Shown: positions 1 through 64,000 of the stretch, in pieces
How positions within the stretch are numbered: the first letter of the stretch is position 1
Layout of the letters: every line of letters starts with the position of its first letter
DNA from: Candidatus Jacksonbacteria bacterium RIFCSPLOWO2_02_FULL_44_20
GTDB taxonomy: Bacteria; Patescibacteriota; Patescibacteriia; UBA9629
Direction: 5' to 3'
Length of the DNA stretch: 64,000 nt
NCBI GenBank assembly: GCA_001818155.1
Contig: MHJU01000005.1
Span: 11,805-75,804 of the forward strand
The notes under the pieces: model-generated
Databases searched by the model: none
What the model saw: the letters and a program-made list of their open reading frames with translations, nothing else
What the model was told of the DNA's origin: nothing
Program-made: the position numbers and the translations under genes

Positions 1-1212
1 CGCGAGATTTTCCGTTTGTATAATATCTACCGGGTCCGTGCCTGTTAAGAGCATTTTTTGAAGAACTGTCTGCCCGGCGCGCGAGGAAATTTTACCTTCC
101 AAAATCAGCGAGACGAATTCAGCAAAATTTTCCGGGCTGACGGATAGCGTTTTCCAGTCGTTCTTGACTAACGGCGCGAGATTATTGATGAGCCAATTTG
201 CCGCGAGTTTTGCAAGACGCTGGCCCGAATTTTCTTCAGATTCTTGCTCTATTGACTCCATCCACGCAAGAAGTTCTGACATCACTTTTTCCGCGTAGTC
301 GGCGAGCGCGTAGTCGCGGGTTAAAAGGTTTGCATCTGAAATTGAAAATTCGTACTGCTTGTGAAAGCGTTCGCGTTTTTGTTTAGGAAGTTCAGGCAAA
401 GTTTTTTTAATTGCGCGAATGTCGGCAATTTTGAACTTGATTGGCGGAATATCAGGTTCGGGAAAATATCGGTAATCGTGAGCCGATTCTTTCTCGCGCT
501 GTTCCTCGGTTATTCCGCGCTCGTCGTTCCACCCGCGCGTGGACTGATGAGAAGGCGCTTTCCCATCTTTCCATAATTGTTCTTGTCGCTTGATTTCGTA
601 GTTCAGAGCTCGTTCAACTGCGCGAAATGAATTTAAATTTTTGATCTCTATTTTTGGATTGAGGACTCTGCTCCCTTCTTTTTTCAGTGATATATTTGCG
701 TCGCAACGCAAGTGCCCTTTTTCCATGTCGGCCTCCGAGACTTGAAGCGAGCGCATAATCGCGCGCAATTCACGAAGCGTATTCCCGGCAGTTTCAGGGC
801 TTTCAATATCCGGTTCTGTAACGATTTCCATGAGAGGAGTCCCGGCTCGGTTAAAGTCAATAATTGTGCATCCCTGCACTTTGGAATGCAGAAGTTTTGC
901 CGCGTCCTCTTCTAAATGCAAGCGATTGATTCTGATTTTTTTGTCTTCTATAAATAAAAAACCATTTTTTCCGAATGGCTCGTCATATTGCGATATTTGA
1001 TAACCCTTTGGCAGATCCGGATAAAAATAGTGTTTTCTATCAAACTTTGACTCAAGTGGAATCTCGCATGAGAGAGCCAGCGCGGAGAAGATTGCCCATT
1101 CAATTGCAGTTTTATTTGGAACCGGCAGAGTTCCCGGGTGACCCAGGCAAACTGGGCACACGGTTGTATTGATTGGCTTTTCTTCGCCAGAGTTATCGCA
1201 CGCGCAAAACAT
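1..1212 (-). CDS. gatB: Asp-tRNA(Asn)/Glu-tRNA(Gln) amidotransferase subunit B, N-terminal part (gene runs off the left window edge)
   Basis: Minus-strand translation from ATG at 1212..1210 reads MFCACDNSGEEKPINTTVCPVCLGHPGTLPVPNKTAIEWAI...KFDRKHYFYPDLPKGYQISQYDEPFGKNG, the conserved GatB N-terminus. It is missing from the ORF track because it is truncated by the window edge. Confidence 0.85.
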   Translation of the reverse strand, partial: MFCACDNSGEEKPINTTVCPVCLGHPGTLPVPNKTAIEWAIFSALALSCEIPLESKFDRKHYFYPDLPKGYQISQYDEPFGKNGFLFIEDKKIRINRLHLEEDAAKLLHSKVQGCTIIDFNRAGTPLMEIVTEPDIESPETAGNTLRELRAIMRSLQVSEADMEKGHLRCDANISLKKEGSRVLNPKIEIKNLNSFRAVERALNYEIKRQEQLWKDGKAPSHQSTRGWNDERGITEEQREKESAHDYRYFPEPDIPPIKFKIADIRAIKKTLPELPKQKRERFHKQYEFSISDANLLTRDYALADYAEKVMSELLAWMESIEQESEENSGQRLAKLAANWLINNLAPLVKNDWKTLSVSPENFAEFVSLILEGKISSRAGQTVLQKMLLTGTDPVDIIQTENLA

Positions 1213-1225
1213 TTTTGAGTTTGTT

Positions 1226-2065
1226 TTAAGCTGGACGTGAATTTCCAATCCTATTACCGGTTTTAAGTTCATGGTTTTCTAAAAGTTCTTCGGATTCTGC
1301 GCGCGTATTTTGAAACAGGCTAGTCGTGGCTATCACAAGATACGGCAATCCGAGATATGCATAGATGCTTACAATAAGATCTTTCCACCATGGCGATAAC
1401 GATTCAGCAAGTTCAGGGTTGAATAAGATGTCGGTTTGATGGGTGATTACAGCGATAATAAGCGTCGTTAGGATAGCTACAACGAGAGATATCATTATCG
1501 TAACAAGTAAAATACATATCAAGAGTAGCGATGTTTTTAGAGGGTGGTGAAGAAATAGCGTTACGCTTCCTTTGATGCTTTTAATCGGCCCTTGTTTTTC
1601 AATGACGAAAATGTAACTTGCAAACAATGAAAGCAGAGTTACCGCGATAATCCATGACGCGCTTATAATTGAGAGGAAAGTGAGCGAGTATGCATTTTCA
1701 ATTTTTTGTCCGATAATCGCCAAAAATGCCGGAACGCTGAACGTAATCAGCGATACAATAATAAAAAGCGCGAGAAACGGAATAGATCGCGAGAATGCGT
1801 CGCGAAAGACGATCCTCGCTCGCACCGGATTTAGAGATTCCATCGCGGCGCTTGCTGTTATGAGAGAAAGTAAAACAAATAAGGTAACTATGTTTAATAT
1901 GACGCCGAAAATAGTTGTGAAGACCGGCGCGAGTTCGCCAAAATTTGCGTAGCGGCCGATGATGTGAAGAAGAATCGTCGGAATCACTACAGGAGAGAGA
2001 AGTGTAAGGTAGAGAGAAAAACGGCGGATATAGATACGAAAGGCGTTGCGAATTATGTGTGTCAT
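1226..2065 (-). CDS. hypothetical polytopic membrane protein
   Basis: 279-aa ORF with about 6 hydrophobic helices. No recognisable motif. Co-directional and tightly packed with neighbours. Confidence 0.5.
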   Translation of the reverse strand: MTHIIRNAFRIYIRRFSLYLTLLSPVVIPTILLHIIGRYANFGELAPVFTTIFGVILNIVTLFVLLSLITASAAMESLNPVRARIVFRDAFSRSIPFLALFIIVSLITFSVPAFLAIIGQKIENAYSLTFLSIISASWIIAVTLLSLFASYIFVIEKQGPIKSIKGSVTLFLHHPLKTSLLLICILLVTIMISLVVAILTTLIIAVITHQTDILFNPELAESLSPWWKDLIVSIYAYLGLPYLVIATTSLFQNTRAESEELLENHELKTGNRIGNSRPA

Positions 2066-2093
2066 AATTAAAAATTCAAAATGTTTATGGATT

Positions 2094-2747
2094 TCATGCT
2101 GTAGTTTTGAGTTTCATTAACACGCGCTTCCAAATCGCTTCAGCTATCTCCTTTTTTCTCTTAATTTTGTTACCTCTATTGCATTTAATGATGCGCCACT
2201 TCTCTTTTCGCGCTAGTTCCAGTCCGTATCGCGCCGCACTTTTTAAGTGTTCGCGATCTTTTTCGTGGATATCTTTTTTCTTTCCTCGTTTTGTAATTAA
2301 AGCATAGGCAAGCGCGTGTGGCAAGGAAAGGTAAAGCACAAGATTTGGCCGCGTGATGTTAAGAACATCGTACTCCATTTTTTCAAGCCAAGATGTAAAC
2401 ACGGCTCTTTGATTGTAAGGGAGCTTGCTTCCCTGATGAATCAAATTTGATGTGGTATAACGGTTTGCAATGATTATTTTTTTCTGCTCCATCCATTTTA
2501 TAAGCGTCGCTTTCATCTCAAACCGATCAAGCGCGTATAAAATAGAAGCAAGATGAGGGTCAACCTCGTTTATTCCGCCGAATTCTCCATTTAAGAAGCG
2601 TCTGACAATCGCGCCGAAAAATGTGCGATCGTACCCTGGAAAATCCAGTTCTGCAACTTTATACCCTTCTTTTTTCAAGCGCTGTACCAGAAGTTTTTGT
2701 TGCGTTGTTTTTCCGGCGCCGTCTATGCCGTCAAGAACTATGAGCAT
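2094..2747 (-). CDS. tmk: thymidylate kinase
   Basis: P-loop MLIVLDGIDGAGKTTQ and overall Tmk-like length and layout. Confidence 0.9.
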   Translation of the reverse strand: MLIVLDGIDGAGKTTQQKLLVQRLKKEGYKVAELDFPGYDRTFFGAIVRRFLNGEFGGINEVDPHLASILYALDRFEMKATLIKWMEQKKIIIANRYTTSNLIHQGSKLPYNQRAVFTSWLEKMEYDVLNITRPNLVLYLSLPHALAYALITKRGKKKDIHEKDREHLKSAARYGLELARKEKWRIIKCNRGNKIKRKKEIAEAIWKRVLMKLKTTA

Positions 2748-2755
2748 AAATATTT

Positions 2756-3196
2756 TTACCCCGTGCTCCCGAATCCCCCTCGTGAATTGGGAGCAATTTC
2801 GTTAACCTCCTCAAATTCCGCAAGAGCGATTTTTACAAGCACTGCTTGAGCGAGTCGCGTGCCGCGCTCTATTGTAACCGGCTTGTCGGTAAAGTTGTAG
2901 AGTTGCAGAATCAATTCATCTTCCGGCCCGCAAAAATCCTGATCTATAATGCCTATGCCTTGTGGTATTGAAAGTCCGTACTTTCGCGGAGTTGAAGATC
3001 TTGGGACAACCATAAACATATATCCTGGCGGTGTTTCAATGATAACGTTTCCAGCAATTCGCGCGATTTCTTTTGGCGCTACTACGGCGTCTTCGCGCGC
3101 ATAAAGATCAAACGCAACCGCGCCTTTTGTCTGATATTCCGGAATCGGCAGAGTTTTATCTATGCGGATAATTTTTACTCGCGTGCGCTCATTCAT
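2756..3196 (-). CDS. dut: dUTP diphosphatase
   Basis: 146 aa with dUTPase motifs (AVAFDLYA, GIIDQDFCG, C-terminal RGGFGSTG). Confidence 0.9.
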   Translation of the reverse strand: MNERTRVKIIRIDKTLPIPEYQTKGAVAFDLYAREDAVVAPKEIARIAGNVIIETPPGYMFMVVPRSSTPRKYGLSIPQGIGIIDQDFCGPEDELILQLYNFTDKPVTIERGTRLAQAVLVKIALAEFEEVNEIAPNSRGGFGSTG

Positions 3197-4281
3197 AGTA
3201 GTGAAGTTAATTCTAAGAGTGTGTCAAATAAAAAGTCCGGGTTTTCCGCCGCTAGTTGCTCTTTGGAATGATAGCCGCTTCCGATGCCCGCCGATCGGAT
3301 GCCCGCCGCTCGCGCCGCACGTATATCGTGTATCGTGTCGCCGCAATACAACGCGTGTTTATTTTGAGTTTGGAAATGGGTTAGAATGTTTTGCAAATCC
3401 GTTTCTTTATTGCGCGATCCGCCGCGGATATGGGTTATGTATTGGTCAATGCCATACTCCTGCGCTTCTCGTTCTACAAATTTTTCTGGATGGCTTGAGA
3501 GTATCGCGATTTTTTTGTCGTTTGCTGTAAGTTGTCCAAAGACACTAGGCGCGTCAGCGTATATGGTTGGCTTGTTACCGTTTTTCACCGCTTCGTTGAA
3601 GTATTTCCTGAAGAGCTTTAGTAGTAAGTCCGCATCTTCGCTGATGTCGTTTTTGCGGTAGTATTCTAGGGCAGTCATCGTCGCGCTTTTCAAAAATTCA
3701 TCAAATACAGGCATTATTTTGCCGAATTGTTTAAGCACGCGCGCGGTCGTCTCGTATACAGGTTTTCTGTCGTCCGAGATCACCCCGCTCCAGTCAAAGA
3801 TAAAGAGATTGATGGGTGCTTGATACCATCGTTTACCACTCAACACTCCCCTCTCTTGAAACATCTCTCTAGCTCTTTTCACTAGATATATTTTTGTGAT
3901 TCCAGCAGAGCGCACTTTGTCCCAGCAGGATTCGCACGCCCACCAGTGTCCGAATATATACATTTCTCCGTTTTCGGTATCAACCCCGGCAAGCCGAGCG
4001 TTTCGGAGAGCATCCGCTTCGGTGTGATTTTCTTCTATGCACTCTGGGCACAGATTGTAGCCAATGCCGGAAGGGATATTTTGGATCGCGCGAGGACAAG
4101 GAGATGAAACCCGATCTCTCGCATTATGTCCGCGCGCAATTACCGTCTCTTTGTTTACGATCACTGCTCCGATTTGCCGTGATCCGCATCCTGATTTGTA
4201 CGCTTCTGCCCGCGCTTCTTGCATGAATGGGTGGGATGCTGGAGCATACTCATATTTATTATTATGTTTCAAGGTTTCCAT
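3193..4281 (-). CDS. fusion protein: dCMP deaminase (ComEB-like, N-terminal) + HAD-superfamily phosphatase (C-terminal, YjjG-like nucleotidase?)
   Basis: N-terminal half has the cytidine/deoxycytidylate deaminase zinc motifs (HTEADAL ... ACESC). C-terminal half has HAD motifs (FDWSGVISDD motif I, GDTIHDIRAARAAG motif IV). Confidence 0.8.
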   Translation of the reverse strand: METLKHNNKYEYAPASHPFMQEARAEAYKSGCGSRQIGAVIVNKETVIARGHNARDRVSSPCPRAIQNIPSGIGYNLCPECIEENHTEADALRNARLAGVDTENGEMYIFGHWWACESCWDKVRSAGITKIYLVKRAREMFQERGVLSGKRWYQAPINLFIFDWSGVISDDRKPVYETTARVLKQFGKIMPVFDEFLKSATMTALEYYRKNDISEDADLLLKLFRKYFNEAVKNGNKPTIYADAPSVFGQLTANDKKIAILSSHPEKFVEREAQEYGIDQYITHIRGGSRNKETDLQNILTHFQTQNKHALYCGDTIHDIRAARAAGIRSAGIGSGYHSKEQLAAENPDFLFDTLLELTSLL

Positions 4282-4930
4282 ATTTTTCTTTTAACTCTTC
4301 TAACTTTCCCTCCCGAATCAGCCGTATCTCATCCACGTTGTCCGAGCGCGCCTCCAAACTGTATGGAGTAGAGGCTGTATATTTTGCGTCCGCAACACCG
4401 TGTTTTCTGGTTTCTTCAGGAGGCACAGGGCTTGAAAGCGTATGAATGACAAGCTGGCAAATCCTCTCGCCAGGGTACAACCGGATAATCTGTCCGTTTG
4501 TGTTATTTACAATCGGGATCATCAGATACCCCGAGTACCCGACATCAATAATGCCGCTTTCAATGATGAGCCCTCGGCGGATGATTGTGCTACGCGCGTA
4601 CATCACAGCCATGAGCTTGTCTGATTTGATTGCGATTTTTTCGTACGTTGAGGCGATCACAAATTCAGACGGCAAAATCTCAAGATATTGCCCGGGCTTT
4701 ATATTTAAAAGTTTGAAATTCTCTTTTTTGTTTTCGTAATCCATATAATCCACAGTAAGGGCAACGCGCCCTTTTTCGTTATACTCGGAGTTTTTGGAAA
4801 TATAAAACATTGTTCCGAGCCGCAGATCAATGGAATTCGGCTGAACTTGATACTGGTCAAGCCGCGGCGTAAAGGAGAGATGTCCTTCGCGAATTGCTTT
4901 GACGATGTCGGTTTTTGAAAGAGTGGACAT
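4262..4930 (-). CDS. dcd: dCTP deaminase family protein
   Basis: RLDQYQVQPNSIDLRLG ... ARSTIIRRGLIIESGIIDVGYSGYLMIPIVN ... ADAKY pattern matches Dcd. Confidence 0.8.
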   Translation of the reverse strand: MSTLSKTDIVKAIREGHLSFTPRLDQYQVQPNSIDLRLGTMFYISKNSEYNEKGRVALTVDYMDYENKKENFKLLNIKPGQYLEILPSEFVIASTYEKIAIKSDKLMAVMYARSTIIRRGLIIESGIIDVGYSGYLMIPIVNNTNGQIIRLYPGERICQLVIHTLSSPVPPEETRKHGVADAKYTASTPYSLEARSDNVDEIRLIREGKLEELKEKYGNLET

Positions 4931-4969
4931 AAAAAATTAAAAATTCAAAAGTCAAAATGCAAAATTATT

Positions 4970-5803
4970 TTACAGCACAATTTTTAATCCTTTAAGCGCA
5001 GGCATTGGAGCATAGCGCGATTCAAACTGTCCTGTAATTTCTGAAACAAGCGTTTCGTCGCCCTGTTCAGCGCGGTCAAAGTAGTCGGGTTGAGCCGTAA
5101 AGTAGATGGGGCCGTGATCGTTTGTGCGATTAATAAGCTCCCATGCTGTGTCATAGTGAATGTCGTAAATGTGGGCGTTTGAGATAGAATGCGTAAGTTT
5201 TCCAGTGGCTACTCCGAGCTTTCCGGCAAGAATGCACAAAAGCAGATAAAATCCGGCAACGTCGTGCGGACAGCCGAGAATCATGTCGTTGCTCCGCACG
5301 ATATTGTGAATGTGCAGTTTGTTGTTAATGATATTTGCAGTAAACGTGTACGGGCAAGGGACGTTTTTTTTAGTCGTGCCGCTTTCCCCAAGTCCGTCGT
5401 CTCCCGGATCCCACGTTACAACAACAGCGTGGCGCGAGCCGGGATTTTCTTTAAGATGCGTAATAAGCTCGCCCAACTGATCCCTGCCGAAGTGATGTCG
5501 CCAGCGGTATCCGTAGGCGGCCGTGACAGTACCGTCTTTTTCAGTAAAATCTTTCCAGATGTTGGTAAATTTGTTGACAAAATCATCAGGGTTGCGGCTT
5601 CCTGTTATAAACCATATCATTTCAGCAACAAAAAGAGTAATGGGAATTTTCCGGAGCGTCAAGAGCGGGTAGCCGTAGTCAAGTTCAAAGTTTACACCCG
5701 GCAATACTTTGAGCCTATGCCCCGTCCGCTCGTTATATTCGTCCGAGCCTGTGTTCATTATGCGACGCAGGATTTCCTGATATTGACGGTCAAATTGGGT
5801 CAT
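4970..5803 (-). CDS. ThyA-family pyrimidine-nucleotide C5 methyltransferase homolog with Asp at the Asn177(E. coli)/Asn229(L. casei) discriminator position (possible dCMP-acting enzyme; see findings)
   Basis: Motifs conserved: ERTGHR, YPLLTLRK, AEMIWF, AAYGYRWR, ENPGSRH, catalytic VPC(167)PY, RSNDMILGCPHD(198)VAGFYLL, AHIY, and a ThyA-like C-terminus. The ORF track starts at 5854; the probable start is Met18 (MTQFDRQYQEIL) at 5803. Confidence 0.85.
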   Translation of the reverse strand: MTQFDRQYQEILRRIMNTGSDEYNERTGHRLKVLPGVNFELDYGYPLLTLRKIPITLFVAEMIWFITGSRNPDDFVNKFTNIWKDFTEKDGTVTAAYGYRWRHHFGRDQLGELITHLKENPGSRHAVVVTWDPGDDGLGESGTTKKNVPCPYTFTANIINNKLHIHNIVRSNDMILGCPHDVAGFYLLLCILAGKLGVATGKLTHSISNAHIYDIHYDTAWELINRTNDHGPIYFTAQPDYFDRAEQGDETLVSEITGQFESRYAPMPALKGLKIVL

Positions 5804-5814
5804 TTTTGATTTTT

Positions 5815-6303
5815 TTAGCCTTGATACACTATCTTGCCGTTTGATTTTGCCCATTCTTCGGAAAAACCAACGTGCGATATCACGTTACTGCTTCTATCAA
5901 GCTGACGTTCGGTTTCTTTCAATAGAATACCGGGCTGAATTTCATAAATGACCTTAATTTTCAATGGATTTGCCTTGTAAAATATCGCCAAGTAAATCAT
6001 CTTATTACGAGTTATACGATACAAAGATTCAGCCCTTTTGTCTGTCGGCGACTTAAACATTCGGTCCAGTTGCCCGGTTCCTCCTTCGTAACAAGATAGA
6101 TATTCGTACTTCATTGACGGGTCGTTTTTATCACGAGCGTCCGCATCTCTTTTTGAAGCTATCAATTCGTGTCCAAGAGTTTCTGAAATTATCATCTCTT
6201 TAACTAACCCGGGTTGCAAAATGTTAGGAATACCGATACTTAATGCTAACTCCTGCGCTTTAACCACAAGCTCAATGATTCTAGAAATTATTTTTTGCAC
6301 CAT
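5815..6303 (-). CDS. putative Type II restriction endonuclease (small, PvuII-like?)
   Basis: 162-aa ORF immediately downstream of a DNA methyltransferase and co-oriented with it. It is AT-rich like the MTase. Weak resemblance to PvuII REase (LSIGIPNILQPGLVKEMIISETLG; D..KYEYLS region) recalled from memory only. Confidence 0.45.
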   Translation of the reverse strand: MVQKIISRIIELVVKAQELALSIGIPNILQPGLVKEMIISETLGHELIASKRDADARDKNDPSMKYEYLSCYEGGTGQLDRMFKSPTDKRAESLYRITRNKMIYLAIFYKANPLKIKVIYEIQPGILLKETERQLDRSSNVISHVGFSEEWAKSNGKIVYQG

Positions 6304-6305
6304 AT

Positions 6306-7100
6306 TTATACAAATAGTTTACTCTCTTGTTTTAATTTGATTTCTTTTATCCTTTTATTGCAGATTTCAACAAAAGCAGAGTTAATTTCAAATCCTATAA
6401 AATTTCGTTTTAGTTCTTTGCAAACCGCAAATGTGGTTCCAACTCCGGCAAATGGATCTAATACCAAATCTCCTTCATTAGAACTGGCTTTTACAATTCT
6501 TTCTATCAGCTTAATTGGCTTTTGTATAGTATTCAAAAGTTCCCTGCTTATTAATTCTTTGGATTTGTATGTAAGTTGTTTAATGTCGCCCCACACGTCG
6601 CCGGGATTCTTGCCGTTGCCGTTAAATTTCGTTTTGTGAAATTTACCATTCATAACCGACGGCACATTTTCACATCTTTTTCTATGCTCCAACTCAACCA
6701 ACTGCGGGACGCGGATATGGTTTAAGTTAAATACTTTAGTAGTTTTTCCTTTAGTGAAGTAGGCGATTATATCATAGTTATTTGTATAGTTAGTTCTTCC
6801 TTGGGCCAGTCTGCTTGGCTGATACCATACAATTTTCGCATTTAAGTTCAGATATGGGCGATAATCAATAAAGTCAATACAATCAGGTTTCCCGAATAGA
6901 TATAACGAGCCGCCTTTCTTTAATATCCTTGAGAATAATTTTATTAGATTTAAATTATATTCCTGTATATTTTTTATTTTATCCCAATCGTTTTCAGTTA
7001 CTCCGAACGGGCCATCGCATACGATTAAATTTATTGATTCGTCATCAATTTGTTTTATGAGTTCAAAACAGTCGCCTTGATAAACTTTGTTTATTTTCAT
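6306..7100 (-). CDS. DNA methyltransferase, beta-class amino-MTase (N4-cytosine or N6-adenine)
   Basis: Motif IV-like LIVCDGPFG near the N-terminus and AdoMet motif I VLDPFAGVGTTFAV near the C-terminus, i.e. beta-group order. About 31% GC versus about 45-50% in flanking genes. Confidence 0.8.
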   Translation of the reverse strand: MKINKVYQGDCFELIKQIDDESINLIVCDGPFGVTENDWDKIKNIQEYNLNLIKLFSRILKKGGSLYLFGKPDCIDFIDYRPYLNLNAKIVWYQPSRLAQGRTNYTNNYDIIAYFTKGKTTKVFNLNHIRVPQLVELEHRKRCENVPSVMNGKFHKTKFNGNGKNPGDVWGDIKQLTYKSKELISRELLNTIQKPIKLIERIVKASSNEGDLVLDPFAGVGTTFAVCKELKRNFIGFEINSAFVEICNKRIKEIKLKQESKLFV

Positions 7101-7106
7101 CTTTTT

Positions 7107-7625
7107 CTATAGCACTTTATATTTCACCAGCACCTCGTCATCTCCCAACCGTTTAACCTCGGTGAGTTTCAGCGTTTCGGCATTCAGTTCAACATCATTG
7201 CCAAATATACTTACTCCGCGGCCGAAAATTTTTGGCGCTATCGTGAAATATAGTTCGTCAACTAGTTTCTCGCGGAGAAAGAGCGCATAAATTTCCGCGC
7301 CTCCTCCGATAACCGCTCGTTTGAAACCGCGCTCGCTTAATTCTTTTAAAATACCGCGCGGCGCGGTATTTTTGAACTCCAAAACATTCGGGACTTCGCG
7401 CTCTTTGTAAAGATGCGGACTTCGCGTCATAACAAGAGTGAGGCGATTTTTGAGCGGTTTCGGGAGCGCCTGATAAGTATGCGATCCGACAATCACAACC
7501 CCGGCTTTTTCGGTTTGCTCCTTAAAAAAGCGCTTGTCAGCGCTTGATGTCCAATCTACATTGTGGAGAGCGTGTTTTGCTATTTTTCCGTCAAGAGTTA
7601 TAGCGGCTATCAGTATTGTTTGCAT
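7107..7625 (-). CDS. dihydrofolate reductase family protein (RibD C-terminal-domain type)
   Basis: MQTILIAAITLDGKIA ... VIGGGAEIY pattern typical of RibD_C/DHFR-like reductases. Sits in the position thyA-folA would occupy. Confidence 0.7.
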   Translation of the reverse strand: MQTILIAAITLDGKIAKHALHNVDWTSSADKRFFKEQTEKAGVVIVGSHTYQALPKPLKNRLTLVMTRSPHLYKEREVPNVLEFKNTAPRGILKELSERGFKRAVIGGGAEIYALFLREKLVDELYFTIAPKIFGRGVSIFGNDVELNAETLKLTEVKRLGDDEVLVKYKVL

Positions 7626-7836
7626 ATAGATAAATGGCGCGCGCTTGGCGTACTTGCAGAGTATATTTCAATACGGCTTTAATTTGATCTTTAGTTATCC
7701 GCAATGTTTGCGCGATTTCTTCAATCGTCGCGCCATCGGCAAGTTTATCAATGACGATATCAGTTGTTACATAGGTGCCTTTTATCGTCGGTTTTCCAGT
7801 TTGTTCGTCAGTGATAATTTCGTTTAATGATTGCAT
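7591..7836 (-). CDS. DUF433-like small HTH protein
   Basis: 81 aa with GKPTIKGTYVTTDIVIDKLADGATIEEIAQ, resembling the DUF433 consensus (GKPCIRGTRIPV..L..G.S.EEI). Overlaps the DHFR-like start by 35 nt. Confidence 0.55.
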   Translation of the reverse strand: MQSLNEIITDEQTGKPTIKGTYVTTDIVIDKLADGATIEEIAQTLRITKDQIKAVLKYTLQVRQARAIYLYANNTDSRYNS

Positions 7837-7904
7837 TGGTTATACCTGCGATAGAGTGCATGCGTATGGCGAGAAGCACCATTATACACACGCCAGCTCG
7901 CAGA

Positions 7905-8453
7905 TTAAATCGTCATAATCTCCTCTTCTTTACGCTTCCCCAGTTCGTCAATTTTTTCCGTATACTCGCGCGTAGTTTCGTTAAGTTTTTCTATTTCCGC
8001 AAACTTATGGTCCTCGCGAATTTCCTTATTTTTTTCTCTTGTTTCAATATCTTTTTTTGCCTCGTCGCGGATTTTGCGGATTTTGATGCGCTCTTCTTCA
8101 AGCATAGTATGCAGTTTTTTCACGATTCTATGCCGCGATTCTTCTGTTAATTCCGGAAGTTGTATCCGCAAAATATTTGTTTCCACAATTGGGTTGAACT
8201 CAAGCGCGGACTTGATAAGCCCTTTTTCTATATCTTTAATGATGCTTTTGTCCCATGGCTTGATGACGATCGTCCTTGGCTCGGGCGCGCTGATTGACGC
8301 AAGTTCTTTTAGATGCATCCGCGATCCGCCGTATACTTCAATTGTTATATCTTGAACAAGCGAGGGCGTTGCGCGCGATGTGCGGAGTTTTGAAAGTTCG
8401 GTTTTGAGTTGATCTATGATTTGGTTAAAATGCGATTCGTATTGGGTTATCAT
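7905..8453 (-). CDS. frr: ribosome recycling factor
   Basis: 182 aa, Frr-like throughout (VYGGSRMHLKELASIS..., charged C-terminal helix). Confidence 0.9.
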   Translation of the reverse strand: MITQYESHFNQIIDQLKTELSKLRTSRATPSLVQDITIEVYGGSRMHLKELASISAPEPRTIVIKPWDKSIIKDIEKGLIKSALEFNPIVETNILRIQLPELTEESRHRIVKKLHTMLEEERIKIRKIRDEAKKDIETREKNKEIREDHKFAEIEKLNETTREYTEKIDELGKRKEEEIMTI

Positions 8454-8476
8454 ATAGAAATGTAAATTTTTTATTT

Positions 8477-9559
8477 TTAATTCTTCCCCACTCCTATGTA
8501 TACAATATTTCCATCTAAATCATCAACAAGTATTTCAACAGGCTCGCCTTCAGTATACAAAGGCAGGGCGCTCCATGATTCTCCATTATTGACGCTTTTA
8601 AAGAGAGATTCTTTGGTCCCATAGTATAGCTCTTGTTCGCGCAAAGGGTTGAAGCCTATAGCGGTTACTGTTCCAGCACCAGAGCTTGAGAGAAGCGTTG
8701 GCGCGGTCCATGTTCCGCCGCTATCTTGAGAAATCAAAAGTCCGGCAGAGCTTGCAAGAAATAGGTGCGAGGGATTTTGTTGATTTATTTTGAACTGATG
8801 CACACGTTCGCTTCCTTTGAATGATTTTAATGCGTGGAGGATGTTCCAATTCACTCCCATGTCCTCGCTTTGGAAAACTCCCTCATATTCTGTTGCGATG
8901 TACATTTCATTTGGATTTTTTGAATTAATTATAAGATCCTTAATCGTTTTGACGCGTATTTTTTTCATCAATCTCCATGAAGCGCCATTGTCCTCGCTTC
9001 CAAACAATGATCCGTTTCGCGTTACGGCAAAAATGCGCGCAGAGAGAGAAGGATGAACTGCAATTGCCGCTATAAGATCGCCGCCAGTTTCAACAGGAAT
9101 TGAATTCCAGACTGTTCCTCCGTCTCTGCTTTGTAAAATTTTCGCGCCTTTGGCAAGATAGATTGTTCCGCGTTTTTCAGGATCAAGCGCAAATGCGTCA
9201 GCTTCCCCTTCAACAAGATTTTCCACGCTTTCACCTCCATTATAACTCACCCATAACCCTTTATTTTTTGAAAGCAGGTAAAGAGTGAGAGTGTCTTGCG
9301 GGTCAAATTGCAATCTTGAAATATTGAGATTGTCAACAGTTTCTTTTTCCGTTACGCGTCCTTTGAAAATAAATGATTTTCCTTTGTCCACTGATTTAAA
9401 TATGCCAATTCTTCTGTCGCGCTGAATATTCGCTGGCGTGTTTGAAGCGCGCGGTTCTCCTATTCTGATGCCGAAAGCCGTGCAACCGCTTGTTAATATC
9501 CAAATTGCGATAAAGACGGCGCATCTTTTGATGAAAGTTTTAATAAAATCGTGCTCCAT
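8477..9559 (-). CDS. BNR/Asp-box repeat beta-propeller lipoprotein
   Basis: Signal peptide with lipobox (ILTSGC). Repeated SxDxGxTW-type motifs (SRDGGTVW, SEDNGASW, SEDMGVNW, SQDSGGTW, NNGESW). Confidence 0.6.
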   Translation of the reverse strand: MEHDFIKTFIKRCAVFIAIWILTSGCTAFGIRIGEPRASNTPANIQRDRRIGIFKSVDKGKSFIFKGRVTEKETVDNLNISRLQFDPQDTLTLYLLSKNKGLWVSYNGGESVENLVEGEADAFALDPEKRGTIYLAKGAKILQSRDGGTVWNSIPVETGGDLIAAIAVHPSLSARIFAVTRNGSLFGSEDNGASWRLMKKIRVKTIKDLIINSKNPNEMYIATEYEGVFQSEDMGVNWNILHALKSFKGSERVHQFKINQQNPSHLFLASSAGLLISQDSGGTWTAPTLLSSSGAGTVTAIGFNPLREQELYYGTKESLFKSVNNGESWSALPLYTEGEPVEILVDDLDGNIVYIGVGKN

Positions 9560-10479
9560 AAAAGTTCCTCATTCACATTATGCCGTATGTCAGAGGTCAT
9601 TGCAAGGAGTTCATTTAATGCGCCAGTAACAGCCGAAAGCCTGATTTTTTTCCCAAGGTCATATAATTCGCGCGCGAGATACCTGTGAATAACATATTTT
9701 TTCCCTCCGATCTTATAGAGCAAAATGTCGCGTAAAAGACTGGCTGTGTACTCTCTAGTTTTTTCTCCCAATCGCTCTATTGTTTTTGGAGTAAGGACGA
9801 TTTGCTCGTGAAGAGGAGACGTAAGCAATTTCAAAATTTCCCGTTCGTCCTTTGCTCTTTCATGAATTATTTCCGGCGTAAGCGAGAGAGCCAAAGCGAT
9901 TTTTCCAGTTGTAATACGAGCTATGAACTCCTTTTGTTCGCTAGAATAGGTTTCTGGAAGCGCTTTTATGATTTCCGCGCGCGATACGTTGGAAAAAGTA
10001 ATAAGTTCGGTTCTAGATATGATTGTTTTTGCAATACCAGTTAGAACGTTCGCGATCAGAATAAATACAGTTTTTCCGTGCGGTTCCTCAAGCGTTTTCA
10101 AGATAGCATTTGCCGCCTCGGGCCCGAGCGCCTCTATTGGATCAATTATGACGATTTTATAAGAATTGTGGAGCGACGTGTGCGACAGAGCGAGTTTCAA
10201 AGTTCGTATTTCATCAATGCTGATGAGTGAAGTATGTGAACCAGCTTGTATATTATGAAAGTCTGGATAGATGCCTTTTTCAATTTCTACGCACGCGCGG
10301 CACATTTCGCATGGCGCTCCGCAAGATTTTTCGCATACTAACATTTTTCCAAACCAACGCGCGACAGTTGATTTTCCAACATGCTCCGGACCATAGAAGA
10401 GGTAGGCGTGAGAAACAGTCTTCGCAGACGATGTTTTAGAAAGATAAGCGAGGATTTTTTTATGGCCAACGATTTTCAT
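9493..10479 (-). CDS. holB: DNA polymerase III delta-prime subunit
   Basis: AAA+ P-loop GPEHVGKST, zinc module CGAPCEMCRAC, ...KTLEEP motif. Confidence 0.8.
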   Translation of the reverse strand: MKIVGHKKILAYLSKTSSAKTVSHAYLFYGPEHVGKSTVARWFGKMLVCEKSCGAPCEMCRACVEIEKGIYPDFHNIQAGSHTSLISIDEIRTLKLALSHTSLHNSYKIVIIDPIEALGPEAANAILKTLEEPHGKTVFILIANVLTGIAKTIISRTELITFSNVSRAEIIKALPETYSSEQKEFIARITTGKIALALSLTPEIIHERAKDEREILKLLTSPLHEQIVLTPKTIERLGEKTREYTASLLRDILLYKIGGKKYVIHRYLARELYDLGKKIRLSAVTGALNELLAMTSDIRHNVNEELLWSTILLKLSSKDAPSLSQFGY

Positions 10480-10482
10480 TCT

Positions 10483-11493
10483 TTACTTAGTAGTTAAGAT
10501 AGATCTCTTATACGCGTCTAAATTATCAAGCGCTATGCCTGTTCCGCGCGCAACGCATAGAAGCGCGTCGTCTGCGATATATGCCTCAACTCCAGTTGTT
10601 TGTGTGATTAGTTTATCAAGATTCCGGAGAAGCGATGTTCCTCCTGAAAGAACCATTCCCTTGTCCATCACGTCTGCTGAAAGTTCCGGAGGCGTGTTAA
10701 ACAAAACGCTTTTTACCGCATTTATGATACCTTTTAACGGTTCTTGCATAGCTTCAGTTGTGTCGTTGGAGTTGATTTCAATAATTCGCGGGAGCCCGGT
10801 TAACATATCTCGCCCCATTACCTCCATTTTGATGGGTTCTTTTAAGTAGAGCGCCGAGCCGATTTTAATTTTTGCGGTTTCGGCAGTGCGTTCGCCAATT
10901 GCAAGGTTGTACTTTCGTTTGATATATTCGCCCAGCGCTTCGTCAAGTTTATTTCCGCCTATTCTGACCGATGTGTTTGTAACAATGCCGCCAAGCGAAA
11001 TCACAGCTATTTCAGAGGTTCCGCCTCCGATGTCTATAATCATATGTCCTGAAGCTGATCCGATCGGAATGTTCGCGCCGATCGCGGCCGCAATAGGCTC
11101 TTTAATAATATATGCGGCTTTGGCGCCCGCCGCGAGCGTCGCGTCAATCACAGCGCGTCTCTCGGTTGATGTAATACCGGCGGGAACAGCGATCATCACC
11201 TCCGGACGGAAAATTCTGAAACCGCCAAGCGCTTTGCCTATAAAATATCGGAGCATTGCCTCGGTGGTTTTATAGTCCGCGATCACTCCGTCTTTTAGCG
11301 GTTTTTTTGCGATGATCGTATCCGGAGTCCGCCCGAGCATTTCTTTTGCTTCGTTTCCAACCGCCAGTACCTCGTTATTTTTTGTGATCGCGACAACAGA
11401 CGGCTCATTAATAACAATGCCCCGCTTTGGAATATACACAAGCGTGTATGTTGTACCAAGGTCAATACCGATTTTTTTTATAAATAATGGCAT
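10483..11493 (-). CDS. mreB: rod-shape actin homolog MreB/Mbl (paralog 1)
   Basis: IGIDLGTTYTLVY ... NEPSVVAI ... DIGGGTSEIAVISLGGIV, actin-fold motifs. Confidence 0.85.
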   Translation of the reverse strand: MPLFIKKIGIDLGTTYTLVYIPKRGIVINEPSVVAITKNNEVLAVGNEAKEMLGRTPDTIIAKKPLKDGVIADYKTTEAMLRYFIGKALGGFRIFRPEVMIAVPAGITSTERRAVIDATLAAGAKAAYIIKEPIAAAIGANIPIGSASGHMIIDIGGGTSEIAVISLGGIVTNTSVRIGGNKLDEALGEYIKRKYNLAIGERTAETAKIKIGSALYLKEPIKMEVMGRDMLTGLPRIIEINSNDTTEAMQEPLKGIINAVKSVLFNTPPELSADVMDKGMVLSGGTSLLRNLDKLITQTTGVEAYIADDALLCVARGTGIALDNLDAYKRSILTTK

Positions 11494-11496
11494 GAA

Positions 11497-12294
11497 TTAG
11501 CGCGATTTCCACTTTTTTATATACTTCAGATGCGATGCTATATGTACTCTCGTCGTCTTATCAAATAAACTTTTCCACCATTTTTTCTGCGCCGAGAGGC
11601 GTTTGTGGTAATGAATCATAGCGACATTCGGGTAGTACCACACTTCGTAACCTGCGCCCCAAGTTTTACGGCACAAATCAATGTCTTCGCAGTACATAAA
11701 GTATCGTTCATCAAATCCTTCTATATCAGTCCATACATTTTTTTTAATCATGAAACACGCGCCTGCTAGCCAGTCAACTTTTTTAGGATGTCGTTTGTCG
11801 TAGTCGTTTATATCATATCTTAGAAGCTCGCGTCTGCCCAATAGAGTTCTTCCAAGTTTTGTCCGGCGATAAATTGGAGTTAGAAGTCTCGGCCATGCGC
11901 GGCACGATGGCTGAATGCTTAAGTCCGGATAAATAAGTTTTGGTCCAACAATTCCGTAGGCAGTGTTTTCAGTTAAAAAACGATACAAAGGAGTGATTGC
12001 GTCTTCCAAAAGCACGATGTCGGAATTGACGATCATAAAGACTTCTCCTTGAGCAGATTTTAGTCCAATATTGTGCCCGGCTCCAAATCCGACATTTTTT
12101 CCGCGAATAAGCCGCACTGTTTCATACTTTGGCAGAATTTCACGTTCAATTAAGTCCGCGCTCCCATCACGCGAGCCGTTGTCGGTGATGATGATTTCAT
12201 AGGAAAGCGAACTTTGTAATGAGCTCGCGCTTTTTACAAATTGCTTTACGAGATTTTTAGTATTGTAGTTGACGAGTGAAATGGATAGGTCCAT
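11497..12294 (-). CDS. glycosyltransferase family 2
   Basis: ISLVNYNTKNL ... IITDNGSRDGS ... DxD-type GT2 layout. Confidence 0.8.
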   Translation of the reverse strand: MDLSISLVNYNTKNLVKQFVKSASSLQSSLSYEIIITDNGSRDGSADLIEREILPKYETVRLIRGKNVGFGAGHNIGLKSAQGEVFMIVNSDIVLLEDAITPLYRFLTENTAYGIVGPKLIYPDLSIQPSCRAWPRLLTPIYRRTKLGRTLLGRRELLRYDINDYDKRHPKKVDWLAGACFMIKKNVWTDIEGFDERYFMYCEDIDLCRKTWGAGYEVWYYPNVAMIHYHKRLSAQKKWWKSLFDKTTRVHIASHLKYIKKWKSR

Positions 12295-12315
12295 TGAGCA
12301 GTCTATTTACGAGCG

Positions 12316-13365
12316 TCACCGCAACCATTTTTCTATGTTTTTCCAGCCGTCTTTTCCGGATTGTTTTTTAATAAAAAGGCGTTTTTTTAGCATCTTCCGA
12401 AGATTTTTCGCGAAATCCGGCAATGCGCGAAGCGTTCGTGGTTCAAAAAACAGAACATAGAAAAATTTTGCAAGTTCGTATGGAATAATACGATGAGCGT
12501 GGCGGATGAAGATCGGAAACTGAAGATTTTTAATTAGAAAATATAAATGGTTGCGGTAGGAGTAAAAATTTACAAACGATGATTTTTTGCGCCGGTTTGG
12601 AATCGTTCCCATTTTTGCGGCCGCGGTCCGGTCGTGCCATGCGATAGCTCCTGGCACAAGATATGCGCTCCAGCCCAAAAGCCGCAGACGATACGCAAGA
12701 TCAACATCTTCTTTATAGATGAAAAAATCAGTGTCAAAGTATTCGTAAACCGTCGCTTGACGATTCTCGCCATAGAGTTTGCTTGATTCCTGAAACATCG
12801 GCGTTTTCACTACTTCAAGCGCGCTTCTTCTGTACATTGGAAGCGCTCCTGAAACGCCAAAAACCTCTCTAGGCTCTTTAATATCTTCATAATCACGCCA
12901 TTCAACCACTTTATGGGAATTGGTGAGTACCAGTCCAAGAGTGTCAATGCTATCAGTTTTGCAATTGGTGGTCAAATCCCAGCGAAAAATCATTCCGCTT
13001 GCCGCGGCCGCATCTTTACGCGCGTCCAAAAAGTTCGTTAACTCTTCTAAATAGCGATCGCCTAGAATCACATCCTGATTCATCATAAAAACGTAGTCGC
13101 TTCTACTCCAGTGGATGGCATGGTTATGCGCCGGCGCAAAGCCGTCGTTCTTGCGATTTTTTATAAGTGTTGTAACAGATGAGAGTTCTTTATGAGACGG
13201 ATCTTCTAAAAATTGTTCAATGAAGGCAATGCTTTCATCATGCGAATGATTGTCAATAATCAACACTGAAAAATCTCTAAACGTCTGGTTCGCAATTGAG
13301 GAAAGAGCAAACGGCAGATATTTTTCCCCGTTATAGACGATGAGGTTTATGGATACTCTGGGCAT
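12316..13365 (-). CDS. glycosyltransferase family 2
   Basis: Probable start at MPRVSINLIVYNGEKYLP (ORF track extends to 13542 and would overlap the upstream gene). LIIDNHSHDES, GT2 fold. Confidence 0.75.
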   Translation of the reverse strand: MPRVSINLIVYNGEKYLPFALSSIANQTFRDFSVLIIDNHSHDESIAFIEQFLEDPSHKELSSVTTLIKNRKNDGFAPAHNHAIHWSRSDYVFMMNQDVILGDRYLEELTNFLDARKDAAAASGMIFRWDLTTNCKTDSIDTLGLVLTNSHKVVEWRDYEDIKEPREVFGVSGALPMYRRSALEVVKTPMFQESSKLYGENRQATVYEYFDTDFFIYKEDVDLAYRLRLLGWSAYLVPGAIAWHDRTAAAKMGTIPNRRKKSSFVNFYSYRNHLYFLIKNLQFPIFIRHAHRIIPYELAKFFYVLFFEPRTLRALPDFAKNLRKMLKKRLFIKKQSGKDGWKNIEKWLR

Positions 13366-13374
13366 ATATGATTG

Positions 13375-13394
13375 CCTGCCTGACGGTAGGCAGG
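13375..13394. repeat. dispersed 20-nt GC-rich palindromic element, copy A (CCTGCCTGACGGTAGGCAGG), immediately after the stop codon of the large GT2-membrane gene
   Basis: Family consensus CCTG(C/A)CTG(A/T)CGGCAG(A/T)CAGG. Four copies in this window. Confidence 0.6.
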
Positions 13395-15659
13395 TTATGA
13401 CTTTTTTGTCTGTGATGAGCGAAACATCGCATCTGATAGAAGAAGATACCCGATTCCGAGCGGATGATTTAGAAACGGCGTGAAAAAGTGGACAACGACA
13501 AGCGCGATGATACCGGCTGTTAATCCGATGGACATATTCCATCCGCGTTTAACAATATCAAAAATCAGCGCGAGATAGGCAATCATCCCAAGAAAGCCAA
13601 GTTTATACCACACATCCAGCCAGCCCCATTCAAACGCAAATGTAGTGTAGTAGGGGTTGTTTGGATGCGCGGCAAGATAGCGCGGGTCAGTTGTTTTATA
13701 CGTAACAGTTGCGCCAAACCCGGAGCCAAGGAGCGAGTGGCGTTGTATCGCTTCTTTTAGCGGTGAAAGCAGAGCTTTGCGGCTCCGGACTGCCGATTCT
13801 TCAGTTTCTGTCGCCCGATCCGGCAGTGATGCAATCGCTTTGAGCCCTGGAATTTTTCCGATCGGAATAATAAGTATGACAGCAATTAAAGTTACGCTTG
13901 TTATAAGGCATAGCGCAAGAATGAAAGCACGATGCAAAGTTTTCTTAATCAGTGCGTGAAAATGGGTTAGATATAGATATGTAAACCATATAAACCCTAT
14001 AACTCCGCCAACCCAGAATGATCGCGAGAGATTAACAAGTAGTATTGTGATTATTGCGACGCATAGAAGCCAAATTTTCACGGCGTCCTTTTTTTCTTGT
14101 TTGTTTTCTAGAAAATGCGCTATGAAGACAAAAAAACCGGTAAGCGCCCATATCCCGCTTTGCATAAATACGCGATAAAAATTGTATTTATACAAACCAA
14201 CCTCAATGATGCGCTGATCGCGGAACCAGCCGTATACCGGAACCAGCATTCGCCAGAAAATATCAATATGGCTGTAGAAAAAAAGCAGGAGCGTTACCGC
14301 GATGAATTGCCACACAAGCGCCGCGGCCCAGATGGTGAATAAAAAAGTAGTTTGTAGCTTATTTTTGAAAGCCGTTATGAATACAGGAAGAAGCAGAAAA
14401 AAGAGATAGCCGTTGAAATCTTGATAGAGAAATGAGCGGTTATTATGAGAGAGAAACGCATTTATAATTCCCCATGCAATAACTAATCCAAATACAATAT
14501 AGAATTTATAATTCTTCAACAATAATTTGACATTTGGTATCTTTAATGCCCAAACACCGAGTAAAACAGAAAACAATCCAATCCTAAGAGAAAGCCGGAA
14601 CCCGCTGACATATACATCAAACAAGTGTCCTTGCGAAGAGATCATAAGTTCCGCAAGGAGGATATAGACGCCCCATAAAAGATGCCGCCATGCGATAAGC
14701 GCGGCAGACGCGAGAATTAAAATAAAACCTAACCAATTTACGATCGGAGATGAAAACGCAAAAAATGAGAGGAGATTTATAGATGCGATAATGAAGAGAG
14801 TTTTAGAAAATAGCGATCTGTTGAACATCATTATCAGCGATATTAGAACAGCAAGCCAACTTGCAAGCGTAATTACACAGTATGCAATTATTGAGTTGTG
14901 CTTTTTGAAATAGTTGCGCAAACTGCGATTCCACATTTCCTGTTTTGCAAAAGGCATTACTTGTTTGAAACTTTGTCCGTAATGATGGATTACGTTTGCT
15001 AGAGGAGCATACCATATTTCATAACCCCGATCTCGCGCGCGGAGGCAAAAGTCAACCTCTTCAAACCAGTTCCAAAAATTGCGTTCGTCGAGCTCGCCAA
15101 GATTTTCAATCACAGAACGTCGTATCATAAAAAACGCGCCCATTACCTGATCAACTTTGGATTCTTTTCTGTAATCAAAATCATGCGCCAAGTAACTGGA
15201 CAGAAGTTTTGGGAATAAATGATGCAGTTTCAGAAGAATAATGGTCTGATCAAGGAGCCGAGGGAAACGCCGCACCGAATTTTGATGTGAGAGATCGGTG
15301 TTTAATAAGTGACACCCTGCAATGCCGCATTCTCTCTTTTCGTCCATCCACTTTGTCATCAGCGAAAGAGCATCGTTTGTAAGTTCAGTATCCGGATTTA
15401 GGAGAAGCACATATCTTCCGCCCGCCCTTTTAATTCCTTGATTATTCGCGCCGGCAAATCCGCGATTCACGACGTTTGCAATACAGGTAAGGCCTGGAAA
15501 TTCAAGCCGTATCATCTCTACAGCGCCGTCATGCGATCCGTTGTCAATAACAAAAATCTCGAAGGAGATCCCTCGAGTGTGTTTGTAAATGGACTGCAGG
15601 CATTTTTGCAACAAATCGCGAGTGTTCCAACTGACGATGATGATTGATACATCCATCAT
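13395..15659 (-). CDS. GT2 glycosyltransferase fused to a large polytopic membrane domain (polysaccharide synthase/polymerase-like)
   Basis: N-terminus MMDVSIIIVSWNTRDLL ... VIDNGSHDG (GT2) followed by more than 10 predicted TM helices. Probable start 15659 just after the gyrB stop. Confidence 0.65.
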   Translation of the reverse strand: MMDVSIIIVSWNTRDLLQKCLQSIYKHTRGISFEIFVIDNGSHDGAVEMIRLEFPGLTCIANVVNRGFAGANNQGIKRAGGRYVLLLNPDTELTNDALSLMTKWMDEKRECGIAGCHLLNTDLSHQNSVRRFPRLLDQTIILLKLHHLFPKLLSSYLAHDFDYRKESKVDQVMGAFFMIRRSVIENLGELDERNFWNWFEEVDFCLRARDRGYEIWYAPLANVIHHYGQSFKQVMPFAKQEMWNRSLRNYFKKHNSIIAYCVITLASWLAVLISLIMMFNRSLFSKTLFIIASINLLSFFAFSSPIVNWLGFILILASAALIAWRHLLWGVYILLAELMISSQGHLFDVYVSGFRLSLRIGLFSVLLGVWALKIPNVKLLLKNYKFYIVFGLVIAWGIINAFLSHNNRSFLYQDFNGYLFFLLLPVFITAFKNKLQTTFLFTIWAAALVWQFIAVTLLLFFYSHIDIFWRMLVPVYGWFRDQRIIEVGLYKYNFYRVFMQSGIWALTGFFVFIAHFLENKQEKKDAVKIWLLCVAIITILLVNLSRSFWVGGVIGFIWFTYLYLTHFHALIKKTLHRAFILALCLITSVTLIAVILIIPIGKIPGLKAIASLPDRATETEESAVRSRKALLSPLKEAIQRHSLLGSGFGATVTYKTTDPRYLAAHPNNPYYTTFAFEWGWLDVWYKLGFLGMIAYLALIFDIVKRGWNMSIGLTAGIIALVVVHFFTPFLNHPLGIGYLLLSDAMFRSSQTKKS

Positions 15660-15660
15660 A

Positions 15661-17589
15661 TTATACGTCCAAATTTTTGACGTCTTTCGCGTGTGTTTGA
15701 ATAAATTTTTTTCGCGGCGCAACCTCGCTTCCCATTAAGATATCAAAAATGTTATCAGCTTCTTCAGCGTCCTCAATCATTACCCGTTTCAAAATGCGGT
15801 TTTCCGGATTAAGCGTTGTGTCCCAAAGTTGATCCGGGTTCATTTCTCCCAAACCCTTGTATCGCTGAATTGTAACTTCGCTCCCGAATGTTTTAAGCAT
15901 TTGCGCGAGTTCGGAATCGTTATAAACCCAGTGGGCTTGTTTTCCTTTTTCAACGCGATATAACGGCGGCTGGGCGATGTACACGTATCCGCCTTCAATC
16001 ATCGGCTTAAAGTAACGATAAAAGAGCGTCAGGATGAGCGTGCGTATATGCGCGCCGTCAACATCAGCGTCTGTCATAATCACCACTTTGTGATAGCGCA
16101 ATTTTAGAACGTCCAATTGATCGCCGATATTTGCGCCAAGAGCGATCACAAGGGATTTCAGTTCTTTGTTCCCGAGCAGTTTGTCGAGCCGAGCGCGTTC
16201 AACATTCAGAATTTTTCCGCGCAATGGGAGTACTGCCTGAAAATGCCGATCTCTCCCCTGCTTTGTTGATCCGCCGGCGGAATCTCCCTCAACTATATAA
16301 AGCTCTGATTCTGACGGATGTTTTGAAATGCAATCCGCGAGTTTCCCCGGAAGCCCAAATCCTTCAAGCGCGCCTTTTCTTATAACAGCCTCCCGCGCGG
16401 CTTTTGCGGCATTACGGGCTCTTTGAGAGAGAACGCATTGTGAAACAATTTGCTGGGCATCAGCCGGATGCTCTTCAAGCCATGCGGTAAGCCCTTCGGT
16501 GCAAATTTGTTCAACAACTCCACGCACCTCGGCATTGCCCAATTTTGCTTTTGTCTGGCCTTCAAACTGCGGCTCCGGCACTTTTACGCTTACAATCGCG
16601 GTTACTCCTTCGCGCACGTCCTCGGCAGTAAGGTTTTCGTCCTTGATAGAAATTAGCCCTTTTTCGCGTCCGTATGTGTTTACAGTGCGCGTGAGCGCGG
16701 ACTTAAAACCAGTCAAGTGCATTCCGCCCTCCGGAGTGTGGATATTGTTTGCGAACGTAAAAATCGCCTCCTTGTAACTTTCAGTGTACTGGAGCGCGAT
16801 TTCAACATTAATGTCTTCAAGCGTCTTTGAAACGTAAAAAACATTTGCGTTTCGCGGCGTTATATTGCGGTTTAAGTGCGCGACATAAGAGGCAACCCCG
16901 CCTTCAAAATAAAAGTTATAAGTTTTGAATTCAGAGTGTTCGCGCTCGTCGCGATAGCGAATCGTGATGCCTTTTGTGAGATACGCCTGCCTGCGCAAAT
17001 GATCCAAGATGAACTTTGCGTCAAATTCAAGCGTAGTGAATATTTTCGGATCAGCTCTAAAAATTATTGTTGTGCCGGTTTCTGCTTTTTTTGCCTCGCC
17101 TACAGCGCGAACTTTTGTTTTTGGAATCCCGCGCTCGTATATTTGTTCATAAATTTTTCCGTCCCGCTGTACGCGCGCAACGAGCCGTTCGGAGAGCGCG
17201 TTTACAACCGATACGCCAACTCCGTGAAGGCCGCCGGACACTTTGTAGCTTCCTTGTCCGAACTTGCCTCCGGCGTGAAGTTTGGTCATAACAGTTTCCA
17301 AAGCCGAAAGTCCGGTCTGTTTGTGCTTGTCAACCGGAATGCCGCGTCCGTTGTCTTCAACCATCACATCGCCGTTTTGTTTGAGCGTGATTGAAATTGT
17401 GTCGCAAAATCCAGCCATTGCCTCGTCAATTGAGTTGTCAACCACTTCCCAGATCATGTGGTGCAGTCCTTCTCGGTCGGTATTTCCGATATACATCCCC
17501 GGGCGTTTTTTTACAGGATCAAGCCCTTCTAAAACAGTGATTTTTTCCGCGGTATAATCGTTTGTTTGAGGTTTAATTTTTGGTGCCAT
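15661..17589 (-). CDS. gyrB: DNA gyrase subunit B
   Basis: GHKL ATPase motifs (LHHMIWEVVDNSIDEAMAG, GLHGVGVSVVNALS), TOPRIM EGDSAGGS, PLRGKILNVE. Confidence 0.95.
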   Translation of the reverse strand: MAPKIKPQTNDYTAEKITVLEGLDPVKKRPGMYIGNTDREGLHHMIWEVVDNSIDEAMAGFCDTISITLKQNGDVMVEDNGRGIPVDKHKQTGLSALETVMTKLHAGGKFGQGSYKVSGGLHGVGVSVVNALSERLVARVQRDGKIYEQIYERGIPKTKVRAVGEAKKAETGTTIIFRADPKIFTTLEFDAKFILDHLRRQAYLTKGITIRYRDEREHSEFKTYNFYFEGGVASYVAHLNRNITPRNANVFYVSKTLEDINVEIALQYTESYKEAIFTFANNIHTPEGGMHLTGFKSALTRTVNTYGREKGLISIKDENLTAEDVREGVTAIVSVKVPEPQFEGQTKAKLGNAEVRGVVEQICTEGLTAWLEEHPADAQQIVSQCVLSQRARNAAKAAREAVIRKGALEGFGLPGKLADCISKHPSESELYIVEGDSAGGSTKQGRDRHFQAVLPLRGKILNVERARLDKLLGNKELKSLVIALGANIGDQLDVLKLRYHKVVIMTDADVDGAHIRTLILTLFYRYFKPMIEGGYVYIAQPPLYRVEKGKQAHWVYNDSELAQMLKTFGSEVTIQRYKGLGEMNPDQLWDTTLNPENRILKRVMIEDAEEADNIFDILMGSEVAPRKKFIQTHAKDVKNLDV

Positions 17590-17682
17590 AGTAGAAATCA
17601 GTGTATCAGTTTTTGAGATGTTTGTCTACAATATGTATCAGTCCATAACCTTGCCTGTATACAATATCCCTATCCTTTTTTG

Positions 17683-17711
17683 TTGCAAAAAAAGACGAAT
17701 AGTTCTATACT
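17683..17711 (+). promoter_or_regulatory. candidate sigma70-like promoter (TTGCAA-17nt-TATACT) for the secreted hydrolase gene, in the gyrB/hydrolase divergent region
   Basis: Hexamers 17683..17688 and 17706..17711 with a 17-nt spacer, 16 nt upstream of the ATG. Sequence pattern only. Confidence 0.3.
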
Positions 17712-17726
17712 CTCTTCATAGAAGAT

Positions 17727-19262
17727 ATGAAAAAATATCAAATAACCATAAGCATACTTGCCGCGTTTTTCGTTTTAATCCCGAATTTTTCATTTGCCGC
17801 GGCCGCAATTCCAGTTATTGACGCCTCGCTTTACAATCAACTGAAGGGGCTCATTATTTTGAAAGTGGAAGCAAAAGGCGAGGCCTATTACATGCATCCG
17901 CGAACCAAATCCATGTATTATCTTGGACGTCCGGACGACGCTTATGCGGTGATGCGCGATCAAGGAATCGGCATAACAAACGCAAATTTAGCAAGGATTC
18001 CGGTTGGCGCAGGTCCGAATACTCTCAAAGGCGCCATTGATCTTAATTTTACCGCAAAACAGCTCGGTGTTATTTTCCTTCAAGTTGAAGCCAAGGGCGA
18101 AGCGTGGTACGTGTATCCCAAAGACAAAAAGCGCTACTATCTCGGACGCCCGAATGACGCTTACAATGTAATGCGCACTCTCGGACTCGGCGTTTCAAAC
18201 AGCAATTTCGCGCGTTTAACTGGAACAACAGCAGAAAAGAATCCTCTTCCCTATATGGTCGGATATAGAACATACACTTTTACGATTAGCGACTCCAAAT
18301 ATGGTCAGACGCAAATTCCGGTCTCATTCTGGTACCCGACTGATGCCAAACCTGGAACCTTTGTGTATAAAACAGTTGGCGGTGATCTAAAACCATGGAC
18401 ATACACAAGCAGTGTTGCAGTTTCAGCGTCAATAAAACAAGACACACGACCATATCCACTGGCGCTCTTTTTCCATGGAGCGCAAACGTGCGGGACGCAA
18501 TCGGTCTTCTTTGCTGAACATCTTGCATCACAAGGATTTATTGTTGCGGCGCCAGATTTTCCTGATGATGCGCCGCAATGTAGCAGTATTGGCAAAAAAC
18601 CGGCTCCATATTTTGTCTTCCTGCAGTCATTGCAAGCGCTCTTAAAAATTGATGAAATTGGAATGATTGATCTATTGCGTAAAAACTACCGCGTTCCAGG
18701 TGCAACAAAAATACTTGATGCGATTCTTGCGTTGCATGATTCCAAAGATTCTTTTCTCTGGAACACGATTGACAAAAACAAAATTGCCGCGTCCGGGCAC
18801 TCGTATGGCGGTGAAACCTCGCTTGGGCTTTTAGGCGCGCACCCTGACAAAACTTTTAAAGATAGCCGCTTTAAGGTTGCTGTACTTTTCTCTGCGCCGG
18901 TGTTTCCATACAGCGAAAATAATATAGCCACAGTTACTGTTCCGATTATGCTTATTCAAGGTGATGATAACGATGACCTAGACCAATATGGCAATGCTCG
19001 CAAAGACATATATGCAAACGCGAGCGGCCCAAAGTATTTTCTTAAACTGGGCAATGGCGCGAGCCACGGCACTTTCTTTAATGGCGTGTGCACTCCCTAC
19101 AGCACGATCCAAGAATGTCAGAAGCAAGATCAATTTGTTCAGGTGATAAACACCTACGCAACCGCTTTCTTGAATAAATATCTGAACTTTGACGCTAAAG
19201 CCGATGCGGCGCTTAATGAGACCGCATCTCTTCTTAAAGTATACGAAAAGAACGCGCCATGA
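17727..19262 (+). CDS. secreted alpha/beta-hydrolase (esterase/lipase-like) with a tandem N-terminal ~60-aa repeat domain
   Basis: Signal peptide. Two copies of the ...VEAKGEAWY..P....YYLGRP.DAY.VMR..G.G..N.N.AR. module. C-terminal domain has the GHSYGG nucleophile elbow and dienelactone-hydrolase-like layout. Confidence 0.7.
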   Translation: MKKYQITISILAAFFVLIPNFSFAAAAIPVIDASLYNQLKGLIILKVEAKGEAYYMHPRTKSMYYLGRPDDAYAVMRDQGIGITNANLARIPVGAGPNTLKGAIDLNFTAKQLGVIFLQVEAKGEAWYVYPKDKKRYYLGRPNDAYNVMRTLGLGVSNSNFARLTGTTAEKNPLPYMVGYRTYTFTISDSKYGQTQIPVSFWYPTDAKPGTFVYKTVGGDLKPWTYTSSVAVSASIKQDTRPYPLALFFHGAQTCGTQSVFFAEHLASQGFIVAAPDFPDDAPQCSSIGKKPAPYFVFLQSLQALLKIDEIGMIDLLRKNYRVPGATKILDAILALHDSKDSFLWNTIDKNKIAASGHSYGGETSLGLLGAHPDKTFKDSRFKVAVLFSAPVFPYSENNIATVTVPIMLIQGDDNDDLDQYGNARKDIYANASGPKYFLKLGNGASHGTFFNGVCTPYSTIQECQKQDQFVQVINTYATAFLNKYLNFDAKADAALNETASLLKVYEKNAP

Positions 19263-19271
19263 ACTTCATTT

Positions 19272-19985
19272 TTATAATCCAAAACGTTCAGCAATAAGCG
19301 TCCTCACGATCGGAAAAATGTGGAACCATTTGATTTTTTTTCCTGATGATTTTTTGCGCGCCGTGTAGGAAATCGGAAGCTCTGCGATTGAAACGCCGCG
19401 TTTGCGCAGTTTTGCTGTAACTTCGGCGCAAAATTCAAAACCGTATGAAGCGAGCGCTAAATTTTTCAAAAGTTCCGTTTTTACTAATTTGTAGCAGGTA
19501 TTTTGATCTGTGAGCCGCGCGCCGTAGAGGAAATTCGCGAGCATAGTGATTCCCATGTTTGCAAACCAGTTCATAATTCCCATATTTTTTGGAAATGGTT
19601 TTGCGAGGAAACGGCTTCCGTACACCGCATCTGTTTCATTTTCTTGAGCTTTATCAAGAAGCCGCAGAATATCAGCCGGATCGTATTCTAAATCAGCATC
19701 CTGAATAATAGTGTATCCGCCTTTAGCTTGCGCGAGTCCGGCTTGAATCGCCTTTGATTTTCCCGCATTTATCGCAAGCGGAATAAATATAAGAGAAATT
19801 TCTGGATATTTTTTTTGACACGCGAGCACTTTCACTTTGGTCTCGTCAGTTGATCCGTCGTCAACAACGATTATTTCTGCGTCTTTAAAAAGCAACGCCG
19901 CGATTCTGTCAATGATAACGGCGATCGTGTTTTCTTCGTTGAAAGCCGGAATGATTATAGAAAGTTTTTTATCTGACTCTCTCAT
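19272..19985 (-). CDS. GT2 polyprenyl-phosphate sugar synthase (DPM1/ArnC/GtrB-like)
   Basis: LSIIIPAFNEE ... VVDDGSTDET ... DADLEYDP, short soluble GT2 typical of lipid-phosphate sugar synthases. Confidence 0.8.
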   Translation of the reverse strand: MRESDKKLSIIIPAFNEENTIAVIIDRIAALLFKDAEIIVVDDGSTDETKVKVLACQKKYPEISLIFIPLAINAGKSKAIQAGLAQAKGGYTIIQDADLEYDPADILRLLDKAQENETDAVYGSRFLAKPFPKNMGIMNWFANMGITMLANFLYGARLTDQNTCYKLVKTELLKNLALASYGFEFCAEVTAKLRKRGVSIAELPISYTARKKSSGKKIKWFHIFPIVRTLIAERFGL

Positions 19986-21444
19986 AAAGCGTTTTTCCGC
20001 TTATTGCTATGCCTATAAAAATAATAACAAGGTAAAGTATTTTGTATTCCACGGAGACCCACATATACGGAATTTGTTTTGACAAATACCATAGGTCAGG
20101 CGTGTAAAAAATTTCTTTTGGCGTTATCTCTCCACCGATGAGCACAACATCTCGCCCATTTGTAAAAAGCGCGCGCATCCAGCTTTCAATTTTATAAGTA
20201 AATACAGGTAGCGTGAAGCCCATGAGATGATAGAGATACGCTTTGAGAAAAAACCAATGCACATTAACTTGAGACAGAGACGGCATATATTGCATTAATG
20301 GAAGCGCATCCAGTTTAATCTCGCGGAGGTAAAATAGGTATTTGCCTGTACTATACAGACTCCCTAGAATTTGAACAAAGATACTGGCTAGTATAATTCC
20401 TGCGTTCGCGATTTTTATCCACAGTCGCATTTTTGGAATTTCGCGCCATACGTATCCTGCGGGAATAAGCGCGAGCGGCACAATCAACAAAAGTTTTCGC
20501 GGACCCCAGATTTCATCGGTCCAAAATCGGAACGGAGCTTGAAAGAGAATAAAGATGAAAATTCCGGCGATTGCGGAAGAACACAACGCGCGTTCTTTTT
20601 TCCAGAATGTTAAAATTCCTGGAATAGCGAGAACGAGCACCGGATTGAAAAGGAAGATGCTTTTGCCGGCGGAAAATAGAAATCCGTGCAATCCGGCAAC
20701 AATTGAATCGTATTGAAACTCCCATGAGAGATTATACCTGCCTCTCAAAAAGTTTCCAAAGATCGCGTAGTTCCACAAGAAATGCGCGCCAATGCCGACG
20801 CAAAGAGTTAAGGCGCATAGAGTTATCGCCTTTTTATCTTTTATAATCCGTCGGGAATTAACAAGATACAGCGCAATCGGGAGAGCAAAAAGAATACTGT
20901 ACGATTTTATGAGCACTGCGCCGGCAAGAGCAATCCCGCAAAGGATAAGAAATTTCGCGTTGCTTTTTTTGTGATAATAAACAAGAAAACAATATGAGAC
21001 TATGAGGAGTAGAGTTACTTCATGCTCCATGCCGATAAACGAGTACGGAAAAATCATGGTTCCTGTAAGAAGAAGAATGCTTTGAATGATTGCAATGCGG
21101 CGATTTTCAAAAAGCAGATCGTTTAATACGTAGAATACAACAGGAATAAGCGCGCTATAGAACACAACCGAGATGGGCCCCATAAAATCCCTTATGGTTT
21201 CGAATCCCAAACGGTTTGCGGCTTCATATAGAAGCGCGAATGGTATTGAAAGAAAAACGCCGATAGCGCCGATTCTCGCATCGATATTTCCTCCAAAAAG
21301 AAGCGCGCGCGCGGCAAAAAAGGTTTCCTTTTCATAACCTTCAAATCTTCCGCGGAAAAAGATCATGAGGAAAAAAAAGGAGAACGCGAATAAGGAGATA
21401 ACTGTAGAACGAGTTTTAGAAGTCGTTATCATTTTGTTTCGCAA
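19969..21444 (-). CDS. polytopic membrane glycosyltransferase, ArnT/PMT-like (GT39/GT83-type)
   Basis: 491 aa with more than 10 TM helices. Sits between a DPM1-like GT2 and a GtrA-like flippase (classic three-gene arrangement). Confidence 0.55.
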   Translation of the reverse strand: MRNKMITTSKTRSTVISLFAFSFFFLMIFFRGRFEGYEKETFFAARALLFGGNIDARIGAIGVFLSIPFALLYEAANRLGFETIRDFMGPISVVFYSALIPVVFYVLNDLLFENRRIAIIQSILLLTGTMIFPYSFIGMEHEVTLLLIVSYCFLVYYHKKSNAKFLILCGIALAGAVLIKSYSILFALPIALYLVNSRRIIKDKKAITLCALTLCVGIGAHFLWNYAIFGNFLRGRYNLSWEFQYDSIVAGLHGFLFSAGKSIFLFNPVLVLAIPGILTFWKKERALCSSAIAGIFIFILFQAPFRFWTDEIWGPRKLLLIVPLALIPAGYVWREIPKMRLWIKIANAGIILASIFVQILGSLYSTGKYLFYLREIKLDALPLMQYMPSLSQVNVHWFFLKAYLYHLMGFTLPVFTYKIESWMRALFTNGRDVVLIGGEITPKEIFYTPDLWYLSKQIPYMWVSVEYKILYLVIIFIGIAISGKTLYERVR

Positions 21445-21838
21445 AAATTATCCGCTTATTTATTGAATAATTCCAAACAAGCGCCGCCCCGGTTGCGATT
21501 ATTTTACCAAACACGTACCAGATCCCGATTATGCGCGCCATCAAAAAAAGAACCGCGTTGTTGATTGCAACTCCAATAAGCGAGCAAGCTATAAAGAGAA
21601 CGAACTGACGGAAAACATCAGGATAAGTATTTTGAAAGGTAATGCGGCGGTTCAGGTAAAAACTGTTAAAAGCCGCAACTGAAAATGAAAGCGTATTTGC
21701 CGCCAAAAGGGGAAATCCTATAATTTCAATGCTCATGATGAGTATTGAAAAATCAATTCCGGCGCTTACGCTCCCGATCAGGCAGTACCTGATAAACGTT
21801 GGATAGCGTTTTAGAAGTCGTGTAAGTGCATGAATCAT
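21416..21838 (-). CDS. GtrA-family membrane protein (lipid-linked sugar flippase-like)
   Basis: 140 aa, 4 TM helices, RYCLIGSVSAGIDFS ... NRRITF ... WNYSINKRIIF typical of GtrA. Confidence 0.8.
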   Translation of the reverse strand: MIHALTRLLKRYPTFIRYCLIGSVSAGIDFSILIMSIEIIGFPLLAANTLSFSVAAFNSFYLNRRITFQNTYPDVFRQFVLFIACSLIGVAINNAVLFLMARIIGIWYVFGKIIATGAALVWNYSINKRIIFAKQNDNDF

Positions 21839-22299
21839 CAGCGAATATCTTGGACAGTAAATTCTATTTTGCCGGCAGGTATGACAACTTTAATAATATC
21901 GCCTTTTTTCGCTCCGAGAAACGCGGCGCCGATCGGAGAGTGGGCAGAAATTTTTCCATGTTTCGGATCCGCTTCGCTCATGCCGACAATTTCGTATTCT
22001 ATAATTTCTCCTTGGTTTGATCGTGCCGTAAGCCGCGATCCGATTGAGATTCGTGTCTTTGAACCGGTCGGCTGAACCACAGTTGCGCTTTTGAGCAGTG
22101 ACTCAATTTCCAGGATACGTGATTCAATCAGCCCCTGTTCTTCTTTTGCGGCGTGATATTCAGCGTTTTCAGAGAGATCGCCAAGTTCTTTTGCGTCTTT
22201 AATTTTTTGCGCAACAAGCACGCGCCTATTTTTCAACAAGGTAAGCTCTTCTTCCAGTTTTTGCTTCCCTGTTGGTGTAATAAATTTATTGTTGTCCAT
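21838..22299 (-). CDS. greA: transcription elongation factor GreA
   Basis: N-terminal coiled coil with GDLSENAEYHAAKEEQ, C-terminal FKBP-like domain. Confidence 0.9.
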   Translation of the reverse strand: MDNNKFITPTGKQKLEEELTLLKNRRVLVAQKIKDAKELGDLSENAEYHAAKEEQGLIESRILEIESLLKSATVVQPTGSKTRISIGSRLTARSNQGEIIEYEIVGMSEADPKHGKISAHSPIGAAFLGAKKGDIIKVVIPAGKIEFTVQDIR

Positions 22300-22357
22300 G
22301 AGAGTTGAGAATTAAGAATTTAAGAAGTAAGGACTAAGAACCTATTTTCAAGCGATT

Positions 22358-24205
22358 CTAATTTCTAACTTCCAACTTCTTGCTTCTCGTAAAGTACCAA
22401 TTAAAAAAGTCGCGGGCAATAGGCGCCGCGGCCTCTGATCCTCCGCTTTCTTCCATTAGAACCGTAATCACAATTTCCGGATTATTAAATGGGGCAAACC
22501 CAGTAAACCATCCATGCGGTTTTTTGTCTTTTGAAAATTCCGCGGTGCCTGTTTTGCCAGCAGGCTCTATTCCAGGTATTTCAAGCGAGCGAGCGCTTCC
22601 ATACCGCACTGTATCGCGCAATCCTTCGCGAATAACGTCAACATTGTGAGTGGAAATAAAATTTTTGTCAATAATTACTCTTTCTTTTTTCACTATATGC
22701 GGCCGATATAATACGCCGCCGTTTGCAAAGAAGATTGTATAAAGTGCGATCTGTAATGGAGTCGCAAGAATATCTCCCTGCCCGATACTCGCATGATAGG
22801 TGTCTCCAAGATACCAGCGTTCGTTTTTGGCGGCAAATTTCCACTCTTTTGTCGGAAGAAATCCTCTCCCCTCCCCTGTCAGATCAACTCCTGTTTTGAC
22901 TCCCAGGTTAAATTTCTTGGCGTATGAGACTATGCGATCTATGCCTAAACCTTCGCGATTTGGAACTCCACCTCCGATTGTATAAAAGTATGTATTCACT
23001 GACCATGCAATCGCTCGTCTGATGTCTGTCGTTCCATGGCCCCCGGGGAGCCAGTCCGGAAAGAACCACTCGCCAACTCTAATGCCTCCGGTTGAAAGAA
23101 CGCTGAAACGTTCATCTGTTACTCCTTCTTCAAGCGCCGCGGATCCGACAATAATCTTAAACGTTGAGCCAGGCGGATACTCGCCGGCGATTGCGCGATT
23201 AAACAACGGGCTGTTTTCATCAGAAATTATCTGTTGAAATTTTTCTTGACTGAAGCTAGTTGTGAATAAATTATTATCAAACGCCGGCAGTGAAATTAAC
23301 GCAAGAATCTCCCCGTTTCTAGGATCCATCGCAATCCCAGCCGCGCGTTTTACGCCGCGTTTTTGCATCTCCTCCTCTATGCGCGCAGTTAACATCTCTT
23401 GGAGGCTAAGGTCAATTGAGAGCAATATATCTTCCCCCTTCTTCGGATCCGTTTCTGAAATAATCCGATCTTCTTTACCAAACGCGTTTACCTGCACTTC
23501 GCGCGTTCCTTTTACGCCGCGCAGTTCTTTTTCGTACCATGCCTCTACTCCGTTTTGCCCGCGCGCGTCTGAAAAAGAGTAAAACGAATCGCGCGTCATG
23601 TCTTCTTTTTTTACCGCGCTTGTATATCCTATTATGTGGGCTAAAAGATTTTTGTATGGATATTCGCGGTTAAAGGATTCTTGTAAAAAAACTCCTGGCC
23701 ATTCGGCGATGACCGGGACGAGTTTTATGCCCTCTTCATAAGAGAGATTTTTTTTTAAGACGATTGGCACGTACGAATATGAAGCAAGACGTTTTGCGCC
23801 TTCTGTGAGATCATCAGTTTTTCCAAAGCGTTCTTCCAGTTTTGCGATAATTGTTTCAATCGGAAAATTGTTTGCGTAAATATCAAAAGGCGTTGCAAGG
23901 AGTGTGAACTCCGGCGCATTCACCACAAGCGGAGTGCCATCGCTTGCGTAAATGATGCCGCGTGGAGGAATTTTTTCCTTTACGCGAATGCGATTTTGTT
24001 CTGCAAGTTCTCTGTAAGTCTCGCCATGAATTATCTCTAAAAAACTTAATGTTGCCAATAACGCAAGAAGAGCGCACCATATTCCGGCGTGCATAATGCG
24101 GATACGCATATTATCATACGGTTTATGCAGAGTATCAAGCGGGGAGAGCGACGGAGAATATTCTGTCCCTTCATACGCCCTTTTATTAAAATTTCTGATT
24201 TTCAT
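22358..24205 (-). CDS. mrdA: penicillin-binding protein 2 (peptidoglycan transpeptidase)
   Basis: N-terminal TM segment, STFK active-site serine motif (GSTFKII), SVN and KTGTAE motifs. Adjacent to mreD. Confidence 0.85.
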   Translation of the reverse strand: MKIRNFNKRAYEGTEYSPSLSPLDTLHKPYDNMRIRIMHAGIWCALLALLATLSFLEIIHGETYRELAEQNRIRVKEKIPPRGIIYASDGTPLVVNAPEFTLLATPFDIYANNFPIETIIAKLEERFGKTDDLTEGAKRLASYSYVPIVLKKNLSYEEGIKLVPVIAEWPGVFLQESFNREYPYKNLLAHIIGYTSAVKKEDMTRDSFYSFSDARGQNGVEAWYEKELRGVKGTREVQVNAFGKEDRIISETDPKKGEDILLSIDLSLQEMLTARIEEEMQKRGVKRAAGIAMDPRNGEILALISLPAFDNNLFTTSFSQEKFQQIISDENSPLFNRAIAGEYPPGSTFKIIVGSAALEEGVTDERFSVLSTGGIRVGEWFFPDWLPGGHGTTDIRRAIAWSVNTYFYTIGGGVPNREGLGIDRIVSYAKKFNLGVKTGVDLTGEGRGFLPTKEWKFAAKNERWYLGDTYHASIGQGDILATPLQIALYTIFFANGGVLYRPHIVKKERVIIDKNFISTHNVDVIREGLRDTVRYGSARSLEIPGIEPAGKTGTAEFSKDKKPHGWFTGFAPFNNPEIVITVLMEESGGSEAAAPIARDFFNWYFTRSKKLEVRN

Positions 24206-24690
24206 AAAAAACGTTTATCAATTTCTTTATGAATTTTTTCTATAATAAAATACCCGGATACCGCAAGCGCGCTGTTTATTGTAATTCCAAACAGAATTTC
24301 AAACACTGCTTCATAATTTATACTCCACTTCAAAAGCATCTGCGAGATGATTACAGTAGTAAAGAAGAGAATACCGCTTATAAGAATAGTTATTTTATTT
24401 TCGTCGGTGATAATCGCGCCGCGGACGAATGCGAGAATAAGAAGCGCAATGAGATAGATAACGGTTTGCAACCCCAGATATTGCAAAGCAGAATAATCTT
24501 CCAGTCCTCCTAAAATAATAGAGGCGATGCATGCGTGTTCCAGAGAAAATTCAAGGAATATAAGCAGGATCGCAATCTGTATGATCTCAATCGCATTAAA
24601 CGGCTGAATCAGCCCGGAGAAAAAAATATCAAAAAGAAGAAGCGTCGTGATAGCAGACAATATAATAATAGCGTCGCGGATGCGATTCAT
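24202..24690 (-). CDS. mreD: rod shape-determining protein MreD (by position and topology)
   Basis: 162-aa polytopic membrane protein between mreC and PBP2. Confidence 0.55.
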   Translation of the reverse strand: MNRIRDAIIILSAITTLLLFDIFFSGLIQPFNAIEIIQIAILLIFLEFSLEHACIASIILGGLEDYSALQYLGLQTVIYLIALLILAFVRGAIITDENKITILISGILFFTTVIISQMLLKWSINYEAVFEILFGITINSALAVSGYFIIEKIHKEIDKRFL

Positions 24691-25487
24691 GAGTGTGTGA
24701 TTACAGACGCGGTGATAAAGTTTTCTATTGAGTACGGCGGGACGATTGCCGCGGCATTGAAAATTTCATTGTCGCTCTCCTCAAGCGCGGATATGGAGCC
24801 GATGTAAAGCGACGATGGGATTCCTTCTTCCAAACCGTTTGTGTAAACGCGCATGCCTTCTGACAAAGGGATATTTTTCGGGATCAAGTCTAATTTTATT
24901 GCTGTATTCTGGCTCCCGCTCGCAACGCCGGCAACAAAATTAGCGCCGTCTCCGACTGTTGCAAGAATCGCGCTTTTATTATCAGTAGTAAGCCGAACTC
25001 GCGCGACTTCATCGCTTACCTCTATTACTTTTCCGATGATTGTGCCGTTTAGAACAACAACCGCGTTTCCTTTTACAATGCCATCCTTCGCGCCATTGTC
25101 CAAAAGAATTGCCTGTTCCCCGTCTTTATTTGTTATATGAATTATGCGCGATGGGAGAATGGTGAATCGCGTTTCCGTTCCAAATTTTAAGATTGCCCGT
25201 AGCTCTTCATTTTCCTGTTTTATTTTTTGCAGAGCAAGAATTTCCGATGTTAATTCCAGCGTTTTTTTTTCCAGTCTGCGGACTTGCGTCAAAAGCGCGC
25301 GTTTTGAAGAAAGCGCAATGGAAAGTTCGGTATTTGTGTTTTGCGCCAAATTTATGGCCTGCGCCTGCAAAGGATTTAAGATCGCGCGCGTTGCTTTATC
25401 AAGCGTAGAGAGGAGTGAAAGATGATAGAGCGCTACAACGAGAGCAAACAGAAAAAATGCAATCGCAAATTTTTTAGTGAGAAACAT
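24687..25487 (-). CDS. mreC: rod shape-determining protein MreC
   Basis: N-terminal TM segment, coiled-coil region, beta-rich C-terminal domain. Downstream of mreB. Confidence 0.75.
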   Translation of the reverse strand: MFLTKKFAIAFFLFALVVALYHLSLLSTLDKATRAILNPLQAQAINLAQNTNTELSIALSSKRALLTQVRRLEKKTLELTSEILALQKIKQENEELRAILKFGTETRFTILPSRIIHITNKDGEQAILLDNGAKDGIVKGNAVVVLNGTIIGKVIEVSDEVARVRLTTDNKSAILATVGDGANFVAGVASGSQNTAIKLDLIPKNIPLSEGMRVYTNGLEEGIPSSLYIGSISALEESDNEIFNAAAIVPPYSIENFITASVITHS

Positions 25488-25494
25488 ATTATAA

Positions 25495-26535
25495 TTACAA
25501 CCCGGCAGACGGCAGTTTTACCTGTTTCAAAAGCGCGATGTCTTCAAGTAAAAGCCCGGTGCCGCGTACAACCGCCGTCAGCGGATCGTCAACAATATGC
25601 ACGGGCACGCGCGTGCGCTGTGAGATCATCGTATCTAGCCCGCGTAAAAGCGCGCCGCCTCCTGCAAGCATGATGCCGCGTTCATGGATGTCCGCGACAA
25701 GCTCCGGCGGCGTCGCTTCAATAGTGCTGATGATATTTTCAATCATTGTTGTTATCGTGGGAAGAATCGCTTCGCGCGCCTCTTCGTTTGTGATCGTAGT
25801 TTCAGTCGGTAGCCCGTCAAGAAGATTCCGCCCGCGAATTTTATATCCGAGCACTTCTTTTGCCGGCAAGACGGAGCCGATCTTAATTTTTATTTCTTCG
25901 GCAGTTTTTTCGCCGATCAGAATGTTAAAATTTTCCCGCACATAGCGCAATATATTCTCATTCAATTCATTGCCGGCAAGACGGAGCGATTTTTTAGAAA
26001 CGATTCCGCCAAGAGATATCACCGCAATTTCTGTTGTTCCTCCACCGATGTCAACAAGCATGAAGCCGGACGGTTCGTGGATGGGAATGCGCGAGCCTAT
26101 CGCGGCGGCAAGAGGCTCTTCAATAAGATACACTTCGCGCGCGCCCGCGGAAAGAGTCGCGTCTTCAACCGCTTTTCGTTCAACTTCCGTTACGTCCATA
26201 GGAATGCCGATCACAACCCGCGGACGCGGCGCAAATCCGCGCGTTTCCTTGTGCGTCTTTTGTATGAAATATCGCAACATTTTTTCCGTAACTTCAAAAT
26301 CAGATATCACTCCATCCTGAAGAGGCTTTATCGCGACGATGTGAGCCGGAGTTTTACCAACCATCTTTTTTGCCTCTTCGCCGACCGCGAGAATTTCCTC
26401 GGTGCGCGTGTTCAGCGCCACAACAGAAGGTTCATTTAAGACGATTCCCTTATCTTTCACAAATACAAGCGTATTTGCCGTGCCAAGGTCAATACCCATA
26501 TCTTTTGATAGGCGGCTGAAAAGTTTGGAGAACAT
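25495..26535 (-). CDS. mreB: rod shape-determining protein MreB (paralog 2)
   Basis: MFSKLFSRLSKDMGIDLGTANTLVFVKDKGIVLNEPSVVAL matches the MreB N-terminus. ORF track start 26556; probable start 26535. Confidence 0.9.
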   Translation of the reverse strand: MFSKLFSRLSKDMGIDLGTANTLVFVKDKGIVLNEPSVVALNTRTEEILAVGEEAKKMVGKTPAHIVAIKPLQDGVISDFEVTEKMLRYFIQKTHKETRGFAPRPRVVIGIPMDVTEVERKAVEDATLSAGAREVYLIEEPLAAAIGSRIPIHEPSGFMLVDIGGGTTEIAVISLGGIVSKKSLRLAGNELNENILRYVRENFNILIGEKTAEEIKIKIGSVLPAKEVLGYKIRGRNLLDGLPTETTITNEEAREAILPTITTMIENIISTIEATPPELVADIHERGIMLAGGGALLRGLDTMISQRTRVPVHIVDDPLTAVVRGTGLLLEDIALLKQVKLPSAGL

Positions 26536-26572
26536 AAATAAAAACTCAAAATGCAAATTTCAAAATTCAAAA

Positions 26573-28018
26573 CTATTTGCGCGGGAATAGCGTCACTGGT
26601 TCAATGATTTTTTTAGAAATGTCAATTTTTTTTTGTATCGTTTTTGTTGTTAACGGCAAAAAGGGGGCAATATCTTTAGCAATGGAAAGAATGCGAGAGA
26701 TTAAATATGCAAGATCAGCGGTAATTTTTTCCTGTTCTTTTTGTTTATCGTATTGCCATGGTTTTTCTTTTGCGAGGATTTCATCGCACAATCGCGCATC
26801 TTGGATTACACTCTGTATCATTTCGTATAACATGAAATTGTTTATCAATTCCTTTGCGTCTTGCTTTTCGCCTTTTATTTCCTGCTCCTCTTCAAGTTTC
26901 CAAAATTTTTGCCAATCTGTTATTTGTTTTACACACAAAGTCGTTACACGCGACACCAAATTTCCGATTCCGTTTGCCAGGTCCGCGTTGTATTTTTCAT
27001 CAAACTTACCTTCTTCAATATCTCCGTCAGAGCCGAATGGAAATTGCGAAAGTATTAGATAGCGCGCGCCGTCTCTCCCATAGCGATCGCAAAGATCATT
27101 TGGATCAATGACGTTGCCAAGCGTTTTGCTCATTTTCTGCCCGTTTACAGTAAAAAATCCATGCGCGAATATCGTTTTCGGAATCTTCTCCGCATCTCCA
27201 TCGTAGTATGCGAGGAGCATCGCAGGCCAGTAAATGCAGTGGAATTTAATAATGTCTTTGCCTATTATTTGCAAATCCGGCGGCCAAAACATTTGGCGTT
27301 TATGGACGGCTGTCCAGTAATTCAAGAGCGCCTCCACCCATACATACATCGTTTGAGCGTTGTCCCATGGAAGCGGTATCCCCCATCTTACGTTCGGGCG
27401 CGAGACAGAAAAATTTTCCATTCCTTGGCGAAAGAGCCCAAGCACTTCTTCAGTTCTCGCCTCCGGAAGCACGCTTATTGCGCCTTGTTCTATGATTGTT
27501 TGAATTTTTGGAAGATATTTGTCAAGTTTAAAAAACCAATTTTTTTCAACGATCCGCTCCGGTTTTCGCAAATGATCTTTACATAAGCCGTCCTCTCTCA
27601 ACTGTTTTTCAGTGATAAAACTCTCACATCCGTTACAGTAGAGCCCAGCATAGTCTCCTTCATAAAGCGCGCCTTTAACTTTTAATGCCCGCAAAAATTC
27701 TGCCGCGCCTTGTTCGTGATATTCATCGGTTGTGCGGATAAAGTGATTATGAGATATATTAAGTCTCTGCCATGTGCTTACAAAAAGCGTAGCTATTTCA
27801 TCGCAAAATAATTTTGGATTTTTTCCATCTCGCTCCGCGGCTTCGGCTATTTTTGCTCCGTGTTCGTCTGTGCCTGTCAAAAAAAATACGCGATCTTCTC
27901 CGATTTTTTGCCGATAGTATCTAGCTATTGCGTCCGCCGCAAGAGTTGTGTAAGCGTGTCCGATATGCGGCATGGCGTTGACGTAATAAATTGGAGTTGT
28001 GAGGTAAAATTTTGACAT
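26573..28018 (-). CDS. metG: methionine--tRNA ligase (short form)
   Basis: HIGH motif (PHIGHAYT), zinc knuckle CNGCESF, KMSKT motif. Probable start MSKFYL at 28018 (track 28027). Confidence 0.9.
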   Translation of the reverse strand: MSKFYLTTPIYYVNAMPHIGHAYTTLAADAIARYYRQKIGEDRVFFLTGTDEHGAKIAEAAERDGKNPKLFCDEIATLFVSTWQRLNISHNHFIRTTDEYHEQGAAEFLRALKVKGALYEGDYAGLYCNGCESFITEKQLREDGLCKDHLRKPERIVEKNWFFKLDKYLPKIQTIIEQGAISVLPEARTEEVLGLFRQGMENFSVSRPNVRWGIPLPWDNAQTMYVWVEALLNYWTAVHKRQMFWPPDLQIIGKDIIKFHCIYWPAMLLAYYDGDAEKIPKTIFAHGFFTVNGQKMSKTLGNVIDPNDLCDRYGRDGARYLILSQFPFGSDGDIEEGKFDEKYNADLANGIGNLVSRVTTLCVKQITDWQKFWKLEEEQEIKGEKQDAKELINNFMLYEMIQSVIQDARLCDEILAKEKPWQYDKQKEQEKITADLAYLISRILSIAKDIAPFLPLTTKTIQKKIDISKKIIEPVTLFPRK

Positions 28019-28056
28019 GAAGAACAAGTAAGGTGGTTTTGAAATCTACGCTGTCT

Positions 28057-28860
28057 CTACAAAAAAAGCAAGATGAGCGAGCCTGCGATAATCCGATATA
28101 TTCCGTATATCGCGAGTCCGAATCGCGACAGAGTTTTCATCAAAATTTCAATGGCGATCAATCCGACAAGAGCTGAACTTATAAATCCTATGCTAAGCGG
28201 CAGTATTTCAACTGATATATCCCCGCTCCCAAAAATATCGCGAAGTTTGAATGCCCCGGCCGCCGCGATAAGCGGGATGCTCATTAGGAATGAAAATCGC
28301 GCGCCGTTTGCGCGGGACAATCCGGAAAAAATTCCGGCAGTGATCGTTACTCCGGAACGCGAAGCGCCAGGAATGAGCGAGAATATCTGCGCGCATCCTA
28401 TAATTAGCGCGCGCATCGGGCCGACCCCGGAGTTTGCGCTTTTTTGTTCGTTTCGTTTTGCGAAGAAATCAGCGGCGATGAGCAGTATCCCAAAGATAAT
28501 CAAATTTGCGCCGACAACTTCAAGCGCGCGAAAACGAGTTTCAATAATGTCGTTTGCAAGCGCTCCAGCTGTTCCAGCCGGAATAATTCCTAAAATTATT
28601 GCAAGCGCAAGTCGGCGATCTTCCCTGTATGACGGATTTTTGCGCGCGAACACTGCGATCATCAGGCGCCGCAGATCAGAGCGGAAATAAAAGAGCACTG
28701 CAAAAAGAGTGCCCAGATGCAGAGCCGCGTCAAAGCCTAGTGTCTGAAGAGGCCAATGAAACAGTTTTGGAATAAGAATCAAATGCCCGGAACTTGAAAT
28801 CGGTAAAAATTCCGTGAGCCCTTGCGTTATGCCGAGCGTGAGAGATTGGATGGTGGTCAT
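28057..28860 (-). CDS. uppP: undecaprenyl-diphosphatase
   Basis: LTEFLPISSSGHL and SRSGVTITAG motifs of BacA/UppP. Confidence 0.9.
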   Translation of the reverse strand: MTTIQSLTLGITQGLTEFLPISSSGHLILIPKLFHWPLQTLGFDAALHLGTLFAVLFYFRSDLRRLMIAVFARKNPSYREDRRLALAIILGIIPAGTAGALANDIIETRFRALEVVGANLIIFGILLIAADFFAKRNEQKSANSGVGPMRALIIGCAQIFSLIPGASRSGVTITAGIFSGLSRANGARFSFLMSIPLIAAAGAFKLRDIFGSGDISVEILPLSIGFISSALVGLIAIEILMKTLSRFGLAIYGIYRIIAGSLILLFL

Positions 28861-28901
28861 TTCGCTACTGTATCACGTCGCTATCCTTGATACAAGCGGC
28901 T

Positions 28902-30545
28902 TTATACTCTGTACATCTCCCCAATCACTTCTTTATACCTCTCTTCAATCACCTTTCGTTTAAGTTTTAATGTGGGCGTGAGTTCGTCACGTTCCACTAA
29001 AAACGGCTCTTTAAGAATGGTAATTTTTTTTATGCGCTCGTGTTCAGGGAAATCCGCGAGAATGCGATTAATTTCTTCCTGAATGCGGGTATGCGCGGAG
29101 CGTTCTTCCGCAATCCCTTCCGCTTTTAACATTTCTCGTTCTGGCGCGATAAGCGCGGTTACCATTTTTTTTCCGTCTCCGACTACAATCGCCTGTGTTA
29201 TAAACGGGCTCGCATTCAGCGCGGTTTCAATCTCTTCTGGCTGAACGTTTTTTCCGGTTGAAAGAACAAGGATGTTTTTTTTGCGCCCGGTGATGTGGAG
29301 AAATCCGTCAGCATCAATTGAACCAAGATCTCCGGTTTTGAAAAATCCCTCTAAAGTAAATGCCGCTTGCGTCGCCCCGGGCAGTTTATAATACCCTTGC
29401 ATGACAGACGGCCCTTTCACAATAATTTCTCCGTCATCCGCAATTTTCACAATCAGATTATCAAGAGGAAGCCCGCATGAGCCAAACACATGCGCGTTTT
29501 CGCGATTGCATGAAATGACAGGCGAGGTCTCTGTAAGGCCGTATCCTTCAAGAATAGTGAGTCCGTATTTGTGAAAAAATGCGCCGATTGCCTTGTCTAA
29601 AGACGCTCCGCCCGAGACGCACAAACGAATGGCGCCGCCGAATCGTTTTTTGATTATGCGCGAAAGAAGAGCGCCGCCGCAAGGAAGATATTTTACAATA
29701 TGAAACATTTTGTTTGCAAGTATTTTCTCATGCGCTTTCTCAAAAATACGAGGGACGCCGAGGAGAACGGTCGGGCGCGCGCGTTTCAGATCATGCGGGA
29801 TCGCGCGCGGATCGCGAGAGGACTCTCCATAAAAAATACATGCCCCGGAAGTAAGCGGCGCATAACAGCCGGCAGTGCGTTCAAAAACGTGCGAGAGCGG
29901 CAGTATTGAAAGAAGCCGATCATCCATATGCAATGGAATTGCCCGCTGTATCGCCTCCACATTGCTTACGATATTTTCATGTGTCAGCGCCGCGCCTTTT
30001 GGCATGCCTGTTGTGCCGGATGTGTAAATAATTGTTGCTATACTTGATGAATAACGCAAATTCATCGGATTTGTTTTACTATATTTGCGCGTAAAATCTG
30101 TAAAGTGAAAATGTTTTTTCTGATTCAAGCCGAGAATTTTATTTTTTGCGCAGTAAATAATTGTGTGGAGCGGTAGACCGTTGTGGATATGGTTCAATTT
30201 TTCAAATAAATGATTGTCGGAGATTATAGCGATTTTGGCGCCGCAATCGTTTAGAATATGTCTTACGTATTTTTCCTGAAACACAGAATGGATCGGAACT
30301 GTAATCGCGCCGAGCATTTGAATAGCAAGATCAGCAATCACCCATTCGCTCCGATTCTCGCTAAAGATTGCCACTGTGTCCCCTCCGCGCGTTCCCAAAC
30401 GAAAAAGACCCTCGGCAAATCGCAGGGTCTTTTTGTAAAGTTTTCTGTATGTTATAAAGCGATATTCGCCCTCTTGTATTTGAGCCAATGCTTGAGCGTT
30501 TTCTTTGCGTTCAAGATTTTTGAAAACGAGATCAGGTATTGTCAT
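28902..30545 (-). CDS. AMP-dependent synthetase/ligase (long-chain acyl-CoA synthetase-like)
   Basis: AMP-binding motif IIYTSGTTGMPKGAALTHENI, GYGLTETS, and ...TGDLG... motifs. Confidence 0.8.
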   Translation of the reverse strand: MTIPDLVFKNLERKENAQALAQIQEGEYRFITYRKLYKKTLRFAEGLFRLGTRGGDTVAIFSENRSEWVIADLAIQMLGAITVPIHSVFQEKYVRHILNDCGAKIAIISDNHLFEKLNHIHNGLPLHTIIYCAKNKILGLNQKKHFHFTDFTRKYSKTNPMNLRYSSSIATIIYTSGTTGMPKGAALTHENIVSNVEAIQRAIPLHMDDRLLSILPLSHVFERTAGCYAPLTSGACIFYGESSRDPRAIPHDLKRARPTVLLGVPRIFEKAHEKILANKMFHIVKYLPCGGALLSRIIKKRFGGAIRLCVSGGASLDKAIGAFFHKYGLTILEGYGLTETSPVISCNRENAHVFGSCGLPLDNLIVKIADDGEIIVKGPSVMQGYYKLPGATQAAFTLEGFFKTGDLGSIDADGFLHITGRKKNILVLSTGKNVQPEEIETALNASPFITQAIVVGDGKKMVTALIAPEREMLKAEGIAEERSAHTRIQEEINRILADFPEHERIKKITILKEPFLVERDELTPTLKLKRKVIEERYKEVIGEMYRV

Positions 30546-31537
30546 GATCCTTGTATAACCGATTCAATAAGACGACAGGCGTATCCCCATTCATTATCAT
30601 ACCACGACAGAATTTTCACCAAGTCTCCGTCAACAACTTTTGTAAACGGCAGATCAATGATGCCGGAGTATGAGGTTTTTAAGATGTCGCTTGATACGAT
30701 CGGATCTTCCGAGACTCCGATGATGCCTTTGTAACGCGGAGAGTTTGCCGCCTCTTTGAATGTGTTATTTACTTCTTCAACAGTAACCGATTTTGCAAGC
30801 ACCATCGTTATGTCAGAAACCGAGCCCGCTGGAACCGGCACCCGAAGCGCGATGCCGTCAAATTTTCCTTTCAAGTCAGTGATAACTTCTGTCGTTGAAA
30901 TCGCGGCGCCGGTTGTCGTCGGGACGATATTGATTGCCGCGGCGCGCGCTCGCCTAAGATCGCGATGCGGGCCGTCAACAAGATTTTGATCCGCGGTGTA
31001 ACCGTGAACAGTTGTGAGAAGCGCTTTTTTCACCCCAAAACGTTGATGCATCAGATACACAGGCGCGGTGATGCTATTTGTTGTGCAAGAGGCGTTTGAT
31101 TTTAAGGGATTAGAATCGCGCGCGATATCCGAAACTCCGAGGATGTGAGTGGAAATGCCCGCGCCTTTTGGAGGCGCCGAGAGCAGAACCTTTTTTGCTC
31201 CTGCCTCAAGATGAAGGCGCATTTTTTCTTCGCTTGTGAAAATTCCAGTTGATTCAATAACAGTGTCAACTTCCAGAGTTCCCCATGGTAGTTTCTGCGG
31301 CTCTTTTTCCGCGTACACAGGATACGATTTTCCTTCAACAATGAGGTGCTTCTCCTCAAAATTTACCTCTTTTTCATATTTTCCGTATACACTGTCGTAA
31401 CGCAGAAGATAGGCAAGTATTTTTGTATCAAAGAGATCGTTGATGGCTACGACATCAAGCTCGTTTTTGTGCTCCAAGGCTATTTTGAATGCGGCCCGGC
31501 CGATGCGGCCAAAGCCGTTGATGGCGATGCGTTTCAT
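30542..31537 (-). CDS. gap: glyceraldehyde-3-phosphate dehydrogenase
   Basis: INGFGRIGR NAD-binding motif and catalytic ASCTTNS. Probable start MKRIAINGFG at 31537. Confidence 0.9.
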   Translation of the reverse strand: MKRIAINGFGRIGRAAFKIALEHKNELDVVAINDLFDTKILAYLLRYDSVYGKYEKEVNFEEKHLIVEGKSYPVYAEKEPQKLPWGTLEVDTVIESTGIFTSEEKMRLHLEAGAKKVLLSAPPKGAGISTHILGVSDIARDSNPLKSNASCTTNSITAPVYLMHQRFGVKKALLTTVHGYTADQNLVDGPHRDLRRARAAAINIVPTTTGAAISTTEVITDLKGKFDGIALRVPVPAGSVSDITMVLAKSVTVEEVNNTFKEAANSPRYKGIIGVSEDPIVSSDILKTSYSGIIDLPFTKVVDGDLVKILSWYDNEWGYACRLIESVIQGS

Positions 31538-31585
31538 GTTATAAATTACCAATTACTAATTTTGTATCCTCGTAACCTTTGTTGT

Positions 31586-32182
31586 TTATACAGTTTTTTG
31601 TGATTCTAAAATAAAATTTTTGATTTTAGAGTTTTTAAATTCCTGGGCTAAAATGTCCATCTGGATTATATCATAATACGTGCCGCCCCAGAAATGCGCT
31701 TCGCGGAGTAGTCCAGTTTTTCTGAAGCCAACAGCTTGATACGCGCGAAGGGCTCGCATGTTGTAACTGTATACGCCAAGCGAGACGGAATGCAGATTCA
31801 AGACATTGAAGGCAAAATCAAGCATTAAAGTAGTCGCTTCTCTACCATAACCTTTGCTCCAGTATGCTTTTTCTCCAATAACAATTCCAAATTCAGCTTT
31901 GCGATTAACGTCTTCAGTGTTGCGAAGCGTGCTTATCCCAATCAGTTGCGCTTGTTTTGTTAAGATCGCGAGGGTAAAACTCGTACCTTCTTTTGTTTTT
32001 GATTTAGCATCTTTCAACCATTGAAGTTCATCGACTACAGTAAAAATTTTTGACGAACTTACCGTAGTTTTAGTAACTTCTAAATCAGTTATCCACTTAT
32101 GAAAAATATGCAGATCTTTTTCATCCAGCGGACACAGGTTAACGCGTTTTCCTTGAAGTTTTACCGGTCGGCTGGATTTCAT
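31586..32182 (-). CDS. GNAT family N-acetyltransferase (RimJ/RimL-like)
   Basis: GNAT core (IGISTL ... FGIVIGEKAYWSKGYGREA). Confidence 0.75.
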   Translation of the reverse strand: MKSSRPVKLQGKRVNLCPLDEKDLHIFHKWITDLEVTKTTVSSSKIFTVVDELQWLKDAKSKTKEGTSFTLAILTKQAQLIGISTLRNTEDVNRKAEFGIVIGEKAYWSKGYGREATTLMLDFAFNVLNLHSVSLGVYSYNMRALRAYQAVGFRKTGLLREAHFWGGTYYDIIQMDILAQEFKNSKIKNFILESQKTV

Positions 32183-32412
32183 ACTTTACAGAAATTTTTT
32201 AATTTCATCTGGCGTAAGTTTTACTTGTCTTAAAATTGCAAACAATGTGCCTTTATGCAACGGTTTTCTGTGCGAGGTTTGACATGCTAAGCAGGAATTT
32301 TAACACGCGCATGCGCAATAATACTATTTTCTTGCGTGGTAAGCCAATTTAACATATCTCTCTTTTCCTCCCGCAAACATTCTAGTTTAAAATTTTATGT
32401 TTCATAAATATT

Positions 32413-33111
32413 CTACGATATAATCGTCCCGAGAGAAGGATTTTTTAAGACGCGAGAGAGAGAGTCGGGAGCCCACTTAAATACGACAATCGGAAGCGCG
32501 TTTTCTCCTGCGAGCGTGAAGGCGGTTTGATCTAAAATCCGCAAATTTTTTGCGATTGCTTCGTCGTACGAAAGCGTATCGTATCGTTTGGCCGTTGGAT
32601 TCACCTCTGGATCCTCCGAATACACGCCGTCAACATCAGTTGCTTTGAAGAGGGCATCGGCTTTTATCTCTAACGCTCGTAAAACAGCCGCCGTATCGTG
32701 AGTAAAAAATGCCTCTCCTGTTCCTCCGGCGCAGATTATAATTTTTCCTTCTTGAAGGAGTTTGCGGGCTTTAAAAGGATCAAACTTTCGCGCAATCCCA
32801 GGAATTTCAAATGCAGACATTAATCGCGTGTCAACTCCGTTTCCGTTCAGAATTTCCAAAAGCGCAAGAGAATTTGGAATGCCTGCCATGAATCCGATCT
32901 GATCGGCCGCGATTCTATCAAATGTTGGAGGGCGATTCCTGCCTCTAAAAATGTTTCCAGCGCCGTTTACAACAGCAATTTCAATGCCGCTATTTTTCGC
33001 CGCGATAATTTCATCAGCGATTTTCGCAATGGCGGAAAAATTTAAACCACTGCCGTCTTCGCCACTAAAGAGACCGCCGGAGAGTTTGAGGAGGATGCGG
33101 TTGTAGAACAT
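32413..33111 (-). CDS. pyrH: uridylate kinase
   Basis: ILLKLSGG ... VVNGAGNIFRG ... amino-acid kinase fold of UMP kinase. Confidence 0.9.
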   Translation of the reverse strand: MFYNRILLKLSGGLFSGEDGSGLNFSAIAKIADEIIAAKNSGIEIAVVNGAGNIFRGRNRPPTFDRIAADQIGFMAGIPNSLALLEILNGNGVDTRLMSAFEIPGIARKFDPFKARKLLQEGKIIICAGGTGEAFFTHDTAAVLRALEIKADALFKATDVDGVYSEDPEVNPTAKRYDTLSYDEAIAKNLRILDQTAFTLAGENALPIVVFKWAPDSLSRVLKNPSLGTIIS

Positions 33112-33190
33112 AATTATGGTTTGGAAATATCCATTCTTTTTTCGTTGCGTTCACTTAGTTTAGTGAGGCAGAAGACTTGTTAGAAATTCA

Positions 33191-33775
33191 TTACACCACC
33201 ATCCGCACAAACTCCCCTACTTCAATATTTTCCCCCAATTTTTGTATTTTTTCCTGTATCACGGATTCCACTGATCGCGTGTCGTCTTTTACAAACGGCT
33301 GATTAAGCAAACACACTGTTTCGTAATATTTACGCAATTTTCCATCAAGAATAGTATCACTGATATACGCCGGCTTTCCTTCTTTTGAAAGTTTCTCGGT
33401 TTCTATTTCTATTTCTTTTTCTATGACTTCACTCGGGATATCTTTAGAAGAGCGATATAACGGTTGCATAGCCGCGACCTGCATCGCCAAGTCTTTTGCG
33501 AGTTCCTTGAACTCATTATTTCTCGCCACAAAGTCAGTTTCCGAGCGGAGCGATACTAGAGCCGCGAGCTTTCCATTAGTGTGGACATATACGCCAATCG
33601 CGCCTTCGCCTGTTTGCCTGGAACTTTTTTTTGCCGCAATGATAACGCCGATTTTGCGCAAAATTTCTTTTGCTTTTGTAATATTGCCACCTGCTTTTTC
33701 CAAAGATTCGCGGCAGTCCACGACCCCTGCCCCGGTTTCATCGCGAAGTTTTTTAACGAGCTGTATATCAATCAT
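33191..33775 (-). CDS. tsf: elongation factor Ts (short form)
   Basis: LVKKLRDETGAGVVDCRESL UBA-like N-terminus, dimerisation core. Confidence 0.9.
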   Translation of the reverse strand: MIDIQLVKKLRDETGAGVVDCRESLEKAGGNITKAKEILRKIGVIIAAKKSSRQTGEGAIGVYVHTNGKLAALVSLRSETDFVARNNEFKELAKDLAMQVAAMQPLYRSSKDIPSEVIEKEIEIETEKLSKEGKPAYISDTILDGKLRKYYETVCLLNQPFVKDDTRSVESVIQEKIQKLGENIEVGEFVRMVV

Positions 33776-34494
33776 GGTTTAACTTCCGGAGCCGCTTCCG
33801 GAGGATTTGTTGATGCGTTCTTCGCCTCCACAATCGCTTCTGTTATTGTTTTGAGAATCATTTTTACGGAATTGATCGCGTCATCGTTTGCCGGAATCGG
33901 ATAGGCAATCGGACGAATATCAACATTTGAGTCTGTAATAGCGATTATCGGGATATTCTGCGCCTCTGCCTCGCGCACTGCGGTTTTACTTTCTTTGCAG
34001 TCCGTAATAAAAAGCGCATCCGGTATTTTTTCAAGATTTACGATTCCGCCATATATGCTCTCTAATTTTTCAAATCCGCTTTGTAAAATCAACTGTTCTT
34101 TTTTCGTGTATTTTGCCCATTCGCCTTTCTCTTTTTCCTCGCGTCTTTTTCTTAATTTGTTTATCTGTTTTCTTACAATCGCCCAGTTTGTGATTGTTCC
34201 GCCGACCCATTTTTCTATAATATATGGCATTTGAGAAGCTATAGCAGATTCTTTTACGACATTTTTTAATTGCTTTTTCGTGCCGATAAATAAAATTATC
34301 CCTCCGTTCTGAACAGTCTTTTTTACAAATTCTGCGGCGGAAACCAGCGAATCCATCGTTTGTTTCAAATCAATAATATGCACGCCTTTCCGCTCTGTAA
34401 AGATGTAAGGCTCCATTGAAGGATGCCATTTTGATTTTTTATGTCCGAAGTGAGCCCCTGCTTTCAGGAGTTCAAGAATATCTGGAATTTTCAT
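33772..34494 (-). CDS. rpsB: 30S ribosomal protein S2
   Basis: LLKAGAHFGHKKSKWHP ... GGIILFIGTKKQ, typical bS2. Confidence 0.9.
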   Translation of the reverse strand: MKIPDILELLKAGAHFGHKKSKWHPSMEPYIFTERKGVHIIDLKQTMDSLVSAAEFVKKTVQNGGIILFIGTKKQLKNVVKESAIASQMPYIIEKWVGGTITNWAIVRKQINKLRKRREEKEKGEWAKYTKKEQLILQSGFEKLESIYGGIVNLEKIPDALFITDCKESKTAVREAEAQNIPIIAITDSNVDIRPIAYPIPANDDAINSVKMILKTITEAIVEAKNASTNPPEAAPEVKP

Positions 34495-34596
34495 AGTTGA
34501 AGAGTGTGTTTAAGATTAGAGAATTATGGTAGCGCAAAATGATTACTTTGACAAGATATGCATTTTTTGCTAGATTTTTGCTTAAAGAGATTTTAT

Positions 34597-34857
34597 ATGA
34601 AACTATCAATCCATCCAGCATATCACGAAAAGGCAACAATAACCTGTTCATGCGGAAATGTTCTTATTGTAGGTTCAACAAAAGAAACAATGCATACGGA
34701 AGTCTGCTCTAATTGCCATCCGTTTTATACCGGCAAGAAGAAACTTATGGATACTGCTGGGCGAGTAGAACGATTTAAAGCGCGCGGTGAAAAAAGCAAA
34801 GCATTGCAGGCGCAAAAGGCGTTGCGAAAAAATTCTGCGAAAAAATCAACGGAGTAG
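34597..34857 (+). CDS. rpmE: 50S ribosomal protein L31
   Basis: [28 protein letters not shown] ... [11 protein letters not shown] zinc ribbon. Probable start at ATG 34597 (track 34558). Confidence 0.85.
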
Positions 34858-34885
34858 TTCATTAAAAGTGTGAGCGATTAAAAAA

Positions 34886-34917
34886 AGAGACTGTGGTTGT
34901 CTCTTTTTATTTTTTTG
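34886..34917. terminator. Rho-independent terminator hairpin after rpmE (AGAGAC-7nt-GTCTCT followed by a T-run), potentially bidirectional
   Basis: Stem 34886..34891/34899..34904, then TTTTTATTTTTT. A-run upstream gives symmetry. Confidence 0.6.
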
Positions 34918-35023
34918 CCAAATACGAAGCCGCAATAAGGAGAATACCGCTTAGAATAACAATGATAAGAAAAACTGAAAGGAACTCTTTTGGTTCGCGC
35001 GTTTTTTTCTCATTTTTCGGCAT
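34907..35023 (-). CDS. candidate small single-TM protein (38 aa, MPKNEKKTREPKEFLSVFLIIVILSGILLIAASYLAKK), below the ORF-track size cutoff
   Basis: ATG at 35023, stop TAA at 34909..34907, one hydrophobic helix. Lies in an otherwise empty ~330-nt intergenic region and ends at the terminator hairpin. Confidence 0.25.
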   Translation of the reverse strand: MPKNEKKTREPKEFLSVFLIIVILSGILLIAASYLAKK

Positions 35024-35245
35024 ATCACTTGGTTTGATTTTGTGGCGTATGCTTGCGACAAAACATACAAAATTTAGAGTGTTCTTTCAATTTTGTTTCC
35101 TTCTTTTTGCTAAAGGAAATGTGATATGTTCTTTGCTTACATACTCCGCATTGAAGCCAAATTAGCGTGTCTTTTTTTGATGCCATAGGTTTAGGTTTTA
35201 GATAAGTTATCTTTCAATAGTAGGTTACAAAAAGGAAAAAGTCAA

Positions 35246-36490
35246 TTAGCTGTGTTTAATAGCAAATTTTCGCAGTTTCTTGTGATACGATAGGGCAAAA
35301 CGATGGGCTTCGTCGCGAACGCGCGCAAACAGCTCTCTTAATTCCATAATTTCTTTTTTGAAAATTTTTGCCTCTTTATTGAATATAAGTTCAACCTTTT
35401 TTCTAGTTTTTCCTTTTGCGATGCCGACAATCGGGACAAAAAAATTCATTGATCTTGCGATTTCTACTCCAGCATTCACCTGCGCTGTTCCGCCGTCAAT
35501 AAAAATCAGATCCGGCAGACTCCATTCCTTGTGTGTAAAACGCCGTCGCAAAATTTCTTTAAGCATTTCTGTATCGTTAATACCTTCAACTGTTTTTATT
35601 TTGAATTTCCTGTATTCTTTTTTATCCGGCTCCCCATTTATGAAGACAACCATGCTCCCTACCGCATATTTACCACTGATATTGGAAACGTCGTACCCCT
35701 CAATGCGGCGAAACGGAATCCGCGATATTTCCTCTTTTTTCATAAGAGCGACATCGCATATATGTTTCAGGTTATGGAGCTGATTTCTGATTCGCGCCGC
35801 TGATTCAAAATCTTCTTCTTTGCTCAATCGTTCCATTTCACGTACGAGATTTGCGATGACGCGTTTGCGTTTTCCACTGAAAAATAGAATGAGATTTTTG
35901 ATTATTTTTTTGTACTCGCGCGGAGTAATCGCGAGAGTGCACACACCGGGGCAAAGGCCTAAATGATTGTAAAAACAAGGTTTTATTTTTTTTTGATCTC
36001 TTGGCGGTTTGCAAGCGCTAAACGGAATTATTTTCCGCACAAGTTTCAATAATGATTGAACAAGATCTCTGCTTTTGAATGGGCCAAAGACGGCTTGATA
36101 GAGTCCGGGCGTTTTTTCTAATTCCCTCCCTCGCGCAACTAGCACGCGCGGGTAAATGTCTTTTGTAATCACGACATAGATAAAACTTTTGTCGTCTTTT
36201 TGTTCTATATTATATTTCGGCTGATGTTTTTTGATTAGTTCCGCTTCTTTGAAAGTTGCTTCAAGCACTGAATCAGTTTTTTTACAGTCAATTGAAGCGA
36301 CGTGCGATACAAGCGCTTCAGTTTTGGCGTCATGAGCTTTTATAAAATATGAAGAAACGCGTTTTTTGAGCGATCCTGCTCTTCCGACGTAAATCACCTC
36401 TCCTTTTACGTTCTTCATTAGGTACACTCCGGGAGTCTTTGGTAAATGCTTGACAAATTTTGAGAAGCGCAGTTGAGTGCTTTTTTTCAT
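35246..36490 (-). CDS. uvrC: excinuclease ABC subunit C, short form (GIY-YIG + UVR + RNase H-like endonuclease domains; no C-terminal HhH)
   Basis: GIY-YIG (PGVYLMKNVKGEVIYVGRA), Cys cluster, UVR motif (FESAARIRNQL), EGYDVSNISG ... FIDGGTAQ. Ends at about 415 aa versus about 600 in full-length UvrC. Confidence 0.8.
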   Translation of the reverse strand: MKKSTQLRFSKFVKHLPKTPGVYLMKNVKGEVIYVGRAGSLKKRVSSYFIKAHDAKTEALVSHVASIDCKKTDSVLEATFKEAELIKKHQPKYNIEQKDDKSFIYVVITKDIYPRVLVARGRELEKTPGLYQAVFGPFKSRDLVQSLLKLVRKIIPFSACKPPRDQKKIKPCFYNHLGLCPGVCTLAITPREYKKIIKNLILFFSGKRKRVIANLVREMERLSKEEDFESAARIRNQLHNLKHICDVALMKKEEISRIPFRRIEGYDVSNISGKYAVGSMVVFINGEPDKKEYRKFKIKTVEGINDTEMLKEILRRRFTHKEWSLPDLIFIDGGTAQVNAGVEIARSMNFFVPIVGIAKGKTRKKVELIFNKEAKIFKKEIMELRELFARVRDEAHRFALSYHKKLRKFAIKHS

Positions 36491-36552
36491 GAAAAAGCTT
36501 GTTATCACGATCTGTTCTGTATAGAAAATTAACACCGCCTTTGGTGGCGGTT

Positions 36553-39096
36553 CTATGATTTCACATATTTTTTCAGATACTTCCCGGTTAAACTTTTCTC
36601 ATTTTGCGCCACGTCCTCTGGGGTCCCGGTTGCGATTACCTGCCCGCCGTTTATTCCACCTCCTGGCCCTAAATCAATAATATAATCCGCTGTTTTAATA
36701 ACATCCATATTATGCTCAATCACCACAACTGTACTCCCCTGCAAGACAATTTTTTGGAGTACTGTCAATAATTGACGGACGTCGTCAAAGTGCAAACCTG
36801 TTGTCGGCTCATCGAACAAATATAGTGTTCGCTCCCCTGCTCGCCGTGAAAGTTCTTTAGAAAGCTTAACGCGTTGCGCCTCTCCGCCAGAGAGAGTGTT
36901 TGCTGGCTGTCCGAGTTCAAGATATCCTAAACCCACTTCCCGCAATGTCTTCAAGCGGTCTCCAATGGTCGGAATATCCTTAAAAAATTCATGAGAGTCT
37001 TCAACTGTCATAGCAAGCACCTCGGCAATGTTTTTCTTTTTATAGTGAACTTCCAATGTTTCGCGATTAAAACGTTTGCCTTTACAAATGTCGCACGTTA
37101 TGTAAACAGTCGGAAGAAAGTGCATTTCAATCGCAAGATAACCATAACCTCGGCAATTTTCACACCTACCGCCGTTGATATTAAAAGAAAATCGCCCTGG
37201 TTTATAATTTCTGAATCTGGCTTCAGTTGTTGCAGAAAATAGATCTCGTATATGTCCAAACGCGCCGGTATAGGTCGCCGGGTTTGATCTTGGAGTTCTG
37301 CCGATCGGGGACTGATCAATCAAAACGGCGCGGTTTAGATATTCTACGCCATTGATCTCTTTTACATTTTCCTCGGTGTTTTTAATGCGGTTTAAGCGCC
37401 GAACAATATTTGTGTACAGAACATCATATAGAAGCGAACTCTTGCCAGAACCTGAAACGCCGGTAACACAGACAAAACGCCGGAGCGGAATTTCAACAGT
37501 GATATTTTTGAGATTATTCGCCCGCGCGCCGATGATAGTCAGCCTATCAAGATTATTTTTTCTTCTCTGTGTAGGCACTGGAATCGCTTTTTCTCCACGA
37601 AGATATGAACATGTAAGAGATTTTTTATTCTTTAAAATTTCCGGCATATCGCCAAAGCATACAATTTCTCCTCCTTGTTTTCCTGCTCCTGGTCCGAAAT
37701 CAACGAGATAATCGCTTTCCCGAATCGTGTCTTCGTCGTGCTCAACCACAATAATCGTGTTTCCGATATCGCGCAAGTGTTTCAAAGTTTCCACAAGCCG
37801 GGCATTGTCATGCTGATGAAGTCCGATTGTCGGCTCATCAAGAACATAAAGCGCGCCTACGAGATGTGAGCCTACTTGAGAGGCAAGCCTTATTCGCTGT
37901 GCCTCGCCACCGGAAAGAGTGCCTGCTCTACGGTTTAAGGTTAAGTATTCCAGTCCGACGTCCATCATAAACTGAAGCCGATTTAGCACCTCTTTCATGA
38001 TTGATTTTGAAATATCCTTTTGCCGCGTTGAAAGTTTGAGAGTAAGAAAGAAATCCGTGGTCTCTTCAATCGTCATTTCCGAGAGTTCAACGATATTTTT
38101 ACGATTTATGAGCACTGAAAGGGCCTCGCCACGGAGCCGTTTGCCAGAGCAGACAGAGCATGAAATTTCAGAAAAAAGAGACTCTGTTCCCAAACCGTGG
38201 CAAGTTTCGCACGCGCCATAAGGGCTGTTAAAACTAAACAGGCGCGGCTCAATCTCGGGAAAGCTGAATCTACATGAAGGACAGCTAAAAGTGGAGGAAA
38301 ATGTGTGTTCAACTCCATCTTCAAACTGCACTGTGATGGCGCCGTTTCCATAATCAAGAGCTGTTTCAATTGCCTCGCTCAACCTCTCGCGTTTATCGCG
38401 TTCCTCATGCGCTGATGCGCTTTGCTCGTCTTTTGGGAAATCGTTTTTATAAAGAGTGTCAACCGCAAGTTCAATAGTGTGGCGTTTTTTGGGATCAATC
38501 TCAATTTTATTTGAGAGCAGTCGCAATATCCCATCAACGCGCACTTTCATAAAACCAGAATTATACATATTGTAGAGCATCTGATAGTATTCCCCTTTTC
38601 GCCCGCGCACAATCGGAGCAAAAATTACGACTGCCTGATCTTTTTTAGAATGTTTGACATCTTTTTGAGTTAAAAGAATCGCATCAGCTATTTCGTCGGT
38701 TGTCATTTTTTGAATTCGATTTCCGCACTTTGGACAGTTGGGCTCTCCGATGCGCGCAAAGAGCACGCGCAGATAGTCGTAAATTTCAGTGATAGTTGCG
38801 ACTGTTGAGCGAGGATTTGCGCTGTGGGCTTTTTGATCAATAGAAATCGCGGGCGACAATCCTTCTATTTCATCCACGTCCGGCTTTTGCATTTGTCCTA
38901 GAAATTGCCGCGCATAAGCAGAAAGCGATTCCACATAACGTCTCTGCCCCTCGGCAAAAATCGTATCAAAAGCAAGCGAGGATTTTCCGCTTCCGGAAAC
39001 GCCTGTAAACACCGTCATTTTATTGCGGGGTATTTCTAATGATATGTTTTTTAAGTTATGCTCCCGCGCGCCTTTGATAGTGATGGCATCTATCAT
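36553..39096 (-). CDS. uvrA: excinuclease ABC subunit A
   Basis: Two ABC modules (GVSGSGKSSL x2), zinc fingers (CPKCG, CETCHG, CENCRG), LSGGE signature motifs. Confidence 0.9.
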   Translation of the reverse strand: MIDAITIKGAREHNLKNISLEIPRNKMTVFTGVSGSGKSSLAFDTIFAEGQRRYVESLSAYARQFLGQMQKPDVDEIEGLSPAISIDQKAHSANPRSTVATITEIYDYLRVLFARIGEPNCPKCGNRIQKMTTDEIADAILLTQKDVKHSKKDQAVVIFAPIVRGRKGEYYQMLYNMYNSGFMKVRVDGILRLLSNKIEIDPKKRHTIELAVDTLYKNDFPKDEQSASAHEERDKRERLSEAIETALDYGNGAITVQFEDGVEHTFSSTFSCPSCRFSFPEIEPRLFSFNSPYGACETCHGLGTESLFSEISCSVCSGKRLRGEALSVLINRKNIVELSEMTIEETTDFFLTLKLSTRQKDISKSIMKEVLNRLQFMMDVGLEYLTLNRRAGTLSGGEAQRIRLASQVGSHLVGALYVLDEPTIGLHQHDNARLVETLKHLRDIGNTIIVVEHDEDTIRESDYLVDFGPGAGKQGGEIVCFGDMPEILKNKKSLTCSYLRGEKAIPVPTQRRKNNLDRLTIIGARANNLKNITVEIPLRRFVCVTGVSGSGKSSLLYDVLYTNIVRRLNRIKNTEENVKEINGVEYLNRAVLIDQSPIGRTPRSNPATYTGAFGHIRDLFSATTEARFRNYKPGRFSFNINGGRCENCRGYGYLAIEMHFLPTVYITCDICKGKRFNRETLEVHYKKKNIAEVLAMTVEDSHEFFKDIPTIGDRLKTLREVGLGYLELGQPANTLSGGEAQRVKLSKELSRRAGERTLYLFDEPTTGLHFDDVRQLLTVLQKIVLQGSTVVVIEHNMDVIKTADYIIDLGPGGGINGGQVIATGTPEDVAQNEKSLTGKYLKKYVKS

Positions 39097-41096
39097 GTAT
39101 GTTTTTGGTTCAGAGATTTTTTTAACATTTTCACCTCATCCCGCAAAACCGTTGCGAGTTCAAATTCTAAACGTTTCGCGGCAAAGCGCATCTCGCGCTC
39201 TTTCTCCGCGATGATTTTTTCAACTTTTGCGATCGGAGCCGCCTTTAATTCTAAATCCAAAATCTCTTTAACATCCTTCTCTTTAATTCCCCAAATTTTC
39301 GTGATATCACGAATTTCTTTTTTAATCGTCTGCGGCGTGATGCCGTGTTTTTTATTATAAGCGAGCTGTTTTTCTCTTCGGCGATTCGTTTCATCCACTG
39401 CGCGTTTTATTGAGCCTGTAATAACATCTGCATATAAAATAACTTTTCCTTGAACATTGCGCGCGGCTCGGCCTATTGTTTGGATAAGCGATGTTTCGGA
39501 GCGCAAAAATCCTTCTTTATCAGCGTCTAGAATTGCCACAAGCGTAACTTCCGGCAAATCAAGGCCTTCGCGGAGCAGGTTTACCCCAACCAAACAATCA
39601 AAGACGCCTTTTCTAAAATCAGTAAGAATGCGGATACGATCAAGCGTTTTTATATCGCTATGCAGATACCGTGTTTTAATACCTCGTTCAACTAAATACG
39701 AGGTTAAGTCCTCTGCCATTTTTTTGGTAAGTGTAGTTACAAGCACGCGTTCGCGTTTTTTCGCGCGCGTTGCAATTTCGCCGATCACGTCTTCAACCTG
39801 GCTCCAATTTTTGTTCGTCTCAACAATCGGCCGCACTTCAACTTCCGGATCCACTAATCCAGTTGGCCGAATAATTTGCTCTACTACTTCCGATGATATG
39901 CGAAGCTCGTACTCGCTTGGAGTTGCTGAAATAAAGATACATTGATTGATGCGCGCGGTAAATTCCGCAAACATGAGCGGACGGTTGTCGCGCGCGCTTG
40001 GCAGGCGAAAACCGTGTTCAATAAGAGTATTTTTGCGGGACTTATCTCCTTCATACATTCCGCGAAGTTGAGGAGTTGTTACATGAGATTCATCTATAAT
40101 AAGGAGAAAATCCTTTGGAAAATATGAGAATAAAGTCGCGGGCGGCTTTCCGGAAGCTCGGCCGTCAAAATGGCGCGAGTAATTTTCAATTCCAGAGCAG
40201 TAGCCAATCTCCCGCATCATCTCAAGATCATAGTTTGTGCGCCTTTCCAGCCGCTCCTCTTCAAGAAGAAGCCCGTGTTTTTTGAAATACACGAGGCGTT
40301 CTTTCAGTTCCTTGCGAATTGTTTTGATTGCTTTCAGTTTTTCCGGTTCAAGTGTTACAAAGTGGCGGGCAGGAAACATTATAAGATCCGCGCGTTCACA
40401 TATTCGTTTTTGGCTGATCGGATCTATCTCAAGAATTCCTGCGATGAGATTTTTATTTAGTTCAATGCGGTAAATAACCTCGCCTTTTACCGGCATTATT
40501 TCAAGGATCGGTCCTCGTGCCCGGAATTTTCCTCGTTCAATGGCGCCGCTTGTTCGCGTGAACCCTAACGTAATCAGTTTTCGCATCAAAATGCTTCGTC
40601 CACATAGCGCGTCTTTTTTAATATAAATTACCTCTTTTTCGTAATTCTTGGGAGATCCAAGTCCGTATAAGCATGAAACCGATGCGACGACAATCACGTC
40701 GCGCCTTGAGAGAAGTGATTGGGTTGTTGAGTGGCGCAGGCGATCAATCTCATCATTGATTTGAGCCTCTTTTTCTATGTATGTGTCTGTTCTCGGCAGA
40801 TATGCCTCTGGTTGATAATAATCGTAATAGGAAACAAAATATTCAACTGCATTTTTTGGAAAAAATTCTCGGAATTCATTGCACAGTTGCGCGGCAAGCG
40901 TTTTGTTATGAGCGATTACAAGTGTCGGCTTTTGAACATTTTGTATAACGTTTGCAATCGTAAAAGTTTTTCCTGATCCAGTAACCCCAAGAAGAGTTTG
41001 GTATTTTAGCTTTTTTGAAAGACCTTGAACTAACTTTTTAATCGCTTTTGGTTGATCGCCGGCTGGTTCTAAATGCGTTGCGAGTTTGAATGGCAT
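39093..41096 (-). CDS. uvrB: excinuclease ABC subunit B
   Basis: Helicase motifs (GVTGSGKT, DESH), beta-hairpin region, C-terminal UVR motif. True start MPFKLATHLEPAGDQ at 41096. The ORF-track N-terminal extension to 41267 is antisense to tRNA-Tyr and is rejected. Confidence 0.9.
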   Translation of the reverse strand: MPFKLATHLEPAGDQPKAIKKLVQGLSKKLKYQTLLGVTGSGKTFTIANVIQNVQKPTLVIAHNKTLAAQLCNEFREFFPKNAVEYFVSYYDYYQPEAYLPRTDTYIEKEAQINDEIDRLRHSTTQSLLSRRDVIVVASVSCLYGLGSPKNYEKEVIYIKKDALCGRSILMRKLITLGFTRTSGAIERGKFRARGPILEIMPVKGEVIYRIELNKNLIAGILEIDPISQKRICERADLIMFPARHFVTLEPEKLKAIKTIRKELKERLVYFKKHGLLLEEERLERRTNYDLEMMREIGYCSGIENYSRHFDGRASGKPPATLFSYFPKDFLLIIDESHVTTPQLRGMYEGDKSRKNTLIEHGFRLPSARDNRPLMFAEFTARINQCIFISATPSEYELRISSEVVEQIIRPTGLVDPEVEVRPIVETNKNWSQVEDVIGEIATRAKKRERVLVTTLTKKMAEDLTSYLVERGIKTRYLHSDIKTLDRIRILTDFRKGVFDCLVGVNLLREGLDLPEVTLVAILDADKEGFLRSETSLIQTIGRAARNVQGKVILYADVITGSIKRAVDETNRRREKQLAYNKKHGITPQTIKKEIRDITKIWGIKEKDVKEILDLELKAAPIAKVEKIIAEKEREMRFAAKRLEFELATVLRDEVKMLKKSLNQKHT

Positions 41097-41146
41097 AAAA
41101 TTTTTGACATTGCGATATTTTTTGACAAAAAACTCCCTTTTGTAAA

Positions 41147-41166
41147 CCTGCCTGACGGCAGTCAGG
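41147..41166. repeat. palindromic element copy B (CCTGCCTGACGGCAGTCAGG), 1 nt from the 3' end of tRNA-Tyr and upstream of uvrB
   Basis: Same family. 6-bp stem CCTGAC/GTCAGG with GGCA loop. Confidence 0.6.
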
Positions 41167-41167
41167 T

Positions 41168-41255
41168 TGGTGGGCCGGGAGGGATTCGAACCCCCGAAGG
41201 CGTGAAAGCCAACTGGTTTACAGCCAGTCCCATTTGTCCGCTTTGGTACCGACCC
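41168..41255 (-). tRNA. tRNA-Tyr (anticodon GTA), long variable arm, CCA encoded
   Basis: Reverse complement GGGTCGGTACCAAAGCGGACAAATGGGACTGGCTGTAAACCAGTT...GGGGGTTCGAATCCCTCCCGGCCCACCA folds as a cloverleaf with anticodon loop CUGUAAA. Confidence 0.85.
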
Positions 41256-41257
41256 TA

Positions 41258-41333
41258 TGGAGCCCACGCGCGGATTTGAACCGCGGACCTACTCCTTACC
41301 ATGGAGTTGCTCTACCAACTGAGCTACGTGGGC
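41258..41333 (-). tRNA. tRNA-Thr (anticodon GGT), CCA encoded
   Basis: Reverse complement GCCCACGTAGCTCAGTTGGTAGAGCAACTCCATGGTAAGGAGTAGGTCCGCGGTTCAAATCCGCGCGTGGGCTCCA. Anticodon loop AUGGUAA. Confidence 0.85.
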
Positions 41334-41343
41334 AAAACATTTT

Positions 41344-42144
41344 TTATCCAACCCCCTTCAACTCTTGGAGTAATTGATCCAATCCTTCATTGGCAGGATT
41401 ATTTTTCTTGAGTTTGAGATAGTATTTCCAACCAAGCTCTTTTTGTTTCGCCATAATGCATATTTTTGTGATAAAATGAAGCATCTTTGGGTTTGAAGGC
41501 TCCAACGTTACAGCTTTCTTGGCGTTTTGTAAAGCATCTTCCACTTTTTCTAATTTAAGTTTGGTTTCTGCAAGTTGAAGATAATGAGACGCAGAGACAT
41601 TTTTTAATCGTTGCGCAAGTTTTACTACGTGCTCCCATGTAGCTTCGGCATGGAGAAAATTTTTACTTTTCAGATAAATCTCGGCAAGAAGTTTATAAGC
41701 ACGGAGCGATTTAGGATTTTCTTTAATGACATGCAGGGCCGCTTTTTCCGCATCCTCAAATTTGTCCGTATTCAGCAATTCCTTGGCCTCAAGAAGTTTT
41801 GCTTCGTCTTCCTCGCCAAAAGGAAGGTCATCCGCGCTGTTTTTCTGTTTTGTAAATTTTTTCCAGTATGCGTTTTTTATATCCTGTAAATTTTTGTAGT
41901 ATTGACGCAATTCTCCGGGTAAACGCGCGGCAGATTTAATGCTTGGAATACGCCGAGAAATTTTTGAAATCGCAAGCTGAAATTTTCGTTTGAGCCGTTC
42001 TTCAAGGAGAAAACGTTTTTTGTGTTTTTCGCGCAGGACTTCCTCAAATTTAATTTCACGCAAAATCGGCATTTTTTTTGCGATAATAAGGGCAATAAGG
42101 GCCAATGAAGAGATAAAAATTATAAATGCGATAATATTAAGCAT
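41344..42144 (-). CDS. membrane-anchored TPR-repeat protein, function unknown
   Basis: N-terminal TM helix then lysine-rich coiled coil and TPR-like repeats (AEIYLKSKNF, ALQNAKKAVTLEPSN). Confidence 0.5.
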   Translation of the reverse strand: MLNIIAFIIFISSLALIALIIAKKMPILREIKFEEVLREKHKKRFLLEERLKRKFQLAISKISRRIPSIKSAARLPGELRQYYKNLQDIKNAYWKKFTKQKNSADDLPFGEEDEAKLLEAKELLNTDKFEDAEKAALHVIKENPKSLRAYKLLAEIYLKSKNFLHAEATWEHVVKLAQRLKNVSASHYLQLAETKLKLEKVEDALQNAKKAVTLEPSNPKMLHFITKICIMAKQKELGWKYYLKLKKNNPANEGLDQLLQELKGVG

Positions 42145-42898
42145 ATAATTGCATGGCAGTTAAAATTTTATTGAATTCCTTTGCTTTTATGCTAGAGCTT
42201 CCAATAAGGGCTCCTTGAATCTCATTTTCTTCGCAAAACTCGTTTATATTTTCGCTGTCAACGCTTCCTCCGTATAGAATCGCGGTATTTTCTTCGCAAA
42301 CCGCGCGCGGAAATGTGTCAATGAGAGCTTGGTGAATCACCCTTAGCATATACAGCACTTCAGACACTTTTGCGGCGTGCCCTGTTCCTATGGCCCATAC
42401 AGGTTCATAGGCAATAATTAATTTTTGATTCCCAACTAGTTCAACTTTTTCCAGAGCAGTTTCTATCTGCCGCCGCACAATATGATCTTTCGCGCCGCTT
42501 CTTCGTTCTTCCATTGATTCGCCGACGCATAAAATTGGAACCAGCATCTCGTCAATCACAGAGCGAACTTTTTTATTTATATTTTCCGGAGTTTCAAAAA
42601 GATATATTCGCCGTTCAGAGTGCCCGATTATGACATGGCTACACCCGAGGGATTTGAGATACGCAGGCGAGGTTTCTCCTGTATATGCCCCTGAATTTTC
42701 CCAAAAACAATTCTGCGATGCGAGCAGTATAGGCGTGTTTTTCAGCGTTAAACTTATGCGCTCCATACTTAAAAAACTTGGCGCCAGTATCAAGGAAAGT
42801 TTCGTTGAAGAAAACGTCATTTGCGCAATTTCTTTTGCAAGCGCAAATTCATCGCGCGGCGCAAGTTTCATTTTCCAATTGGCAATCAGGTATTTCAT
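42137..42898 (-). CDS. tpiA: triosephosphate isomerase
   Basis: IANWKM ... GHSERR ... AYEPVWAIGTG ... catalytic motifs. Confidence 0.9.
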   Translation of the reverse strand: MKYLIANWKMKLAPRDEFALAKEIAQMTFSSTKLSLILAPSFLSMERISLTLKNTPILLASQNCFWENSGAYTGETSPAYLKSLGCSHVIIGHSERRIYLFETPENINKKVRSVIDEMLVPILCVGESMEERRSGAKDHIVRRQIETALEKVELVGNQKLIIAYEPVWAIGTGHAAKVSEVLYMLRVIHQALIDTFPRAVCEENTAILYGGSVDSENINEFCEENEIQGALIGSSSIKAKEFNKILTAMQLYA

Positions 42899-42927
42899 GG
42901 TATTTTCAATTATAGAAGTCTATCACA

Positions 42928-43803
42928 TCACTCAAAATTCTCAAATATCCAATACGCGAGCGATTTGGCGTCCTGAAATCTATCTTCTGATGTTTGCGCG
43001 CCAAGGATCGCAACAATAATGTTTTTGCCGTTTTTATTTTTAGCTTGAAATACAAGGCAGTATCCGGCGGCGTCAGTGTGCCCGGTTTTTCCTGCGGTAA
43101 TAGTGAAAAGATCAGTTGTCAGAAGATCGTTTGTAGTTATTATGCGGCGCTCTTTAGTTTTATTGCCGTTTAAAAGGTAAAAAGAATATCCCTCTTTTGT
43201 TGTCGTAGTTTGTAAAAATTCGTTTTTGAATATCTCGCGAGCAAGGAGAGCGATTTCAAAAGCGGTTGATACGTTTCCTGAATCCAGTCCCGACGGTTCA
43301 ATAAGGCGCGTGTTTTTAAGCTCTAGTTGTGTTGCGAGTTTTTGCGTTTCTGTAGCGTAGGAATCCATAAAACCGCCAGCGCGAGCAAGAGAGATAGCGG
43401 CGCTGTTGTCGGAAGAAACGAGCGTAAGATGTAAAAAATCGCGCGCAGTCGCTATTTCACCGCGATAAATGTGCGATTGACCTCCAGAACGCGCATCTCC
43501 GTCTTCCATAGTTATCTCACGCGCGAGATTATTTCCGGATACTGTAAGATATATATAACTTGTGATTAATTTTGTAATGCTCGCGATTTGCCGCGTTTGA
43601 TTGCCATTTTTATTAAATAGAACACGGCCGGTTTCTCCATCAAGCGCAAGAGCAGACGGCGCATCCAATATAGGCTCAATCGCATAAGTGTTTATTTTTG
43701 TGAATCCCGGCGTTTCAAAATGCCGTGCGCCATACACTGCGCCCTGTCCTTGCGGAAGCGAAAAATTTGATATAAAAAGTGTGAGCAGAATTTTTGTCAA
43801 CAT
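42928..43803 (-). CDS. D-alanyl-D-alanine carboxypeptidase (S11 peptidase, PBP5/6-like)
   Basis: Signal peptide, SITK active-site motif (ASITKLIT), SSDN (SDN) and KTGHT (KTG) motifs. Confidence 0.8.
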   Translation of the reverse strand: MLTKILLTLFISNFSLPQGQGAVYGARHFETPGFTKINTYAIEPILDAPSALALDGETGRVLFNKNGNQTRQIASITKLITSYIYLTVSGNNLAREITMEDGDARSGGQSHIYRGEIATARDFLHLTLVSSDNSAAISLARAGGFMDSYATETQKLATQLELKNTRLIEPSGLDSGNVSTAFEIALLAREIFKNEFLQTTTTKEGYSFYLLNGNKTKERRIITTNDLLTTDLFTITAGKTGHTDAAGYCLVFQAKNKNGKNIIVAILGAQTSEDRFQDAKSLAYWIFENFE

Positions 43804-43816
43804 ATTTTTATTCTCG

Positions 43817-43836
43817 CCTGACTGCCGTTAGGCAGG
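43817..43836. repeat. palindromic element copy C (CCTGACTGCCGTTAGGCAGG; reverse complement differs from copy B by 1 nt), overlapping the scpB stop codon
   Basis: Same family. Confidence 0.6.
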
Positions 43837-44346
43837 CATAGACGTTATTTTCTGGTTTAATTCATAATATTCGGGAAGTTGCTGGACGCGTTCTACGCCA
43901 AGCCCTCTTAAGAAGGTCGTGCTGATATTATAGGTTTGATGCGGAGAAGCGGAAAATTCTTCAACAAGACCCGCAATTGTAAGATTTTTTAGAATAACAG
44001 CACAATTGACTCCGCGAATATCCTCAAGCTCCGCTCTTGTCAAGGGCCCTCGATAAGAAAGAATCGCAAGAGTGTCAATTTGCGCCTGCGTGAGCGCAGT
44101 CTCCTCATCTTTAATAAACTTTTGCATAACAGTTGCATGCTCTGGGGAGGTTGTGAGTTCTGCGCTTTTTCCGTTTGTTGCAATACGTATGCCGCGGCTG
44201 TTTTCCTCGTACTCTTTTTGGAGCGAGTTTATTGTGTCTGCCGCTTCTTGCGTTGAAACGCCGGTTAAGTGCGCGATTGCGGAAAATGTTATGGGTTCTC
44301 CGGATCCGGCGAGGATCGCTTCAATTTTGCTCTTCTGATGATGCAT
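43828..44346 (-). CDS. scpB: segregation and condensation protein B
   Basis: SKIEAILAGSGEPITF ... winged-helix repeats. Probable start MHHQKS at 44346 (track 44421 would overlap scpA by 100 nt). Confidence 0.8.
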   Translation of the reverse strand: MHHQKSKIEAILAGSGEPITFSAIAHLTGVSTQEAADTINSLQKEYEENSRGIRIATNGKSAELTTSPEHATVMQKFIKDEETALTQAQIDTLAILSYRGPLTRAELEDIRGVNCAVILKNLTIAGLVEEFSASPHQTYNISTTFLRGLGVERVQQLPEYYELNQKITSMPA

Positions 44347-45037
44347 AAAATTTTTCAATGGTAATTTCTCCCCATGCGGACTGTTGGCGAATAAAAATCG
44401 CGCGGGATTTTGCAAGTTCAAGAAGCGCGAGAAAATTTATAATAATCTCATGTTTATACCCGTTTTCTACTAGTTCCGAAAAGAGCGCGCGTTTTGCACT
44501 TTTAAGATATTTTTGAATCGTTGCTATGCGTTCATGGAGGTTAAAAATTCGCCGCGCAATGATTCTTGGCGGAAAATTAATTTTCGCGATTTTGCTGACA
44601 ATGCGCGCAAACGCGCTGTGGATTATTTTTTTGGAAATATTTATTTCATTTTTGTTCGTTAAGGTTGCGCGAAAATTTGCGCTAATACGCGCAGTATACA
44701 GGGTATTTTTTCGTTTAGTCCAAATACTGTTCAGTTTTATAGCAATCGCGCGATATTCGCGATATTGCTTCAAATGCGCGACAAGATCATCCGCATTTTC
44801 ATCCTCATTCTCAAGATGCGGGAGCAAAAGTCTGGTTTTCAATACAACAAGACGGCTACCGATTTCCAAAAAATGAAGCATCGTTTCAAGAGGCGTTTCA
44901 GGGTTTTGACTTATGTAAATTAAGTACTGATCTGCAACTCGCGCGAGTGAAATCGTGGAAATTTCAATTTTTTCCTCTTCAATTAATGAAAGCAGAAGAT
45001 CCAGCGGACCGTCAAATTGTTCTAGTTCAATATGCAC
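44321..45037 (-). CDS. scpA: segregation and condensation protein A
   Basis: LEQFDGPLDLLLSLIEEEKIEISTISLARVADQYL kleisin N-terminus. Confidence 0.8.
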   Translation of the reverse strand: MHIELEQFDGPLDLLLSLIEEEKIEISTISLARVADQYLIYISQNPETPLETMLHFLEIGSRLVVLKTRLLLPHLENEDENADDLVAHLKQYREYRAIAIKLNSIWTKRKNTLYTARISANFRATLTNKNEINISKKIIHSAFARIVSKIAKINFPPRIIARRIFNLHERIATIQKYLKSAKRALFSELVENGYKHEIIINFLALLELAKSRAIFIRQQSAWGEITIEKFYASSEEQN

Positions 45038-45038
45038 T

Positions 45039-46190
45039 TCAGGAAGTAAAAATTCCCTTTACTTTTTCTAAAATTTCAAATCGCATGAGATCGCGGGCAG
45101 TAACTAAAATTGTCAAAAAAATCAGCAACCAAAATCCAATCAAATGCACCCATGTTTCCGTATTAATTGATACGGATTTTCCTTTAAATTTTTCAATAAT
45201 CACAAATAAAACGCGCCCGCCATCAAGCGCGGGGAGCGGGAGGATATTAATAATTGCAAGATTTAACGAGAGAAGAGCTACAAATTGAATAATATAAATG
45301 AAGCCGAGTTCCGCGGCGCGTCCGGAAAGAGCGGCTATCATAACAGGCCCGCCGATGTTTGTGCTGACGCTACGAGTTAAAACAAGATCCTGAATAAGAT
45401 GAAAAAATCCGGTTACAATTTTTCCGCTTGTCGTCGCGATAGTTTCCGCGCTTTTGTAGAGCGCTATATGCATCGGATAACGAATAATGCCGACTGATCC
45501 AAGCGCAACGCCCACTCCGATTTTTTTTGTCTCCGATTCAGTATCGCCAGCTTCATTTCCAATATGAAAGGTTACGAGTTCTGGCGTCAGGTCTTTGGTG
45601 AAAATCTCTTTTCCGCGACGTAACTGAATCAGCACAGGCTTTCCTTCTTTGTCCGAGATAAATGATTGCAATTTTTCAAGTTCGCTAAATGGCGTCTCGT
45701 TTACTGTTATAATACTGTCGCCTGCTTTTATTCCTGCGCGACCAGCCGGGCCTTTTGGTTCAACATATAGAATTGAAATATATTTTTCTTTGATGAATTT
45801 TTCCGGAATTTTTGTGTCGGTTAAATCGCGGGGAAATCCAACTATGTATCCAACTGAAAAAAGAACCAGCGCTAATATAAGATTCATGAAAACGCCGGAA
45901 ACAAGAATCACCATGCGTTTCCAAGGCGCTTGATGCGAAAAACTGTCGGGATGATCTTTTGATTCTCCATCCTGACCTTTTAAGTTTACAAATCCTCCGA
46001 TCGGGAGCCAATTAAGAGTCCATTTTACTCCGTCTTTTGAGGTATGTAAGAGCGAAGCGCGCGGCGGAAATCCGATGCCAAACTCTAAAACACGCACGCC
46101 GAAATATTTTGCGCTGACAAAATGACCGAACTCGTGAACAACGACAAGAACAGAGAGAATGATAAGAAAAGCAATTATAGTAAGTAACAT
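45039..46190 (-). CDS. rseP: RIP metalloprotease RseP (site-2 protease)
   Basis: HEFGH zinc motif in a TM helix, PDZ domain, NILPLPALDGG (LDG motif). Probable start MLLTIIAF at 46190. Confidence 0.85.
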   Translation of the reverse strand: MLLTIIAFLIILSVLVVVHEFGHFVSAKYFGVRVLEFGIGFPPRASLLHTSKDGVKWTLNWLPIGGFVNLKGQDGESKDHPDSFSHQAPWKRMVILVSGVFMNLILALVLFSVGYIVGFPRDLTDTKIPEKFIKEKYISILYVEPKGPAGRAGIKAGDSIITVNETPFSELEKLQSFISDKEGKPVLIQLRRGKEIFTKDLTPELVTFHIGNEAGDTESETKKIGVGVALGSVGIIRYPMHIALYKSAETIATTSGKIVTGFFHLIQDLVLTRSVSTNIGGPVMIAALSGRAAELGFIYIIQFVALLSLNLAIINILPLPALDGGRVLFVIIEKFKGKSVSINTETWVHLIGFWLLIFLTILVTARDLMRFEILEKVKGIFTS

Positions 46191-46228
46191 AGGCGAATGA
46201 CGTATTGTAATTTTTGCGCGGAAATCTT

Positions 46229-46909
46229 TCAGGGTTGAATTTTTATTCCAGGTCCCATTGTTGAACACACTGTGATCCTTTGGATAAACGATCCTTTAAC
46301 TCCTTTTGGCCGCAGTTTCCTAATCTCTCCTAAGAATACCAGTATATTTTCCTCAAGTTTTTTGGCTTCCCAGCTGACCTTGCCGACTATTTGATGGATA
46401 TTGCCCGAATCATCGTTTCTAAACGTAATCTGCCCTCCATGTAATTTTTTTATTGCCGCCGCCGCCTCGGTAACAGCGGTTCCATTTTTTGGAGAAGGCA
46501 TAATCCCTTTCACTCCAAGCACCTTCGCGATTTTTGTGAGTTCTTTCATGAAATCCGTTGTGGCAACAGCAATGTCAAAATTAATTTTTTGCGATTTAGC
46601 GATTTCTTCAACTAATTCTTTCCCGCCGACAATAAAGGCTCCAGCGGTTTTTGCCTCTTTCTGTTGTGATTCAGTAAAGGCGGCGATACGCAATGTTTTC
46701 CCGGTGCCGTGCGGAAGCGTTGTGAGTCCGCGAACAGTTTGATCTGATTTTTTTGGATCAATACCAAGCTTTATATGCGCTTCAACTGATTCGTCAAAAC
46801 GCGCTCCAGTGAGTTCCTTTAAGAGCGCTATTGCCTCTGCGATAGGGTAAACCCCTTTTGCTTCTGTTTTTGCAAGAGCCGCGCGGAAACGTTTGGATTT
46901 TTGGGACAT
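46229..46909 (-). CDS. rplA: 50S ribosomal protein L1
   Basis: uL1 signature (ESVEAHIKLGIDPKKSDQTVRG ... LPHGTGK). Confidence 0.9.
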   Translation of the reverse strand: MSQKSKRFRAALAKTEAKGVYPIAEAIALLKELTGARFDESVEAHIKLGIDPKKSDQTVRGLTTLPHGTGKTLRIAAFTESQQKEAKTAGAFIVGGKELVEEIAKSQKINFDIAVATTDFMKELTKIAKVLGVKGIMPSPKNGTAVTEAAAAIKKLHGGQITFRNDDSGNIHQIVGKVSWEAKKLEENILVFLGEIRKLRPKGVKGSFIQRITVCSTMGPGIKIQP

Positions 46910-46941
46910 AAATTTACGTGGTGTAAACGAATGACCCCTTC

Positions 46942-49662
46942 TTAAGCCACTCTCCCACCTTTATTTAATGGAGCAACTATATCATCAAATTTTTTCTTGG
47001 TCAACGTTTTTGCAAACAAGGAATATAACAGTTTCATAAATTCCACAACAAGAAGAACAACGGTAACCTCCGCGATAATCATAGCCCATTCAAGCGATCC
47101 TAGCTCTTGCACATGCAGAAATCGGGCAAGCGGAGGCGCGTAGAGCGCAAGCATCTGAAGCGCAAAACTTACTCCTACAGCAAGGATCAGCCAAGAGTTT
47201 GAAAAAAGTTTTCGTATTTGAAACGGATGACCCAGATCTCGTATACTGTAGACATAAGCAAGCGTATTAAAGGCGAGCGTTGTAAAAGCGACTGTCCGCG
47301 CGATTTCCAATCCCTCGCGCGCGTAAAAAAAATAAAAAAGCCCTGCCGTCATAATACCGCCGATAGAGCTGATGAGCGCAATAAACAGTTTCATCTGAAA
47401 AGTTACCAAAGACGCTTGGCTACCAATCGGTTTTTTGTTCAGAATAGTTTTGTCCGCAGGTTCGAGCGTTAGCGCAAAAGACGGGAGACCGTCTGTGATT
47501 ATATTAATCCACAATAGTTGCGCCGCCGTAAGCGGAAGAGGAAGTTTAAAAATAAAGGATGAAACGAGCAAGATAATCGCGGAAAAACTGTCTGCGAGAA
47601 AGTATAAAATAACAGTGCGGATATTATTGAAAATAATTCGTCCTTCGCGGATCGCGGAGATAATCACAGAAAAATTATTGTCTAAAAGTACCATATCCGC
47701 CGATTCCTTCGCAGTGTCAGTCCCGGAACCGAGCGCAATTCCGATGTCGGCCTCCGCAAGAGCTGGGGCGTCATTCACGCCGTCTCCGGTCATTGCAACG
47801 ACCCACCCTCGTTTTCTAAGCGCCGAAACAAGCGCAAGTTTGTCCTCCGGAGCAACGCGGGCGAATACTGAAGCCGTGTTTAGAATTATTTCGCGCGCGC
47901 GATCGTCGCTTTTTGTAAATATATCTCCTTCAACCACTGCTTCATTTTTTCCAATCAATCCAAGTTCAATCCCGATACATTGCGCCGTCAGTTTATGATC
48001 TCCTGTTAACATTAGAACTCTGATTCCTGCCTCTTTCGCTTTTGCTAAAGTATCTTTAACGTCAAAACGCAACGGATCGCGCAATCCGTACAAACACACG
48101 AACGTTATGCCTTCCTCAAGAAGTTCTAGCAAAGGGCGAGCGCGGTCTTTTGCCCCGACTTCACGGAATCCGGCGAGAAGAACGCGAAATCCGTTTTTGG
48201 AAAGTGCTGTAATCCGCTCTGCAATCGCATCTTTTTCTCCGCGGACGATCGGTTTTATCACGCCATTGTGATATATCTGTTTAATATCGCGCAGAAGTTT
48301 TTCAGGCGCGCCTTTGACAAAAAGTTCAAATTTTTCTCGCCCATCGTATTTATGCAAAGTGATCATGGATTTTACGCCTGAACTGAAAGGAACTTCGTAT
48401 AGACGCGGGTATTTTGAGTGGAGTTGTGAAACGTCAATCCCTGATTGAAGAGCTGCCTTGTAAAGCGCTTGATCAACAGGCGTGCCGGAGACGACTCGCT
48501 CGTTTAAGTGCGCATCTGTTTCTTCATAAGCGTCATTGCACAAAACTCCGATCTCAAGAGCTTTCACAAGTTCCTTGCTTTTTTCCTCAACCTGACTTCC
48601 GGAAACCCCTGTGTGTCCGTTTGCCGTTTCTATACGCTCCACTTCCATAATACCCTCTGTAAGCGTGCCAGTTTTGTCAACGCAGATAATAGATGTGCTT
48701 CCGAGCGTCTCTGCCGCAGAAAGCCGCCGCACAAGGGCTTTTTCACGAAGTATTCTCTGCATGCCAATTGCTAGAATCGCTGTAACGGTTATTGCTAGCC
48801 CTTCGGGAATTGCCGCAACAGCAACGGCAACCGAAGTCAATAACATCTCCTCAAAACTTTTTCCGGCCCAAAGACCGATTATAAAAATAACGAATGCAAA
48901 CGCGAGGATTACTCCGCCGAGCATTCGCGAGAATCGCTCAAGTTTTTTTGCAAGTAGCGATGGTTCCTCATCTGACTGCTCTATTGCTTTCGCGATTTTT
49001 CCTATGTAACTCAAACTCCCGATTGATGTTACAACAAATTCTCCGTTTCCTTCAGTAACCACGGTTCCGCTCCGCACACAATTTGTTTGATCTATGCGCG
49101 AAGTTAAAAGAGCGAGCGTGTGATGCATTTTGCATACAGGTTCTGACTCACCGGTAACAGAAGATTCGTTTATGAAAAGATTATTGCTTTTAATGAGCCG
49201 TCCGTCTCCCGAAACGCGATCGCCTGGAGTTAAGCGCACAATGTCGCCCGGAACAATTAGTTCAGCGTTTATAGTTTTCATCGTCCCGTCTCTTCGCGCC
49301 TTGACTGTGTAAACAAGCGCGTTACGAAGCGTTTCAAACGCGGATTCGGCTTTGTGTTCCTGCAAAAATCCAAAAATCGCGTTTACAAGTATTGCAACCG
49401 CAATAACTGCGGCGTCGCCATATTTTCCGAGAGTCGCGCTTATAACAAAAGCCGCAATTAAAATAAGAATAAGCGCGTTTTGAAACTGATGAGCAAAAAT
49501 TGCAAATGCGCCGCGCCGTTTCTTTTGCGGAACAAGATTTAATCCGTATTTTTCGCGGCGTTTTGCGGCTTCAATTTCAGTTAGCCCGAGAGGAGAAGTT
49601 TTCAATTTTTTACATACCTCGGGGATGGTGAGATGATGAAATTGTTGAGATGATTGTGGCAT
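46942..49662 (-). CDS. cation-transporting P-type ATPase (P2/P3-type, Ca2+/Mg2+-like)
   Basis: ICVDKTGTLT phosphorylation site, TGES, MLTGDHKLTA, TGDGVNDAPAL hinge, 10 TM helices. Confidence 0.9.
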   Translation of the reverse strand: MPQSSQQFHHLTIPEVCKKLKTSPLGLTEIEAAKRREKYGLNLVPQKKRRGAFAIFAHQFQNALILILIAAFVISATLGKYGDAAVIAVAILVNAIFGFLQEHKAESAFETLRNALVYTVKARRDGTMKTINAELIVPGDIVRLTPGDRVSGDGRLIKSNNLFINESSVTGESEPVCKMHHTLALLTSRIDQTNCVRSGTVVTEGNGEFVVTSIGSLSYIGKIAKAIEQSDEEPSLLAKKLERFSRMLGGVILAFAFVIFIIGLWAGKSFEEMLLTSVAVAVAAIPEGLAITVTAILAIGMQRILREKALVRRLSAAETLGSTSIICVDKTGTLTEGIMEVERIETANGHTGVSGSQVEEKSKELVKALEIGVLCNDAYEETDAHLNERVVSGTPVDQALYKAALQSGIDVSQLHSKYPRLYEVPFSSGVKSMITLHKYDGREKFELFVKGAPEKLLRDIKQIYHNGVIKPIVRGEKDAIAERITALSKNGFRVLLAGFREVGAKDRARPLLELLEEGITFVCLYGLRDPLRFDVKDTLAKAKEAGIRVLMLTGDHKLTAQCIGIELGLIGKNEAVVEGDIFTKSDDRAREIILNTASVFARVAPEDKLALVSALRKRGWVVAMTGDGVNDAPALAEADIGIALGSGTDTAKESADMVLLDNNFSVIISAIREGRIIFNNIRTVILYFLADSFSAIILLVSSFIFKLPLPLTAAQLLWINIITDGLPSFALTLEPADKTILNKKPIGSQASLVTFQMKLFIALISSIGGIMTAGLFYFFYAREGLEIARTVAFTTLAFNTLAYVYSIRDLGHPFQIRKLFSNSWLILAVGVSFALQMLALYAPPLARFLHVQELGSLEWAMIIAEVTVVLLVVEFMKLLYSLFAKTLTKKKFDDIVAPLNKGGRVA

Positions 49663-49685
49663 GTGTATTTATCAGTATAACAAAA

Positions 49686-49712
49686 AAGCAGGAATTGCGG
49701 AAATCCTGCTTT
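49686..49712. terminator. hairpin (AGCAGGA-10nt-TCCTGCT) flanked by A/T runs on both sides; candidate bidirectional terminator between P-type ATPase and secF
   Basis: Stem 49688..49694/49704..49710 with T-rich tails in both orientations. Confidence 0.45.
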
Positions 49713-49740
49713 AATTTTTGCGACAAATAAAAAAACTGTT

Positions 49741-50676
49741 CTATTTTTTTCTCTCCCAGTCGTACAAAAGCGGGGACGCGAGAAAGATGGAAGAGTAGGT
49801 GCCAACGCTTATGCCTATAGTAAGCGCGAGGGAAAAATAAAATGTCGCTCCTCCGCCGAAAAAGAGAAGCGCGAAGAGAACAAGGAGAATTGTGAGCGAG
49901 GTGTTTAATGAGCGAACCATTGTGTCGGCAACGCTTTTATTGACGATTATGGCAAGATCATTTTCAAAACGGTGGCGTATCAGATTTTCGCGGATGCGAT
50001 CAAAAACCACAATTGTGTCGTTTACCGAATATCCGAGAACAAGAAGGATCGCGGCGATAAATGAACTGTCAATTTCAACATCAAAAAATTTTCCGAGTAC
50101 CGCAAAAACGCCAATTGTTATTGAAACGTCGTGAATAAGCGCGATAATAGCGACAGTTGCGAATTTCCATGCAAACCCTTTTTGAGACCTGACTTTTCCG
50201 ACATGCCTGAATGCCCATGCCACATAGAACATTATGCCCGAAAGCACGAGCGCTAATTGCAGAAACGCCTTGCTCTGCAATTCTTTTCCGATTGTTGGCC
50301 CGACAGACTCAAAACGTTGTTCAGTGATCTTGACGCTTTCTTTAAGTCCGGCGGTTTTTGCGTATACTTGCGCTCCGTTTTGAATAAGAGCGATTACATC
50401 TCCATGCTCTTTTTCGCTCAAAGCCCTTAAACGTATGAGAAATCCGGTTCCTGTGTCTTGCACTCGCGCCTCTCCAATTTTTGGTTCGGTCGCGGTTTCA
50501 AGCCATCGTTCAATGTCAATCGCGTTTCCGGCTTCTTTCGGAGTGATCGTGATTTCAAAAAGAGCGCCTCCTGCAAAGTCAATGCCGAGATTTAGACCAA
50601 ATAGTATAAGAACTACTATGCTACCGAGAACAAGAGCGCTAGAAAAAATATAGTAAATGATGCGAAATTTTAACAT
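49741..50676 (-). CDS. secF: protein translocase subunit SecF
   Basis: SecF TM topology and conserved GxDFxGG segment. Adjacent to secD. Confidence 0.9.
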   Translation of the reverse strand: MLKFRIIYYIFSSALVLGSIVVLILFGLNLGIDFAGGALFEITITPKEAGNAIDIERWLETATEPKIGEARVQDTGTGFLIRLRALSEKEHGDVIALIQNGAQVYAKTAGLKESVKITEQRFESVGPTIGKELQSKAFLQLALVLSGIMFYVAWAFRHVGKVRSQKGFAWKFATVAIIALIHDVSITIGVFAVLGKFFDVEIDSSFIAAILLVLGYSVNDTIVVFDRIRENLIRHRFENDLAIIVNKSVADTMVRSLNTSLTILLVLFALLFFGGGATFYFSLALTIGISVGTYSSIFLASPLLYDWERKK

Positions 50677-50688
50677 AACTTTGAACTT

Positions 50689-52422
50689 TTAATCCTGCCT
50701 GTCGGCAGACAGGTTTTGAACTTTAAACTTTTCTATTCCCCACGCCCATCCTCCGCCTCCTCCGCGCCGCGCGATGAATTTCAATAATACTTTAGAAACC
50801 GTGATTGCTGTAAACATACTTATCAAAACGCCGATTGAAAGCGTGATTCCGAATCCTTTAACTAAACTTTCACCAAGCAATATGAGAACAAAAGCTGTAA
50901 TGAGTGTTGAGATATTTGAGTCCCGAATAGACGACCATGCCCGGGAAAATCCCTCGTCAATCGCGGCATGCAAGGTTTTCCCGGCGCGAAGTTCTTCTTT
51001 CATGCGTTCAAAAATAAGAACATTTGTGTCAACCGCCATACCGATAGACATAATAAACCCTGCTATTCCGGATAACGAGAGCACAATCGGAATAAGTTTG
51101 AATAACGTAATAATAATGAGCGTGTAAATCAAAAGAGAAACCGAGGCGATAATGCCGGGCAGGCGGTAGAATGTGATCATAAAAATTACAACAAGAATCA
51201 TGCCGATGATGCCCGCAAGAAAACTTTGCTCCACCGCGGATGCCCCGAGCGTTGCGCCCACTTGATATTGACTGACAATTGAAATTGGCAGAGGAAGCGC
51301 GCCCGCGTTTAACCGTTTGGCAAGCTCTTGGGCTTCTGGGAGTGTGAATGTGCCAGTGATGACTGCGCTTCCGCCGGTAATTTTTTGCTGAACTCGGGGA
51401 GCTGATATGACATTGCCGTCCAAAAAAATAGCAACCATCTTATCAACATTTCGCGCGGTAATTTCTTCAAAAAGCCGGGCGCCATCGGTATTGAATTCAA
51501 GCGATACAATAGGAAATCCTGTATTTTGATCAAATTGCACGCCTGCGCGTTTCAGGTATTCTCCTGAAAGTTGCGTATTTTTCCACTGCTCCAGCGGTTG
51601 TTTTGGATCAAGCGATTGAGTGCGGAAAAGAATGTGGCGGCCGCGAACTTCCTCAACAATATCGCCACCTTCCTTCTTGTCTCCGCACGGCGCAATCGCG
51701 TTGTCTTTTTTATTTTTACAATGCGATTCTATGCGTCTTATGAGATGATATCCGAATGGAGTTTCCACCACTTCTCCATATATCTCGTTGTCTTTTGTTT
51801 TTTCAAAGAGCACTGTGTCAAATTCGGGCACAAACACCCCTTTTTCCACAAAATCAAGGTCCCCGCCTTTTTCTTGAGAACCAAGGTCCTCTGAAAATTC
51901 CCGGGCTTTTTCCGCAAATTTTTCATCTGTCGCGCTTCCTAGTTCTTTCAGTAGATTTTCGGCTTTTACTTTCTGTTCTTTGTTAAACTGCGCGCGCGAA
52001 AACTTTTCCTCCTCGGTAAGAGGGATCGGCTCTGCTTCTTCCTTGAATTCTAAAACCGGCGTGTCGCCGATTCGCTCTATCGCCTGTTTAATATCTGTAA
52101 CGCCCGGGAGTTCAACAATGATGCGATAACCTTCCTTTGTTTTGTTGGTCTGCACTAGAGCTTCGCCTACTCCAAGCGCGTTTACTCGTTCTTCAATTAC
52201 ATTTCGCGTTGCCTCAACCGCGGATGAACGATCCTGCGTCTCTATCTTTGAAAGGTCTGTTTCATATTCAAGATGGGCGCCTCCAGCAAGATCAAGCCCC
52301 AAGTGCAGTTTCACTTCTTTTCGTATCCAGTCAGGCCCTTTTGGATATGTAAAAAGCGCTCCAAACATTCCGAGCGCGAGAACGAGTAGTGCCTGAAAGC
52401 GAATTTTGTGAGATGGAGTCAT
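50689..52422 (-). CDS. secD: protein translocase subunit SecD with an embedded parvulin-type (PpiC/PrsA-like) peptidyl-prolyl isomerase domain in the periplasmic region
   Basis: SecD core (LGLDLAGGAHL ... base P1 ... TM bundle ... DTNVLIFERMKEE) plus residues ~128-275 matching the parvulin core FSEDLGSQEKGGDLDFVEKGVFVPEFDTVLF...ETPFGYHLIR. Confidence 0.9.
   Translation of the reverse strand: MTPSHKIRFQALLVLALGMFGALFTYPKGPDWIRKEVKLHLGLDLAGGAHLEYETDLSKIETQDRSSAVEATRNVIEERVNALGVGEALVQTNKTKEGYRIIVELPGVTDIKQAIERIGDTPVLEFKEEAEPIPLTEEEKFSRAQFNKEQKVKAENLLKELGSATDEKFAEKAREFSEDLGSQEKGGDLDFVEKGVFVPEFDTVLFEKTKDNEIYGEVVETPFGYHLIRRIESHCKNKKDNAIAPCGDKKEGGDIVEEVRGRHILFRTQSLDPKQPLEQWKNTQLSGEYLKRAGVQFDQNTGFPIVSLEFNTDGARLFEEITARNVDKMVAIFLDGNVISAPRVQQKITGGSAVITGTFTLPEAQELAKRLNAGALPLPISIVSQYQVGATLGASAVEQSFLAGIIGMILVVIFMITFYRLPGIIASVSLLIYTLIIITLFKLIPIVLSLSGIAGFIMSIGMAVDTNVLIFERMKEELRAGKTLHAAIDEGFSRAWSSIRDSNISTLITAFVLILLGESLVKGFGITLSIGVLISMFTAITVSKVLLKFIARRGGGGGWAWGIEKFKVQNLSADRQD
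50694..50713. repeat. palindromic element copy D (CCTGCCTGTCGGCAGACAGG), inside the last 7 codons of secD just upstream of secF
   Basis: Same family. GAC/GTC arms swapped to GTC/GAC relative to copy B, i.e. compensatory change preserving the stem. Confidence 0.6.
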
Positions 52423-52471
52423 GAGTAATGTTTATATCAAATGTTTTTATGCTTGGCAAGTTTGGCGTTTA

Positions 52472-55081
52472 TTACGCCCCATGGCACTTTTTATATTTTT
52501 TCCCGCTTCCGCACCAGCACTGTTCATTTCGGCCTGGTTTTGTTCCGGTTTTCGGTAAAACTTCCTGACTTTGTATTATTGGCGCGGGCGTTCTGGTATT
52601 CGTTTGGTATGCGATAAAAATTTTATAGATACTGCCCGCGACCTGCCGCTCAATTTCCCGCGTCAGCGCCTTATACATAGAAAACGCCTCGCGTTTGTAT
52701 TCCACAAGCGGATCTCTCTGGCCATAACCGCGTAGCCCTATCCCGACGCGCAAATGTTCAATCGCATCCAAATGGGCGACCCATAAAGTATCAATTGTGC
52801 GCAAGAGAAGCGTTTTTTCTATATGCTTTTTAGCTTCAGAGTCCAAATGCGAACCGTAATCGTCATACTGCGCTTTAGAGAGCTCATATATTTCCCGCGC
52901 TACTCGCTCCTTGTCAATTTCATAATTTACAACTTGTAATTTATAATTTGTAATTTCAAGAGGAATGCTTGCCAACACTCGTTTTAATTCCTCCATATTA
53001 TTTCCAAATTCTCTAAGCGCCTGCTCTATTTCCGCGCGCACCATATCTAAAATTATCGGCTGAAGCGGTTCATCGCGTTCAAACGCTTGTAAAATATCGT
53101 TCCGTCGGCCGTAAATTGTCGCGCGTTGTTTGTTGATTACGTCATCATATTCAACAAGATGTTTACGGATGTCAAAGTTATGCCCTTCAACGCGTTCTTG
53201 CGCCTTTTCAATTGATTTTGAGATCATCTTATTTTCAATCGGCATATCTTCAGGAAGGCCTAGCCGATCCATAATGTTTTTCACTCGCTCGCCTCCAAAA
53301 ATTCTCATAAGATCATCTTCAAGCGAGATGAAAAATTGAGATTCGCCAGCGTCTCCCTGCCTGCCGCTTCTTCCCCGCAGTTGATTGTCAATTCTCCGGG
53401 CTTCGTGCCGCTCGGAACCAAAGACGCACAATCCGCCAAGTAGGCGCACCTCTTTTGAAACTTCATGATCCGGCGGGTTTCCGCCCAAGATAATGTCAAC
53501 TCCGCGGCCTGCCATGTTTGTTGCGAGCGTTACCGCCTTTAACCGCCCGGCTTGCGCGATTGTTTCGGCCTCGCGCTCATGCTGTTTTGCATTCAAAATA
53601 TTGTGCGGCACGCCGGCCTTTGTTAAAAGCTCGCTCAATAATTCATTTTTTTCAATGGAAATGGTGCCGATTAAAACCGGTTGCCCGCGTTCATACTTTT
53701 CCTTAACAGAATCCACAAGCGAGCGAAATTTTCCGCGTTCGTTTTTGTAAACAACGTCTCTCTTATCGGCGCGAATCATCGGACGATTTGTCGGAATCTG
53801 CGTTACATGCAAATTATAAATTTTGTGAAACTCCTCTGCTTCTGTCGCGGCAGTGCCGGTCATTCCGGAAAGTTTCGTATACATGCGAAAATAATTCTGA
53901 ATCGTAATTGTCGCAAGAGTGTGCGACTCTTCTTTAACAGGCACGTCTTCCTTTGCTTCAATCGCCTGATGTAGTCCTTGCGAGTATCGCCTTCCGTGCA
54001 TGAGCCTGCCTGTAAATTGATCAACAATAATCACATTCCCCTCTTTCACCATGTAATCTTTGTCTTTCTTATAGAGAAACTGCGCCTTTAGTGATTGATC
54101 AAGATGAAACGCCAAAGTTACGTCTTCGGTATAGATGTTTGGAACGCCCAGCAACCGTTCCATTTTTGCGATTCCCTCATCACTCAAAGAAACCGCGTGC
54201 CGTTCTTCGTCAACGCTGAAGTCTGCCGCGCCGGCGAGCATTGTAACGAGCCGCGCAAATTTTTTGTACAGGTCCGCGGATTTTCTGTCTGGTTGAGAGA
54301 TGATAAGCGGAGTTCTCGCCTCATCAATCAATATAGAATCAACTTCATCAATAATTGCGTAATAATGCCCGCGCTGAACTTTTTGGCTCATCTCATAAAC
54401 CATGTTGTCTCGCAAATAATCAAAACCAAATTCGCTGTTGATGCCGTAAATGATGTCGGCGCGATATGCCTCTCTCCTTTCTACAGGGCGCAAAAAATCC
54501 ATATCAACCTTAAACGCATGAGTCTCTGCATGCTCTTCCTCCTCATCTTTGCGTGCTTCGCGATCGTAAATTAGCGCTTTTCCCTGTTGCTGGAGGCAGG
54601 ATGTCGTGAGCCCTAAAAAGTTGTAAATGCGCCCCATCCATGATGTGTCGCGCCGCGCAAGATAGTCGTTTACTGTAACGATGTGAACGCCAATGCCAAG
54701 AAGAGAATTCAAATATGACGGAAGCGTGGCCGCGAGCGTTTTTCCCTCGCCTGTTTTCATCTCCGCGATGTTTCCTTCGTGGAGCGTATAGCCGCCCATA
54801 ATTTGCGCATCGTAATGGCGTTGCCCCAGTGTACGTTTTGATGCCTCGCGCACTGCGGAAAACGCCTGCGCGCGAATTTGTTCCAGTTGCGCGCGTTTCT
54901 CTTCAATAGATGAAAATTGCGCGATTTCCTCTTTCCACTTTAGGGTTAAAGCCGCGATTTCTTCATCGCCTTTCTTTTCAAATTCCGGTTCAAGTTTGTT
55001 TACTTCACTCGCGATCTCTTCAAGTTTTTTGATAACTTTGGCATTCGGATCGCCTAAGAATTTTTTTAGGATGGATGACAT
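52472..55081 (-). CDS. secA: preprotein translocase ATPase SecA
   Basis: DEAD-like motor motifs (MKTGEGKTL, DEVDSILIDEARTPLIIS), C-terminal zinc finger CWCGSGKKYKKCHG. Probable start MSSILKKF at 55081. Confidence 0.95.
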   Translation of the reverse strand: MSSILKKFLGDPNAKVIKKLEEIASEVNKLEPEFEKKGDEEIAALTLKWKEEIAQFSSIEEKRAQLEQIRAQAFSAVREASKRTLGQRHYDAQIMGGYTLHEGNIAEMKTGEGKTLAATLPSYLNSLLGIGVHIVTVNDYLARRDTSWMGRIYNFLGLTTSCLQQQGKALIYDREARKDEEEEHAETHAFKVDMDFLRPVERREAYRADIIYGINSEFGFDYLRDNMVYEMSQKVQRGHYYAIIDEVDSILIDEARTPLIISQPDRKSADLYKKFARLVTMLAGAADFSVDEERHAVSLSDEGIAKMERLLGVPNIYTEDVTLAFHLDQSLKAQFLYKKDKDYMVKEGNVIIVDQFTGRLMHGRRYSQGLHQAIEAKEDVPVKEESHTLATITIQNYFRMYTKLSGMTGTAATEAEEFHKIYNLHVTQIPTNRPMIRADKRDVVYKNERGKFRSLVDSVKEKYERGQPVLIGTISIEKNELLSELLTKAGVPHNILNAKQHEREAETIAQAGRLKAVTLATNMAGRGVDIILGGNPPDHEVSKEVRLLGGLCVFGSERHEARRIDNQLRGRSGRQGDAGESQFFISLEDDLMRIFGGERVKNIMDRLGLPEDMPIENKMISKSIEKAQERVEGHNFDIRKHLVEYDDVINKQRATIYGRRNDILQAFERDEPLQPIILDMVRAEIEQALREFGNNMEELKRVLASIPLEITNYKLQVVNYEIDKERVAREIYELSKAQYDDYGSHLDSEAKKHIEKTLLLRTIDTLWVAHLDAIEHLRVGIGLRGYGQRDPLVEYKREAFSMYKALTREIERQVAGSIYKIFIAYQTNTRTPAPIIQSQEVLPKTGTKPGRNEQCWCGSGKKYKKCHGA

Positions 55082-55082
55082 A

Positions 55083-56183
55083 TTATTTTTGTTGTCTATA
55101 AATATTTTCAATAAAATCCTTTATCTCTCGCTCAAATCTTTCTTGGTTGAATCGTTCCGTCAGTTCTTTGATTTTCGCGTAGTTGAATTCTTTGTCCTTG
55201 AAATGAACTATCGTATTTGCGAGCGACTCCCAGCACTGCTCATCAAAAAACATTCCAGCGACGCCTTCTTCAACTGTTTCAAGCGCGCCTCCTCCGCGAT
55301 AAGCAATCACCGGGGTTCCGGCGGCCATTGCTTCAACTGCCGTGATTCCAAAATCCTCTTCCTGCGGATGAATAAGCGCGCGGGCATGCCCTATAATATC
55401 ATTTTTTCGCTTTACGTCCAGAATTTCGCCTAAAAACTCAATGTTGCTGTTGGCTTTTTTCTTCAGATAGCGCGTCTCCCATCCGCCGCCGATAATTTTC
55501 AAAGGCAGGCGCATTTCGTTAAAAGCTTCTATTGCAAGATCAACCCGTTTATATGGACGAAGCCGAGAAACAACAACAAAATAATTTTTCTTTTCAGAGA
55601 CAAGCGCGTATTTGTCGGTTTCAACAGGAGGATAAATAACCGTTGAGTCGCGGTGATAAAATCGCTTGATGCGCTTAGCCACAAAATTGCTGTTTGCGAT
55701 AAATTCATCCACGCGCCCGGCCGCTTGAAAATCCCAAAGCCGCATTAAAGTCAAAAGCGGAGGAAGAAATTTTTTGACAATCGCGTTTTTATTATGAAGT
55801 TCAACGATATATTCCCATGAGTCGGACCATAAATAACGCGTCGGCGTGTGGCAGTAGCAGATGTGAATCGCGCCGACGTCGGTAATGACGCCTTTTGAAA
55901 ACGCGGACGAATCCGAAAGCACAACGTCGTATCCTTTTAAGTTCAAGGATTCAACCGCGGTCGGCATGAGAGGCAGAAACCATTTGAAATGTGTCTGTAC
56001 GAGTCTCTGATCTTGTAAAAATGACCCGGTAATTTTTGTTCCGCTGAAAAATTTTCCGGCAATTGCTGGATCATACAAAATAGTAAAAATCGGAGCGCCC
56101 GGAAACATTTCTGTAAATGTCTTAAGCACCTTCTCGGCTCCGCCGATTTGATTTAAGTGATCGTGAACGAGGGCGATGTTCAT
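55083..56183 (-). CDS. glycosyltransferase family 4
   Basis: GT4 (GT-B) layout with E..E C-terminal motif region (IHPQEEDFGITAVEAMAAGTPVIA). Confidence 0.8.
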   Translation of the reverse strand: MNIALVHDHLNQIGGAEKVLKTFTEMFPGAPIFTILYDPAIAGKFFSGTKITGSFLQDQRLVQTHFKWFLPLMPTAVESLNLKGYDVVLSDSSAFSKGVITDVGAIHICYCHTPTRYLWSDSWEYIVELHNKNAIVKKFLPPLLTLMRLWDFQAAGRVDEFIANSNFVAKRIKRFYHRDSTVIYPPVETDKYALVSEKKNYFVVVSRLRPYKRVDLAIEAFNEMRLPLKIIGGGWETRYLKKKANSNIEFLGEILDVKRKNDIIGHARALIHPQEEDFGITAVEAMAAGTPVIAYRGGGALETVEEGVAGMFFDEQCWESLANTIVHFKDKEFNYAKIKELTERFNQERFEREIKDFIENIYRQQK

Positions 56184-57568
56184 ACAGCTCCTTCCTTCCT
56201 CCATAAAACCGCAAACGGCGTTTTAAGAAGAATTGCGATGTCCATTTTCAGGTTCCAATGTTCAACATAGTAAAGATCAAGCCGGGCTTCTTCGTCAAAA
56301 TCAAGCGCGCTTCTTCCTGAAATCTGCGCGCATCCTGTGATTCCCGGGCGAATGTTCAACAGTTTGCGCTGATACGGTTTATATCTCGTTACCTCTTCCT
56401 CTTCGTGCGGACGCGGGCCAACGAGACTCATGGCGCCGATAAGAACATTGTAAAAATTCGGCAGTTCGTCCAGGCTCCATCGCCGCAGAAAACGCCCGGT
56501 CGGCGTTATCCTGGGATCATTTTTCATTTTGAATAAAGGCCCGTTTCGTTCATTCATTGGCAGAAGTTTTGGTTTCAATTCTTCCGCGTCTTTTATCATT
56601 GAGCGAAATTTATAAAGTTTGAAGGATTTGCCGTTTTCCCCGACGCGCGCAAGTTTTACAAATACCGCGCCATGAGACGTAAATTTAATAAAGAGCGCGA
56701 TAATGATTCCTGGGATGAAAAATATAAGGAGCGCGAGCGCGCTTAGAAAAATATCCATAATGCGTTTTCGGACTCGCCCCCACCCTTCAAGCGGAGTGCG
56801 TTTAATGCTGATAAGAGGAAATCCTACTATCGCTTCCATTTCAATGCGCGGCAAGGCGGCTGAAAAAATGTCTGGCGCGTATCTGAAATCCATATGCCGC
56901 GTTTCGCAGAGGACGAGAAATTCATTCACTTTTTCTTTTGAAAAATTCAGGTCAGTGAGGATAACTTCTTCAATTTGATGGTTTGTCAATTTTTGTTCAA
57001 GTTGCGAGGCTGTGAATACCCTGCCACAAACTCTATAACCCCATCCGCGATTTCGTGAAAGCGTCTCAATAAAATGGGTTGTGTTTGAGTCCCCGCCGAT
57101 AACTATCACCGGCTTTGTGCCTATGAGATGCGCGAGAAGTATTTTACGGATGATCCGAACAATGCCCCGCGCGATGATAACGAAAAGTATCGCAAACCCT
57201 GAACCTGTAAGAATGATGAACCGCGAGGCATAAAAAAAATCGCGCTTGAAAAAAAGAAATACCACGACTCCAACCATTCCGGCAATTGTCGCGAGGATAA
57301 TTTTACCGATCTGATCAATAAACACCCGCAGTTGTTTTGGGTTGTAAAGCCCGGCAATCGCAAAAAAAATCACCCAAACTACCGCCATTCCCGCAACAAA
57401 CACAAGATATTGCCTAAGAGGAAGCTGATAAAATATCGGACTCACAAGCTCAAACTGCCTGATGAAATCTGTGGAACGCAGGCGATACGCAACGATACTT
57501 GCGAGGATAAACATTGCGTAATCAAGAGGCGGAAGTATAAGTGTATAAAAAAATTCCGAACGGCGCAT
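56180..57568 (-). CDS. polyprenyl-phosphate glycosyl-1-phosphate transferase (WbaP/bacterial sugar transferase family), initiating enzyme
   Basis: N-terminal TM bundle and C-terminal KRIMDIFLSALALLIFFIP ... KFRSM ... NVLIGAMSLVGPRP motifs. Confidence 0.85.
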   Translation of the reverse strand: MRRSEFFYTLILPPLDYAMFILASIVAYRLRSTDFIRQFELVSPIFYQLPLRQYLVFVAGMAVVWVIFFAIAGLYNPKQLRVFIDQIGKIILATIAGMVGVVVFLFFKRDFFYASRFIILTGSGFAILFVIIARGIVRIIRKILLAHLIGTKPVIVIGGDSNTTHFIETLSRNRGWGYRVCGRVFTASQLEQKLTNHQIEEVILTDLNFSKEKVNEFLVLCETRHMDFRYAPDIFSAALPRIEMEAIVGFPLISIKRTPLEGWGRVRKRIMDIFLSALALLIFFIPGIIIALFIKFTSHGAVFVKLARVGENGKSFKLYKFRSMIKDAEELKPKLLPMNERNGPLFKMKNDPRITPTGRFLRRWSLDELPNFYNVLIGAMSLVGPRPHEEEEVTRYKPYQRKLLNIRPGITGCAQISGRSALDFDEEARLDLYYVEHWNLKMDIAILLKTPFAVLWRKEGAV

Positions 57569-57608
57569 ATGCCAGATACTATATCGCTCTTTTGTATTTT
57601 TCGCAACC

Positions 57609-57637
57609 TTGCCAAGTATTAAATTTTATGGTATTTT
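57609..57637 (+). promoter_or_regulatory. candidate promoter for rnpB (TTGCCA-17nt-TATTTT)
   Basis: Hexamers 57609..57614 and 57632..57637 with a 17-nt spacer. Places the transcription start near 57644, matching the inferred RNase P RNA 5' end. Confidence 0.35.
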
Positions 57638-57640
57638 ACA

Positions 57641-58090
57641 CCTTGCTTTGACAACTCGAGTAATCGCCCCGCTTCGCTCTTACGAGCTACGTGGGGAGGA
57701 AAGTCCGGACTCCTTTTCCGATGAAAATCGGAATGACAATGCTTAGCAGATAACGTCTGCCGCTTCGCGTTAATTAAAGTTAGCGCGTAGTAGGGAAAGT
57801 GCCACAGAGACAATACCGCCCACACTAGCTTTAGCGAAGGTGGGTAAGGGTGAAAAGTGTGGTGTAAGAGACCACGGCTTGTATAGGCAACTATACAAGG
57901 AGGAAAACCCTAGGCGGAGAAAGCAGGAATGGTACCCCTTGCTAACTTTTTATTGCAATCACATATGCGAGGCAAACGACTGAAATTAAAAGTTAGCGAG
58001 GGGAGCCCTGCGCTTGAGCCTGATGGCGACGTCAGGCCTTAGGTAGATGATTACTTAGAAACAGAATCCGGCTTATGAGGTTCCAAGGCA
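57641..58090 (+). ncRNA. rnpB: RNase P RNA (bacterial type A); ends approximate (+/- ~15 nt)
   Basis: Universally conserved P4 strands GGGAGGAAAGTCCGGACTCC (near 57700) and ACAGAATCCGGCTTAT (near 58060). GGGTGAAAAGTGTGGTGTAAGAGACCAC (P10-12 region equivalent) and AGGGAAAGTGCCACAG elements. Confidence 0.8.
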
Positions 58091-58091
58091 A

Positions 58092-58127
58092 TAAAAATAG
58101 CCTAAGAAATTTTCTTGGCTATTTTTT
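58092..58127. terminator. 34-nt near-perfect palindrome AAAAATAGCC-TAAGAAATTTTCTT-GGCTATTTTT; bidirectional terminator between rnpB (+) and the convergent GT4 gene (-)
   Basis: 10-bp arms with a T-run on the plus strand and an A-run (T-run on minus) on the other side. Overlaps the last codons of the 58119..59273 gene. Confidence 0.65.
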
Positions 58128-59273
58128 AATTTCACCAATAATTCCAATCATCTCATTCACACGCTTTTCCCACGAGTTCTCTTTTGCATATTCTATCCGT
58201 TTTCTGGCGCGATCTTCAGTGTTTTCAGAAAGCGCGCGATCAATCGCTTCGCTGAATTCATCGTAGCTTTTTGCGTAATACAAAAGATCGCTGTCAGACA
58301 CAAGTTTTTGAGTCGCCACAACAGGAAGCCCTGCGGCAAGGTACTCGTAAAATTTCATCGGATTCATGGAAGTGGTAAGTTCATTTATTTTATGCGGGAT
58401 AATTGCCACGTCAAAAGTTGAGAGATAATGTTTGAGTTCATTGTTCGGCACAGGCCCTGTAAAAATAACATTTCCGCATGCGCTCACTCTATGCGCTTCC
58501 GCGTCCTTCCACACAGGTCCAACAAACACAAATTGCTTATCTTTCTTTGATTTCGCAAGAAAACATACGAGATCAAAATCAACTCTAGACTGGATAGTGC
58601 CAACATATCCGATTGTCGTTTTTTTCTTCCGCAAAGGCGCGCGGTCAATGCTTGCCGAATCAACTCCGTTTGGAATCCAGCGCGTATTTTTATGATCATA
58701 AAACAGATGATTCTTCAAGTGTTCAGAAACTGTAAAAATGCAGTCAGAATTTTTCGCGATCAGAGAGTAATTGCGCGCTAGAACTTTAATGTATTTGCGG
58801 TATGCCGGATGCGCGCGCCAATCGTCCACAGCGTCAAACACAATTATGTCGTTTGGAAGCTCGCTGAAGCAATTAGCGTATAATGGAAAGTACGACCAAA
58901 TAATGCGCGTCTCGTTTTCGTTTTTATCTGTCGCTCCAAGACGTTTGAGACGACCGCACAAACCGCTCATGCAGTAGGTAGTATACACTTTCAGTTTATC
59001 CTTCACGCTATAGAGGATGCCTCCATAATCCTTTGCAATGATGCGATAACTGGTTTTATAAATTTCAAACGATACAAACAAAAATGCGGAGAGTTTTTTC
59101 CGCCACTGCAAAGGAAGATATTCAACCATAATCACCTCCCTAACTTCCCGACGTTTCAGCAATTCATTAAGAATGTAGTAGTTTCGGTTTCGCACCCCCC
59201 GCCCCCATTCTTTGTAAGAAGACATGGAAAACATCAGAATGCGATATTGCGGAGTTTTCATATCAGTAATCAA
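58119..59273 (-). CDS. glycosyltransferase (GT4/GT-B-like)
   Basis: C-terminal half resembles GT4 (YLAAGLPVVAT, E..E region). N-terminal half divergent. Confidence 0.65.
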   Translation of the reverse strand: MITDMKTPQYRILMFSMSSYKEWGRGVRNRNYYILNELLKRREVREVIMVEYLPLQWRKKLSAFLFVSFEIYKTSYRIIAKDYGGILYSVKDKLKVYTTYCMSGLCGRLKRLGATDKNENETRIIWSYFPLYANCFSELPNDIIVFDAVDDWRAHPAYRKYIKVLARNYSLIAKNSDCIFTVSEHLKNHLFYDHKNTRWIPNGVDSASIDRAPLRKKKTTIGYVGTIQSRVDFDLVCFLAKSKKDKQFVFVGPVWKDAEAHRVSACGNVIFTGPVPNNELKHYLSTFDVAIIPHKINELTTSMNPMKFYEYLAAGLPVVATQKLVSDSDLLYYAKSYDEFSEAIDRALSENTEDRARKRIEYAKENSWEKRVNEMIGIIGEIKK

Positions 59274-60255
59274 ATTTTTGTTTTACGCGCTCATATCCAT
59301 TTTCCCCCATTTTACGCGCCAAAAAAGGATTTTTCATGCATGTTTCAATCGCGCGCGCGATATCTTTCGGATCTAACGGATCAACAAGAAATCCTGTGCG
59401 TCCTTCATCAACAGCTTCTGGAATCCCCCCGCTTCTTCCGCCGATCGCGGGTTTTTTAAAAACAGCGGCTTCAAGAAACACAATACCAAACCCTTCAACG
59501 TCTCCATCAATATCGCGCGAAGGCATTATAAAAGCGTCGCATGATTTGTAATATCCGAAAATCGCCGGGCGGGAGATTGATCCAAAAAAACGCACAGCAT
59601 TTTCTATGTTACAGGTTTTAGCTATCTCGCGCAAACGCATTTCATCGTCTCCTTCGCCGATAATCCAGTAACTTATCCTCGGTAAACGCGAAATTGCGCG
59701 AATCACCATGTCAAAACCTTTGCGCTTTACAAGGCGCCCGACGCTCAATAGAACAAACGGCGCGTCTTTTGGAATGAGCGGCGAGGAGAGCGAATCTTTT
59801 TCAAGCGCCGAAGAACTGACCCGCGGATATTCAACAATGATTTTTCCGCGCGGAATTCCGTAGCGATTTGCGATACTGCCCCGCACATATTCGGAATTTG
59901 AGCGCAATTCACCCGCATTTGAAAGAATGACGCGCGTCCAGAAACGTTTCCAAAAAGAAAGTCTGGACAGAACGTCTTTCCCATGCGCGTAAACATTATA
60001 TGAAATGCCGCAAAAAAATTTCAAAACAAGCGCTAAATAGCCGAGCGGCAGTATATTTCCGACAAGAAGTCTGTTGAATTTTTTTCTCCGATGAAAAAGC
60101 TCCGGAAAATAAGAAAGCCATGAAAGAGGAGTTTTTTTATATTCCAAATGAAGAACCATAACCGCGCCCTTCGCGCGTTTCACTGTAACAGCATAATATT
60201 CCGCCATGCCGCCGATATCTGGAGGATAATCAAAAGTAACAAGAAGAGATTTCAT
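59263..60255 (-). CDS. glycosyltransferase family 4
   Basis: MKSLLVTFDYPPDIGGMAEY ... GFGIVFLEAAVFKKPAIGG GT4 motifs. Confidence 0.8.
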   Translation of the reverse strand: MKSLLVTFDYPPDIGGMAEYYAVTVKRAKGAVMVLHLEYKKTPLSWLSYFPELFHRRKKFNRLLVGNILPLGYLALVLKFFCGISYNVYAHGKDVLSRLSFWKRFWTRVILSNAGELRSNSEYVRGSIANRYGIPRGKIIVEYPRVSSSALEKDSLSSPLIPKDAPFVLLSVGRLVKRKGFDMVIRAISRLPRISYWIIGEGDDEMRLREIAKTCNIENAVRFFGSISRPAIFGYYKSCDAFIMPSRDIDGDVEGFGIVFLEAAVFKKPAIGGRSGGIPEAVDEGRTGFLVDPLDPKDIARAIETCMKNPFLARKMGENGYERVKQKFDY

Positions 60256-61679
60256 AGAAGATGCCGCAAAAATTTGAGGTTAATGCCGCGAAAAATAAAA
60301 AGCGCGACAAAATATACGACGCATCCGAGAAGGATCAAAAAATACCACTGCGCATATGGAGACAAAAATTCAAGCGCCGCGTACATTATTATTGAAGACA
60401 AAATTACTTTTGCCGCGTGCCGCGCGAGTGCGCCTCCAATGACTGCAATACGCTCGCGAATAAAATACGCGTCTGACGCAAAGATCAAAATGTGAGTTGC
60501 AAGAAGAGCGACTGCGGCTCCAACTACGCCAAAACTCGGTATTAGAAATATATCCAAACCAATAAGCGCGATTATTCCGAACGCGCGTGAAATGGCCGTG
60601 CGCTTTTGGCGATTTATCGCGTTTAAAAGATTCCCTGTCGGGAAGGCGAGAAAAATAAACGGAAGCGAAAAGAGGATAATTTTTGAAGGTATAATCGCTG
60701 GAGAATACTCATCCCGAAATAACGCGCGCAAAATCTCGTCTCCAAGCGCAAAAAATCCGACTGAAAGCGGGATGCTGATTGCGAGAAGGTATTCAAAAGT
60801 ATAACGGAATATAGTCCGCAGTCCTTCTTCTGATTTTTCGTGCAAGTGTGAAAATGCCGGATATATCGCGCCCATAAGCGCGGTTGGCAGTGTTAAAGAA
60901 AGCGCTGTAACTATTTTAAGAGGCACGCTATAAAGCCCGACAGCGCGATAATCTGCCGAGAACTGGCGCAAAAGCACAATGTCAATTGTGTTTAAAATTT
61001 TCACCACAATCGCAACTGCGGCAAAAGATGGGATGCTTTTAAGAAGAAATTTTACAGTCGCGGAATCATAACAAGGATATATTCGCAGACGAAATTTTTT
61101 CAAAAGAACAAAAGATACGAATGCGATATTTATGATTGTGGCGACAAGAAGCGCGTAAATGAGAAAGCGGATATCGCCTGAAAGTTGTATTGAAACAACC
61201 CCTATTAAAACAGTAACAAGTTGCGAAATTAAAACCCCAATGCTTTCGTATTGCAATTTTTGCAGGGCGCGGAGAGCTCCGTACAGAAAAAGCGCGATGT
61301 TGTCCAACACAACCCAGATAAATGCGAGCGTAATAAGACCGCTCGTGTTTGCGTGGAAAATTCGCGCGCTTCCGATTGTCGCGATTCCAGCAATAATAAA
61401 AAGCGGAATTTTAATTGCAAACGCGGCGTTGATATAGCGCATTGCCTCAACTGGTTTTTTTGAGGCTTCGCGCACAAAGACGAGATATAATCCAAGATCG
61501 CCGATAATAAAAAAGAGCGTTGCGTACGATAACACGAACTGCAAACGCCCCAAATCTTCGGCTCCGCCGGGAAGATTATTTGAATAATACCAAAAATAAA
61601 CGCTTGAAATGATCCTCTGAATCACGAGGGCTCCTGTGAAAAAAATACTGTTTCTTGCAATGCTACGCGCGGTGTGCAT
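60252..61679 (-). CDS. polysaccharide/oligosaccharide flippase, Wzx-like (MOP superfamily)
   Basis: 475 aa with about 12-14 TM helices, typical Wzx family size and topology. Sits in the glycosyltransferase cluster. Confidence 0.75.
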   Translation of the reverse strand: MHTARSIARNSIFFTGALVIQRIISSVYFWYYSNNLPGGAEDLGRLQFVLSYATLFFIIGDLGLYLVFVREASKKPVEAMRYINAAFAIKIPLFIIAGIATIGSARIFHANTSGLITLAFIWVVLDNIALFLYGALRALQKLQYESIGVLISQLVTVLIGVVSIQLSGDIRFLIYALLVATIINIAFVSFVLLKKFRLRIYPCYDSATVKFLLKSIPSFAAVAIVVKILNTIDIVLLRQFSADYRAVGLYSVPLKIVTALSLTLPTALMGAIYPAFSHLHEKSEEGLRTIFRYTFEYLLAISIPLSVGFFALGDEILRALFRDEYSPAIIPSKIILFSLPFIFLAFPTGNLLNAINRQKRTAISRAFGIIALIGLDIFLIPSFGVVGAAVALLATHILIFASDAYFIRERIAVIGGALARHAAKVILSSIIMYAALEFLSPYAQWYFLILLGCVVYFVALFIFRGINLKFLRHLL

Positions 61680-61717
61680 ATTTCGCTATGGTAGCATAAG
61701 AGCCCGAGAAAAGACAA

Positions 61718-62041
61718 CTAAACTGAATTCATTCCTGATACAGTATCAGTTACTTTACCAATCACCCTTTCCGATCCTTTTCTTGCTAAAATTTCTTTTA
61801 ATTTCAGAATTATTCTGTAATACTCTTCCTTTGGAAGGTTTTTCATGATTTCTTCGGCTCTATTTAGATGGCTTATTTCCGGAATCTCATTTCTAACAGC
61901 AAAAATCGCGTCATTAAACATTTTCAGTTTTTCCGCATCTGTATAAGGCGTATCTTTCCTAAAATGGATCATAAAATCCTTCACGAAAGCTTCTTTCCAT
62001 GGTTCTTTTATTTCAGTGCTACGCATTGTTTCTTGGTTCAT
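61718..62041 (-). CDS. hypothetical 107-aa soluble protein at the leader-distal end of the CRISPR array
   Basis: ORF only. No recognisable motif. About 33% GC like the CRISPR-cas region. Confidence 0.4.
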   Translation of the reverse strand: MNQETMRSTEIKEPWKEAFVKDFMIHFRKDTPYTDAEKLKMFNDAIFAVRNEIPEISHLNRAEEIMKNLPKEEYYRIILKLKEILARKGSERVIGKVTDTVSGMNSV

Positions 62042-62148
62042 AGCAATAAAATTACTGCACTACAACGTTGATTTGAAAAATAAACGCTGAAATGCAAAAT
62101 TAAAACTTTTCTCTTATTCGTAATTAGTAATTCTTAATTCGTAATCAT

Positions 62149-63001
62149 TGAAGCAAAAGTAGAAATTTTATAGAGGTATTTGGCTTGTATAGTACTGTAT
62201 GCTATCATTCCTAATCTACAAAAGTAGAAATTTTATAGAGGTATTTGGCAATATCATTTTTCCTCTTCACCCATTCATATCTACAAAAGTAGAAATTTTA
62301 TAGAGGTATTTGGCTAATCAGCAAGAATATATTCAACGATGAATCTACAAAAGTAGAAATTTTATAGAGGTATTTGGCCGCGGCTAATTCGCCTAACGAT
62401 ACCTATCTACAAAAGTAGAAATTTTATAGAGGTATTTGGCTTCATAAAAAGTTCTCTCTAGATGATATCTACAAAAGTAGAAATTTTATAGAGGTATTTG
62501 GCTAATGCAACACAGACAGGGAATGTAAATCTACAAAAGTAGAAATTTTATAGAGGTATTTGGCCATTGAAGATAAATTCAAAGAGACACTATCTACAAA
62601 AGTAGAAATTTTATAGAGGTATTTGGCAAAAATATGAAGAAATACCAAGAACTGAATCTACAAAAGTAGAAATTTTATAGAGGTATTTGGCTGATGAATG
62701 CGAACACCGAAAAGAACGATCTACAAAAGTAGAAATTTTATAGAGGTATTTGGCTTTTTGTTCAGTTCGTCAGAAGTATTATCTACAAAAGTAGAAATTT
62801 TATAGAGGTATTTGGCCTCACACACGCTGATGCAGACAACAATCTACAAAAGTAGAAATTTTATAGAGGTATTTGGCGCGAGAGCAGGGATTTGGAACGT
62901 AATATCTACAAAAGTAGAAATTTTATAGAGGTATTTGGCATGTTGATGGAAAAACTCCCACAGACATCTACAAAAGTAGAAATTTTATAGAGGTATTTGG
63001 C
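62149..63001 (-). CRISPR. CRISPR array of 14 x 36-bp repeats (the terminal one degenerate) and 13 spacers of 25-29 bp; Cas12a (type V-A)-like repeat
   Basis: Plus-strand unit ATCTACAAAAGTAGAAATTTTATAGAGGTATTTGGC. Its reverse complement GCCAAATACCTCTATAAAATTTCTACTTTTGTAGAT ends in the Cas12a crRNA handle AAUUUCUACUUUUGUAGAU. Repeats start at 62149(deg), 62214, 62279, 62343, 62405, 62467, 62529, 62592, 62656, 62719, 62781, 62842, 62904, 62966. The degenerate repeat (5 mismatches) is at the end distal to cas genes. Confidence 0.95.
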
Positions 63002-63162
63002 ACTGAATGTGCCTATAATAAGCCAAAAAGATGCAAATCTTGCATAAAGCAAAGACGACTTTTTGGCTTATTGTAGGGCTTTGGAAAATATAAAGACCAA
63101 GGTTTGGTCAATTTGGTTAATACCTGCATCATAACTTCTACTTTTCTACTTTTTGTGAGTTT
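63002..63162 (-). promoter_or_regulatory. CRISPR leader (AT-rich; contains a 14-bp perfect inverted repeat with a nested palindrome and an oppositely oriented degenerate repeat copy)
   Basis: Located between the cas2 stop (63163) and the first full repeat. Inverted repeat AATAAGCCAAAAAG (63017..63030) / CTTTTTGGCTTATT (63059..63072). Repeat-like 63114..63159. Confidence 0.5.
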
Positions 63163-63450
63163 TCAAAGATCCGTCAGGCACACCACTTCTTTCTCTTGAT
63201 GTGCCGCCGCGCCATAACGCCGAACTTTCTTCTTGCACCCTTCGCATAACTGCATTATATATACGCTATCAGTAAGCTCAAATTTTTGCTTATACTTGCA
63301 TTCTACCTCGCTCACTATATTTTGCAAGACTCGCTGGCTGTTCCGCAACTCAAACACAGAATACTGCATGCGATTCCCAAACTTCTTTAAAAACTTAGAA
63401 AACCGCGACCGCTTTTTATCATTTGTTATATCGTACGAAACAATCAGCAT
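63163..63450 (-). CDS. cas2: CRISPR-associated endoribonuclease Cas2
   Basis: 95 aa, MLIVSYDITNDKKRSRFSKFLKKFGNRMQYSVFE typical Cas2 N-terminus. Confidence 0.9.
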   Translation of the reverse strand: MLIVSYDITNDKKRSRFSKFLKKFGNRMQYSVFELRNSQRVLQNIVSEVECKYKQKFELTDSVYIMQLCEGCKKKVRRYGAAAHQEKEVVCLTDL

Positions 63451-63465
63451 AATCGTAAAACCCGG

Positions 63466-64000
63466 TTATCCGCTTACCTTAAAAAACGGATAATCAGTTG
63501 TGTTATTCAAAATGCAATAATAAAAATCCCGCGCATACACAAACAAATCTTCCTTGCGCTCCATAATGCTGTCAAAAAACAGCTCAAGATATTTTTGCTG
63601 GTTTTGATACGACAACTGATACTGCCCGCGCGAAACAGTAAAATCTTTTTTATCAATTTGCTTTAAGCGATACGCCTTATAAATTTGTTTATCAATGACG
63701 CACCGAAACGGCTCCATCACATCGCACGCCAGCGATTTGCGCTGAAAAAACAGCTTGTGGTATATGCCTTTATAGGTATCAAAGCCGTAGAGCCGCAGAA
63801 GCGCGTCGGTGAAATTAAATAAAAACGTGTAGCCAATATCCATAAGCACGTTTGTTATATCTCCCTTTGTGCGCGGGCTTCGCCTAATCCATCCAAATTC
63901 TTTAAAGTATTGCTGAAAAAATTCTCGCGTGTGTTGTCCTTCCGTGCCGAGTAATGCTTTGTGATTTTTTACCGCATCAATATTTAACGCCGCTTCTTTA
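63466..64000 (-). CDS. cas1: CRISPR-associated endonuclease Cas1, C-terminal part (gene continues beyond the right window edge)
   Basis: Frame is open upstream of the track's start to the window edge: ...KEAALNIDAVKNHKALLGTEGQHTREFFQQYFKEFGWIRRSPRTKGDITNVLMDIGYTFLFNF... with the conserved Cas1 R..PP.D..NALL.YGY region. Confidence 0.85.
   Translation of the reverse strand, partial: KEAALNIDAVKNHKALLGTEGQHTREFFQQYFKEFGWIRRSPRTKGDITNVLMDIGYTFLFNFTDALLRLYGFDTYKGIYHKLFFQRKSLACDVMEPFRCVIDKQIYKAYRLKQIDKKDFTVSRGQYQLSYQNQQKYLELFFDSIMERKEDLFVYARDFYYCILNNTTDYPFFKVSG

Follow-up and report, generated by a model that had tools for sequence, protein, structure and literature searches.

Canonical bacterial dTTP synthesis relies on Dcd, Dut, ThyA, FolA and Tmk, together with a dCMP deaminase in Gram-positives. 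Phages encode other sets. In phage Xp12, dCMP is methylated and then deaminated to thymidine nucleotides, and Xp12 thymidine comes from 5-methyl-dC nucleotides (bioRxiv 10.1101/2024.12.05.627091; Kuo 1982 and Wang & Ehrlich 1982, as cited in later work). Xp12, Mallos and RcRudolph share a gene order of PRA-PH/MazG-like NTP-pyrophosphohydrolase, Asp-type thymidylate synthase (TS) homologue, dCMP deaminase and DHFR, while phage 83-24 has the first three and an annotated DHFR is absent. Phage T4 carries a dCTPase (gp56), a dCMP hydroxymethylase (gp42), a dCMP deaminase (cd), a DHFR (frd) and a dNMP kinase (gp1).

Here, a 64,000-nucleotide stretch of DNA (the window) from a CPR bacterium (Patescibacteria; Candidatus Jacksonbacteria) was analysed. 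Its minus strand holds, at 2094-7836, a co-directional string of nine ORFs in which neighbours overlap or lie at most 39 nt apart. In this bacterium and in hundreds of related species, the operon resembles the pathway of phage Xp12, of which it may be the cellular counterpart. Judging from sequence, we give slightly better than even credence to its being a chromosomal CPR version of that nucleotide-level pathway, in which dCTP or 5-methyl-dCTP would be converted to the monophosphate, dCMP methylated, and the product deaminated to dT nucleotides. No description of a pathway of this kind in cellular organisms was found in the literature. If the reading is true, thymidylate, or even 5-methylcytosine DNA, is produced across a large group of bacteria via a route hitherto known only in viruses. 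The features of the locus are as follows.

7591-7836, minus strand: DUF433 small HTH-like protein, 81 aa (PF04255, E=2e-12)
7107-7625, minus strand: dihydrofolate reductase-like protein, 172 aa (PF01872 RibD_C, E=1.5e-19; PF00186 DHFR_1, E=2.6e-15; phrog_316 DHFR)
6306-7100, minus strand: beta-class amino DNA methyltransferase, N6-adenine or N4-cytosine (PF01555 N6_N4_Mtase, E=1.9e-42)
5815-6303, minus strand: putative PvuII-like restriction endonuclease, 162 aa (AlphaFold2 model and Foldseek)
4970-5803, minus strand: ThyA*, 277 aa, predicted folate-dependent dCMP C5-methyltransferase (PF00303, E=3.4e-50)
4262-4930, minus strand: Dcd-like protein, 222 aa, predicted dCTP or 5-methyl-dCTP pyrophosphatase (PF22769 DCD, E=2.7e-29)
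3193-4281, minus strand: fusion of zinc dCMP-family deaminase and HAD-IA phosphatase (PF00383, E=2.3e-10; PF13419 HAD_2, E=1.1e-22)
2756-3196, minus strand: canonical trimeric dUTPase, 146 aa (TIGR00576, 105.5 bits against a cut-off of 102.55; PF00692, E=1.3e-22)
2094-2747, minus strand: dTMP kinase, 217 aa (TIGR00041, 91.3 bits against a cut-off of 83.25; PF02223, E=8e-25)

A first-pass annotation of this DNA had described seven nucleotide-metabolism genes arranged head to tail. The tight, co-directional arrangement holds, and Pfam and NCBIfam matches were obtained for DUF433, the DHFR/RibD_C reductase, the ThyA-family, Dcd-family and dCMP-deaminase plus HAD proteins, the dUTPase and the dTMP kinase, but the N6_N4 methyltransferase and the 162-aa ORF had been missed. 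DUF433, whose ORF overlaps the start of the DHFR by 35 nt, does not belong among the nucleotide-metabolism genes: a homologue occurs in 0/80 related ThyA* loci, and it is only a neighbour of the module. Close gene packing by itself is ordinary in bacteria. The non-trivial signal at this locus is the combination of residue changes and linkage, both of which are conserved. Outside the conserved module lie three local additions: DUF433, the HAD fusion and the PvuII-like restriction-modification pair.

The residue changes are clearest in ThyA*. Its ORF is open to 5854, homologues begin at Met18, and this methionine is most likely the start. When ThyA* is aligned with solved thymidylate synthases by HMMER, an Asp falls opposite the specificity residue Asn177 of E. 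coli ('phdvagf' versus 'pfniasy'), as the first-pass annotation had noticed, and a Pro opposite His147. Among the remaining catalytic and folate residues, R21, E58, W80, Y94, R126, C146, R166, S167, D169, H207 and Y209 are kept, with W83F and R127H the only departures. An N-to-D change at Asn177 turns TS into a dCMP methylase (Liu & Santi 1992; Hardy & Nalivaika 1992, as cited in PMC8670742), and the same source names His147 as the second discriminating position. Pro147 was found in 120/120 of the closest ThyA* homologues and the Asp177 motif in 119/120.

Relatedness points in the same direction as these residues. ThyA* is 36% identical to the Xp12 TS (E=3e-46), itself an Asp177/Pro147 homologue, and 27% identical to E. 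coli ThyA (E=4e-29). In a neighbour-joining tree, it falls in an Asp clade with the Xp12 enzyme, and all H147/N177 sequences, including E. coli ThyA, form a separate clade. The Asp clade also contains natural fusions, of a deaminase to an Asp-type TS (P0134) and of PRA-PH to an Asp-type TS (P0181). In vivo, 5mdC was made by the Xp12 TS and by five metavirome Asp-type TS; counting against our preferred reading, seven phage Asp-type TS were assayed in that study and two of them yielded no 5mdC (bioRxiv 10.1101/2024.12.05.627091).

One alternative is an ordinary thymidylate operon; the locus shares its protein families, its operon logic and the thyA-folA linkage with canonical dTTP synthesis. Under this explanation, ThyA* would be dUMP-specific despite its Asp (e.g. 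through a protonated Asp in a shifted pocket), the Dcd-like protein would be a dUTPase in a Dcd scaffold, and the deaminase would convert dCMP to dUMP. Every family at the locus belongs to the textbook dTTP pathway, ThyA* and the Dcd-like protein pass the NCBIfam cut-offs of TIGR03284 and TIGR02274 (the latter with 113 bits), and in databases and CPR papers the gene is named thyA and dTMP synthesis is taken as present. However, Asn177 is the known dUMP/dCMP switch, the CPR enzyme has Asp in place of that dUMP-specifying residue and Pro in place of His147, and E. coli ThyA is more distant from it than is the Xp12 enzyme, a proven dCMP methylase. The same set of Asp-type TS, deaminase, NTP-pyrophosphatase and DHFR is moreover a mark of cytosine-modified phage genomes. 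We consider an ordinary operon unlikely, though deserving of serious weight.

The Dcd-like protein bears on this choice from both sides. Aligned by HMMER with the deaminases of M. tuberculosis and E. coli, it has Pro ('lmiPi') where those enzymes have the catalytic Glu ('itlEl'), while R110, S111, R115 and D128 are kept. Since the catalytic Glu is replaced, the 'dcd' product cannot be a deaminase, and the earlier proposal that it clears dCTP via dUTP falls. The position is Pro in 76/79 linked homologues, Ser in 3/79 and Glu in none, and Pro in 119/119 of the closest database homologues; ThyA* and the Dcd-like protein therefore appear to have co-changed away from uracil chemistry. From its sequence, the protein is more likely a pyrophosphatase. 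Among its best solved-structure matches are the bifunctional DCD-DUT enzymes of M. tuberculosis and M. jannaschii (one of them, 2qxx, is the top match of the single sequence and the second match of the family profile), in which the Dcd scaffold can hydrolyse triphosphate. It differs from them in the Pro and in carrying, at its C-terminus, about 45 additional residues that are conserved.

Other observations on this protein favour an ordinary operon. dUTPase-like proteins on viral contigs also show Pro at the Dcd Glu position, so the Dcd-like protein could be a dUTPase. In Saccharimonadales and on one 1-Mb contig, the Pro form is found with no ThyA* nearby, and its function is thus not exclusively tied to ThyA*. 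Yet a role as a mere cellular dUTPase is unlikely because the same operon carries a canonical dUTPase, complete with a C-terminal 'RGGFGSTG' motif, beside which a second would be redundant. A possible functional analogue is human DCTPP1, a MazG-like dCTP/5-methyl-dCTP pyrophosphatase of unrelated fold that is reported to hydrolyse 5-modified dCTP to the monophosphate and so to exclude it from DNA. Among 2.9 million viral contigs, the Dcd-like protein is almost absent.

Conservation of the linkage was assessed within 4 kb of ThyA* in the genomes of 80 other species. The Dcd-like protein adjoins ThyA* in 78 of these loci, a DHFR-like gene is linked in 74, a zinc dCMP-family deaminase in 68 and SHMT in 24, with ThyA*-DHFR-Dcd-like-deaminase the commonest order. 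Within 10 kb, a dTMP kinase is found in 38/82 loci and a dUTPase in 21/82. The first-pass annotation had asked whether such operons might be ubiquitous with canonical TS residues; the module is indeed widespread, in at least 427 species genomes, but Asp177 and Pro147 occur together in 79 of the 80 species loci. The CPR module is chromosomal, lies beside housekeeping genes and, on the reading we favour, is vertically inherited.

In the pathway we favour, the Dcd-like protein, with its deaminase Glu lost and triphosphate-binding residues kept, would first hydrolyse dCTP and/or 5-methyl-dCTP to the monophosphate. ThyA*, given its specificity residues and its place in the clade of the Xp12 enzyme, would then use 5,10-methylene-THF to convert dCMP to 5-methyl-dCMP and dihydrofolate, and the linked DHFR, joined in many genomes by SHMT, would regenerate the cofactor. 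The zinc deaminase is predicted to turn 5-methyl-dC nucleotides into dT nucleotides; Tmk would carry dTMP onward and Dut would keep dUTP from DNA. Thymidylate would thus arise by 'methylate, then deaminate' and not by 'deaminate, then methylate'. Counting against this scheme, a dCTPase would somehow have to be held in check in any cell with a continuing need for dCTP. The earlier suggestion that ThyA* is a dCMP methylase whose product either is deaminated or, in the manner of XP12, goes into 5mC DNA gains comparative support from the conserved residues, the Xp12 clustering, the DHFR and deaminase linkage and the matching phage module, but loses the deaminase role of 'dcd'.

Like the Xp12-type phages, the CPR module combines its TS homologue with adjacent deaminase and DHFR-like genes and an NTP-pyrophosphatase-type partner, and the locus DHFR shares 26% identity with the DHFR-like protein of Xp12 (E=9e-9). 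In contrast to the phages, it belongs to a cellular lineage, a Dcd-derived protein fills the slot of PRA-PH, and its deaminase comes from a different subfamily. Deaminases linked to phage Asp-type TS are often 5mC-selective (bioRxiv 10.1101/2024.12.05.627091); no specific similarity links the CPR deaminase with that of Xp12, a further point against the favoured pathway. Among solved structures, the deaminase of the locus is closest to 2hvv, the dCMP deaminase of S. mutans, and the H-x-E and C-x-x-C motifs of the two line up. The deaminase domain spans about 3883-4230 and the HAD-IA phosphatase domain about 3286-3801. Among related loci, a HAD domain occurs only in L001-L003, and the fusion is lineage-specific: it is found only in the source organism's own assemblies (the window and L001, an apparent split in L002 being a run of Ns), while in the sister species (L003) the two are separate adjacent genes.

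In the T4 set, as in the proposed module, a dCMP-directed, Asp-bearing TS homologue is partnered by a dCMP deaminase and an enzyme that hydrolyses dCTP. This raises the question of whether ThyA* is instead a dCMP hydroxymethylase like gp42, feeding 5hmC, or 5hmU after deamination. Both enzymes have Asp177, and phage deaminases linked to Asp-type TS can accept 5hmdC nucleotides (bioRxiv 10.1101/2024.12.05.627091). However, ThyA* is only 21% identical to gp42 (E=8e-10, with a hand-entered T4 sequence), well below its identity to the Xp12 methylase, and T4 has a separate true TS. A gp1-type dNMP kinase is not conserved in the CPR loci, and no conserved glycosyl- or other transferase was found near ThyA* in the 80 loci. 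The DHFR and SHMT linkage fits reductive methylation that produces DHF, and the C-terminus of ThyA* is TS-like, in line with the earlier view that DHFR and such a C-terminus favour methylation. Hydroxymethylation is therefore a very remote prospect.

A further possibility builds on the favoured pathway without excluding it: dCTP would be depleted and 5-methyl-dCTP supplied, genomic C would be largely or wholly 5-methylcytosine, and part would be deaminated for thymidine. The functional set is that of Xp12 and related phages, where 5mC fully replaces C, and the strict conservation of a pyrophosphatase-like partner would be expected if dCTP must be excluded. One locus (L090) has an extra P-loop nucleotide-kinase-like gene within the cluster, but this is not conserved, and despite the number of species carrying the module, no literature reports of unusual CPR DNA were found. 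An intact methylase beside the PvuII-like nuclease also hints, weakly, that site-specific self-protection is still in use. Such genome chemistry in a cell seems quite improbable.

The methyltransferase and nuclease form a type II restriction-modification pair inserted between DHFR and ThyA*. The methyltransferase scores 133.8 bits with NF008572, below the cut-off, and has a homologue in 0/80 other ThyA* loci. The 162-aa ORF has no match in Pfam, NCBIfam or PHROG, and its assignment as a PvuII-like endonuclease comes from an AlphaFold2 model (mean pLDDT 91.8) whose best Foldseek matches are PvuII chains (1eyu_B, E=1e-7, TM 0.68, probability 1.0). Among related loci, this gene adjoins ThyA* only in the source organism. 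GC content falls from about 0.44 in the flanking DNA to 0.39 in 6001-8000, and homologues of the PvuII-like protein, 73-100% identical, occur in Jacksonbacteria, Bacteroidota and Omnitrophica.

The pyrimidine gene cluster at 2094-7836 consists of nine minus-strand ORFs, separated by gaps or overlaps of at most 39 nt. The first-pass annotation had described seven nucleotide-metabolism genes in this interval. All seven are real, but two middle ORFs had been missed and the DUF433 gene had been miscounted as a nucleotide gene. The ORFs, in transcription order, are:

7591-7836, minus strand: DUF433 protein, first in transcription order
7107-7625, minus strand: DHFR/RibD_C reductase
6306-7100, minus strand: N6_N4 DNA methyltransferase
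5815-6303, minus strand: 162-aa ORF without a family match
4970-5854, minus strand: ThyA-family protein (ThyA*)
4262-4930, minus strand: Dcd-family protein (the Dcd-like protein)
3193-4281, minus strand: dCMP deaminase + HAD protein
2756-3196, minus strand: dUTPase
2094-2747, minus strand: dTMP kinase, last in transcription order

Contigs of GCA_003519425.1 and of a JGI metagenome encode the same proteins. A scan of window positions 1000-9000 for promoters and terminators gave the same counts as shuffled sequence and is thus uninformative on where the operon starts and stops. The rest of the window carries ordinary chromosomal genes, including frr, mreB, gyrB, PBP2, uvrA, uvrB, secA and secDF, indicating a chromosome of the Patescibacteria (CPR) rather than a prophage. 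A prophage origin of the cluster itself was likewise rejected, as its flanks hold frr, a holB-like gene, mreB, gatB, gyrB, uvrAB and secA, its contexts vary by species, and the identity of ThyA* declines gradually.

ThyA* belongs to the thymidylate synthase (TS) family (PF00303, E=3.4e-50; TIGR03284, 117.7 against a cut-off of 108.35) and scores below the cut-offs of the other NCBIfam equivalog models. Its homologues begin 17 residues later (276-277 aa), so the gene is likely to span 4970-5803. In HMMER alignments with solved thymidylate synthases, Asp stands opposite the specificity-determining Asn ('pfniasy' vs 'phdvagf') and Pro opposite His147 ('pchamf' vs 'pcpytf'), in place of the Asn177 and His147 that define a canonical ThyA. 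Numbering follows the E. coli ThyA sequence, in agreement with the PDB alignments. On this numbering, R21, E58, W80, Y94, R126, C146, R166, S167, D169, H207 and Y209 are retained, and W83 is changed to Phe, R127 to His, L143 to Asn and Q165 to Val. The catalytic Cys146, Glu58 and Tyr94, the phosphate-binding Arg residues (save R127), the folate-binding Asp169 and the His207/Tyr209 pair are thus kept.

Pro147 and Asp177 recur throughout the family. Among the best 120 database homologues of ThyA*, which are 65-99% identical to it and come from Uhr-, Kuenen-, Falkow-, Doudnabacteria and other Patescibacteria, Pro147 is present in 120/120 and the Asp177 motif in 119/120, and their common C-terminus ('...IKGMKIVL') is TS-like. 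Representatives of 1.84 billion proteins at 50% identity include 136 nearest relatives, of which about 120 have Asp177, most of them together with Pro147. In a neighbour-joining tree, one clade unites E. coli ThyA with the other H147/N177 sequences, and the second groups the CPR family with TS homologues encoded by phages Xp12, Mallos, RcRudolph and 83-24. ThyA* is 36% identical to Xp12 TS (E=3e-46) and 27% identical to E. coli ThyA (E=4e-29), and it shares with the Xp12 enzyme an 'HFGRDQL' motif and a 'DGLG..G..KNVPCP' insertion. It therefore combines the marks of an Xp12-type enzyme, namely Asp177, a residue other than His at 147 and grouping with Xp12 TS. Motif regexes for a second thymidylate synthase, ThyX or a C5 DNA methylase found only ThyA* in 1.4 Mb, a low-power search covering the window and related loci. 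The classic dUMP-to-dCMP switch is the N177D change, and no other positions set cytosine-modified phage contigs apart as well as 177 and 147 do (PMC8670742). Moreover, 5mdC is made in vivo by the Xp12 enzyme and by 5/7 Asp-type metavirome enzymes (bioRxiv 10.1101/2024.12.05.627091).

The gene next to ThyA* has also changed at a key residue. The Dcd-like protein is a clear family member (PF22769, E=2.7e-29; TIGR02274, 113.3 against a cut-off of 92.8) with R110, S111, R115 and D128 conserved. Aligned with its M. tuberculosis and E. coli counterparts, it has Pro ('sgylmiPi') where they carry the catalytic Glu (E. coli Glu138, 'sghitlEl'). This position is Pro in 76 and Ser in three of the 79 homologues that adjoin ThyA* in other genomes, and Pro in 119/119 of the closest homologues among 5.8 billion proteins. 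Deamination by Dcd needs this Glu, and its loss is not compatible with the known mechanism; the initial assignment of a dCTP deaminase is thus not borne out. The retained triphosphate-binding and catalytic Asp residues instead suggest a pyrophosphatase. A further conserved feature is a C-terminal extension of ~45 residues. The protein has a 100% identical match in Candidatus Jacksonbacteria, and its family is nearly missing from a set of 2.9 million viral contigs.

Could the pathway nevertheless be an ordinary one, in which ThyA* uses dUMP and the Dcd scaffold serves as a dUTPase? This is the main rival reading; it appears unlikely, if well short of implausible. The canonical dUTPase encoded two genes downstream would make another plain dUTPase redundant. 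The family profile of the Dcd-like protein matches bacterial Dcd best, E. coli dUTPase next and archaeal-type Dcd-like dUTPase weakly (1e-21 to 1e-14 for bacterial Dcd vs 3.7e-7 for the archaeal-type 9w59). An archaeal-type identity is therefore not favoured, and the score of the protein against NF002598 is also well below the cut-off.

At most of the loci compared, the two altered genes lie together. Surveying GTDB at one genome per species located the ThyA* family in 427 genomes; apart from a few that are labelled Chloroflexi, almost all belong to Patescibacteria. At the 80 best loci, where 79 ThyA* proteins carry P147/D177, the Dcd-like protein lies within 4 kb of ThyA* in 78, a DHFR-like gene in 74, a zinc dCMP-family deaminase in 68 and SHMT in 24. 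The commonest gene order is ThyA*-DHFR-Dcd-like-deaminase (26 loci), followed by deaminase(opposite strand)-ThyA*-Dcd-like-DHFR (14 loci). Within 10 kb of ThyA*, tmk is found at 38/82 and dut at 21/82 loci, the 82 including the organism's own two contigs. Linkage is not fully reciprocal, as Dcd-like (Pro) proteins without a nearby ThyA* occur in Saccharimonadales and on one 1-Mb contig (L087 5061-6822; L089 8001-9340). At these two loci the next gene encodes an APH-like phosphotransferase (a weak match) or a 222-aa protein without a family, and nearby HAD and PfkB genes may reflect a salvage context.

The same linkage bears on whether ThyA* could be a dCMP hydroxymethylase of the T4 gp42 type, which would be expected to resemble gp42 closely in sequence and to be independent of DHFR. 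Neither is seen. Identity to gp42 is low (21%, E=8e-10), no T4-type dCMP hydroxymethylase is among the 60 best solved-structure matches of ThyA*, and DHFR and SHMT recur as neighbours. Hydroxymethylation is therefore very improbable.

The deaminase has the zinc and catalytic motifs H-x-E and C-x-x-C (PF00383, E=2.3e-10), with 'HTE' opposite 'HAE' and 'CESC' opposite 'CINC' in alignment with the S. mutans dCMP deaminase 2hvv. Its fusion to a HAD domain is seen in the window (3193-4281) and in L001, one of the organism's own assemblies. In the sister species (L003, 11500-12700) deaminase and HAD are separate genes in different frames, and an apparent split in the organism's NCBI MAG (L002, ~2430-2620) is a scaffold gap, a run of Ns. 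Among the loci compared, the HAD domain occurs only in these three. The DHFR is predicted by profile (PF00186, E=2.6e-15; PF01872, E=1.5e-19). Three folA genes from CPR bacteria complement E. coli delta-folA (PMC11974145). Single ORFs that match both the window dUTPase and dTMP kinase (L020 ~13611, L039 ~4304 and L057 ~9283) suggest that dut and tmk are fused in some CPR genomes. At another locus (L090, 9153-9722), a 189-aa P-loop kinase-like gene lies between deaminase and dut. It matches AAA_17, with weak dNK/CoaE matches, and might phosphorylate the modified nucleotide as a nucleotide monophosphate kinase, although other loci do not conserve it.

Three genes, namely the methylase, the 162-aa ORF and DUF433, accompany ThyA* in this organism only. 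The DUF433 gene (7591-7836) shares 35 nt with the start of DHFR, and none of the related loci has one. The structural model of the 162-aa ORF (pLDDT 91.8) matches the PvuII endonuclease in Foldseek (1eyu_B, E=1e-7, TM 0.68). Together with the adjoining PF01555 amino DNA methyltransferase, it forms a PvuII-like type IIP restriction-modification pair inserted between DHFR and ThyA* (window 5815-7100). GC is lower across this segment. Nuclease homologues from Bacteroidota, Omnitrophica and CPR, thus from different phyla, share 73-100% identity, as recent horizontal transfer would explain. This suggests that 5815-7100 is a recently mobile restriction-modification cassette.

The pair also bears on a more radical reading, in which 5mC made at the nucleotide level as 5-methyl-dCTP replaces most or all chromosomal cytosine in CPR bacteria with this module, as in Xp12. 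They would be the first cellular lineage with wholesale base substitution, but we consider this quite improbable. An intact methylase beside a local restriction enzyme mildly disfavours it, as does the breadth of the lineage, for which the literature searched holds no report of odd DNA.

The module has counterparts in phages. In Xp12, Mallos and RcRudolph the gene order is PRA-PH NTP pyrophosphohydrolase, a TS homologue with Asp177, dCMP deaminase and DHFR; phage 83-24 has the first three, without an annotated DHFR. The Mallos 'putative DNA binding protein' (L083, 5213-5971) is a PRA-PH protein, and the Xp12 'hydrolase (HAD superfamily)' gene upstream of TS (L086, 21208-21981, MT664984) is PRA-PH/MazG-like (PF01503). 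An apparent HAD parallel with Xp12 was therefore rejected, leaving the window HAD domain without a counterpart there. As in the Xp12 layout, a dCMP-family deaminase and DHFR neighbour ThyA*; in contrast, the window cluster has no PRA-PH gene and carries the Glu-less Dcd-like protein in that place. Fusions within the Asp clade join TS to a deaminase (P0134) or to PRA-PH (P0181), and further TS homologues are fused to an HNH endonuclease domain (P0169) or a guanylate-kinase-like domain (P0230). Six viral contigs encode P/D-type TS (46-53% identical); in five of them dut-like and/or deaminase genes lie close by, and in the remaining one a deaminase is accompanied by a weak Dcd-like match. Older papers, by Kuo et al. 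and by Wang & Ehrlich (both from 1982), reportedly dealt with the origin of Xp12 thymidine from 5-methyl-dC nucleotides. Published work has also found Asp-type TS, PRA-PH and dCMP-deaminase domains together on cytosine-modified phage contigs. In a recent study, most of 56 active phage deaminases preferred 5mC or 5hmC substrates, one characterised deaminase converted 5mdCTP to dTTP, and Xp12 thymidine was derived from 5-methyl-dC nucleotides (bioRxiv 10.1101/2024.12.05.627091).

Both enzymes seem to have shifted away from uracil chemistry in concert, TS (Asn to Asp) towards dCMP in place of dUMP and Dcd (Glu to Pro) towards hydrolysis in place of deamination, and both remain beside a DHFR and a dCMP-family deaminase. 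Taken with clade membership, linkage and phage precedent, the altered residues make a route that methylates dCMP and then deaminates it, on balance, the probable one. The Dcd-like protein would hydrolyse dCTP (or 5mdCTP) to the monophosphate, and ThyA* would methylate dCMP to 5-methyl-dCMP with DHF as by-product. DHFR, with SHMT, would regenerate the cofactor, deamination would yield dT nucleotides, and Tmk would carry dTMP onward.

Thymidylate synthesis is treated as universal, with ThyA or ThyX methylating dUMP, and CPR literature and databases label these genes thyA and dcd. If the proposed route is correct, both are mis-assigned in CPR metabolic reconstructions, the Glu-less Dcd-like protein would represent a new activity in the dUTPase/Dcd superfamily, and the Xp12 pathway gains a cellular relative, possibly its evolutionary source. 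The presence of 5mC as a bulk base in any cell would also become directly testable. Literature searches that paired Patescibacteria/CPR with dCMP, 5mC or thymidylate synthase turned up no report of such a pathway. Phages are known to use this chemistry, but none of the papers searched describes a chromosomal version that is conserved across a cellular radiation and has a Dcd-derived partner. The enzymes are also of practical interest, since 5mC-selective deaminases and dCMP methylases already serve as sequencing reagents.

Two further observations concern the window outside the cluster. Adjacent tRNA-Tyr(GTA) and tRNA-Thr(GGT) genes on the minus strand (41168-41333) overlap the 5' end of the uvrB ORF (39093-41267, GTG start), so its true start is probably further downstream. 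At 50689-52422, a PPIC-type peptidyl-prolyl isomerase (Rotamase) domain is inserted, unusually, between the first P1 segment and the P1 head of a SecD/SecF-family protein.

Follow-up and report, generated by a model that had tools for sequence, protein, structure and literature searches.

A pyrimidine-deoxynucleotide operon in the window

The window, i.e., the whole 64,000-nucleotide stretch of Candidatus Jacksonbacteria DNA that was analyzed, contains a tight pyrimidine-deoxynucleotide operon. It encodes dihydrofolate reductase (DHFR), a ThyA-family enzyme (TS) with Asp at the position of E. coli ThyA Asn177, a dCTP-deaminase-like (DCD-like) protein, a dCMP-deaminase homolog, dUTPase (Dut) and thymidylate kinase (Tmk). 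The genes lie on one strand, spaced -35 to 39 nt apart, the dut and tmk genes following the others. Scanning for promoters and terminators gave counts at chance level.

The DHFR gene (7107..7625, minus strand; 172 residues, DHFR_1 / RibD_C) is separated from the TS gene by a two-gene insert (5815..7100, minus strand). The insert comprises an N6/N4 DNA methyltransferase recognized by Pfam (6306..7100) and a 162-residue ORF (5815..6303) that matched no Pfam family and is a candidate restriction enzyme. None of the 29 related loci has the cassette, and its GC content (0.34-0.39) is lower than that of the genes on either side (0.45-0.48); a role for this restriction-modification pair in the pathway was ruled out on these grounds. 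In the closest relative (L007) the DHFR gene abuts the TS gene directly, and it lies near TS in 12 of the 29 loci. Across the same Patescibacteria loci, the deaminase gene was observed adjoining TS in 25, and the DCD-like gene was present in 20. Some related operons, such as that of locus L040, have an extra small kinase gene between the deaminase and Tmk genes.

The TS gene had been described preliminarily as an ORF at 4970..5854. That ORF (minus strand, 294 codons, with an upstream ATG at 5854) is real, but the homologs are 276-278 residues long and its 17 upstream codons overlap the preceding ORF. The true start is therefore probably the ATG at 5803, which would give a protein of 277 residues (4970..5803, minus strand). 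From its Pfam match, alignments, homolog length and AlphaFold2 model, this protein is predicted to be an Xp12-type dCMP C5-methyltransferase.

The adjoining gene (4262..4930, minus strand) encodes the DCD-like protein of 222 residues, a predicted dCTP (or dUTP) pyrophosphatase by Pfam, NCBIfam and PDB alignments. It matches the fold of E. coli Dcd and of the bifunctional DCD-DUT enzymes of M. tuberculosis and B. halodurans (TIGR02274, 113 bits), and R110, S111, R115 and D128 are conserved, as is the Gln of the bifunctional enzymes. The catalytic Glu (E138 in E. coli, E129 in M. tuberculosis), however, is replaced by Pro139 (codon 4516..4514) in alignments with the structures of M. tuberculosis DCD-DUT and E. 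coli Dcd E138A. Pro occupies this position in 119 of 119 homologs, 117 of which have the bifunctional DCD-DUT/dUTPase-type Gln. Because the catalytic Glu is Pro throughout the family, deamination by this protein is not expected; nor is a second dUTPase needed, since a true dUTPase is encoded two genes away. The activity of the DCD-like protein is inferred.

The deaminase gene (3193..4281, minus strand) encodes a protein of 362 residues in which a dCMP-deaminase-family domain (residues 1-150, with 'HTE' and 'CESC' motifs; PF00383) is joined to a HAD phosphatase domain (HAD_2). This fusion distantly matches the dCMP deaminase of S. mutans (2hvv) and is predicted to act on 5-methyl-dCMP and/or dCMP, the substrate being inferred. 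The CPR deaminases, which have a 'GHWWCC' motif and a Cys-rich insert, did not resemble the phage deaminases found beside Xp12-type TS, a result that lends no support either way. The operon is completed by a canonical trimeric dUTPase of 146 residues (2756..3196, minus strand; PF00692, 1.3e-22), in which all five dUTPase motifs are apparently present as judged by eye rather than by computation, and by a Tmk of 217 residues (2094..2747, minus strand; PF02223, 8e-25).

The active site of the ThyA-family enzyme

The preliminary description had recognized a ThyA-family protein with the catalytic Cys, Glu58, Tyr94 and a ThyA-like C-terminus, and this was upheld by the Pfam profile search (PF00303, E=3.4e-50), the alignments and the AlphaFold2 model (pLDDT 91.3, pTM 0.92). 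The best PDB matches of the model found by Foldseek were thymidylate synthases (TM ~0.8), and the N229D mutant with dCMP (1njc) was among the structural matches. The residues C167, E78, the Tyr94-equivalent Tyr and D190 are present for C146, Glu58, Tyr94 and Asp169, and the C-terminus is the conserved '...KIVL'. By MAFFT alignment, E58, Y94, R21, R126, R166, S167, D169, H207 and Y209 (E. coli numbering) are retained. The phosphate-binding Arg residues had been described as kept; this holds for R21, R126 and R166, but the fourth, R127, is His142.

The assignment of Asp198 (codon GAC, 5263..5261, minus strand; Asp181 in 277-residue numbering) to the Asn177 position was borne out. In the HMMER alignment to solved ThyA structures, the query 'RSNDMILGCPHDVAG' aligns to 'RSADVFLGVPFNIAS', placing D198 opposite the Asn of E. 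coli (N177) and L. casei (N229), and MAFFT alignments with E. coli ThyA gave the same placement: the residue is Asp, not Asn. The reported Pro in place of His147, the His of the PCH motif, was likewise found, as P168 beside the catalytic C167. These two residues belong to the motif N164-V-P-C167-P168 (5351..5365, minus strand), which is identical to the Xp12 'NVPCP' and has Asn at the position of Leu143 and C167 at that of Cys146. In a 45-sequence alignment, D181, N147, P149, C150 and P151 (277-residue numbering) are invariant columns. An alignment artefact was ruled out, as the two programs agree and the motif is invariant.

Asp at the Asn177 position is accompanied in the Asp-type family by four other active-site changes, W83F, L143N, H147P and Q165V/I. 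With Pro at His147, Val at Gln165 and Phe at Trp83, the window TS lacks these residues of the canonical active-site network. Among the residues within 6 Å of C5, as listed in PMC13326640, it matches Xp12 TS at 10 of 12 positions and E. coli ThyA at 6 of 12. Its overall identity is 36% to Xp12 TS (E=2e-45) and 27% to E. coli ThyA.

ThyA mutants N177D and N229D methylate dCMP (cited in PMC13326640), and in MetaGPA the N177 and H147 positions were the two most strongly associated with cytosine-modified DNA (PMC8670742). Xp12 TS and five of seven further Asp-type homologs yielded 5mdC in E. coli (bioRxiv 10.1101/2024.12.05.627091). The characterized natural Asp-type members that were found, T4 gp42, Xp12 TS, RB69 gp48 and MilA, all act on cytosine nucleotides (PMC13326640; bioRxiv 10.1101/2024.12.05.627091). 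The earlier suggestion of a dCMP-acting methylase or hydroxymethylase is supported by the comparative evidence: the co-varying residues, the 10/12 match to Xp12 TS and the Asp-type clade point to a cytosine-type enzyme, its substrate preference being inferred, and hydroxymethylation is disfavored.

Distribution and phylogeny of Asp-type proteins

Asp at the Asn177 position was observed in 120 of 120 closest homologs, in 29 of 29 related Patescibacteria genome loci and in 119 of 120 Saccharimonadales homologs. An identical protein is encoded on 23 independent metagenome contigs, and conservation within the family is high; sequencing error and a pseudogene were ruled out on this basis. On sequence evidence, then, Asp198 is a family trait and not a one-off, a chance event or an error. 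Here and in hundreds of related genomes, what is annotated as a thymidylate synthase gene encodes an active site like that of a phage dCMP methylase. A chromosomal gene of this kind had been thought unusual; that is so in comparison with other bacteria, but across Patescibacteria it is the norm.

Of 143 representatives, 124 are Asp-type, with W83F, a residue other than His at 147 and, in most cases, a hydrophobic one at 165, and 18 are Asn-type, all of which keep W83, H147 and Q/M165. A phylogeny, which the preliminary description had proposed as a check, placed the window TS inside the Asp-type clade. In this neighbor-joining analysis the Asp-type proteins form one clade (95/100 bootstrap) with every Asn-type ThyA outside it, and the CPR proteins form their own clade (89/100) apart from the Xp12-type phage homologs. 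The deeper branches of the Asp-type clade are not resolved; a clean split into a CPR side and a phage side appeared in one tree only and had 0/100 bootstrap support. That the window TS came from a phage or prophage was rejected, as its gene is flanked by ribosomal, replication and translation genes and IMG/VR contained no close relative, with no match above 32% identity.

Neither the window nor 36 related loci yielded a ThyX or a second ThyA; this is weak evidence, as about 20 kb per genome was searched, with a ThyX query sequence that may be inexact. Because coverage was limited to some 20 kb on the gene's surroundings, a thyX or Asn-type thyA elsewhere in these genomes is not excluded, and that the operon provides their sole thymidylate route is an inference.

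Methylation before deamination as a possible route to thymidylate

As the reading that best explains the data, a dUMP-independent route, dCTP to dCMP to 5-methyl-dCMP to dTMP, is proposed, in which the 'thyA' fixed in the chromosomes of Patescibacteria encodes an Xp12-type methylase. No CPR member has been characterized enzymatically, and we regard the proposal as one that could prove right or wrong with equal ease. The Glu-less DCD-like protein would hydrolyze dCTP to dCMP. The Asp-type TS would use Cys167, with Asp198 protonating and pairing with cytosine N3/N4, and would transfer and reduce the methylene group of CH2-THF, giving 5-methyl-dCMP and dihydrofolate, from which DHFR would regenerate THF. 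The dCMP-deaminase homolog would then convert 5-methyl-dCMP to dTMP, which Tmk would take onward. The net chemistry would be that of the classical route, but with methylation before deamination, so that dUMP would not be an intermediate and the separate dUTPase would only sanitize dUTP. Deaminases adjoining Asp-type phage TS have been proposed to make dT from 5mdC (bioRxiv 10.1101/2024.12.05.627091). Identity to Xp12 TS of only 36% weighs against the proposal, as does the lack of evidence that CPR deaminases accept 5-methyl-dCMP.

The order of the steps is not settled by gene context, because dCMP deaminase, dUTPase, TS, DHFR and Tmk are exactly the set of the classical dUMP route. The window TS could methylate dUMP despite its Asp, or have dual specificity, with the deaminase converting dCMP to dUMP, the dUTPase converting dUTP to dUMP and TS forming dTMP. 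We think this unlikely, but several points favor it: the operon encodes every enzyme it needs, a true dUTPase and Tmk among them; the protein retains the complete TS catalytic apparatus and C-terminus; conservation of the gene across the superphylum is of the kind expected for an essential gene; and residual or dual activity on dUMP is possible, since pairing of a protonated Asp with uracil is feasible in principle. The NCBIfam TS equivalog TIGR03284 was also passed, though narrowly (117.7 vs a cutoff of 108.35 bits), while the other seven of the eight TS equivalog cutoffs were failed by wide margins. Against a dUMP-methylating enzyme, the characterized natural Asp-type members that were found act on cytosine nucleotides, the window TS carries the full cytosine-type signature rather than Asp alone, and all 18 Asn-type sequences fall outside its clade.

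If dCMP is the substrate, its product need not be destined for dTMP. The 5-methyl-dCMP could instead be phosphorylated and incorporated, with genomic 5mC replacing much or all C as in Xp12 and the DCD-like pyrophosphatase depleting dCTP. The enzyme set does match that of phages with full replacement of C by 5mC, and some related operons have the extra small kinase noted above. The window operon, however, ends in Tmk without an additional dNMP kinase, and a promiscuous T4 dNMP kinase was needed in E. coli for 5mdC to enter DNA (bioRxiv 10.1101/2024.12.05.627091). The adjoining deaminase would also drain 5-methyl-dCMP to dTMP, and no report of 5mC-substituted CPR DNA was found in the literature searched. 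We consider this fate improbable; given a Tmk and a deaminase in the operon, 5-methyl-dCMP is more likely an intermediate to dTMP than a precursor for DNA modification. That Patescibacteria build their DNA with nucleotide-level 5-methyl-dCTP, 5mC replacing much or all cytosine genome-wide, is in our judgment highly improbable. To our knowledge, such genome-wide replacement has been documented in no more than a few phages. The enzyme might otherwise be a dCMP hydroxymethylase like T4 gp42, or a 5-hydroxy-dCMP synthase, supplying a precursor for hypermodified cytosine; both share Asp at the Asn177 position with the window TS. T4-type hydroxymethylases lack the closing C-terminal tail and are acidic at the residue corresponding to E. 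coli position 143, and 5-hydroxy-dCMP synthases of the RB69 gp48 type have Asn in place of Asp169 (PMC13326640). The window TS fits neither rule: Asn164 stands at 143, the tail ending in '...KIVL' is present, and Asp190 retains Asp169. As there is also no glycosyltransferase or hypermodification gene nearby, and DHFR is linked, this reading is scarcely to be credited. Reductive methylation is expected instead, because Asn at 143 is as in Xp12, neither D169 nor the C-terminal tail has been lost and the operon includes DHFR; a methylase is thus favored over a hydroxymethylase, as far as residues and gene context can tell.

Thymidylate synthesis from dUMP via ThyA or ThyX is, as far as we know, treated as universal in cellular life. 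Should the Patescibacteria enzyme methylate dCMP, much of the bacterial tree would form dTMP by methylating first and deaminating afterwards, a route that had been proposed only for phages containing 5mC. The annotations 'thymidylate synthase' and 'dCTP deaminase', and the metabolic reconstructions of these organisms, would in that case misstate the mechanism. Such an enzyme would also be relevant to the origin of phage cytosine-modification modules, and biotechnology could gain new folate-dependent dCMP methylases and perhaps deaminases that accept 5mC. The question is raised whether CPR DNA carries nucleotide-level 5mC; if it did so genome-wide, scavenging episymbionts might be able to tell their own DNA from that of the host. 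No earlier description of the CPR case was found in the literature searched, which largely excluded subscription journals.

Among known systems, canonical ThyA (E. coli, L. casei) shares with the window TS its fold, catalytic Cys, Glu58, Tyr94, Asp169, His207 and Tyr209, and is a CH2-THF-dependent reductive methylase, as is inferred for the window TS; the two differ in N177D, H147P, Q165V, W83F, L143N and R127H. T4 gp42 releases THF rather than DHF. It has the ThyA-family fold, catalytic Cys and Asp at the Asn177 position in common with the window TS, but has Asp at 143 and no C-terminal tail, and identity is only 21%. The closest phage matches are the Xp12-type enzymes (those of Xp12 and of PaMx74-, Mallos- and Achromobacter-phages), which share the fold, Asp177, Pro147, Asn143, Phe83, a hydrophobic residue at 165, the motifs 'NVPCP' and 'AYGYRWRxHFGRDQL' and the ThyA-like C-terminus, yet are only 35-38% identical. 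Their modules run PRA-PH pyrophosphohydrolase-TS(Asp)-deaminase-DHFR, and among the representatives Asp-type TS is also fused to a deaminase (P0134) or to PRA-PH (P0181). A deaminase, DHFR and a dNTP pyrophosphatase are thus common to both settings, but the pyrophosphatase is a Glu-less DCD-like protein in the window and of PRA-PH/MazG type in the phages, and the deaminase subfamilies differ. Unlike the phage genes, the window TS gene is chromosomal in cellular organisms. Its operon also includes dUTPase and Tmk, which the phage module does not, and a supply of dTMP is therefore indicated rather than DNA modification.

Active site and distribution of the Asp-type enzyme

The ThyA-family open reading frame at 4970..5854 (minus strand, 294 aa; Pfam PF00303, E=3.4e-50), termed TS(Asp), had been picked out in the preliminary description for an Asp in place of the Asn that discriminates uracil from cytosine. 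That placement held: HMMER aligned RSNDMILGCPHDVAG of the query opposite RSADVFLGVPFNIAS of solved thymidylate synthases, MAFFT alignments against E. coli ThyA (from MG1655) agreed, and the position of E. coli Asn177 is Asp198 in the query (codon GAC at 5263..5261). The catalytic nucleophile (Cys167) and the replacement of the neighbouring His147 by Pro168 were also borne out, but the phosphate-binding Arg residues are not all kept, as Arg127 is His142. The open reading frame is real, but probably starts at 5803 rather than 5854: because homologues have 276-278 aa and begin at the query's second Met, and the ORF ahead of it overlaps the first 17 codons, the gene is most likely 4970..5803 (277 aa). 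An AlphaFold2 model was confident (pLDDT 91.3, pTM 0.92), and its best PDB matches were thymidylate synthases (TM ~0.8), among them 1njc, the L. casei N229D-dCMP complex.

Judged by alignment, the aspartate is a family trait. The motif P-H-D-(V/I)-A is present in all 120 closest database homologues, annotated as Uhr-, Kuenen-, Falkow- and Doudnabacteria, Parcubacteria or ‘Patescibacteria group’, and in 29/29 related loci of reference genomes; when a second search was run from a Saccharimonadales homologue, 119 of 120 matches had Asp. A protein identical to TS(Asp) was called on 23 independent metagenome contigs. The window's dCTP-deaminase-like (DCD-like) protein matches one of Candidatus Jacksonbacteria RIFOXYA2_FULL_44_7 at 100% identity, and the window therefore belongs to Patescibacteria (CPR).

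The active-site survey covered 143 representatives drawn from an exhaustive HMMER search. Asp177 was found in 124; in nearly all of these W83 is Phe, position 147 is a residue other than His (mostly Pro), Gln165 is replaced by mostly hydrophobic residues, and Asp205 is His, Asn or Asp. Another 18 had Asn177 and retained Trp, His, Gln/Met and Asp at 83, 147, 165 and 205; the remaining one, with His, was a poorly aligned fragment. Of the 12 residues within 6 Å of the substrate C5 (Nucleic Acids Res 2026, PMC13326640), the query shares 10 with the dCMP methylase of Xanthomonas phage Xp12, differing conservatively at the other two, and six with E. coli ThyA. N-V-P-C-P surrounds the nucleophile in both query and Xp12 enzyme. 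Overall identity is 36% to the Xp12 enzyme (E=2e-45), 35-38% to its homologues from PaMx74, Mallos, Achromobacter and Rhodobacter phages, 27% to E. coli ThyA and 21% to T4 gp42, and the top matches in the phage collection were Xp12/PaMx74/Steinhofvirus-type phages. The Asp is thus accompanied in the query by what, from these residues, is a whole cytosine-type active site.

The alignment with ThyA and T4 gp42 and the phylogeny called for in the preliminary description placed the query in an Asp-type clade that excludes every Asn-type sequence (neighbour-joining, 95/100 bootstrap). Inside this clade the Patescibacteria proteins group together (89/100); its deeper branching was unresolved. One 263-aa protein (P0269) departs from the canonical signature (W83, H147, Met at 165, D205) only in having Asp at 177 (‘PFDIAH’); it is a natural single-site N177D on an Asn-type background and lies outside the clade.

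The gene block and its nucleotide enzymes

TS(Asp) lies within a tightly packed block on the minus strand (gaps of -35 to 39 nt) in which it is preceded by DHFR (7107..7625), whose start is overlapped by 35 nt by a same-strand 81-aa DUF433 ORF (7591..7836). TS(Asp) is followed by genes for the DCD-like protein (4262..4930), a dCMP-deaminase/HAD fusion (3193..4281), a canonical dUTPase (2756..3196) and thymidylate kinase (Tmk, 2094..2747). As had been described, the setting is chromosomal and housekeeping (RRF, DNA pol III delta', GatB, L21, RecR, DnaB). Neighbours of the TS gene in the 29 related loci were a deaminase homologue (25), a DCD-like gene (20) and DHFR (12). Between DHFR and TS(Asp), at 5815..7100 (minus strand), stand genes for an N6/N4 DNA methyltransferase of 264 aa and for a 162-aa protein that matched no Pfam or NCBIfam family and may be a restriction enzyme. 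This cassette looks like a recent insertion, since its GC (0.34-0.39) is below that of neighbouring genes and neither gene was found in any of the 29 related loci. Neither ThyX nor a further ThyA turned up in the window or across 36 loci, which is only weak evidence of absence, as ~20 kb of each genome was covered rather than the whole. One related Patescibacteria operon (L040) has a 183-aa AAA_18-type small kinase (13865..14416, plus strand) between its deaminase and thymidylate kinase genes. This may be a dNMP kinase, and as such would be relevant to phosphorylation of 5-methyl-dCMP.

The DCD-like protein exceeds the cutoff of the NCBIfam ‘dCTP deaminase’ model (TIGR02274) and is so labelled in public records. 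However, deamination is not expected, because Pro139 takes the place of the catalytic Glu (E. coli E138, M. tuberculosis E129), with Pro in 119/119 homologues from across Patescibacteria (P0394-P0513); the annotation of this family is likely wrong. The Gln of bifunctional DCD-dUTPases is kept in 117 of the 119, whereas monofunctional E. coli Dcd has Ala. Triphosphate hydrolysis is a plausible inference, although the activity is unknown; a second dUTPase seems unnecessary, as a complete one is encoded two genes away.

The CPR deaminases beside the TS gene (loci L007-L035) are marked by a zinc motif, ‘GHWWCCxPCW’, and an insert rich in Cys (C..R....PSG.GY.LC.GC); they differ from S. mutans dCMP deaminase as well as from the phage deaminases adjoining Xp12-type TS. 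By these motifs they form a distinctive subfamily, of unknown substrate. Among related loci the C-terminal HAD phosphatase domain recurs only in the closest relative (L007); its role is unexplained, a nucleotidase being one thought.

Substrate, reaction and the fate of the product

ThyA N177D and N229D mutants become dCMP methylases, as cited in PMC13326640, and a metagenomic study relating genotype to phenotype found 177 and 147 to be the two residues most strongly tied to cytosine modification of DNA (eLife 2021, PMC8670742). The Xp12 enzyme and 5/7 other Asp-type homologues made 5mdC in E. coli (bioRxiv 10.1101/2024.12.05.627091). The hedged proposal of a dCMP-acting enzyme is supported and sharpened by the residue signature, the clade and the likeness to Xp12. 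dCMP is probably the preferred substrate, an inference without an enzyme assay for any Patescibacteria member. Continued use of dUMP, alone or with dCMP, is unlikely but a real possibility: the operon is an exact fit to the classical pathway as well, and an Asp in its protonated form could pair with uracil, but all characterised natural Asp-type members found act on cytosine nucleotides and the query carries the full cytosine-type signature. As to the reaction, left between methylation and hydroxymethylation in the preliminary description, hydroxymethyl products are correlated with an acidic residue at 143 and 5-hydroxy products with Asn at 169 (PMC13326640). The query has Asn at 143, in common with Xp12 TS, Asp at 169, and a conserved ThyA-like C-terminus, absent from T4 gp42, all of which argues for a reductive methylase; these features and the DHFR linkage leave a hydroxymethylase or hydroxylase very improbable.

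For its product, deaminase homologues encoded beside Asp-type TS have been proposed to yield dT from methylated cytosine nucleotide (bioRxiv 10.1101/2024.12.05.627091). The DCD-like protein would convert dCTP to dCMP as a pyrophosphatase, TS(Asp) would methylate dCMP to 5-methyl-dCMP with dihydrofolate recycled by DHFR, the deaminase would form dTMP, and Tmk would yield dTDP. The stoichiometry would be that of the classical route with methylation and deamination swapped, so that dUMP is bypassed. This is the mechanism judged most likely, though as a whole chain it is evenly poised between right and wrong, and no Patescibacteria member has been assayed. CPR DHFR genes have been shown to complement an E. 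coli folA deletion (PMC11974145), which fits with their having a genuine dihydrofolate-producing partner. Synthesis of 5-methyl-dCTP for incorporation into DNA is improbable though not excluded; some related operons do have an additional small kinase, but no supporting evidence was found. dTMP supply is favoured over DNA modification, because the window's operon contains Tmk and no additional dNMP kinase.

Relation to phage systems

No earlier description of TS(Asp) in Patescibacteria was found in the literature searched, of which coverage was incomplete; one paper treats their thyA as ordinary (PMC12455944). The Asp-type enzyme is already known from phages. What is new is that it has become fixed as the chromosomal ‘thyA’ across a bacterial superphylum and is paired with a DCD-like protein lacking the catalytic Glu, together with an implied, unassayed, dUMP-independent thymidylate route in cells. 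Natural Asp-type fusions join the TS to an N-terminal dCMP deaminase (P0134, 433 aa) or a PRA-PH/MazG-type pyrophosphohydrolase (P0181, 424 aa); in another protein (P0170) an HNH endonuclease domain precedes the TS domain. Phages Xp12, Mallos, PA_LZ02, 83-24 and RcRudolph encode a PRA-PH-type pyrophosphohydrolase, TS(Asp), dCMP deaminase and DHFR, the same functional module as the Patescibacteria operon, in which the DCD-like protein would fill the PRA-PH slot if it is a dCTP-to-dCMP pyrophosphatase.
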